A stretch of 49,098 nucleotides of DNA, filler included, from Catajapyx aquilonaris (Eukaryota): NCBI GenBank assembly GCA_000934665.2. It is 2 parts of 2 records of this genome, joined end to end, with 100 filler letters (N's around TTAATTAATTAA, not from the genome) between each part and the next. Parts side by side here need not be neighbours in the genome. Positions count along the whole stretch, not along the records: positions 24,616 to 49,098 come from JYFJ02005499.1; 1 more part is not named here. One strand, given 5' to 3'. The notes under the pieces were generated by a model that saw nothing but the letters and a program-made list of their open reading frames with translations, was not told the DNA's origin and ran no database searches. Both the position numbers and the translations under genes were made by a program. Shown here in pieces: positions 1 through 49,098 of this stretch (positions within the stretch are counted from its first letter, which is position 1; the number at the start of each line of letters is the position of its first letter).

Positions 1-427
1 GCTGTAAAGGTAATTGTGAATGCATATTTTGGTTTTTATTTGTTTCAAGGCAAAGGCGAAGGGACTCAGCCAGAGAAAACCGACATCCTGCACAACCCAG
101 GGTAACCTACATGGTTGCCTCCCCCACCCTAGAGAGGGTACTGTCTCCACGTAGTCCTTATGGGGCGGCCATATTGGAACTAGATTTCCGGCGGGATTTC
201 AAATTTCAATGCTGCAGTATAGGAAATTGGCAATAGTTTAATGTTTTTTTTCACGGACATTTTTGGATATTCAGTGGAAGTGAAGTATGGAAACTTGAGA
301 TAACCTACTTACACATGCATACGAAAGCCCCTTCTCTTCACTGCACTGCCCTCCTCCCCAGGGGCCCTATTGACAATGAGTAAAAGTAAAAGCGAATCCA
401 TGCGATATGAGGATTGTCTGTTGTTGT

Positions 428-960
428 ATTATTATAATTATCATTATAATTATCATTATAATTTTTATTATAATTATCATTATTATCATTATTATTATCA
501 TTATAATTTTTATTATAATTATCATTATTATCATTATTATTATCATTATAATTTTTATTATAATTTTTATTATAATTATCATTATAATTATCATTATAAT
601 TATCATTATAATTTTTATTATAATTATCATTATTATCATTATAATTATCATTATTATCATTATTATAATTATTATAATTATAATTATTATAATAAATATA
701 ATATATAATAAAATATAATAAATTTGAACAATGATTGTGTAGTAATAATGATAATGATAATGATAATTATCATTATTATCATTATTATTATCATTATTAT
801 CATTATTATAATTATAATTATAATTATTATAATAAATATAATATATAATAAAATATAATAAATTTGAACAATGATTGTGTAGTAATAATGATAATGATAA
901 TGATAATTATCATTATTATCATTATAATTATCATTATTATCATTATAATTATCCTTATTA
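428..960. repeat. (TAT/CAT/AAT)n-derived low-complexity array with a ~140-bp direct duplication (691 and 831)
   Basis: Read directly; it produces the poly-I/Y/N ORFs in the track. Confidence 0.9.
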
Positions 961-1116
961 CTACACAACCATTGTTCAAATGGCGTACATGCCATCAGGG
1001 ACACTGTGGCGCCATTTCCGCCGACATTCTCAGATAGTGTGTCAGTGTCTTTGAGTGTAACCCTTATTGTTTCTTCCTGAAAAGAAAATGCCCCGGGATC
1101 TAGGGTTCTTCAAGTA

Positions 1117-1131
1117 AGTATAATAATAATC

Positions 1132-1200
<69 letters not shown>

Positions 1201-1325
1201 ATGATAATAATTATAATTATAATTATAATGATAATAATAATGGTAATAATAATGATAATTATAATGATAATTATAATGATAATTATAATAAAAATTATAA
1301 TGATAATAATAATGATAATTACAAT
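1117..1325. repeat. (AAT/GAT)n array, inverted counterpart of the left arm array
   Basis: Read directly; reverse-complement orientation of 428-700. Confidence 0.9.
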
Positions 1326-1652
1326 AATACAACAACAGACAATCCTCATATCGCATGGATTCGCTTTTACTTTTACTCATTGTCAATAGGGCCCCTGGGG
1401 AGGAGGGCAGGAGTGCAGTGAAGAGAAGGGGCTTTCGTATGCATGTGTAAGTAGGTTATCTCAAGTTTCCATACTTCACTTCCACTGAATATCCAAAAAT
1501 GTCCGTGGAAAAAAACATTAAACTATTGCCAATTTCCTATACTGCAGCATTGCAATTTGAAATCCCGCCGGAAATCAAGTTCCAATATGGCGGAGAGACA
1601 ATACCCTGTCTAGGGGGAGGACGGCACTCATGTAGGTTACCCTGGCACAACC

Positions 1653-2351
1653 ATGTCCCATAGTAACGGAAATTAATGTAAAAATGGCAATTTATTAACA
1701 TTTTTTGTAATCATTGCGCCAAAATTATAAAATGAGCATTTTTTGCCATGAATGCCACGCATTTCCTCTTCAGCACTGTTAGTCATCCCATTAGACAGTG
1801 TCTATTTAGATTACTCTGTTCATGGATCATTCTGGGACTGATTAGGGCCTATATTTGGCCCCATTGCGTACTTTCAAGGCGCACATGCGTTCCTTCAAAT
1901 GCAATTATTTTCCTTAAATCAAAAAACTCCTCCTGAGATTTTTTTCTATGTGAGGGAAAGGGTCTGGGCTACAACATGATTTAAAAATCGGATTTTTAAA
2001 TTAGACGGATTTAAAAAAAAAAATTGAAATTTTGAAAATGGGACAAAATTTTCAAAAAAGTCACAATACGAATTTTCAATCCTTAGTGAGATTGGGCTCT
2101 CGAATCTCTTCAAAGGGAGCGGTCTACGACGTCTGTAGCTCAATTGGTTCACGAGATATGACCGATTTCTGCAACCCTACCTTCCGAAAATGACGTTTTT
2201 TTCGGTGGGCCTATCTCCGGGGAGGGGGGGTAAATCTCAAAACCGCGCAAATGGTATTTTTGAAAGACGTAATTAAAGCGATTCGCCGATTTTCGTCAAA
2301 ATCTGACAACCCAAGGGTCAGGGGGCTCGGTGAATTGACATGGAATGACCC
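1653..2351. mobile_element. Probable right end of an older DNA transposon (terminus ...TGGAATGACCC)
   Basis: The terminus resembles the GGTCATTCCA left end at 47439. No partner end is seen in the window. Confidence 0.35.
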
Positions 2352-3061
2352 AACTTCTTACCTGATCTCAATGTTTTTCAGATGAGGGATGGATGAAACA
2401 TGCTAGAAAATCATCTTAAAAATCAAAGTGGGAATTGTTTTTAAGGTCATTAGTAAATAACGGATTTTTAGGTTCTAAAAACCCTCCAAAAAGGTAGGCA
2501 TGTAGGTGCTGAGAACAGGCAAAATAGGCTCTTGAATAGGAAGTAAAAATCAAGCAGGTCGTAATTTATTTTCGTTCCAATTCTTGGCCATGGATTTTGT
2601 AGCGTGTTAGCAAACTAGCAGGTGTTCCCTATTTTCACCTTGGTTAGTAGGGGACGCCTGTGACAAAACAGCTTTATACACTGAAAATGATAATTCAACC
2701 TCACATACTGGATCGTACTTGAAAAGTGAAATGTCTTCTACTGCCAGTTCATCCAACATGCCTACAACTACTTTGGAGGGATGTCTTGAAAGGAAAAGCC
2801 TCAAAAACTCTCGGAAATCTTACAGAACGGCACGGCGTCAAAAAGGTGCATATAGGCGCCAATAGGACATTACGATATCGTAGGTTCCAACGCCCGAAAT
2901 AGGCAATTTTAGGTTCTATGAAACTATGATTTCTGAGGTCCATGTGTTATGTAACATATTTTGGGTCCTGTGTTCTGCATACAGAATAAAAAGTAGGGAA
3001 AAACCTAGAAATTCATTTACCTAGTCATTAGTAATGTGACCACAGTATGTGCTAATGACCG

Positions 3062-3303
3062 AAGCAGGTTGGCACAGTGGATAGGGCGTCCGACTGCTAA
3101 TCGGGAGGTCCTGGGTTCGAATCCCGGGGCCGGCAACCCTGACCGTGGTTTTGTGTGGTTTTGTGTGGTTTTCCACAGTCTTTTTAGGATAATTCCGGGG
3201 TCGCTTCTGTATAATAGGCCACAGCCGCTTCCTTCCTTCCCTATCCTTGGAGGTTGAAGAGACAATGCCTGGCCAACCTCCCTAATATCAATTACAAAAA
3301 AAA
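3062..3303 (+). mobile_element. tRNA-derived SINE
   Basis: A box TGGCACAGTGG, B box GGTTCGAATCC, tRNA-like head, GGTTTTGTGTGGTTTTCC body and A-rich tail. Confidence 0.75.
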
Positions 3304-3432
3304 GTGTATTGTTGTAGTCAGGCAAGAGTGTATGGTTTTTATTGTACCTAGAGCTAATTTTAAAATAAAATAGTTTACAGGCCCCTGACATTTTGCTTTG
3401 GAATACCTACGTGAGATTTGGAGCACATCACC

Positions 3433-6400
3433 ATGTCATGTCCAGAGCTGGATAGAGTGTATAGAGGCAGGAGATGTTTTGAGGACATGTCGACTGAGGT
3501 ATTGGCACCATTTTGTAATATTGGGTGATGTAAAATCATTTACGTAAAATAATTTTATTTGCAGGACATATGTGCAGAGGTTAGGGTCATTCTGATGCAG
3601 TTAACCCCAAGGACATGTTTAGCTTCAGTTCACAAGTTAGATGATTTGCCCATCTACACTAAAGATAGCAAGAAAGAAGTTGCTGAACTTGTTTTTGAAA
3701 AGGTATGTCGTGTCTTCTAACTTTCACTATTTGGTGATGTAAGCTACAGTGTATACAACCACATGTTTCCTTGCCAATTTTTTTTAAATGCAACATAAGA
3801 AATTTCGAGTGGAATTTTCATCCACCCGATGTTGTTATTGAGTTTTGTGCACATTCATGTGGTATTAGGCTTGACATATCTAATTTTTAACACAAGGTTT
3901 TAGATGAGCCTGAGATGTCTGAGGTGTGTGCAAAACTATGTGAAGCTTCAACATGGGCCACTGCAAGGGCCACTGATTTTTTTGAGCATCTCCATTTGTG
4001 CTGCTGGAGCCAATTTGAAAAGGATTGTTCCGAGCACCATGTGGAGAGAATGAGGGAATTGGAAACTACAGAATCCACAGAGCAGTACCAAGAGTTGCAG
4101 CTAGAATTTGATGATGAAATAACATGGCTGAAGAAGCGATCTCTTAGAAATATATGCTTCATTGGGGAGCTGTTCAAACTGGATAATATCTCAGTTAATT
4201 TTATTAGCAAGTGCCTGCAAAAGTTGCTTCATAATGGAGATGATCACTCTTTGTATTGTCTTTGTTGCCTTGTTACGCTAATTGGGAAGAAAATGTCACA
4301 GAGTGAGGATGCTGAAAGTGCTAAGATCTTGGATGGATGCTTGACTGAGCTGCACATGCTAATGGACAAACCAGCTGGATATTCAAGCCATACGAGCACT
4401 ATGCTTCAGCTTGTGATTGAACTACGTGAGTGTAACTGGGCGTCCAAAATGGATGATCCTTGTCTGAAGTTAACACCGAACATTTCACATGATGAATTCA
4501 GCCCATCGGTCACAAGAAAATGGGACCCTGGGAAAGGCAATATGGACTTTGAAACACAGGTGTGTGTGGTTTTGTGTGTGTGTGTGCTTCAGATTTTTGG
4601 AGTTCTTATCTGAACTAGGGCTTCATTAGCATTGTGAACATTTCAGATGATTGCAGACAGCTGTAGGCAGGTTCCACTGAGACCTGGAGGTCATGAGATT
4701 GACAATGTCGGTTCGCAGGTGTCTGTAGATGATGAGAAGCCTTTTGGCAGCAAGATGGATGAAGGATCCTTGTTGGTACAAGATAACAGCAATGAAGGAG
4801 GTAGAATATTCTGTTACCTAGTGTTTCATGCTTTGGTAGGGGAGCGGCCAGACACATGAGACACGTATACTCCATTATTACTGCTGGCCCAGTGTGCAGT
4901 GGAACTGACATGCCAGATTCCTGATTCTACTCCCAATTGTGGGGGAGGACAGGCATGTTGTGATCTCTGAGTTTCATACTACATACCATACCCAACATCC
5001 CCATCCCAGCCCCTCCAGCTGACTACATCGTAAGCCATACTGTTCCCTGCGTGCATATATGGATAGCTGGCATTCTATAATCATCTATAGGCTGTAAAGT
5101 TTTTTGCAGTGATGGCAGTGTGTGTTAATTGACTAAATCTGATGTTAGATACTCAAACAGGGGAAAAGAAGAACTTGCTGATGTGTGACTGGGCTGGTGA
5201 TTTGCTTGATGCACTAATTACTGGGGAAAACTACAAAGAGCTGCTCGCATTAGTGACAGATCAGCTTCATGACCTGGACACAGCTACAACCTTTGTGTGT
5301 AAATCACTGGAGCATGTGTTGGGAAAGTCATCCAAGGCCAGGGCCACTTGTGGGACTTTATTTTGTGACCTGATCAGTTGGAAAGTCTTGCAGCAGTCGC
5401 AGCTTGTGGACGGGTGAGTTTCTATGTCTGTGTGTTCTGGTCTGATCTGATGGAGGCTATATGTTAGCTTTTGTAGGTGAAGCTGTATTGTGCTGTAGTA
5501 CGTTAGGTGGTTGGGCTAAAAATCTGGAAAGTGCCTCATAAGTGAAATGGATGTGCATGAAAATGCCACTTGGTGGTTGTAAATTATTGAAAACAGCTGA
5601 ATTTTGCATAGGATCTACATAAGTATTGTTTTACATAATTATGGCAGTAGAGTGGTGCAGTGGTATTGGACTGAGGACTTGAGTCATGAGGAAAGAGTTG
5701 TTTTGATGGATAATTTTCGTGCTCACTTGGGTTTTCTCAAGGTTCTCTCATTTCCAGCCATAATAAAACTTTATCAACACTGCAATTAATGAATCACGTT
5801 AGGTTATTTACAAGGGACATTTAAGCTTAACATTGGGTAGCTGGTAATTGCTTTTCAAGTGATTTATTTGTACAAATTTATTTCTTTTATTATTATCCTA
5901 TTAATTTTTTATACTAATGCAGGATTATGATGCTTCTGGAGAATGTAAATTTTCCTATGGTGTGGGAGTATGCAGCAGAGATCATGGGTATGTTGAATTC
6001 CTAGATGGCAGGAGAATGGATATCACATACTGACTTTGTTTAATGGCCTTTCAGCTCCGTCATTCAAAGATGGCACCTTGGGTGTTCAGCTGCTGGAACA
6101 ATTGGCACCTTGGCTGAAAGAAAAGAACTATGGACGGAAGCTGGTGGCAGCTGTCTTATCTGGAATTTCTAAGGTCAAGGTGTGTACTTGTGGATTATGA
6201 CAGCCGTACTTTGTCATGTCAAGTTCTTCGTGGGACCTGGGATGCCTGGGGGAGAGAGAGGCAGTCTTAAAAGTGACTTTTGATGTCACTTCTGAAATAG
6301 AAATCAGAGGGAAAGCATGGGCTTCTGAAAAGTGAGGACCAGGACAATCCCAGTAAAGAACTAAGGTGTTTGCTTTTAAAAGAGCCTGTTTAGATGTGAA

Positions 6401-9400
6401 GAGCACAGGGGAAAAACGGGGAATGTCCAATTCCGTTGGGGTTCCTGCCAAGTGCACAGTACAATAGTAGCGTAGGTGACACTTATACCTGGAGGCTTTC
6501 CATGGGTACAAGGGGGACAGTTGCATATAATGACGTGAAGATATCCCTATTATTCTTTAGACACGTGAAGAAATAAAGCTATTTCTTCGATTTTTCATGG
6601 ACATTTTTTGTGTGACATTCCCCGTTTTTCCCCTGTGCTCTTCATGTGGAACATGACAAACGGTGGTGATTCTCTTTTATTGCTAATTGGTTTTGTCTGG
6701 AACAATTACTCTGAAGGACACATATACATTATTAGTTGTGTGATTTTCTCCCTGGGTACATTTCAAATTTGATGTGCGTGTGAACTATATTGCTGACTTT
6801 TATAAGTCTCAAGTGGTCGCTATTATTGTTACAGGGTCCTAAAGTGACATTGCAGATGCTGCATTCTAGCAGTCTGCAGTTGCAAGATTTCATTCCCGGT
6901 GAAGAAGTAGATGAATTTGTCTCCCAGAACCCACTGGCACGACTATGGAAAACTGCTCCCTGTCGACCCATTACACCTGACAGTACTTCCTTCAAGGCAA
7001 AGTTGGATTACATGCTTCACAACAATGATCATGTGGATGACATCACTGCCTGGATATACGTGAGTGTTTTGCTTAGTCTGGGGCTGCTTTTAGGTGAATT
7101 ACTGCTTTTGTACTAGGTGGTAGTTAGGTTGTACCATTTGTTAGGAATATAACTTTTGTGCACCAGATAATGAAATGATTTCATTCATCAATAATCCCAT
7201 ACATTGGTTGTGTTTGAAACAACACGTAAGCGGCATAAAATAACCTGGAATGTTAGTGACACCAAAAACAAGCTGCGACATCATATTGAAACTTACTTTT
7301 GGCAATGCGAAGAACTGATTGTGAGTGCAGATGAACTTTAACAAGAACAATATTTATTTTTTATGCTTTGAATACACCTTATGGGCTTATGTGTCCCATG
7401 GCACAGACTTTGTCTCTCCACTTCCCCTCTTGCAAAGGCTGGTTGTATGATTGATCATAATCCATGACAAGTGATTAATCCTTTATGAATGACATGATTC
7501 AGTCACTTGTTCTGGATTTACCATCGATCATATAACATAACATATAGTCATAAGCAGCATTTGGTATGAGAATAGTTTTCCACATAATTTTTTTCACTGC
7601 AAGGGAAGGTATGTGATGTGACAGGAAGATGCATGTCATGGTACATACAGGGTGTAAATGAATTCAGCCGACAAACTTGTAGGGGTAATAGAGGGGACCA
7701 AGACAAACATTTTTGACATAGGAACCCGTGTCCGGAAACGCCATCTAGAGGGGGTTCATAGACAAGGAACGGGTGTGATCACACGCGTCACGCGAGAGGT
7801 GCTAGGTGAGCGGATTGTTTTGTTGATAGATGGCGCTCGGATAGTAACCAACGATGCGATGTGCCATAACGTGGCAACAACAGAGTCATCTAGCAACTAA
7901 AGTCCGCCTCCTAGGAGGCGCGCGGATAGTCAACAGCGGTTCTGTTGTTGCCAGGTTATGGCGTGTTGCGTTGTTGTTTACTTACAACGACACGATACGC
8001 CATAACCTGGCAACACCTGCGCGCCATCTATCAACAAAACAGTCCGGTCGACTAGCGCCTCTCGCGTGACGCGTCTGAGCGCACCCGTTCCTTGTCTATG
8101 AACCCCCTCTAGATGGCGTTTCCGGACACGGGTTCCTATGTCAAATATGTTTGTCTTGGTCCCCTCTATTACCCCTACAAGTTTGTCGGCTGAATTCATT
8201 TACACCCTGTATACCCTTCAATGTAATGTCTGTTATTTGATCAGGAAACTTCTAGAACTCAGTTTTGGAAATAATATAAGTAGACCTCAGCCATGCCATC
8301 CAAATAAAAACCTATTAATGCCCCAGCCCACTTACTGCCTTGTCCCTTCCCCTTGGCTTATGAGGCGATGTTTGGCACGTGAGAGAGGGATTACGTCAAG
8401 TTTCATTGTGGTCAACCCACAAACTGGCAGGTCTCCCTTTGGCACTAATTGTGCAGTTATCTGCAAGGTTTTGATGCTTACAGTTTTCCATTGCACAGCT
8501 TTTTGGGCAGGAATTATGAATGGAAGCTGGGGAGCCCTCATCCATGCCAAAGTTGGATCCCCCCAGTGTAGCACTTTAAAAAAAACCTTGAGATGGTCAT
8601 AATTTATTATAGTCACTTTTTTGCTACTTTATAAGATAAAAATTTGTCCTGTTACTCTTGTGATAACTGTACACTGTTAATGCCAACTATCGCAAATGTG
8701 TTAACATGGTTAGTGCACTGTATAATCATGATTTTGCAACATACTGTATAGAGATAAATCAATTGACAAATTGTAATAAGGCTAGCTCTTTTGAAACACT
8801 GTACTACTTAAAAATGTCACATTTCACAGGTGAATATTAGAAATGGGATGAAGGAACCTCAAATTATACGTGCTTTGACTACTGCCATATGTGAGCATGT
8901 GCTTTATGGTAAGTTTTGATGTGTATGAAATGCTTCGCAGGTTTTTAAAATCTACCAACTCGTTTCTATTAACCTTTCATGTTCTCATGCAGAACATGCA
9001 GACAGTCCTCTTGAGGAGCAGATGAAGCACTTAACATGCAGCCTGCTAAAGCCATTTCTGAAAAAGAAAAGGGAGTTGGAATTGCAAAGCTTGTATGCCC
9101 TTCAAGCTGTAATGCACAAGTTAGGTCATCCACAAGGTGAGTTATGCTTTTAATATAAATTGTTCCTAAAATATCCAGGACAGTAAAGTAGTTGACATAA
9201 TCATGCTTACTAGACTAAAATTTGTTGCCTTGTAACTTGTAATATGTTTTTGTCTGTTTTTAATGCAGTACTTAGCAAGTGCACCATAAGCATGAATGCT
9301 GTAGTGTAAATTAAGGGCTAAGAACTGCGGAGTTTATGAGAATGTAGGCTACAGTTACAACAAACTTGTATTTTACACATTTTTTTGCAGGTGTTCAGCG

Positions 9401-9578
9401 TCAAATATTTGAGATTTTGTTTGATGCAGAGACAATCTCAGAGGATTCTTTCAAGAGGTGGGAGAAAAGCCAAGACCCTGCGGAGCAGGATGGAAAGAGA
9501 GAGGCACTCAAGTCATTGCCCCAATTTTTTATTTGGCTGAAGGAGACAGCAAGCAATGAAGATGAACCTTGCAGGTAG
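3433..9578 (+). CDS. eIF4G: Eukaryotic translation initiation factor 4 gamma-like protein (MIF4G, MA3, W2), divergent paralogue, ~703 aa, 11 coding exons
   Basis: GT-AG exons join in frame without stops: 3433-3498 (putative start, less certain), 3565-3702, 3897-4559, 4647-4800, 5149-5413, 5923-5987, 6055-6179, 6835-7059, 8830-8908, 8993-9136, 9391-9578. MIF4G motifs VRVILMQLTP..ELVFEK|VLDEP, RSLRNICFIGELFKL, SLYCLCCLVTLIGK. MA3 motifs FVCKSLEHVL..ARATCG, PMVWEYAAE. W2 motifs ELQSLYALQ, ISEDSFKRWEKSQDPAEQDGK..ALKSL.QFFIWLKE. Confidence 0.92.
6398..6643. mobile_element. MITE, Sola-like, in an eIF4G intron
   Basis: TIR GAAGAGCACAGGGGAAAAACGGGGAATGTC / GACATTCCCCGTTTTTCCCCTGTGCTCTTC; 4-bp TSD ATGT. 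Confidence 0.8.
7648..8209. mobile_element. Young Tc1/mariner-type MITE in an eIF4G intron
   Basis: TA TSD, CAGGGTGTAAATGAATTC termini and ~125-bp near-identical TIRs (seen as mirror ORFs 7658+ and 7978-). Confidence 0.92.
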
Positions 9579-9864
9579 TGTTTTCGCCTTGCATTTTGTA
9601 CATTAATTAATTTCAATACTTCACTGAATTCACTTGGACATTTTTTGAAAGTATTATTTCACAAGAAATCAATTCAATTAATTTTCAAATTGGTGTGATT
9701 CTTGAAAAAGTTGACCCTGGAAATGCTGCAGAAAGCAACATTCTTTGGATAGAATGACATTCTGACAGCACAAAATGACCCCACATGGCTATAGAAGGCA
9801 ACACACAGCAACCAATGCATGATCAGGCCATTATCTATTGTTGACTTTGACTACTCGCTATGAA

Positions 9865-10052
9865 GGGGGGCATGGTGGCCTAGTGGCTACTGACCAGCCA
9901 AGCGGGAGGTCCGCGGTTCAAATCCCATCCCAATCACCTTCGCTTGCTTGGGTCTTTTTTCTGCCTTTCACCTTACATGCATGTCCAGGCATCAGAGTTG
10001 CATTCCCTCCCTTCTCTGCGCAGGACCAAGAGAAAAGGTCTGATATTTATGA
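9865..10052 (+). mobile_element. tRNA-derived SINE (family 2), copy 1
   Basis: A box TGGCCTAGTGG, B box GGTTCAAATCC; homologous to the inverted copy at 11015-11216. Confidence 0.65.
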
Positions 10053-11014
10053 GGGGATCAGAAGTGACTAATGTACAGAAAACAAGAGAATGATCTGACA
10101 TCCTAGTTTCTTCCAATGTTGCTTTTTGTTGACACTGTTTCCTCACAGGGACAGTGCGGGGGGGGGGGGGGNGGGGGGGGCACACCAGAGGAGGGCCCAC
10201 GCAGCGGGGTCCTGTTGGATTTGTAAAATGTGTAGCCATACCTTTTTAAGAGGTAGGCTACGATAGTTATGAAATTAATGTGTATTTTCGACATCAATTA
10301 ACAAGAACTAACAAATTTCGAGTTTCCAACTGCTAAAATGATGCTATAAATTCATAACAATTATCAGAAAATGACAGCAAATTGATTTAGTGATTATTTA
10401 GATTATGAGCAATGGTTGATCCTCAGAGTCAAAGACGAGGCGGCCCTTTCTGGGCCCTGAAATTTGCAGGGACCCCGCTCAAACTGTTTGTGTCTTTAAT
10501 TTTCACTAACACCGCCACGGAATCTGCATATTAATTTGTTTAAAAGAAAAATTGGACCCTGTGTTTGAGCGTAAATATTTTACGAATGAAAAATTCAAAA
10601 TATTCATGCACAATGTACGAGGGCCACACCAAAATGATTTACGGTTTATTCTTTTGCTGAAAATACAGGGACCATACAGGTCGGCAAATAGGCACACACT
10701 ATCGACAGAACGCTCCCGGAGGCGAATGCACAGTAGTCCTGGGTGTGGCAACCTCTCCAGGCCCCTCAGGAACTACTTTTTGGAGGTGGGACGCACCTAC
10801 TATCGGACAACTACTCAGTCAGCAACTATCAACAATGTCAGGAAAATAGCGTCGGCGAAGGGATTTTTTTCGTGAATCTTGCTTTGAGTGCTTCCACACC
10901 CACTCCCATGGCCTGGCCTCCAGTGATTTTGTTTGTTTGTTTGTAATACCCCGTGATTGGGTCAGTGGCCCTCTTAGGGTAGGGGGGAGGTTCCCGTTCC
11001 TAAGGGAGGGCGTT

Positions 11015-11216
11015 CTTAAGTAGTAATTTCTGGCCCTCTTAAATATACCAGAGCTTTTCTCTTGGCCCTGGGCAGAGAAGGGAGTGCAATTCTGCCCGGA
11101 CATGTCGGGTGAAAGGTGGAAAAAGACCCAACCAAGCGAAGATGACTGAGGGATTTGAACACCGTACCTCCCGCTTGGCTGGCCAGTAGAATAGCCACTA
11201 GACCACCATGCTCTCC
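11015..11216 (-). mobile_element. tRNA-derived SINE (family 2), copy 2
   Basis: Reverse complement reads GCATGGTGGTCTAGTGGCTA...GTTCAAATCCC...CCCTTCTCTGCCCAGGGCCAAGAGAAAA, matching copy 1. Confidence 0.65.
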
Positions 11217-12618
11217 ACCTCCAGGGACTTTCATCTGTTCGAATGTATTTAAAAAGTCCCTTCGCCGATGACATTTCGAATACGTTGTTGACTGTGAAGA
11301 GTTGTCCAGGAGTCGGTGCGCCACACCACCAAAAAGTGGTTTCTGGAGGGCCTGGAGAGGTTGACCAGTGCCACTGCCAGTGAATTCAGCTCCAGGAGGA
11401 TTCTTTCTATAATTGACCTGCATGGGCATTGTGTCTGTGGCAAAAAACAAATTGTAAATCATTTTGGTACCGCCCTCGTAATTGGAGACCTTCTTTAAAA
11501 ACATCTCATAATGGCTACATTCGTTATAATTCGCTATTTTTATCGGAGAGCAAACAAGTGTCAATTTCTGATGGCCCTGCGAGATGAAGCCTAATATTGA
11601 GAATATTTTTAGAGAAGTAAATGTTCAATCAAAAAAATTGCGTTTAAAACTATCGGTGGTTCCAACATTTTCACTCCGGCCTCTCGCTTTATAATCGTGT
11701 TATTTATGACCGTTTAATAATATTGCAATCAAGACAAGAAAAACCCAGGTATCTAGCTTCTGCAAAAAATTCGGCGATTTCAATATTAAAGCCTGGGCAT
11801 TACTTCCCAGCACGATAATTAACATACGCACGAAATTAATAATTTCACGAAAGTTTCTGGCCTGACCTGGCTACATTAGGCCATATTAATTCGCATCATC
11901 TTCACTCTTGCTTCCTCTACCACCTTCTCCTATTCCTACCTCCTTTTCCACCTCAAATAGATGGGATAACTGGGTTTTGGACTTTGGTTCTGTCTTAATA
12001 ACAATGAAACAATCATAAATAATTCGATTGTAAAGCAAAAGAGGCGCCGTGAAAATGTTGAAACCATTGATAGTTAAATAGGCAATTTCTTTTGCTGGAC
12101 CAAAAAATTCATAATCCATAGCGCAAGGCCATAGAAATTCATCTTCTCCCTCGGAGAATTTTTGGGAACCTCCCCTTCCTCCTGGGAGGTCCTGAACTAA
12201 GGCGCACTACCACTGTGTCGAGTGATTGACTAACCAACTGTCAGTATGTCATAATACTACATCGGTACCACCTTATACTTTTGTCACAAAATGCAAAGTT
12301 TGGGTCAAATTTGTCCCTTAGCACCTGGACTATAGGGAGTACCTCCTCTAGGTATCTAATACATATTTCAAGACGTATGTCTTTCCGGTTATTCGCTATG
12401 CAAATCCATACGGACGTCCCGACATATGCCCCAGGAGTATCACTAGGGGTAGTTTTTTACTGGGAATGTCATAAGCACATTGGAATTGACCTGCGAGGTC
12501 ATCCTTGGCCACAGGAGGCGAAAAGAACTTCGGGAAGTTGGCATCCTGTGTTCTAATAATGCGCATATTGGTATCAACAAACTCACAAACCCCTGTTCTG
12601 TTTCCATGGGAACGGCCT

Positions 12619-12643
12619 CTTTCTCTCTCTCTCTCTCTCTCTT

Positions 12644-12682
<39 letters not shown>
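12619..12682. repeat. (CT)n microsatellite
   Basis: Read directly. Confidence 0.95.
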
Positions 12683-12686
<4 letters not shown>

Positions 12687-13644
12687 CCCTTCCCTCCTCC
12701 CCCCCCACCTGCCACCACCTCCTCCTCCAGCCCCTCAGTGTCATTACATCTCTACGTGGTGGCTGTACTTTGCCAGTGCTTTTGCACTCACATTGGTTGC
12801 ATACTTTATTGTTCCAATTTAGAATTTTTTACACACTGTTGCCTTGGTTACGAGACTACTGGTGTCATAATTGGGTGATGATCACGTTTTGTTCATAATA
12901 TTCAAAGAGTTCCATATCTTGCTATCCTATGGTAATCTCATTCCATGTTTATCCTAGGCACGGTGGCACGGTCGAGCTACGGCCTCGGGGCAGGCCCAGG
13001 GTTCGAGCGGGTGTTACAAATGCGCTGTGTGTAAGAATAGTAGACTAATGGCGGTGGTGGTTTATAGTTTGCTCAGGCAGCCTGTCGGAATTTTTCTTGA
13101 CGTATTTTTCCTGCCATACCTTTTCCTCTACGTATACTGTGCCGTGTGCTTTTTGTCGGAATTCTCCTGTTCCGAACTGTGTTACGTTCTGTGTCATGTA
13201 GTTTTCAATCGTTTGTTTAAGGTGTGGTATAAAGGTATAAGGTGTATGAGGTGTGGTATAATGTGGTCTACATAGGTACCGTGTCATGAAGTTTTCAAAA
13301 AAAAATTGCTGGATTTTGGAGGTGTATTGTGTATTTTCTTACAATCTGACATCCGCAGTGTGTTGTTTGGACTTCATGCACATGCAATATGCTCCATGTT
13401 ACTGGTATGCCAACGTTGTATTTGTATAGCCATAATGACTTCAAAGGTTACTACTAAATCAATGAGTCACTCCTATGGAAAAGTTTTCCATAACCCGAGC
13501 AACGCCGGGTATCCTGCTAGTAAATCAGTAATTATCTACACAGGCATATTTTCTGGAGCACTAGTCAAATGCATGTAGAGAGGTTGATGCTTTATCATGC
13601 AACCCCTTTTGTAAGTGATTTATAAAATATAAAATAATTCACAG

Positions 13645-16600
13645 ATCAACTCTGGGTACACAAGAATACAAAGAAGCTAAATATTGGGAAAGTGATATCG
13701 CCGTACCAAAAGACAGGAGAGGTGCAGCCACACCTACCATGCACATCAGTGCTACGAAGGAAGGAGGAAGATCAAGCCGAAATTCATGGGGCGAGCAACA
13801 ATCTTTACATTCACATGCATCATCTTGTCAGAGTTATAGTTTCCGTGGTACATTCCAAGGTTCTGAGTCAGCATGGAATACAAAAAGTGAATACACTCGA
13901 AGCAAGACTCATTTAATACAGACAATACCTGTGCCAAGGCATGGAGTAAGCACATCGACTGGAGATGAACTTCACTCTCAACTAGGATACAGACTGGAGG
14001 AGTTGTGTGATGAAGATGCATCAAAAATCATTGTGATTCTATCCAATGAACGAAATGGCTACAAGGAGCTTCTCAAAGAGCTACAGTGCAATGATGATCG
14101 CATTTTCTTCCTAGCTGCCATCCTGGATAAGGTGTGCCGATATGAAATGCATAGAAAGAGTGTGCAAATCATTGTTGATCTCTCCCTGGACAAAGGATTT
14201 CTTGATACTCTTGAGAGTTTCACACGCAGTCTTCTAAAGGTTGAGACACAAAAAGGGTCTTTTATGCAGGGAAGGAGGGAAAAAATTAGCACCTTCTTGG
14301 CTCATGTCCATACATTCTATGAATATGTCATGCACATCATGCCGCAGACTGCATGTGAAAAATTGTCAAACAATGTCATTGCTAGTTATGTAGTAATGAT
14401 TTCAGCTCCCCAAATGATCAATGTCAATTTGCCAGATGAGTTAGTGTCAGATTGTGAAGCTCTGAAGAATATATTGGAAGGAGCAGCTCAGAGCCAGGGC
14501 AATAGAAGGCAGCTAATTGCAATACAAGAGAAGCAGCATAACCTAACGAAGCCTCCAGAAAACTTCCGAACCTTACACATTGTCCCACAACCTGAAGATT
14601 TACTGCAACCAAAGGCACAATTTTTGAGAGAAAACATTGTCCAAGGAGGATATTCTGATGTGGAGCATTACCTGGATGTTCAGTTCAGACTTTTACATGA
14701 AGATTTTTTTGGTCCTCTTAGGGAAGGCATATTAGAATACATTGAGTATTGTGCGACCCAGGAGTGCAAGAAGGGACAAGTGCCAAAGTTTGATAATGTC
14801 AGAGTGTATGAGAATGTAAGATGGAAAGAGTCGACAATGTTGAATGGTGAGATTATTCATTACATTGAATTGGATTCCAAGCTGTGCAAAAACATCAACT
14901 GGGCTGATTCAAAGAGGCTCATTTTTGGCTCTCTCCTTTGCTTTTCCAATGATACATTTGCTGAAAGTGCTGTTATTGCATCAGTAGTACAGCGAAATGT
15001 GAAGGATCTTGAAAAGGGCAAGTTGGCTGTAAAACTAGATCAGGAGATCCATTGCGAGAAACTGAAAGGAAAGTTCACTGTGATTGAACCTAAAGCATAC
15101 TTCGAGGCTTATCGCCACATTTTAAAATCAATGAAATGCATTTACGAGTGTAACTTTCCAATGAAGGAGTATATTGTGGAAGTGTCTAATGCAGTGGCTT
15201 CTCCAGCATATATTGTTCAGAAAGAAACTGAGAAATATAGAGCTACATATAATCTGAGTTGCATAGTGACTAATACTGGTTTGGATGACAAGACTGTGCT
15301 GCGGGCATGTCAAGAGGAATATATCTGGTATAAAGAAAATTACAGCGGGAAGTGGAGGCCAAGCGATATTCAGATTGACAGATTTTGGGATATCGTTGAG
15401 GATGATGAAGAGTGGTATCAGACTGATAAGCCCACAGCTGAAAGGTTTTTTGGTCCTGTGCGTCCAACACTCAGAAGTGTGGTCATTGCCTTTGGCAACA
15501 AGGAAATGTGGCCCACCCCAGAGCACATGCACCTGGACAAATCACAGCATGCAGCTCTCATGGCTTCATTGACACAGGCATTTGTATGCATTCAAGGACC
15601 TCCTGGAACTGGGAAGACCTACCTGGGATTGAAAATAGTCCAGTCATTGTTACATAATTCTCACATATGGGAAAATCTCGGGCATGAACCTATTACAGTG
15701 GTTTTCCAAACCAACCATGCCCTGGACCAGTTTTTGGAGGGAATAATTCAATACACAAACAAAGTTATTCGAGTTGGAAGCCGTTGCGCAAATGAATTGG
15801 TGGAAAAGTACAGCTTGTCCACTCTGAGGAAGAAAATGTGCCAAGACGGACTGAGGATTAATAACCCACGGAGGTGGGGTTCAGAAGTTCACAGACGCTA
15901 TCATGAGGTCAAAGCTGAATACGAAGAGAATAAGAAACTCATTGAATTGGCCAGGGGAGCATTTGGGATTATTCATGAGACTGTCTTCATGGGGAATGGA
16001 ATTCTGACTGGGGAACAAGAGATGTATGTGAAGCAGTATCCTGTTCCAGAGAATCACCAAGACAATCTAATTGTGTTTTGGCTTGGCTTGAACCTAGAGA
16101 ACTACTACAATCCAGAATGGAAAGTAGGCATGGAAGACCTTTTTGATAACAGTGGAAGTCAGAAGGTATGTACTGGAGTGGGAGGCATGATGGAAGATAA
16201 GTGGAACCAAGTGAAGATGGTGGGAGCTCACAAGAAAATGATGCTGTCAATAACTGGAACTTTGGCCTGGATGCATTCTTTGAGCACTGGAAAACTCCTC
16301 GAGAAATGCCAGCCAGTTGTAGATATTTCCGAAAAGGCATTTTTGGGCTCTCTTACGACAGTATTGATGAAGAGATTGCAAGATGCTTACAGGAATTAAA
16401 TAAGATACAGAAAACAGCAGAATATTTTTATGTTGATGATTTAACCTGTTCGCTTCATGCAAAGGTATCCATGCTGAAGGAGCAGCAAATACATCTAGAA
16501 GCAGTTCTCAAGCATATCTCCAGTATTGATTCAGAAGCTGCCAGTAAGCGTCTCCAGCTACAGGATGTGAAGGATATTTGGTGTCTTCCACTACCTGAGC

Positions 16601-17804
16601 GATTTCTCCTGTATGCATTCTGGAAGGCAAAACTGATGGCTAAGTGGGACCGAGGTCTGGATATGATACAGTTCCAGTACATGGAAGCTGCAGAAGATCG
16701 TCAGTATTTGCAGTCGACTGAAACTGCTGACCTCTTGAAAAAGGCTCGTGTAATAGGGATGACCACAACTGGAGCTGCTAAGTTGAGGAGTGTTCTGGAA
16801 AAGGTGAAATCCCCAATAGGTGTGTACCGCAGAATTTAATTATGTATTTTGCAGGCCCATTTCGATTTAATAATTTGTGTTATCATTGCAGTGATTGTGG
16901 AGGAAGCAGCAGAGGTCTCGGAATCTCATATTCTGACCTCTTTGACGAAGTCGTGCCAGCATCTAATTCTGATTGGTGAGAGCAATAATTTTTATCCCAA
17001 ATTAAGATAGCTTATGCACCCTCTCTGCTCTTCATTTCATGACAGCCCCACTATGTGAAGTGTAAAATTACTCACAAGGGAACTGTAAGTCCTGTCAATG
17101 GAGTTGCTGAATGAAACTTGGCACAATAATATAGGCAGGGAAGTTGAACAAAATGCAAACTGTTTTGGCGAAGCGCAACATGGTCAAAAGTTATGACCTC
17201 TCGATGTCAGTCCAGCAGCTTTAATACCTTATGAGCGAAGATTCAGATATCGCACTCAAAAAAAAGCGGACATTTTATTATATCACTGGAAATGGATAAT
17301 TACTCTGATTACAGCAAGCTAAATTGCTAGATCACAGCCATATTTGAAAAAACTCGCTTCTGATTTTTTTCGAAAAAAAATAAATACAAAAGTGATTTCT
17401 TGTCAAATTACATGCCCAATTGGCATCAAATCCAGCTTATAGCCTTGGAAAATTCAGAATGTCAAGTTCCCTAATTTGTCGTTACAAGCCGGAAGCATAA
17501 ACCACTTGCAGATGAAGTGAAGCATCGTACATTAGCACATATATACAGTGAAAACAGGGGCGCCACAGTGGCGGAGTGGTTAGTGCCACAGCCTTCCACC
17601 TCTAAGGTCACGAGTTCGATCCCCGGGTCGGACAGAGGATACTTATGTGGATAGAGTTTCGATGGGTTCTCTCCTTGTTCGCGTGGGTTTTCTCGGGGTT
17701 CTCCCGTTTCCTCCAGCAATCAAAATCCATCACAGCGCAGGCAATGATTAAAGACGGAAAGATGATCCCTAAAGAGGCCCAAGGAGACCTATCACAGGGT
17801 ATCA

Positions 17805-17836
<32 letters not shown>

Positions 17837-17858
17837 ATGATGATGATATGATGATGAT

Positions 17859-17903
<45 letters not shown>

Positions 17904-17945
17904 ACTTTTTCTTTTTTCTATTACCCCGTGATAACCTGATTAGAG

Positions 17946-17996
<51 letters not shown>

Positions 17997-20900
17997 GTTA
18001 TTATTATTATTATATACAGTGAAACCTGCTCATAACAGACCCTGGGTATAGCGGTAAAATACATTGCATTATTTAAAAAATGCGATGTATTTTTTGACAG
18101 ATATAACAGAACCTGCCCAACGTGGAAATGGAAGGGATTTTTATCTCCCTTCAAAGTAAATACCTGTTCATAACGGAAATCAAAAGGCTCACATTATCTC
18201 GTAAGGGTCACAATAATAGAAACTACAGCTGAGTTCCCTATCAGCCCTCCCTGGAGGCCTCTGAGAAACCCTTTTTGGACCACCCGTGTGTCTCATAATA
18301 ATTGCTGGAATAGTTCCTACCGGTCGGGTCAAGAAGATGTTACTCATGTGATTCGTAGGTGCCTTTTAGTCACCTTTTAGTTCATGGTTCAGTCCAGTTT
18401 TAAAATGTCGTGGAAGAGGAAGGGGTTGACACGGGTTCAACATATTGTCTGAGTCTGGGCTGATGGTCCTATGGAGCAGGCAAAATTATGATTTTGCACC
18501 ATATTGAGGTAAGGTGCTTATTTTTGCTCTCCCCATTTTCCTCTCATTCTCGGGGGCTAAAAAAATTAGTAACGTCCTTGAACTGGTTATAGCAGAAACC
18601 TGTCCATAACGGAAAATTTTTGGGGTCCCGTGCGATTCCGCTATACACAGATTTCACTGTATAACTGTTTGTGGATTTGATGCCAATCGGGCATGTAATT
18701 TGAATTTTTTAAAATGGTATTTTATTTTCTTTGAAAAAATTCAGAAGTGACTTGTCCAAATGTGGCTGCGATCTAGCAATTTAGTCAATAATCAGAGGAA
18801 TAATTGTCACTTTCCAGTGTTGTAATAAAATGTCTGCTTTTTTTAGTGTGATATCTTAAATTTCCCTCGTAAGGTAAGCTGTCCTGGCTGAAATCGAGAG
18901 GTCATCACTTTTGACCTTGTCGCACTGCGCTTCACCAAAATGATTTCCATTTTGTTTAATAACTTACCTGCCTATATTATTGTGGCAAATTTCATTGAGC
19001 AACTCCATTGAAAGCACTTACAGTTCCCTTGTCAGATCCAAGCAGGCCATATGAGATACAGTCCTTGCTTTAACCCCAGCATGTTGTGCTGAGTGCCACA
19101 CAGATCATGGGATCACATTATTTTTGTGTGTTGGAGACACAACTGACCTGCCAATCTGAACTAACCCCATCTCTTTCACCCTGGTTTTGTCCCAGCATCT
19201 GTCCAGATGTGATCACACTGACCTGGCATTTACATCATGATCTTTGTGACTGCAATTCTGACATGTTTCAAGGGGGTGTGCAGGAAATTCTATGGTGTAG
19301 AGTTCAAGTTGCAGTGTTTTAATTTTGGTACACTTTTTTTTCTTCCATGGCATTCCCCGTTCCTGCACCTGACATAGTGCAACATCTGGTTGATATTGAC
19401 ACAATTCATGCTTTTTATTTAATACCCCTTACAATGAAAGCTACAGATACAGTTCGCCCCCACAGTTACCCTGTAGTGATAACATTGTGTAGGTGTTAAT
19501 TTGACCTTGGCATATGCAGGTGATCACAAGCAACTTCGTCCATCAACCAATGTGCATAGGCTGGCGAAAGAGTTTCATTTGGATGTGTCCTTGTTTGAGC
19601 GAATGGTGAATAACGGGATACACTGTGAGACACTGGAAGTGCAGCACCGAATGCGACCTGAAATTGCCAGTTTGGTAGTTCCTACCATTTACCCAGTTCT
19701 TCTCAATGACAAGTCAGTCACAGAGTACCCACCAGTACGTGGAAGAGTCTCTTCTTCATAACACATGAAGAAAAGTAAATTGTGGTTCGTAAATTATTAT
19801 TATCCCCATCAGTTGGAAAAAACAAAAAGCTTACAGTAGGTGCAACAGAAAGAAGATTGTTGTACAACTGTTAACATCATTCTCCTGCAGTATCACTTGA
19901 TTTATTTATGCCACTTGCTGCAAGCATAACTGCATGGCTAATTAAGCAACTTTACAAGGGAAAAATAAGTGGTGCATACCTGGACACAATTTTTCCTTGC
20001 CTATTGGTCACTTCCAGGTAGTGAGCAACATTTTTCTTTCTTGTGTACCTACTATATGTACATGTATGTATTTTTGGCCAAATTTGGGATTTGATTCCAA
20101 TTTTTTATACTCCCTTTGATTATTCTTTGCCAGGGAAGCATTTTTTTGTTATGCTCACAAAAAGGGCATGTAGGGTGCCAGCAGAGCATGTGTCAGATCT
20201 GTTCCGGTTTATGGAGATGGCTTTCAGTGTTGTCCTTGTTTCTTTTATAAACTGCCACTCCTGCATCAGTGGATTTAATACGATTTTTCTCATAGGCCTT
20301 GTTTTTATAACTCAATATTGTAATACAATATCATCAGGATGGGCACCTAATGACTGCATGGACAAATATTTGAAATTAACAGTTGTTGCTTAATCAAATA
20401 GTACAGTAGAAGTATAGAGTGACCATGACTGAAACATTATACAGAGTGAGCGTGCAGTTGTAATAAGTTTTTCGTGCTATGCTTCATGCTAGGTAGCAGT
20501 TATTTTGTCTGAACTCAACAATAATTAATGTTATATAAAATCGTGTTGGCAGGAATTGTGGAGTACTTACAATTAATTTTATACTCATCATAAAGGTGGA
20601 AGAAACATTAAGCAAGTCAAACTTGCATGAGGTTGAGTTTCTTCTGGAGTTGTGTCGCTACCTGATTCTGCAAGGTTACACCGAGGATCGCATTACTATC
20701 CTGACTACATACACAGGACAACTTGCTTTATTTAATGAGGTAGAGTATATTCTTTGCTATTAACGGTGTAGTACTGTACTTGAATTGCACACAAAAATGT
20801 ATGGACTACATTCATAACTAACAAGTAAACCCCAAGTTAAAATTGAGTTTTTTCTTCCCAGGTGAGGAGCAACTATAAGGTCTGTATGAATGTACGCATA

Positions 20901-23900
20901 ACTGTGGTGGACAACTTCCAAGGCGAAGAAACGACATTATACTACTCTCTTTGGTGCGAAGTAATGAAGAGGAAAATATTGGCTACCTGAAGACTGATAA
21001 TCGCATATGTGTAGCTTTGACTAGAGCTAGGCAAGGCATGTATATCATGGGCAACATGAAGTCGCTGGCGGGGCAGAGTAATGTGTGGAAGAAAGTTAAG
21101 GAAACTCTCACTGGACAGGGTGCCATAGACACTCACGTTGCTTTACATTGCCCAATACACAACATCGACACCCTTGTTGCAACCAAAAAGGATTTTGGCA
21201 AAGTCCGTGAAGGAGGTTGTAATACCCTCTGTGATGTTACTATGAGCTGTGGCCATAAATGCAAAAGCTTGTGTCACTCTTGGGACAAGGAGCACAAGGA
21301 ACATAGGTGCATGGAGTCATGCCCAGAGCTCCTCTGTGGAGAAGGTCACAAATGTCCAATGAAATGCTGGGAAACTTGTAGGCCTTGCACAGTTCCCAGT
21401 CATCAAGTGCTGCCGTGTGGCCACAGGAAAATCCTGCCTTGTCATGTACCAGTTACAAAGTATGCATGCAATGTTGCAGTTGAAAAGAAAAAGCCACAGT
21501 GTGACCACAACTTGGAAATGGCTTGCCATCAAGACCCAGCCACATTCACGTGCTCTGAAGAATGCAATAAAATGTTGCAGTGTGGACATCAGTGTCGGTT
21601 GACATGCCATGTGGATGAGGATCCTGACCACTTGGATTATGAGTATGTCATGTTATTAGTAGGATAGTGCAATACAGTGAGTAATAAATATGCTTTTCTC
21701 CAAAGATGCCAGAGACCATGTCTGAAGAAATCAGTTGCTTGTTCTGAGGATCACAAGTGTCCCAAGTTATGTTATGAAGAGTGTGGCAGTAAATGTCATG
21801 TGATGGTACAGAAATGCCTACCATCCTGCAGTCACATATACAAGACACAATGCCATGTGGATGCAGCTACCATTGTATGCAAGAAAAGATGTGAGCGTGT
21901 TTTATCCTGTGGTCACCCATGTCACCAGCTTTGCTCAGATCCTTGCAAATGCCAAGTAAGGTATTTCCTTTCACTGTCAACATACATCAGCTAATATGTA
22001 CAATATTTTATTACAGGTGAAAGTTGATAAATTTGTTCCTGATTGTGGACATGTGGTACGTTTGCAATGCTGTGAGGATCCTCAGAAGAAACATTGCAGA
22101 AGCAAATGTGAACGTTTCATGGCTTGTGGTCATGCATGTGACAAGCGATGTTTTGAACCTTGTAGTGGCCATTGCAAGGAGCTGGTTTGCAATGGAGAAT
22201 TGCCTTGTGGTCACGAAATGATGATTCTTTGCCATGAGCGTGAATCAGAAGGTAATGCATGCATGAACTACAGTATAACCTCATAACTATAACTCTCCCG
22301 CATACGATAACACTAGCCCTCTTATAATGCTACTGTTGGCAGTCCCTTGAAGAGCATTATGTCAAGGTTTTACTGTACAGTATATGGATTGACTGGTCAT
22401 ACATGTGTGGCTGTGATTATGACTTATTAATACCATACTTTAAATTTAAATATAGTAATGCCAAGGAAAATCACAATGCTTCTCACAAGATGCCAGCACC
22501 CTTGTGGTGCAATCTTGGCTTGTGGGCATCAGTGCCACGGAACATGTGGAGGCTGCAAGCAAGGAAAGATCCACGAGCCTTGCAAGGAAAGCTGTGAGCG
22601 GACTCTTGTCTGTGGTCACATGTATGTGAATATATTGGCATCTCTAATATGCAACGTGGGGCTAATATAACCTTATTATGACATTTTTCTTTGTATAGTT
22701 GTGTTGCCCCATGTTCAAAAAGTTGCCCACCATGCATGAAGGAGTGCAGCTATGTGTGTTTGCATGGCAACACATGCCGGATGTCATGTGGTCAACCCTG
22801 TTCACCATGTCAGGTGCATACTTTTGATTGATTGATTACTTTACGTACATAATAAGATGTGTGGGATAAAGGGGTTTAACAAAATCTAAGGCAGTGGGAT
22901 GGATAAAATACACAGTAGATATGCTACACCCCAAACAGGCACCAGTCTCATGTTTTTTTGTGGAGAGGTTTTTAAACTTTCATTTGGTCTAAACTTTGGA
23001 TTCTAAAGTACTCAATGGGTGATTTTTTTCCTCAGAGTTTTGCAGACTTGTGCTAAAAAAAATCGGTCCTCCCATTCATGCAAAATTCATTTTAAGCTGA
23101 GACTCGACAATAAAATAATGGTGTAAATGAACTTCATTGTGAATGGGCATAAGTCTCAAAACTAATATATGATTCAAGATTGTGTATGATTCCTTACTCA
23201 TCTGTCACCTGCATAGTTTATTTTCCCGATGCACTGACCCCCACATTATGGAAAAGTCTCAATTCAGTGAGGCTAAGGCCTTGAAGGCGAATTTAGGTTG
23301 TATGTGAAACTACCTGAACTTGCATGGTGGTGACAATATCACCAGTTTTCTGCTTAACTAATGAAGCTTACATTAGGCGACATGTGGTACCATGAAACTA
23401 GAGGTTTACCAATCTTTCCCGTAGATGTCAGGGAATTTATAACTATCAACAACATTTACAGGAAATATGCAAATGGAATTGTCAGCACAAGTGTTGCACA
23501 AAGAAGTGCTGGCAAATATGCAACCGAGAGCCTTGCAATGAGCCTTGCCACAATGCAATGAACGAGTGCAACCATCCTTGCCCTGGATTCTGTGGAGAGC
23601 CCTGCCCTCCTTTTTGCTATAAATGTAAACCCGAAAAGTTTGCCGATGCTTTGCTCTTGGAAGGTGGCAATAAGTCTCCCAGTGGCAGATTTGTATATCT
23701 GCCTGAGTGCAATCACATGATTGAGGCTGAGGTGATGGATCAATGGATGGAAAGGGCCAGTGATGAAGTTGGAGTTAAAAACTGCTGCCCGCTCTGCAAG
23801 ACTCTGATTACCCAATGCCCACGTTACAACAACATCATTAAGGGCAACTACAAGGATGTATGCCTGGTAATGCAGAAGTTAATTAGTACACAGGAAATGC

Positions 23901-23939
23901 TGAAGAAAAGGGAAAATTCAATTGTGGATACTTTGCACA
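13645..23939 (+). CDS. ZNFX1: NFX1-type zinc finger-containing protein 1-like (Upf1-like SF1 RNA helicase, NF-X1 zinc-finger array, RING-like region); 5' and 3' ends not resolved; frame disrupted
   Basis: Exons 13645-16819, 16892-16975, 19520-~19784, 20596-20739, 20862-21642, 21706-21955, 22017-22251, 22456-22621, 22699-22813, 23462-23939. Motifs [114 protein letters not shown], repeated CGHxC..CH units, [18 protein letters not shown]. Confidence 0.93.
17557..18010 (+). mobile_element. tRNA-derived SINE with V-domain-like core and (GAT)n/(TAT)n tails
   Basis: A box TGGCGGAGTGG, B box GAGTTCGATCC, core TGTGGATAGAGTTT..GTTCTCTCC..GCGTGGGTTTTCTCGGGGTTCTCCCGTTTCCTCC. Flanked by duplicated TATATACAGTGAAA (17540-17553, 18011-18024). 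Confidence 0.7.
18017..18659. mobile_element. pogo/Tigger-like MITE
   Basis: TA-CAGTGAAACCTG ... CAGATTTCACTG-TA. Confidence 0.8.
22271..22375. mobile_element. Small Tigger-like MITE in a ZNFX1 intron
   Basis: TA-CAGTATAACCT ... AGGTTTTACTG-TA. Confidence 0.65.
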
Positions 23940-24515
23940 GTAAGTGTTGCTAATCCATCAGTCCAGACACACTTCTCTCAAGCTATGTTGATTATACAGG
24001 GTGTTCCAAGTTTATTAGTACTTTAAGTTAACTTATAGGAAGTTTTGCTCGAAGCTGTAATTTCTTCGTAGCTTGTTGCACACCTAATCAGGTGCCATAT
24101 TCTGCAGTACGTTCGACCACGTGTGGGTAATGGGGCACCTGGGTATGGGCGCAACAAGCTACATAAAAATAACTACTACGGGCAATATTAGTGAGAGCTA
24201 AAAATGACCCACAAACTTGGAACACCATGTATTTTGATGTGTATTTTATGTATGGCTGCTGGCCTATACTCATGTGGAAATTTTATAATGTAGGTGTAAG
24301 GAAGACAAAGGCTTTTGCCTACTTCAGACAGATAATAACCAGGAGGGTCCAAGTCACACTTGGGTCAGTTGGAAAGAGGAATCAATATGGCCGTCATGTT
24401 GAGGCAAACTTGTTGGAAATTAAGGTGGAAATGAAGCTAGAGTCACTCAATGAGAATTTTATGAAAAAAACATATGTTACGCAGTTTTGTGTCCTCTTAT
24501 CAATGGTGCAAAGAA

Positions 24516-24615
24516 NNNNNNNNNNNNNNNNNNNNNNNNNNNNNNNNNNNNNNNNNNNNTTAATTAATTAANNNNNNNNNNNNNNNNNNNNNNNNNNNNN
24601 NNNNNNNNNNNNNNN
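24516..24615. other. Assembly gap with artificial six-frame-stop linker
   Basis: Exactly 44 N + TTAATTAATTAA + 44 N = 100 bp. Confidence 0.95.
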
Positions 24616-24916
24616 GCATGCACATTTTGTCAACACTAACCTACCACACAAACCAACATACCCCACAGCTCAGATGTGCCACCGGATTAATTATTTGGAC
24701 ATATTGCGCAGTTGCTGTTATTAATGGCACGTCGCCATATTTTCCCATTGACATGCAGTTTGGTGCAGACGGAAACTGTTGTGTGTGTTTCCCCATGATG
24801 ATTCCCTCACTCGTCTTGTGACACTAATATGTCAAGGGATGCATGGAGAGGTTTTTAGTTATAGTTAGCAAAGTTTGGATAAGGGTCATAAATCTGCACC
24901 ACCACATTACTTAATA

Positions 24917-26826
24917 CATGGTGATCCAACTTTATTGCCCCGACAGTTATTAGAAAAATCGCGCAAGCTGCTACTTTTTAAGCAGCTACTTGCTAAGAGT
25001 TACTTTCTCGAGCATCTGAAATAGCACCTGCTGATATTAGGTCAAATGCCCATGTACCAATTAATGAGGGGAAAAAGGGTCATACGTGGGGGAACAGGTC
25101 GTCTTCCGAGCCGGCCTGGGATGTGACTGCCCAAATGGGTCATCGCAAATAGAAATGGAAAAACCCTGAAATGGAAAGGTGCCCATCATGCATGTCATCA
25201 TCTCTTTAATTTCCTCATCTCCAAACTGATTCAGGTATTGGCCCTGAAAAGGGCCCATTTTGGTGTTTACTGGAGGGATTCAGATGAGGTGCTCAAAGTT
25301 GCCCCACCAAGTCGCTGGCAAGTCCTAGCACGGCCCAGGGTCGAGTTGTGGACATATGTCGGAGGGTCGATGGCGTCACAGCAGCGCAGGCATCCCTGAT
25401 CCTGTCCTGCAGGGCTGCTAGGCTGGGTGGCTCTGTCTCGTAGACCACCTGTTTCACATGCCCCCACAGGAAAAAATCCAGCGGGGTCAAGTCAGGTGAC
25501 CTCGCTGGCCAGGGCTGCAGACCTGCACAGCCTATCCACTTCCCAGGGAAGTGACGATCCAGCCAGGCACGGACGCTGTGGTGATAGTGCGGTGGTGCAC
25601 TGTCTTGCTGGAACCACATTGCCCACCTTGTCGCCAACGGCACATCCTCCAGGAGTTCTGGCAGGGTGTGGCACAGGAACTTCTGGTACCTCCGCCCCGT
25701 CAGTGTCCCCTGGAGGAAGTACGGCCTGACCATGTGGTCCCTGATGATCCCGCACCAGACATTGACCCTCCAGTTGTCCTGGAAGGGGGTCGGCCATACT
25801 CAGTCCGGGTTTTCCTCTGCCCAGTAGTGTGAAGGTTGCGGCGGTTCACCACCCCAACATGCGAAAACTGGACCTCCTCAGACCACAAGATGAGGTGACC
25901 TGGGGGGGCCCTCCTGGATAGTAGCCAGCTGCAAAAGGCGACGCATAGCTGGTGGTCCATTGGTTTCAGCCGGTGTACCATAGGAATCTTGTAGGGATGG
26001 TACCGAGCACCACGCAGATCACGCTGGACTGTACCAAAGGTAGAGTCGCACTGCCGCGCAATCTCCCGGATCCCAGCACCCGATTTGGCAGCCACATACA
26101 CCCTAATAGCAATGACGTGTGCCTCGTCTCTCGCTGGACGACTATGATCTGCTCCACGTTGCATCGGAGCAAGCACCCTGTGTTCCCGGAGGGGGCGCAG
26201 CAGGGTACTGGCGACATGCCTACTGGTTAGGCGGCGACCCGGATACCTTCGGGCGTACTCCCTGGCAGTATCTGCGGCGTTCTCTCCACAAACAGCGAAG
26301 AGCATCGCCATCTGGAGCATTTCTGAGTTGGTGAAAGCTGGTGCCAGTGCCATGGCTGCTGCTCTCCGAATGGAGCCCAGTACATACCGGATGGCCTATT
26401 TATTGACACAACCGTGTCTGTCCGGTGCGACGGATTAGCCCTCTGATTGGCAGCTAGTGACCTCATGTGAAACCCTCCAGCGAACACCAAAATAGGCCCT
26501 GTTCAGGGCCAACACATGAATCAGTTTGGAGATGAGGAAATAAAAGAGATAATGACATGCATGATGGGCACCTTTCCATTTCATGGTCGCAAGAGTTCGC
26601 ATCCAACCCCTTGTGATTGACCCATTTGGCCAGTCACAACCCCAGCCGTTGCGGGAGACGACCTGTTCCCTTTTTCTCGCTCATTAATTGGTATATGGGC
26701 ATTGGACCTAATATCAGCATGTGATATTTCAGAGACTCGAGAAAGAAACTCTCAGCAAGTAGCTGCTTAAAAAGTAGCAACTTGCGCGATTTTTCCAATA
26801 ACTGTTGGGGTGATAAAGTTGGATCT
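24917..26826 (-). mobile_element. Degenerate Tc1/mariner DD41D (rosa/Visitor) transposon with long TIRs
   Basis: ~340-bp TIRs (24917-25266 / 26482-26826). Transposase remnants 26353 to ~25340 with frameshifts: AREYARRYP, ILWSEE (first D lost), MWFQQD-x41-D (WPARSPDLTPLDFFLWGHVK). Confidence 0.88.
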
Positions 26827-28501
26827 CGCCTCCATTTACGTGGATCGTATATTTTCTGACTGCTATAATTTCATGTTGTGTAATTGTTTGAACGGCAAAT
26901 GTGAAAGTCTATGGTTAATACATACTGTACCTAGGCGATGACTGTTTACGCACAAACTTTGGACGGAGAGAGTTAGCCTTTTAGAAGAATGATGGTTACC
27001 ACAAAGACAGAACGGATGAATGCTGAATTGTTGAATTCAATTTAATGGATAACTCACATAGTGCTCTGTTACATTGTGCTTATTACATTCATTTGTGGAA
27101 TTATTGGTAGCAATTCCTCTCAGAAGACAAGCAAAGTAGAATTGGACATGATTTTTCACGGCTACTATTCCAGGCATGGGGCTTGCTCCTTCTCTTCCTA
27201 TCTCCTAACATGGTCCCTTGCTATTCTACATTTTAAAGCTGAACTGTAGTGCAAAGCACATTGCCTTATGGGTGTATTTGTACAGGCAATTAAATTATTT
27301 TTTTCGAAACTCCTCACATAAGGAAATTAAAGGTCTGTAGAGGATATACAGTTGACACTAGAAAATAACAACCTCGGCTATAACAGACCGATTTTCCTGG
27401 TCCATTGAAGTCTATTATATCTGTAGTCTACTATACCACAAAATTTCATATACAGGGTGTTTCAGAGTCACGGGTCAAGGGCGCGCGAGGGGGTGGTGAA
27501 AAATCATCGGTGGGGACAACCCGGTGGGTTTTATAAAACAATTAGAAATACAGCAGCAATCAATTTATTTATTACGTCCATACGGCGTGACATCACATCC
27601 TTTCTGTTCAAATTGAGTGGCGCGGACTGCCATGTTGAACCTGGTTGAACGTCGTCTTAGCCTTGCAGGTTGCACTGAAAAAGGCGCTCTCATACTACAC
27701 CGCCAGGGTACTGAACACACTACTGTACAATAGTACACTACTTTATACAGTCCAACTAGGTAGGCCTACTTAGCCCAAATACTCAAATAGTTGGCTTTGC
27801 ACCTGGCAGGTAGGCAACCCGCCTCGGCTTGCCTCCCGCACTAAAATAAATGTCGGAATTGTATTGCGGATGGTTGCTTTAGTCGGAAAAAGTGTTTCGA
27901 CTGTCGAAATAGGCCTATTTGTACCCGCTCTATGGCCAAAACAGTCTTTGAATGCCTGTCAAGGTTAAACCAGGTTCAATCCCGAGTGGCTCCCACACTT
28001 AAATCAACTAGTAGGGTGTATACAACAATCGTGCAAAGTGGCATGTTGGTATCACAAAATGCGGGATTCTTCTGGATTATGCTCTGGGGCCTACAGACTA
28101 ATGGTGGCAACTGGGTGAGCCGAGTCTACCCCTACTGTCGTTGGAAAGTCACAGTTCAAGGTCACAGATGCCTTCTTGCTATGGACGACATCCTGCCCAT
28201 TCCGACCGCCAGAACCTCTAGACTTCCAACGTCTTGACAGATGGCCTCTGTGTAAGCTGCTGTTCCAGCTGAGCCCTACGTTATCCAAACTAGACAAGAA
28301 ACCGGGGCTGATCAAGTGAATATACTCCATGGGACTTCAGGCAGAATAACTCCTGATCACCTTCCACCTGGCATGTTACATGGCAGCTTTGTATCGCTTT
28401 TCACAGAGCCCCTTCACGTCGAGCGATTCATCGCTGTTGTGTAACTTGTGCTAAAGCGCTTCAAAACTCAAAGCGACATTCACTAGCGCCTTAAGATAAA
28501 C

Positions 28502-29050
28502 TACAGTAAAGCTTCTGTAAGTCGAACTTCCCTAAGTCAAAGGTCTCTATAAGTCAAAGAAAATGATGAGCTTAGTTGGTCAGAATGTAAAATAATAATA
28601 AATAATTTTCCCTAACTCGAATTTCTATAACTCGAAGTTCTCCATAACTCGAAGTGCTGGCAGGGCCTTACGATGGGATATCAATGCATTTTCAGTCTCC
28701 CTAAGTCGAAGTTCATGTTGGCCGAGTACAGAACATTTTCTCATTTCCCAGCCGAAGTGTCCAGAGTAGGCAGCATGCACAGAAAGGCTCAATTTCCTGA
28801 TCTCCGTCTACCAGACATACCAAAAGAAGTGTTTGACTCGATTGTGACAATTGAATCCTTGAATCTAAGCGTAGGCAAATGTCCATAAGGGAGATTTCTT
28901 TACAACAAAACAACGAGGAACATTGTTAGTCTGATAGTGACAGCTATTTTTAATTTTTGAGCACCTTTCGGCGCTGGATATAAAGGTAGGCTTTCTGTGC
29001 TTTAAAAAATCCAAACTTGTCTAACTCGAATCTTCTATAACTCGAAGTTT
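28502..29050. mobile_element. Tigger-like MITE fragment with subterminal TAACTCGAA/TAAGTCGAA repeats
   Basis: TA-CAGTAAAGCTT start and multiple CTATAACTCGAA repeats; right end not found. Confidence 0.55.
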
Positions 29051-29485
29051 TTTTCTGGTTGTGATTAAGGTACCATTGGCGCCTGGAGATAGGCAACCAC
29101 GCATCAGCAGACCATATGCGAAAAGTCCTAACTTGACCTAGACTACACCATATCTCAGTCACCGATGGGCAAATTTTTTCGTGCAAAAGGTGATGCACTT
29201 CACTTGGAATTGCCCTTTCGTGTGATCAGGCTGCGTGTTGTATTGCAGTTTCTGGTAATTTTGTATGAAACAATTACAGAGTTTTTAACTTCTTAAATAG
29301 TCATGGCATCTCCGTCAAGTATGATGGCACTTTTGGTGGGCTGGTAATTTCTGGGAAAACTCGAGGATATAAATGCATGTACCCAGCAAAAAGCAATTCA
29401 TACAATTGAACATGGAACTGACATTACCCTGGATATTGCAAATGCTAGCTCCAAGTTACTGATATTATGATAATTTATTTTGCAG

Positions 29486-29560
29486 TTTGGCTCTGCCTAT
29501 CTCGAGAGTGTCTGGTAGCAGTGCATCGGCAGAGAGTCACTTCGATGTCAAAAGCTAAAG
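29486..29560 (+). CDS. Repeat-array exon 1 (xWLCLSRECLVAVHRQRVTSMSKAK), unknown protein
   Basis: TTTTGCAG|...|GTAAAT, 75 nt, phase 1-1; 3' half homologous to the other exons. Confidence 0.55.
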
Positions 29561-29865
29561 GTAAATTAAAATAGGTTACTACAATCTTGACAGATGGCAC
29601 CATAATATTATTATCATTGTCCCCCCAAAAGGGCCCCTTCCTGCAACAGGGTTACTTAAATAAATCAAATAAATGTTATCATTGTCGTTTAAATTTATGG
29701 TTTGCAATTTGTGCTGTTGCTTCATGCTTTTATGATGGGATTTAATAATAAAATTACTAGGCACCATTTGTACAACAGTGGCAACAGATGTGATTTCATT
29801 TAATACTTTTTAAAATCAGAGAATGGTGTGTGCAATTAATTCACCAACTTATGCATTATTTTCAG

Positions 29866-29973
29866 GTTCCTTGAAGCAGAAGGCCCCATGCCAAGGGAAG
29901 CCTTTTAACTTGTCTGGTAATTGTGGTAATTTCGTGAATCGTCAGGGAGCCACATTGATGCCGAAAGCTAATG
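29866..29973 (+). CDS. Repeat-array exon 2 (GSLKQKAPCQGKPFNLSGNCGNFVNRQGATLMPKAN)
   Basis: TTTTCAG|108 nt|GTAAAT, phase 1-1, no stop. Confidence 0.7.
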
Positions 29974-30040
29974 GTAAATTAAAATAGGTTTTTACAATCA
30001 TGACAGATGGATCCTTATTAACATTGCTGTTTAAATGTAT

Positions 30041-30139
30041 GGGGTGGAATTTTCATTCCACTGCTAACTTGGCAGTATCAGTTCCAACACTGGTAACGCT
30101 TAGTTAGCAGTAACTAGCAGTGGGACGAAAATTCCACCT
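30041..30139. mobile_element. ~100-bp MITE A; copies at the homologous intron site also at 37187-37285 and 39062-39165
   Basis: TIR GGTGGAATTTTC / GAAAATTCCACC; ATG TSD clearest in copy 2; absent from the other units. Confidence 0.8.
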
Positions 30140-30187
30140 AAGGTTTTTAATTTGTACTGTTGCTACATGCGTTTATGCTATGATTGA

Positions 30188-33100
30188 GGCCCCTAGTCTG
30201 GTGTCCGGGGGTACCAGCCCCAGAAACGGTGGGGTAGCCTCTCCCTGGTAATAAGGGGGGGGGGGGGGGNGGGAGACCTGCCCCAAAAGTCTCCTCACCA
30301 GCTACCCCACTGGGGACCCTGGGATGGTGGCTACCACCCCTGTCCCCCTTTCTATCGCACCTGTCACGTGACAGCGCATCTGGGCCAAGGGGAGCCCTAG
30401 ACACATCCACATGCCACGCCCGGGAGGCAGCAAAAAAATGGATAGGGCAGTCAGTTGGCGGTACTTTCGGTTCAGAAAAGAGAGTGCAATGTACAAGTTG
30501 GACAAAATGCGACATGGAGGCTCTGGGTCTGCCACTTTTGACTTTCAAAGGGAACCTCAGGAGGTGCAATGCGTAATTCATGTTCAAATTATGTTTTTTG
30601 GGTTCCTCGTCTGCTATGAAGAAGACATCTTTCCGGAAAAACCCTCAATCTCAAGCAGGTTTGAAATACGGAGGTCCCAATTTCAAAAACTGAACCCTTT
30701 ATGAAAATCCCCAAGGAAGCTATTACGTATCAGCAAGAGGAGCTATTAGACAGTGACTTGGACACCAATTTCATGATCTATCATGTAAATAGGAATTATA
30801 CAGGGCACGCATCAATAATTGATGTTTTGAATATCACCGAAACTTAGTGCAAAAACAATAAATTATAAGACAGCATAAGAAAGATGATAGCACAGACAAT
30901 TCTGATCTGCTAGTCACATTTACAAAAAGGCCTTCTAAAATTGAAACAAAAAAAAGGCTAGATCTGCATAGTATGAATTTCATCATTGACAACATGTAGA
31001 GCAAAAAAAAAATTAGAATACGAGGACAGTCACCCTAATGAGGAAAAATCAATAATTTATTGTCAGAAAAAAAGAGCTCAATGAAAGCAGATTATAAAGT
31101 GGTTTTAACATAAGTCACTTGTCTAAAAACTCCTCTTGATTTCAATTTCAAACCCTTGAAAATAGTGCTTTTTGGCGGGCGCAAAATCTCATACGGTTCA
31201 TGTTAGGAGCATACTGTTATTGGAAACAAGTTGCTAACAAGCCTGTTTAGACTAATTCGACCACGCTGATTTCGAAAATCACTGTTAGTACTCTGGATTT
31301 TGGGTCCTTGTGCCCCAAAAACAAGATGGCGTCCAAGATTACGCCATTTCCCAAAATTACAACGTTTTGGCGTGTTTTACTCTAAACATCGCAAGCGAGG
31401 TATGGTTTTAGGCGTTTTCTGAGTCGCTAAGATCAGCCATGGGTGACCCAAGGTCATATGACATCATCAGAATCAGTAAATTTGAAATTGAGGGTACTTT
31501 TACGAATTTCAAAGGTCTTGCTTATAACACACGCATATAAGGCTGTCACAGAATACGTTGTGACTAGCAATATTTTTATCTATTATTTATGACAAATGCA
31601 TAGTCAAAGGATTATAATCATCAGACAAGTCCAGTATTACTAGTGTGCCAAGAATTGTGTACCTGTGGATCTTTTCGACCTGTGTACCTGAATACAGGGT
31701 GCGGAAACTAGGCGTGCCTTCACTTTTGGGAATGGTAGAGGGGTCCTAGGCGATCATTTTAAGTGCAGGTAATCGTGGGTCTCCGAAGTATTGTTACCGA
31801 GATAATTAGTATTTAAAAAAGTGCATTAAAGCATATCTTCTATGCCTAGGATACAGATTACAAAACTTCCATCGCCTAGGCCCTTGCTTGCTACACCTAA
31901 TGGGATCGTAACTTAAAATGATACTGCAGGGTAATACTAAATAATTAAAATATGACAAATAATAAGTCCCATGGAGAGACGCATACCTGCCAGGATATTT
32001 TATACCATGCATTTGAAGCCAATTATCTCAGCAACTACTACGCTGTGGAAATAAGACGTACTGTGACGCGGCCTAAGTGTGCGACATGCAGCAGTCATGT
32101 TACACTCACTACACAGTGCAAGACAGTACTGATGCGTAATAAAAAGTGCTCCCCAAGGATACCAGGGACATGTAAGCTACACAGTTTCTTGTTTTTGATG
32201 ACTGTATTCATTCAATGCGTGTATTAGCATGAGCTCTTAGATATGCTCTCTGTCACTTAGGGACAGAATAGAAGAGTCATTGGAGACAAGGTTGGAGGAG
32301 ACAGACTTCTCGAAATGTGTAGTTTGTGTAAAGGATGTGGGAGCCATTGTCTGAGTGCGAGGAACAAGGTCTCAAGCGACTTCAGGAGGTGACAGAGAAG
32401 AAGAGGGAATTATTTTTGCACACAATTTCCCTTAACCCTTAACTAGTAAGGTGAACTCGAGCAACGCAACTAGTAAGGTGGGGTCATTGGTGACCCCACG
32501 TGGTAATTGAATGATCTCGAATTCATAAAATTAAAAATTTAAAGCCATGTAAATTAAGTTTACATTATGTACGATGCGTAGGTAATAAAATAAACTTATA
32601 GGTCACGTTACTAAGTGTGATAGCTATGCAAATAGACGTCAACTGCGTATAATTATAGATACCTCAGTAGCAGCCGCCAACGCTAACAATTCATAAATAC
32701 GCTTTCTCTATATAAAGTCCCAAATGATGATGATATGTCCTGTACATTAATGCTATACAAGTAATACTTTCAAAATAACGGCTATATGACATTGTATAAG
32801 TATAGAGAGTGCAGGCCAAACCCATATCTGAAACTATTTACAAAATTTTTTATTATTGCATCATCTATGACAGGTTTGCCATTAGTACATGCCGTGCCAC
32901 CGTTTGAAGCAAAAAATAGAAGCTTCTCACTGGCAGGCATGAATCCAAGAGCAATGAGGAATCCAAACTTAACTAGTAAGGTGGGGTCATTTTTTTACCC
33001 CAGCCGCATATCACCTTCGTTATAGCCGTTTTTGGACCGCTATTAAATTTTTTGAAAAATCCCTATCCTTTCCCATTGTCCCTGTTTCCTTGCACCGGTG

Positions 33101-34303
33101 AATGAAGCGAAAATATATGGGCAATTCCACGAAAGAGCGGACATGGGGTGCGGTTCTTACATCTTGGCGCAGTTGGAATCTGAGTGACTAAAACCGATAG
33201 CATGTGGACCATGGTTTCCTTAGACATGTTAGTTTGTGACAGTATCATTCCCAACAACACAGTATTATTCCCAGAGTATCTAAGCGTGCACTCTGTGATA
33301 TCCGTTCAGCTAATGCGCATTGCCAGCTGGTTATTCGCTGTAGCGATATGTGAAAGGAAGAGAGACAGACGTTTCCATATAATTCAAGGGCACAAAATGC
33401 AACATCGACCTGTGCAATCACTTTGCTGTATTCATGAATGTGTGACCTTCCACAGCCACACCAAAAGGTATCCAAAAGGCAAAAACTGACCTAGTTCCTA
33501 TTTCAGTGCAGCGGAGCCATTATAATATTATGAATTCACTGACATTCCAATCTCCAAAAATTTATGCTACTCCCAGTAAATCACTGTAGGTTGTATGTAA
33601 CGATGCCGGGTGGTACATAACGGGTGGATATCTCAAATGTTTTCACGTTCAAAATGAGAATTCTCCCAATCTAATGGCATGATGAGGTTCCTCGCACCCT
33701 ACTGCCCCACATGCACTTAAGCTTTGAAACCTGTGCTGTCAGATTTCGCTGAGTTTCCCCCTAGTTGCATATACCCCAGAAACTGGTGTCCAATGACGGA
33801 TTGTACGTAACGAGATTTCAGACAATCGCACACGCGTGGATGGCCATCGAATGAAATTTTCATGATGTCCCTCACCTTCACATTTCTGCGCTGCATCTGA
33901 TTTTCCTAACAGTTAATCTATTACGGCAAGTACCTAGCCGCGGTGGACTCCTAAACACCTCAATACAGCTTCCGATTGTCTGTACGTAACACGTGGAATT
34001 GCCCATATACAGAAAACTGATGGTGGTATGCCACCCCCCTATAGCTCCCATAAGGGACATCACGGGGTAAAATAAAAAAATCTAAAAATAAATCAATCAA
34101 TCAACCTTATTTAAAGCAGCATACCCCCAAACCCACCAGACTCGGAGGTAGCTGCCCCAACTACTACCACGCCCCATCGAGGTTAGGCCCCACCGCCTCC
34201 CCCTGGTGGGGTAACGGGAAGGGCTAGGAGACTCCCGGGGCGAGGTCCGTACCCCCTCTAACGGTACCGGGATAGCCATTCCCCGGACACCAGACTAGTG
34301 GCC
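30188..34303. mobile_element. 4.1-kb composite non-autonomous DNA transposon with nested fragments (mariner end at 31693, piggyBac-like end at 32431)
   Basis: TIR GGCC(C/A)CTAGTCTGGTGTCCGGGG at both ends. Removing it restores the intron unit TATGATT..TTTAAAA. TSD ambiguous. Confidence 0.8.
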
Positions 34304-34752
34304 TTTAAAAAAAAGCTTTACTTGCCATCATTTGTTCATTCCTTTCCCAGTCACAATAACAGTGGCAACAGAAGTGATTTCATTTACCTTATTACCTCTT
34401 TAAAGCGGCATGCTGGTATAAGAAGGGGTCAATCAGCATGCCAGTGTAACCTGGGGGTGGCCGGCATGCCACAATAACAGAGGTAGATTTCCGTCATTTT
34501 AATCCTTGGTCAATGTTTTGGAATGCATCTGGTACTGTACTAAAATAATGTTATGCTGAAAAATGTCCGAGTACAGGCCTACAGGGCTATGAGAATATCC
34601 TAGTTCATCTGTTGCACATGGCATAGACTGTGACCAATCCCACATTCAGCCTGCTCTGAGAGGGGACTCCCCTCTAAACATACAACAGATCAAGGCAATT
34701 TCTTCAGTCCTTAGTTTTGCTCAAGAGTTCGCTGGTCGCAGATCTCATAGGC

Positions 34753-35237
34753 CAGGGCTATTCAACTAGTTTATGACAAGGTCCAGTATTTACCTTTCCT
34801 GGGCCACTGAAGGTCCGACCCCCCCCCCCCCCAAGGTTAAGATATGGATTTTATATGGTACCACAGGGTTCATTTTTGAAAACAGAAACCTGTGCAGCAA
34901 GGGTAGAAGGGCCTATCAAGACAGGACATATTAAGAAATTTGGGCCCTTTTATGATATTCTGTACAGGCGTGTAGGCATAAAAAATTTTGGCGGGGGGCC
35001 CATTTCATAAGCACAAGATGAACAAGCCGTAAATGGGGGGTTCAAGTTCACACGAGCTTAGGTGAATGTGGGAGATTTGAATGGGTGTGTATTTGATGAA
35101 ATTGGTAGCACTTTTTCCAAAACATCATGAGTTAGTAATTTCATGCTATTTCAAACTGTCCTGTATATCGGCGCAGTCCGGACAAAACTGCGTCGCTGTC
35201 AGGATCCGGACCGCTGTCCGCCAGTTGAATAGCCCTG
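34753..35237. mobile_element. hAT-type MITE
   Basis: CAGGGCTATTCAACT / AGTTGAATAGCCCTG; exact 8-bp TSD TCATAGGC. Confidence 0.9.
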
Positions 35238-35754
35238 TCATAGGCAATCAGAGGATCACTTGGTGTAGTGGTATTAATTTGTCTGAGAAGCCTCATTACT
35301 CAGATAATAAAATCCGAACCCAACGTATGAACTATCCCGGTAGGTATGCTTCCCTTCTTGCAGCCTTGCACTTTTAATTGAAAATGTTGCCATGAAAGAA
35401 TTTATCGAACAATCTCATGGGATGTGTCAGGTAATAGACGTGTCCTGGGCTGTACTGCACTGTCGAACGGGGAGCAATGCCTTCATTTGAGTAATAATAA
35501 TTTTCACAGAGGTTGTGATGATGCTGGGCTTAACCTGTTGAGGACGACAAGCATCATATGAGGATCTGTGCATTTCTGAATTTGGCACGCTAAAACGTGC
35601 ACAGAGAATTCGAACTTTGTGGGTCCAAATGAGGTTGACTATACTCCATCTCTTGGATGGTGACTAAACTACCATGGCACGCCCACAATCCACTGGGCGG
35701 GAGCCAAGCAGAGTTGAACATGCCAATGTGACGCGGGTGACGCGTCATCTTTTA

Positions 35755-36167
35755 TGTAAGCGAACACCCTAACCTGTCCTGTAAAGTCGGGACCCTTCAG
35801 AGTTTATCATGTACAGTGTTGTGGTCATATTATGTAACCGTAATAACAGTGTATAATAATATAATCCTCCTTGGGTAGTGCTGACCCTGGGGTATGCGGC
35901 ACGGACCTTTATTGTAACTTGTAGTACATAGTACAGTGAGACCACATTTTTGAAATGCCCAGGCCTACGGGCATGATGACAGGAGGGGATATGCAAGGTG
36001 CAGTGCAATGTCTCATGTGTGGTAGTCTTGTGAACTCCCCCGGGTGGTTTGTCTATTGGAGATACCACCCCGGACGAAGCCAGAGACTGCCTAACTCTGC
36101 ACAAGATGAAGGGGGTGTCCCCGGGCTGGGATCTAACCTGTGACCTTAACATCCGTGGGCGCATACA
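35755..36167 (-). mobile_element. Possible solo LTR
   Basis: TGTAAGCG ... CGCATACA terminal inverted repeat and AATAAA on the minus strand (~35910); no convincing TSD. Confidence 0.35.
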
Positions 36168-36647
36168 TTACCGCAGCACGACTCCGCCAAATAACGGTGT
36201 ATAGTGACTATGTAAACTTGTTAGGCCTATCGACATTCTGAGAGCCAGACGATTCTTAAAAACATAATTCTGGAACACCCTGTAGATGAATTTTTTCCGG
36301 CATTTTACATTCAAAAGGACCACCGCGAATTAAAATGATTCATTTTGGCGCGAAGTTGTTAAATTCATTAATATAACTCCTACATCGAATTTTGGACAAT
36401 AAGAAAGAAAAGAGCGCCACAGAAACAACAATAAACTTAGTTCTCAACAGGTTAAGAAAACCTCACCTTATACCGGCATACCTCTCTTAGACCGGCATGC
36501 TGGTACAGTCAGCAGATTATGCATTTCTTAAAGCTGGTTAACATCAACTTCACTGGGATGCCGTTTTAAGTGAGGTAATAGGTAAAACTATTAAATATTA
36601 GAGAATGGTGTGTGCATTTAATTCACCATGCTATGCATTATTTTCAG

Positions 36648-36755
36648 GCGTACTGAACCAGAAGGTCCCATGCAATGGGAAGCCTTTCAATGTGTCTGGT
36701 AATTGTGGTAATTCCGTGAATCGTCAGGGAGCCACATCTATGCCAAAAGCTGGAG
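36648..36755 (+). CDS. Repeat-array exon 3 (GVLNQKVPCNGKPFNVSGNCGNSVNRQGATSMPKAG)
   Basis: TTTTCAG|108 nt|GTAAAT, phase 1-1. Confidence 0.72.
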
Positions 36756-37010
36756 GTAAATTATAATGGGTTATTACAATCATGACTGATGGAACCATAT
36801 GATTATTGTTGTTTAAATTTATGGTTTTTAATTTGTGTTGTTGCTACATGGGTTTATGCTATGATTTATTTTAAAAGGTTTGCTTGCTCCATTTTTTCAT
36901 TCTTTTCCCAGTCACAATAATAGTGGCAACAGAAGTGATTTCATTTAATACTTTTAAAAATCAGAGAATGGTGCGTGCATTTAATTTACCATATTATGCA
37001 TTATTTTCAG

Positions 37011-37118
37011 CCTTCTTAAACAAGAAGGCTACATGCAATGGGAAGCCTTTGGAAGTGTCCGATCATTGTGGTAATTCCATGAATCGTCAGGGAGCCTCAT
37101 CGATGCCAAAAGCTGGAG
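37011..37118 (+). CDS. Repeat-array exon 4 (AFLNKKATCNGKPLEVSDHCGNSMNRQGASSMPKAG)
   Basis: TTTTCAG|108 nt|GTAAAT; the preceding uninterrupted intron is 255 nt. Confidence 0.72.
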
Positions 37119-37412
37119 GTAAATGATAATGGGTTATTACAATCATGACAGATGGAACCATATTATATATATTGTTTAAATGTATGGGGTAGAATTTTCT
37201 TCCTGACTGCTAACTTGGCAGTACCAGTTCCAACACTGGTAATGCTAAGGTAGCAGTATCTAGCAGTAGGATGAAATTTCCACCCATGGTTTTTAATTTG
37301 TTACTTGTACATACGTTTATGCTGTGATTTATTTAAAAAGTTTTGCTTGCCCCCATTTTTTCATTCTTTTCCCAGTCACAATAACAGTGGCAACAGCAGT
37401 GATTTCATTTAA

Positions 37413-37548
37413 CCCTGTAATGCCCACTGGGTCATATTTGGCACACACCATAGTGCAATTTTTGCAATTTTTGCAATTTTTATATTTCCTGTAAGTGCTA
37501 AATTGCTCTAAATGGTGTGCCAGATATGACCCAAGGGGCATTACAGGG
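37413..37548. mobile_element. piggyBac-like MITE
   Basis: TTAA-CCCTGTAATGCCC ... GGGCATTACAGGG-TTAA. Confidence 0.9.
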
Positions 37549-37603
37549 TTAAAACGGTTAAAAATCGGAATGGTGCATGCATTTAATTCACCATATTATA
37601 CAT

Positions 37604-38257
37604 GGACCTTTTAACGCTACGTCATCACAGCAAAGGTGGCCATCTTTTTGGCTGGCTAAAACTCCTATCTTGCCCGTGTTGTTGGCAGGGTTTTTGAGGT
37701 CTGCTGGGGTTTGTGAGCGTCTGCTGTGGCCCGTGGTGGGCCCGTGGCCTACCTACGGGGCTTCCCAACATGGCCCGCCTTTGGAACCACTGCCACATTA
37801 CGCTAAAAGTCTTACTATGGGAGGGGCAGAGAGGCGAAGCGATACGATACGCGATACGATACTCTCGTAGGTAAATGCTCGCTCCAGCTCGTGTAGTTGA
37901 CAGTGTTTGTGACAGTCTGTGAGGTTTGCCAGGGTTAATTAGTCACACTGCTACTTCCAGCAGGGAAATAAACACTGGAAATGGTTACTTTGTGCAAAGT
38001 GTGAGCTCCACAAATCCGTTGATGTTTGGTGGGTTACCAGCTTTTCCCGACCTTCTCCACGCTCCTGACCGCGGCAAACAATCTGGCCCTCCACTCCACA
38101 TCACTTTGGAACCGAAAAAAAGCCTGGTGTGGCTTATTTACTTGAGATATTGTTGCAGAAATAAGCAACACAGCATGCAGCCATTGCTGGTTCTGGCCAA
38201 CCAACAACATGGCCGCCGCGAAAAAATGTAAACAAATACGTCAAGGCTAAAAGGTCC
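37604..38257. mobile_element. MITE with AT TSD (ISL2EU-like)
   Basis: AT-GGACCTTTTA ... TAAAAGGTCC-AT; the empty site in sister units is TATGCATTATTTTCAG. Confidence 0.75.
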
Positions 38258-38268
38258 ATTATTTTCAG

Positions 38269-38376
38269 GCTTCTTCAACCGAAAGGCTCCATTCAATGGC
38301 AAGCCTTTGGAAGTGTCAGGTAATTGTGGTAATTCCGTGAATCGTCAGGGAGCCTCATCGATGCCAAAAGCTGGAA
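38269..38376 (+). CDS. Repeat-array exon 5 (GFFNRKAPFNGKPLEVSGNCGNSVNRQGASSMPKAG)
   Basis: TTTTCAG|108 nt|GTAAAT. Confidence 0.68.
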
Positions 38377-38434
38377 GTAAATGATGATGGGTTATTACAA
38401 TTATGACAGATGGAACCATATCATTGTTGTTTAA

Positions 38435-39051
38435 CCTTTTGACGACAGAGTTTTTGAGCCATTGCCTTACCCGATGGCCTGAGTTCTATTTCCCCTTTTC
38501 CGGAAATTTGATGAAGAGTGATATTGATGAATAATAATCCGCGGACTACCCGGATTACCCCCAGACTGCCCGGATTACCTAGTCACCTGATCAAAATGAC
38601 CCTGTGAGCCATTTCTGAGGGGGACATAGATCAAATTCCAACTTCACCGATTCTCTTGAAATCCTGTGCATTGACATATGCCCCCTCCCATATGGGTCAC
38701 AGGGTCATTTCGAGCACATAACTATAGGTGCGCCTTCATCCCATGGGGTGGGATACCAATGCACTGTATTTCAAGAACATCGGTGAGGTCGGAATTTTAT
38801 GATTTGACCTCTTCCCCCCACAAAAATGTGTCACAGAGTTATTTTTATCAGGAGACTATAGGTGCGTTTTTCATCCCTTGGAGTGGGCTATAATGCACCT
38901 AATTTCAAGAAAATCGTTGAGGTTGGAATTTTACGAGTTGAAAAATGTCCCAAGTTGTGAGGGCAAATCTCAAGACATCATATGATGTCTGTAGGCCCTG
39001 CAGCAATGTAAGCTCGGACATCATAATATGATGTCCGTAGTCGTCAAAGGG
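38435..39051. mobile_element. piggyBac-like MITE
   Basis: TTAA-CCTTTTGACGAC ... GTCGTCAAAGGG-TTAA. Confidence 0.85.
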
Positions 39052-39346
39052 TTAAATGTATAGGTGAAATTTTCTTCCTGACTGCTAACTTGGCAGTATC
39101 AGTTCCAACACTGAGATGGTTATGCTAAGGTAGCAGTAACTAGCAGTAAGATGAAATTTCCACCCATGGTTTTTAATTTGTTACTTGTACATACGTTTAA
39201 GCTGTTATTTATTTAAAAAGTATTACTTGCCCCCATTTTTTCATTCTTTTCCCAGTCACAATAACAGTGGCAGTGATTTCATTTAAAACGGTTAAAAATC
39301 AGAATGGTGCATGCATTTAATTCACCATGCTATGCATTATTTTCAG

Positions 39347-39454
39347 GCGTACTGAACCAGAATGTCCCATGCAATGGGATGCCTTTCAATTTGTCTGGTA
39401 ATTGTGGTAATTCCGTGAATCATCAGGGAGCCACATCCATGCCAAAAACTGGAG
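39347..39454 (+). CDS. Repeat-array exon 6 (xVLNQNVPCNGMPFNLSGNCGNSVNHQGATSMPKTG)
   Basis: TTTTCAG|108 nt|GTAAAT. Confidence 0.72.
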
Positions 39455-39715
39455 GTAAATTATAATGGATTATTACAATCATGACAGATGGAGCCATATT
39501 AAGTTATTATTGTTGTTTAAATTTATGGTTTTTAATTTATGGTGTTGCTGCATGGGTTTATGCTGTGATTTATTTTAAAAGTTTTGCTTGCCCCATTTTT
39601 TCATTATTTTCCCAGTCACAATAATAGTGACAACTGAAGTGATTTCATATAAATCTTTTAAAAATCTGAGAATGGTGCGTGCATTTAATTCACCATGTTA
39701 TGCAAATAGTTTCAG

Positions 39716-39811
39716 GCGTATTGAACCAGGAGGTCCCATGCAATGGGAAGCCTTTGGGAGTGTCCGATAATCCGAATAATCAAGGAGCCACATCGATGCC
39801 AAAGGCTACAG
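39716..39811 (+). CDS. Repeat-array exon 7 (GVLNQEVPCNGKPLGVSDNPNNQGATSMPKAT)
   Basis: TTTCAG|96 nt|GTAAAT; net 12-nt in-frame deletion. Confidence 0.72.
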
Positions 39812-40068
39812 GTAAATTAAAATTGGCTATTACAATCATGACATATGGTACCAGTTTATTATCATTATTGTTTCAATTGATGGTTATTAATTTGTGTTGT
39901 TGCTACATGCGTTTATACTTTGATTTTTGGAAAGTTCCACATGCTATCATTTGTTCATTTCTATCCTAATCAGAATAACAGTCCCGATGGAAGTGATTCC
40001 ATTTAAAACTCTTTAAAACGAGAGAACAGTACCTGCTTATAAGTCACCTTGATATTCACTATTTTCAG

Positions 40069-40176
40069 ACTCATTCATCCGGTACGTCCCATCGACTATG
40101 ATACCTGAGGAAATTACAGATACTTGTGATAACTCCGTGCATCTTCAGGGAGCCCCAAGCATGCCAGAAACCAGAG
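40069..40176 (+). CDS. Repeat-array exon 8 (DSFIRYVPSTMIPEEITDTCDNSVHLQGAPSMPETR)
   Basis: TTTTCAG|108 nt|GTAAAT; divergent but stop-free. Confidence 0.68.
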
Positions 40177-40890
40177 GTAAATCAAAATACTACAATCATG
40201 GCATATGAAACCACTACCAGATTATCAATATTGTTTCAATTCATAGTCATTTCTATTGTCATTTGTGTTGTTTCGACATTTACTATGATTTTTGAAAAAA
40301 GTCCACATGTCACCATCTCTTCATTTTTATCAAAGTCACGATAACAGTGGCAACAGAGTTGATTTCATTTTAAAATGTTAAAAACCGTTCAGGGTGACTC
40401 TCAATCTGGACACATAGGTAAATGGATCATAGTGTTGGTTTCCAGTTGTGCCACGTGGCAGATTGTTAACAGTCAGACAGGTTGAGTCGGTACTACTGGC
40501 AACCAACAATATCCACAATGGACCTCCCTAGTTTCAAAAAGCAGTAAAAAACATAACAGCAGAGGTAATTTAGGTTTTAGTTAACCCTCAGAGACCGGCA
40601 CACTAAATTATTATCAGCTTTGTGACATTTTTAGATCAACACCACGCTTCTGGATGAAATGTACGCATGGTTATTTTTTCTAACAATCTGGGCAGATGTC
40701 CGTAGACAATGGATTGCCCTTTAAGACCATGGCCTATGCTAGACTTTGTCAGAATAATTTCAAAATAATGGTTAAGTTTTGTAACAACAGATGGCAGCAT
40801 ATCTCAGGCTCTGGCTTTCTGATCTTCTTATATTTCTTGATTGCATTATTGTAAATTAGGACTATCACTCAACCAAAGTAACTCTTCTGA

Positions 40891-42721
40891 AGGTCTGAAC
40901 TCATATCGACTTGAAACCACGACTTGTGCGTCAAAGTCGGACTTGCGCGTGAAATTCGTACTTTTGCATGCGTTGGAACGCCGTTTCTGCATGCGTGGAG
41001 GCCTCTTGTTGACATTGGTTGACCGTGGTTGTCCGTGGTTGCCATTCACCGCGCGCAACTGTTGGCACCCCAGGCCTGCCCCAGGTCGATCGATATGCAA
41101 CAATTCGATGCAACACCGTTGCTACGCGTTGTGGGTTCGTGTTGACATTCAGCGCACGCATCTGTTGGCCCCTTGTGCATGCGTCTTTGATCTATTCGAG
41201 GTAGATCCTACGCGCAAGCACATGCCTCACGCACGACCGGTAACCAATCACAGTCCTCGTGTGTGGTCACGTGGGTCTCCCCTGCATGCCACGCCCACTG
41301 CCCCCTTCTTATGGCACCCCTGCCAATTGACCACTTTCAAGTTTCCCGCCAGTATAGAGGCGGAATCTGGCTGGCCGTCAAAGAGCGACGAAATGCTATC
41401 ATCCACTGGAGTCTCGTATTGCCTGCCCATTGTGGATGGGGCCTGGTCGTCAGCATCTGGTGGTCTGACCAAGAGGCTGCTGATCATCTTTCACAGAAAA
41501 GCCAACAGTAGGCCTATTACAAAGTTGCGTTTTCCTCGTCTTCCTCCTTTGTATAATATGTTCATTAAGTTCTGACCACTTCCACCAACGAATAAAAATT
41601 TCCCTAAAAAGGCCTCATTTTCACCTCCTTCCAAAATATCGGGCGCGCCCCCTAACCACGGTAGTCTTTCGCAATATGGATGAAACTTGATATGCAGCGT
41701 TATGTCATAGTTCTGTACTGCCGTGATTTTTTTTTCCTGCAAAATTCGAGATGGTCGAGGAACATTCTTGTGCTCTCTTGATTCGGAATGGCCCAACTAT
41801 TTCGAGAAATGTGGTTTTTTGACTGCCCCGAGGTCAAAAATTAAGTTCAGACAAACGGAATGCTCATCATTGTGATTTACGAGTGACCTAAGGAACATAG
41901 TAATAGCGATGAAATTCCATGGACAAGAAGAGTGTTGCATATAGATGTAGTGTCAGTCATTACCAAAAAAAGTTTAATTAAACATTTCAAAAAATAATCT
42001 AATGAAAACCCAATAGCCAATTAATAGTAGTCCCTCGTCTTCATCACTCCTCAAAAAATATCGGGCTGGTCTGCCCCGTATCCAGCCCTCCACACCACCA
42101 GACCACCATACGTGCTAGAGAAGAGCCCATTCACAATGGGCGGGTAATAGAGAGCATGTTGCAATCGACTCAAAATTCACTCTAGGGGCAGGCTGCCATG
42201 AGGCCGATTGACTTCAGACACACGGAAAGGGAAGGCAGGTCACTCCTCACATTAAAAAAAAAAAAATCTCAGGATGATCTGCCCCGGGGCCAGACCACCA
42301 GATGCGGACAGGCAGAGCCCATCCACAATAATGGTCAGGTAATACAAGACTCCCGCGCATGATCGCATTTCGCCGACATTTTGACATGATGCCTGATTGC
42401 GCCGCTAGAGGTACGAAACTGGAACGTGGTCAATATAATATATTGTTGACATTCGATTGTTGGCACTGTTCGATTATCGTACTGCACGACATACTGCGCA
42501 TGCGCCCTCGGGGATGGAACTGCACGTGCATGCGCAGCCGGCGCAGCGGGATGGATTCGAACACGCATAAGTTCGACTTTGACGCATAAGTTCGACTTTG
42601 ACGCACAAGTCGATATGGAAACAGCCCTCTTTCCCATGCAAACAAGGCCATGGAAACGCACATGCAAAAGTACGACTTTGACGCACAAGTCGTAGTTTCA
42701 AGTCGATATGAGTTCAGACCT
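40891..42721. mobile_element. PIF/Harbinger-like non-autonomous element
   Basis: TIR AGGTCTGAACTCATATCGACTTGAAAC.ACGACTTGTGCGTCAAAGTCG at both ends; flanks TGA / TTA. Confidence 0.8.
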
Positions 42722-43631
42722 TTACTCTCCCGAATTTTGAACATTTTGGGATTTTCTAATTCTGCTTGACCTATAGTGTTGAGAAAACATCACCTCCGCT
42801 GCTAATTTCCACGCTAGCAGGGTGAAAATGCAGCCAAAAGGCGATGTTCTGAAGCCACAACACCTGCATCCGGTCGCGATGCGCCGGTCCCGGCTGCACC
42901 GTCGCAGTCGCCTTTCACCGTGTCTGTAGCACTCTCCGGTGCCGCCAAGGGAAGGGTCATCTCGCACGCCTTGAAGTCGAAGGTGATTATAATAATGGAG
43001 AGCCTTGGAGTCCTGGCTCTCCATTATGATAATTGCCTTTGTGCACTTTTCATTTTTACCTCATATTTTACCATCCGGCTCTCTACACTTTAAAGGCGCT
43101 GTACGCATTAACTACGCACCGGCGCCCAAAACTAATTGCACATCCCTATATTAGTTTTACTAGTACTATAAGTCTACCTGGCGATTGTCCGCAAGTTTCC
43201 CTTCACCCTGTATAATCTTTTATTGTAACATATATTTTGGGATTTGGGATCATACAGAATTTACTAGGGAGTGGAAAAAAATTCAAATGTCTTGCCGGGC
43301 TCTGAGGGTTAATAGGTCTGGAGACTCGACAAGTTTCATTGGAATGGCGTATGTGATGCGTTGCTGCTGCTGTGGGAGATGCTGCCCGAAGTTGCACACG
43401 TGGCATCTGCAGAGGAGAAAACAAGTTGTGTGGTGCTTAGCCACGCGGAAGTTGATCACAGAAGTGCTGGACATGCTGGACATTTTGCCTTTCCCCAACT
43501 CCAAGAAAGAGTCTATGGTGGACAGCCCAGAGACCTCAAATAATGCTGCGTCCTTCATTACGCTTGATGTACTGGAGAGAACCACGGGGGAGGGAGATTA
43601 TTATCAGCTTAAAATTGTGCTTGCTACTTAA

Positions 43632-44044
43632 AGGGACACTCCACTCAAAAAACAAGTTTGGCTGTAAAAATCGGGCAAAATATCCTGAACCCGAAGGTGC
43701 AATCCGTTTTTCGCTACGCAGAACGGTAATCCCAGGGCAAGGGGTCAAAGTGGGGAAATTCAAATAGTGTGCTAGAAGCTGGCCGTCCGCCAGCGACGCC
43801 CTCAGGACCTTGGGAACTGGAGGGCTGCTCCCCCTGCCCGCGCGACTAGGCCCATCCCAGAGCGGTGCAGCCCTCCAGTTCCCCTGTTCCCCGCGAGGCG
43901 GCGCCGCTCATTAGCAGACGACACACTTTGACACCTCGCCCTGGGATTACCGCTCCGTGTAGCGAAAAACAAATTGCGCTGTCGGATTCAGGATTTTTTG
44001 CCCGATTTTTAGAGCCAAACTTGTTTTTTGAGTGGAGTGTCCCT
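43632..44044. mobile_element. Kolobok-like palindromic MITE
   Basis: TTAA-AGGGACACTCCACTCAAAAAACAAGTTTGGCT ... -TTAA; >100-bp inverted arms. Confidence 0.88.
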
Positions 44045-44138
44045 TTAAGGAGCACACACAGAAGTCGACTGATATTTTTGTTACATAAACTTGATGAGTG
44101 TCCCTTCTCACTGTACAATTTGAACACCATTGTTCAGT

Positions 44139-44985
44139 TACTTACTTTACCCGGCATTTCTTTAATCACTTGAACACGAATGAAGATATCGAATTGAACT
44201 GAACTAACCTCACTCTGTGAGAAAGGAGATTGACTCACAACATGTGGTAGAAATGGCCACCATTTACATCCAGGCAGGCCTGAACACGACTTCATATTTT
44301 GGAAGGACCTGACCAGCATGTACTGAGGCACTGCCTGAATTTCTTGGATAAGGTTTTCTTTCAAGGTGTCAATGGATTGTGGTTTGTTTCGGTTCACGTG
44401 TCGGCATGGCCGAAATGCAGACCTTTCTCGGCGACCAAGTCATTTTGTAGGGATTTTGGCCACGAAGGTCAACCTGATCTTATGCCGCCTAATTACTTCT
44501 TATAAAATTCAGGGTAATTGTGTTTAATAAGATTAACATGATATCAGACAGGTAAATGTTATTTTATGTTTGAAAGAGATCTCAGTTATGTAACCTGGAA
44601 GGAGGTCCTCCAAAGGGGTTGTTATGGCCCAGAAAGGGGTAAATTAAAAATAAAGAAATACATAAGCTAAAATAAATCAATAACTTCTTATGGGGCTAGC
44701 TGAAAGAGAGAGTGTACCGAAACAAACCACTATTCAGCAACGCCTTGAAAGAAAACCTTGTCCAAGAAATTCAGGTTCAGGCAGTGCCTCAGGATGTGCT
44801 GGCCAGGACTGTCCAAAATATGGAGCTTCATGTTCAGGACTGCCTGGATGCAAATGATGGCCATTTCCCGCACATGTTGTGAGGCCATTTCCTTTCTCAC
44901 ATAATGAGGTTAGTTCAGTTCAAATTTTGTTGTGATATCTTCATTCATGTTGAAGTTATTAAAGAAATTCCGGGTAAAGTAAGTA
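44139..44985. mobile_element. Palindrome of two inverted mariner-transposase 3' ends
   Basis: Arms 44139-~44400 and ~44715-44985 are reverse complements; they encode NKPQSIDTLKENLIQEIQAVP-like C-terminal remnants. Confidence 0.65.
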
Positions 44986-45142
44986 GTGGGATAGTGGGGG
45001 CAGTTTAATTTATTTAGTAGCAAGTTGAAACTAGGGAGGTTCATTATGGACACCCTGTACAATCCAATTACCTGTGTGTCCAGACCTTAGTCACGCTGTA
45101 GAATAGTATTGGCACATGTCACCTGGAAATTTTTATTTTCAG

Positions 45143-45247
45143 CCGTGTTCGCCCTGAATATCCCGATTCTGCAAGGGACAGATCATGGAATTGTGCCTTA
45201 TATAGTCTATCATTATCCTGGAGCCTCACCTATGCTACCACCTCCAG
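45143..45247 (+). CDS. Repeat-array exon 9 (AVFALNIPILQGTDHGIVPYIVYHYPGASPMLPPP)
   Basis: TTTTCAG|105 nt|GTAAAT; flanking intron homologous to the other units. Confidence 0.6.
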
Positions 45248-45294
45248 GTAAATTTATATAGGTCATTATAATAATGACAAATGTAACCAGATTA

Positions 45295-46913
45295 CACTCT
45301 GCAACATGATATTTGTCCATGGGAATCCAATGCTATTTCCATGTTCCTTGGGTCACTCGTAACTCATAATGACCAATCATTTTGTCTGGGATTTGTTTTT
45401 GACCTTGGGGCAGTCAAAAAATCTAAATCCTCGAAATATAGGGGTCATTACGAATCATGTGGACCAAAATGTTGCTAGACCATCTCAGTTTTTGATGAAA
45501 TAAATCACAGCTGTACCAGGGAGCATAATTATACTACATAAGAGGCGCAAACATTCGATTTTTGCGTCTCTCTGTTTATAGGGCGTTGCCAAGCGGCCAT
45601 TTTGAAGTGTGTGGTGCGCCAACGAGGTATAAATAGGGTACAGGCAGGCCGTCAAGGTCCGCGGAGGTCCGCCATCTTTGATGGTTTTGGCTGCCATGGC
45701 AATACACGGCAATAACAATTTACTTACCCATTCCAATATCGAATTCAATTTCGCGCGTGTTCTTGCCGTGTAGTTGCCATGGCAGCCATAACCATCCAAG
45801 ATGGCGGACCCTATTTTTGCCTATACCCTATTTATACCTCGTTGGGGCAGCACACACTTCAAAATGGCCGCCAGCCTTGGCAACGCCCTATAAACAGAGA
45901 GACGCGAACATCAAAGGCGCCGACAGAAGTTTGCGCCTCTTATGTAGTATATGCTCCCTGGCTGTACACACATGCCACAACACTGCATATAAAGTTTCAT
46001 TCATATTGCTCAATACCATTGGGAGGGAAAAGCGCGACATTTTGAAAATGGCTGAAAATGAGGCCTTTTTTGGAGAAATAAAAGTTAGGTTAGTGAAAGT
46101 GGTCTAAACCCAATAAATATAGATATCAAATGAATGAGAATCACCAGGAGAATGTTACTATGGAATTTGTTTTCCTCTAAAAAGTAACCAGAAAAATGTG
46201 GGGCATTCCATTCGTCACATGTCCAAGAATTTGGCTCCTTGAGAATTAATGATAAATCTGCGAAACAACTCTAATATTTTCTCGCAAACCATGCAAGCAC
46301 CAGGCGTCACACTGAACATAATAAACCTTGTGTGGGTCACAACTCGTGTCACCAAATATGACTGACGTAACTCAAATACATTACTAATTGTCGGGGTCCA
46401 AATTCTTGGGACATGTGAATGAGCTTGTGGCATATAGAATGCCACACATGTTTTGCTGGTTACCTTTCGAGGAAAACAAATACCATAGTTGCATTCTCCT
46501 TGTTTCTCTTTCATTTTTGATACCTATGTTTATTGGGTTTTGATCACTTCCACTAACGGGAAAAAATTCTTCAAAAAAGACCTCACTTTCGGGCATTTTC
46601 AAAGTTTAGCGATTTTTTCCCTCCCACCGGTATTGAGGGATGTGAATTGAACTTGATATGCAGATTTATGGTATTGGTGTGTACAGCTGTGATTTCTTTC
46701 AGCCAAATCCGAGATGGTCTAGCAACATTTTGGTCCACTGGATTCCAAATGACCCCTAAATTTCGAGGATTTTGGATTTTTGACTGCCCCAAGGTCAAAA
46801 ACAAATCCCATACAAAATAATTTGCCATTATGAGTTACGAGTCACCTAAGGATGGATAAAAATGGAGATGAATTCCCACGGACAGGAAAAAAGTTGATTT
46901 TTGTTGCATAGTG
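45295..46913. mobile_element. CACT-terminated (CACTA/EnSpm/Chapaev-like) foldback element
   Basis: CACTCTGCAAC / GTTGCATAGTG, 3-bp TSD TTA, long inverted arms; a related fragment lies at ~41490-41940. Confidence 0.8.
45517..45960. mobile_element. P/Galileo-like palindromic MITE nested in the CACT element
   Basis: CAGGGAGCATA ... TATGCTCCCTG; exact 7-bp TSD GCTGTAC. Confidence 0.85.
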
Positions 46914-47123
46914 TTATCAATATTGTTTAATTTTATGGTTTTTAATATGTGTTGCTTCTGCATGTGTTTATGCTGCGATAAAAAAAGTTCAATGTGCCAC
47001 CATTTTTCATTACTATCCGAGTCACAATAACAGTGGCAATGGAGCGATTTGAGTTAAAACTTTAAAAACCATAGAAGGGTAGACTTCCTGCATATAATTC
47101 ACCTTGATATTCATTATTTTCAG

Positions 47124-47207
47124 TCTATTTCAACCACACTGTCCCATACAGGACACAGTCTCGTAGCTGTGATGGTCAGGAAGTCCAAACAATGACAACA
47201 GTTCGAG
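47124..47207 (+). CDS. Repeat-array exon 10 (VYFNHTVPYRTQSRSCDGQEVQTMTTVR)
   Basis: TTTTCAG|84 nt|GTAAAT; followed by another homologous intron, implying an exon 11 beyond the next insertion. Confidence 0.62.
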
Positions 47208-47438
47208 GTAAATTAAAATAGATCATTATAATAATGGCATATGTAATGAGATTATCATTATCATTTCAATTTATGGTTTTAATTTGGGTTCTTGCTATGT
47301 GGGTTTGTGCTCTGATTTTTTTTTTTTAATGTTCCACATGCCACCATTTGTTCATTACTATCCCAGTCACAATAACAGTGGCAACAGAAGTGATTTCATT
47401 TGAAACTTTTTAAAATCAAAGAATGGTACCTGCATGTT

Positions 47439-49098
47439 GGTCATTCCACACGAAAAGGGACATTTTGGTTAAAATTGAAAGTTTGAAAATAAATAATTTT
47501 TCTCTCATTTTAAACTTTCATAGCCTTGAATTTTATGTTTTGTACGAAAGAAATTTGAAAAAAAATTGGGTCAGTGTTTTACAAGTCCTGGAAGGAAGTG
47601 CAATCCTCTTGATGCTAGGTAGAACATGATTGAGAGTACTTGCCCTACCTCAGTGTAGTACGCCCTCCCCCAAAAAGTGGAGTGGTGGGGGTAATGAACA
47701 AAATGTGATACAAAATCTCCATTAAGATAATCTGGACATTAGAATGGATAATTATGAATTGTAACATTGGAGTTAGGGGGACACGAAAGTTTAAGTTGAT
47801 TTGACAGTTAACAACTGAAATAAATATGATTACACCTTGGACAGTGAATTTCCGTGGGATCTGGTAAATATTGATGCCACTACGTTTGTATGTTACTTAG
47901 CAGGATATTAATTTCAAAAATGAACCTGAGGGGCCACACAAATCCTAAGACAGCATTAAAATTAATTACAAAAAATCTACCACAGAATTTTTAAATGTTT
48001 ATCACGGCTTGCAGATGTCGAATTTTCTCTGCATTTTTAATGCAGGGATTTAAAAAACCATTTCACGTTAATTGAATTGAAATTTTTTATTGTAGCACAT
48101 TCGGCCGTTTTTTGGCAAAAGGCATTAACCCGCATCACTGTAGTTTGGAGATAATCGAGTTTGAATGGTTTTCCCCTGCCAAAGTCAGGTAATATAGTGA
48201 GACAAATGCTTGGTGTCATTTTACAACCATGTCAGAATTCTCCTCCTTTGCAATGCACTGACATTACTGATTCATGGGTCCAAGGTCAGCAATGTGACCA
48301 AACATGTGGATAATGCCCTTTGCCAAGACAATAATGATTTGACTAGACATGCCTTTTTATAGGTCACAAGGCATTAAGCCACCCCATACCATCCATTAAA
48401 AATGTGATTTTCCTGCAAAAATGGGGTTGTTACTAAAAATCTTTTTACTCCAAAAATGCTTAATGTTGAAATTTCCCCTTGACGCTATTATTATTCCAAT
48501 AATTCCTAAGCAAACATACTGTGTGAGACTTAGTAGCCTACGGTAAAATAAATAAATGTCATAACATCGCAATTTGAGTAACACGACTGAAATGAAGAGA
48601 TTGCAGTATTGGAACACAAATACGTGAAACACGTCATCCTCTGTTACACTACAAAGAAATGCCACATATCATGATGTTTTTTTCGGTTAAGGCCACTTTA
48701 TTAATAATATAAATGCGTCACAATTACATTTGTATTACAATTCAATGAACGTGGCCCGTTAGGGTTCATAAGTGCTAAGAAGATCCTGCGAACTCTCGCT
48801 GGCAGGCAAGTTGTTCCAAAACATCCTGCGGTTTACTGGCATTTTAGGGACCAATAGCTACAATGTAATCTTTCTTCCTTTTTGCGATTCCGCGTGGTGC
48901 TGTAACTGTTGATTGTGGAATGACAAGTCCCGCCTTTTTCTTCTGTGTATGCGTCCTCTGTGAATTTTGTCTTGTACTGCATGAGTCTTGATCCCTGTTC
49001 TAATCTGGCTTCAACCACATCTTTAAGTAAGGGGAGAGATTTCCCTACCTTGGTGTTTCTGGAGATCACCTGATCAGGCCATTTTCGAAAATCTGCCA
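47439..49098. mobile_element. Left part of a DNA transposon interrupting intron 10 (GGTCATTCCA terminus), running off the window
   Basis: Intron homology stops abruptly at GAATGGTACCTGCATGT; terminus similar to the reverse complement of 2341-2351. Confidence 0.5.

Follow-up and report, generated by a model that had tools for sequence, protein, structure and literature searches.

A window of 49,098 nucleotides from Catajapyx aquilonaris (GCA_000934665.2), made of two parts joined end to end, contains a tandem array of ten symmetric exon-like cores on the plus strand, each bounded by intact splice motifs and open in the same frame. The anatomy of this array, and the conservation of its signals and frame, are seen directly in the DNA. 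We infer from them that the array would be transcribed and translated, with its product possibly secreted and its exons perhaps alternatively spliced. The explanation we prefer, to which we give about an even chance of being right, is that the cores serve as cassette exons in an orphan gene whose product is a repeat protein, disordered and perhaps secreted.

Layout of the array

Exons were located with a script that required a GTAAA[TC] donor preceded by a YAG, a phase-1 frame free of stops and a length that is a multiple of three. Exactly ten were returned, totalling 1008 nt or 336 codons, and the coordinates and lengths of the ten exons listed in the initial annotation were all recovered exactly (Table 1). 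The repeated exon+intron unit of about 360 bp described there is also real. It is present in ten exon-bearing copies, Tandem Repeats Finder (TRF) gives a period of 357 at 39188-39926, and nhmmer with a six-unit profile produced 16 matches with E<1e-6, all on the plus strand, the pieces of which amount to about 11 units across 29504-47441. The same copies were found by blastn with one unit as the query.

Two of the earlier suggestions about the array were not borne out. The host gene was said to continue past the window, but the array stops at 47441, 1.66 kb short of the window end, where an eleventh unit breaks off before its exon. The array was also thought to be still expanding, which is without support: exon and intron divergence in the closest pair of units, 3 and 6, is already 6% and 10%, respectively, and units are separated by transposon-like insertions.

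Table 1. Features of the array and its surroundings; positions count along the window, and a dot marks features without an assigned strand.
Feature	Position	Strand	Basis	Remarks
Whole tandem array	29504..47441	+	nhmmer, blastn, TRF	about 11 units in pieces, interrupted by insertions
Unit 1 core	29486..29560	+		75 nt; acceptor TTGCAG, donor GTAAAT; only the 3' 57 nt align to the unit
Unit 2 core	29866..29973	+		108 nt
Unit 3 core	36648..36755	+		108 nt; origin of the consensus peptide in the initial annotation
Unit 4 core	37011..37118	+		108 nt
Unit 5 core	38269..38376	+		108 nt; A at donor -1; insertion ends 14 nt upstream of acceptor
Unit 6 core	39347..39454	+		108 nt
Unit 7 core	39716..39811	+		96 nt; 12-nt deletion
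Unit 8 core	40069..40176	+		108 nt; diverged, 69% identity to consensus core
Unit 9 core	45143..45247	+		105 nt; most diverged, both splice motifs intact
Unit 10 core	47124..47207	+		84 nt; two 12-nt deletions
Eleventh unit	47390..47441	+	nhmmer	start only, cut off before core; array end
Two insertions in the intron after unit 2	30190..36571	.	nhmmer gaps	~30190-34309 and ~34384-36571, with a 74-nt unit tail between
Insertions around unit 5	37409..39157	.	nhmmer gaps	~140-bp hairpin-type piece (37409-37547), ~37604-38254, ~38435-39051
Insertion block in the intron after unit 8	40369..45099	.	nhmmer gaps	4.7 kb
Insertion with terminal inverted repeats	45294..46906	.	nhmmer gaps	1.6 kb
Alternative unit 1, candidate first coding exon	29467..29560	+		in-frame ATG at 29467, 31-residue product, phase-1 end at the same donor
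TATAAAT, speculative promoter element	29368..29374	+		99 nt upstream of candidate ATG
AATAAA, speculative poly(A) signal	47488..47493	+		47 nt past array end

The unit pieces are separated by non-homologous insertions, two of which carry inverted repeats or copies repeated within the window. As judged from the nhmmer gaps, all of them (7/7) fall in intron parts of the unit, and two introns are swollen by insertions to 6.7 and 5.0 kb. Open reading frames inside the insertions after unit 2 have no Pfam match. After the insertions around unit 5, unit sequence resumes at 39052; the hairpin-type piece in this region has weak miRNA-like Rfam matches on both strands, at 37416-37544. The internal repeats of the 4.7-kb block recur in 45300-46896, and the terminal inverted repeats of the 1.6-kb insertion (45314-45516 versus 46884-46681) are 85% identical.

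Splice signals

A CAG acceptor and a GTAAAT donor had been noted in every exon, and both were seen in 10/10 cores. The longer acceptor motif TTTCAG is found in 9/10 copies, the exception being unit 1. For the alignment statistics eight of the ten cores were used, truncation or divergence being too great in units 1 and 9, and the script joined three of the eight aligned units across insertions. In this alignment invariance extends over at most 6 nt, and does so in three places: TTTCAG, which runs up to the core start, GTAAAT, which opens at the core end, and one other run. The behaviour expected of symmetric phase 1-1 exons was borne out, ie the splice motifs are invariant in all core-bearing copies and one frame is open.

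The diverged units kept all 12 splice bases at a flank divergence of 19-25%. Calculated from flank identity, the chance that the 12 motif bases are intact is 0.034, 0.078, 0.034 and 0.067 for units 1, 8, 9 and 10, respectively, and the product over these four most diverged copies is about 6e-6. The corresponding value for all ten copies, 1e-8.4, assumes a star tree and overstates the significance. Neutral change is very unlikely to have spared the splice motifs of the diverged copies.

Reading frame and composition

No stop is present in the 336 codons of the phase-1 frame, as reported previously, while the other five frames have 16, 19, 16, 9 and 16 when summed over the ten exons. Compared with the consensus, no new stop has appeared in the phase-1 frame, against 3, 5, 8, 3 and 3 unique positions in the other five. 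One antisense frame is also open in the consensus, and has since gained 13 stops at 8 unique positions. When the 8 units were evolved neutrally in a simulation, with substitutions matching the observed ones in number and spectrum, all of them remained open with a probability of 0.017 for a star tree, and 0.028 when only unique events were counted.

Length is similarly preserved. Four cores depart from 108 nt (75, 96, 105 and 84 nt), all with lengths divisible by three, and the three indel events in the aligned cores are all of 12 nt, compared with 6/21 intron indels that are multiples of three. On the 5' side of the acceptor the frame is broken by indels of 1, 2 and 5 nt and by stop codons.

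The GC content is 0.46-0.51 in the cores (10/10 copies) versus 0.29 in the introns. Core substitutions are near balance, with 54 from G/C to A/T and 44 from A/T to G/C, and therefore the GC level of the cores is being held. With the open frames of the ZNFX1-like and MIF4G neighbours as the training set, codon-usage log-odds were positive in the phase-1 frame for 10/10 cores, with a total of +33 bits, while the totals of the other two frames were -35 and -61 bits. The scores of individual cores, at 1.7-6.1 bits, are below the mean of 6.9 for real exons of the neighbouring genes, and barely higher than the best-of-three scores of intron pieces from the array (mean 1.5, maximum 4.6).

Divergence of the cores

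Purifying selection on the encoded amino acids was not detected by dN/dS, codon positions or replacement scores. The pooled pS and pN were 0.267 and 0.271, giving a dN/dS of 1.02, with 0.75 and 1.03 in two control frames. Parsimony steps per site at codon positions 1, 2 and 3 were 1.06, 1.21 and 1.15, and displayed no 3-base periodicity. The synonymous share of codon differences was lowest in the phase-1 frame (0.14 versus 0.20 and 0.17), and the BLOSUM62 scores of the replacements in that frame were unremarkable compared with the control frames.

The exon cores are also changing faster than the introns, which the initial annotation had not foreseen. Mean identity is 71% for the cores and 79% for the introns, with the core lower in 24/28 unit pairs. 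The number of steps per site is 1.14 in the core versus 0.80 in the intron (p=7e-4), and the invariant columns are 31/102 and 124/250, respectively (Fisher p=0.0013). Since no amino-acid constraint is visible and the cores outpace the introns, it is from the preservation of frame and length only that protein coding can be argued.

The encoded module

The module is about 36 residues long and rich in Asn, Gly, Pro and Ser. A C-x10-C pair, previously offered as one of its features, does not characterise the module, as both cysteines are kept in only 4/10 copies. N-x-S sequons had been attributed to some copies, in agreement with the N-x-S/T sequons found in 4/10. The earlier statement that no domain could be recognised stands after Pfam, protein-library, word-indexed and ESM Atlas searches. 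Pfam returned 0 families at E<=10 for any of the ten cores. That result rules out the tau/MAP tubulin-binding repeat (PF00418), a lead suggested by a resemblance to its pattern N-V-x3-C-G-x3-N.

A profile search of 1.84 billion proteins found no relative; the 11 matches with E<=0.001 were confined to short segments, which recur 6 to 30 times in each protein. Four of the 11 were inspected and judged unrelated, three of them resting on a motif of the D-x-CGN type, in long repetitive proteins, and the fourth on a different repeat. The word-indexed search, with a 49-column alignment, gave 943 candidates among longer proteins and one among proteins of near length, none of them at E<=1. There was no usable match for the module in the ESM Atlas, and metagenome contigs gave 0 matches to two degenerate patterns, one intronic and one exonic. 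The AlphaFold2 model, made from an 8-row alignment, had a mean pLDDT of 59.8, a pTM of 0.12 and no secondary structure.

Surrounding sequence

The last exon of a ZNFX1-like gene precedes the array along the window. The array is unlikely to be the 3' part of that gene, since an open frame at 23402-23950 gives a match to the RZ-type end of ZNFX1 relatives and is closed by a stop; the array is probably separate. No flanking constitutive exon, promoter or poly(A) site was established in the window. In a scan of 23.9-29.9 kb the ATG at 29467 was the sole candidate that combined an ATG, a hydrophobic start and a phase-1 donor. It is a weak candidate for a first exon because its hydrophobic residues derive from the T-rich tract before the acceptor. 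There are two TATAAA motifs in 28.9-29.5 kb, so the TATAAAT of Table 1 may be there by chance, and AATAAA-type motifs are common in AT-rich DNA.

Two other gene structures were considered and rejected. A free-standing ORF of 53 codons, from the ATG in AGAATGGTG to a stop just past the donor, has a continuous frame only in units 2, 3, 4 and 6, the other units carrying indels or stops before the acceptor. A second exon at the strong CCCAG acceptor-like motif of the intron would be a 59-nt stretch with stops in most units. At the last unit, the CCCAG stretch read in phase 1 gives 14 codons followed by TAA, and could speculatively serve as a last exon only.

No outstanding docking-type complementarity to the conserved intron blocks was found in 24.0-29.5 kb or 47.45-49.1 kb, the best z-scores being -3.3 to -3.8 among about 270 windows and the reverse-strand matches 13 nt or less. 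An Rfam scan of 29400-47500 at E<=5 gave five weak matches, none in shared unit sequence. Nor was a conserved structure found in the introns: the consensus fold of five of them is weak, at -11.9 kcal/mol across 268 columns, and its covariation term is unfavourable.

Interpretation

In the explanation that we prefer, a lineage-specific tandem array would have arisen as a single symmetric (phase 1-1) exon was duplicated again and again along with its intron. The cores would be spliced now, or have been until recently, and most likely translated, with each cassette exon supplying a module of about 36 residues; the product, an orphan repeat protein, would probably be disordered and might be secreted. 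Selection would keep only the AG/GT signals, the open frame, a length divisible by three and an exon-like GC content, and the amino-acid sequence itself would drift or diversify. Because every exon is symmetric, the number of modules could vary, through unequal crossing-over or exon skipping, without a break in the frame.

It is less probable, though to be taken seriously, that the cores are spliced but untranslated, ie exons of a lncRNA or UTR, with nothing but the splice signals of importance and the exon bodies free to drift. Such exons would agree with the strongly conserved splice motifs, with a dN/dS near 1, no codon periodicity and a core that is faster than the intron, and with the failure to find a homologue or fold, or to establish the start or end of a coding gene in the window. 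They also have a formal precedent in the mammalian IPW-A exons which host SNORD116, described in PMC4742849 as tandem units of a short exon and an intron with conserved splice sites and an unconserved exon body. The present array resembles that one in each of these respects; unlike it, it preserves frame and length modulo three, and its introns contain no snoRNA, miRNA or conserved structure by Rfam (no family in the units at E<=5) or consensus folding. What untranslated exons leave unexplained is the stop-free frame, when the five others have gained 3-8 unique stops (simulation p about 0.02-0.03), and the changes of core length in multiples of three. We consider it unlikely that the cores are relics, once coding, of a gene dead or dying by transposon invasion, with too little time for decay. 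The lack of visible amino-acid constraint, the two swollen introns, the insertion that ends close to the unit 5 acceptor, the failure to find flanking exons and the strong divergence of units 1, 8, 9 and 10 would all be in keeping with a relic. However, the diverged units are the ones that retain the 12 splice bases despite the divergence of their flanks; their frame is open too, and their GC content, about 0.48, shows no decay toward the surrounding 0.29.

A tandem repeat that was never spliced, either satellite-like or internal to a mobile element, could contain an open stretch flanked by AG and GT by chance, and the repetition and conservation of the whole unit, including the 'intron', and the orphan peptide are points in its favour. 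It is nevertheless very improbable: no part of the unit is better conserved than the splice motifs, and the frame, the length modulo three and the step in GC coincide exactly with the AG/GT boundaries. To a mutually exclusive exon cluster of the Dscam type, as raised in the initial annotation, with the constitutive exons of a larger host gene placed beyond the array or the window, we give hardly any weight. In clusters of that type a docking site is complementary to a selector sequence beside each variable exon. The array does have tandem, paralogous, alternative-looking exons of equal ancestral length and conserved intron elements, but docking and selector pairing was not outstanding in the regions of the window examined, the AlphaFold2 model gives no folded domain for the exons to complete, no constitutive flanking exons were found, and the array ends well inside the window. 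Furthermore, nothing requires that exactly one exon be used; because the exons are symmetric and self-contained, none, one or many would all keep the frame. Lastly, the array may belong to an arthropod diversity-generating repeat gene, in which gene conversion homogenises the introns, divergence of the exons is selected and symmetric splicing mixes the modules into secreted, glycosylated surface or defence isoforms. This is a quite unlikely proposal. Exons faster than introns and a strictly preserved frame fit it, and synonymous sites would hitch-hike with the selected exon differences; it is unproven because third codon positions are as fast as the first and second.

Comparison with other symmetric exons

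Phase 1-1 exons are enriched in metazoa, according to PMC6547436. Their tandem duplication is a generic route to repeat or disordered segments of proteins. The array is like other products of symmetric-exon tandem duplication in that exon and intron are repeated head to tail, both exon ends are in phase 1, lengths are divisible by three and each exon corresponds to one module, of low complexity and without a confident fold. It differs from the typical case in that its module has no relatives in the searches made, and in that the exon bodies outpace the introns.

The micro-exons of schistosome micro-exon genes (MEGs) range in size from 6 to 36 bp. In the array the exons are of 75-108 nt and thus not micro-exons, and they are paralogous copies of one unit, while those of MEGs are unrelated and tiny. 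The coding region of MEGs consists mostly of very small symmetrical exons, the products are secreted, and dN/dS is about 1.1 or more in the mature part, as given in PMC4350168. The likeness to the array lies in symmetric exons whose skipping could give variant proteins, in the orphan peptide and in a dN/dS of about 1. The candidate ATG at 29467, with hydrophobic residues from the T-rich tract, might also provide a secretory start. PMC4350168 describes MEGs as apparently restricted to platyhelminths, whereas the array is in an arthropod-type genome.

Significance

If the array is not expressed, it would be a warning that exon-like tandem repeats with an open frame can persist without coding evidence. 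If it is expressed, it would represent an unannotated orphan gene whose peptide can vary freely, with preservation limited to splicing signals, frame and composition. It would then illustrate, cleanly and in nature, how duplication of symmetric exons builds and resizes a repeat protein, and would serve as a test case in which constraint on translatability can be told apart from constraint on sequence.

Results

A scan driven by donor and acceptor sites recovered exactly the ten exon-like cores of the array, with the lengths given in the initial annotation. The phase-1 frame proposed there has no stop in the 336 codons of the ten cores, against 16, 19, 16, 9 and 16 in the other five frames. A profile of the repeated exon-plus-intron unit matched pieces of some eleven units between 29504 and 47441, on the plus strand throughout. 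These pieces are separated by seven stretches of non-homologous DNA, one with terminal inverted repeats and others with repeats in common. The ~100-bp hairpin-ended element stands at an identical intron site in three units, which places its insertion before their duplication; it is a single insertion, then copied together with the unit. The palindrome lying between unit 4 and unit 5 probably represents a miniature inverted-repeat element.

Eight units were aligned, three of them stitched across insertions; units 1 and 9 were omitted as too truncated or diverged. The longest invariant runs are TTTCAG, up to the core start, and GTAAAT, from the core end, with one other run of 6 nt. Given the identity of its own flanks, each of the four most diverged copies had a probability of 0.03-0.08 of retaining the twelve splice-motif bases intact. 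There are three indels in the cores, each of 12 nt, and in the introns only 6 of 21 are divisible by three. In a neutral simulation all eight cores stayed open with a frequency of 0.017-0.028. The remaining five frames, which serve as an internal control, each acquired new stops, at 3 to 8 unique positions; one of them, an antisense frame also open in the consensus, gained 13 stops. GC content is 0.46-0.51 in every core copy and 0.29 in the introns, and GC loss and gain are in balance among core substitutions. The exon-like features of the cores are not due to chance.

The encoded peptide is not conserved. Pooled dN/dS of the cores was 1.02, with 0.75 and 1.03 in two control frames, and parsimony steps per site at codon positions 1, 2 and 3 were 1.06, 1.21 and 1.15. 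Replacements in the proposed frame were no more conservative than in shifted frames. Core identity was 71% compared to 79% for the introns, and lower in 24 of the 28 unit pairs; steps per site were 1.14 and 0.80, respectively (p=7e-4), a difference that persisted for A/T sites alone and without CpG sites. The C-x10-C pair, originally described as a feature of the module, does not hold as such, ie both cysteines occur in only four of the ten copies. Sequons had been noted in some copies and are present in four of ten. Asn, Gly, Pro and Ser are abundant in the peptide, for which structure prediction gave no confident fold. As first reported, the cores belong to no recognised domain (no Pfam family), and no relatives appeared in any protein search run.

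The window DNA is eukaryotic, and two plus-strand genes lie upstream of the array (see table). The ZNFX1-like gene comprises one open frame of 926 codons together with additional exons, and its end is of RZ type; its terminal open frame (23402-23950) is 38-42% identical to the RZ-type end of ZNFX1 relatives, the best found being from Darwinula stevensoni (ostracod), a mayfly, a sawfly and a gecko. Since that frame ends in a stop, the array starts beyond the gene's end, by 5.5 kb counted along the joined stretch, filler at 24516-24615 included. At these N runs, sequence relevant to the array's 5' flank may be absent. Neither minus-strand open frame of the inverted-end element nearby matched Pfam; it has a WPARSPDLTPLDFFLWG-type motif, which we take to recall Tc1/mariner-type transposases.

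Features in the window and around the array
Feature	Position	Strand	Remarks
AT-rich microsatellite arrays	97-1645		periods 6, 9, 12, 140; within two ~550-bp arms, mutually inverted copies, 87.5% identical
MIF4G-domain gene, open frames	3891-5417	+	domain ~3.9-4.6 kb, Pfam E=8.5e-13; upstream of ZNFX1-like gene
ZNFX1-like helicase gene	13619-23953	+	ZNFX1, AAA_11, AAA_12 domains
N runs, 44 N each	24516-24559, 24572-24615		just past ZNFX1-like gene; filler joining the two records
Inverted-end element	24923-26825		368-bp ends, 82.6% identical; two minus-strand open frames, 168 and 231 codons
TATAAAT	99 nt upstream of 29467 ATG
Hairpin-ended element, ~100 bp	~30031-30135, 37176-37280, 39052-39157		ends GGTGGAATTTTC / GAAAATTCCACC; same intron position, units 2, 4, 5
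Palindromic piece, ~130 bp	37416-37544		weak plant-miRNA-like Rfam matches, both strands, far below gathering scores
AATAAA	47 nt past array end

The array had been thought to run past the window, which is unsupported because a truncated eleventh unit ends it at 47441. In 23.9-29.9 kb, the ATG at 29467 alone has both a hydrophobic start and a donor in phase 1, and its frame of 31 residues crosses the proposed unit 1 acceptor to the unit 1 donor. Together with the TATAAAT and AATAAA motifs (see table), this weakly suggests that the gene is self-contained, spanning about 29.4 to 47.5 kb, with a putative secretory start; the suggestion is weak because the hydrophobic residues are a translated T-rich tract and AT-rich DNA often contains such motifs.

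Discussion

Since the boundaries of motif, length, frame and composition all coincide with AG and GT, we conclude from the sequence that the cores would be exons, spliced now or recently; a repeat that was never spliced is most improbable. We also conclude that something appears to preserve their reading frame. Spliced non-coding exons, an unlikely reading, fit less well, as nothing would require them to hold a frame or a length in multiples of three; an intronic small RNA would account for the conserved introns, and was looked for in the array and not found. That the array is a dead gene we consider more doubtful still. Dscam-type clusters are defined by pairing elements. The array, unlike them, lacks these, docking-type pairing for exclusive splicing having been sought there and not found, and a mutually exclusive cluster within a larger gene is the least probable reading of all.

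The array arose through a symmetric phase 1-1 exon being duplicated in tandem; exons of this phase class are enriched in metazoa according to PMC6547436. It shares symmetric exons, an orphan product and dN/dS near 1 with the schistosome micro-exon genes described in PMC4350168, and differs from them in exon size and lineage. The IPW-A/SNORD116 array (PMC4742849) has small RNAs in its introns, and none were found in ours.

The initial observation is confirmed and its interpretation partly supported. Diversifying selection with homogenised introns could also produce the pattern, but third codon positions do not lag behind the first two, and positive selection on the protein is therefore not demonstrated. 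Strict signals and frame with freely changing sequence fit a repeat protein that is disordered and for which read-through alone would matter. That the cores are translated cassette exons of such an orphan repeat protein we judge to be an evenly balanced proposition.
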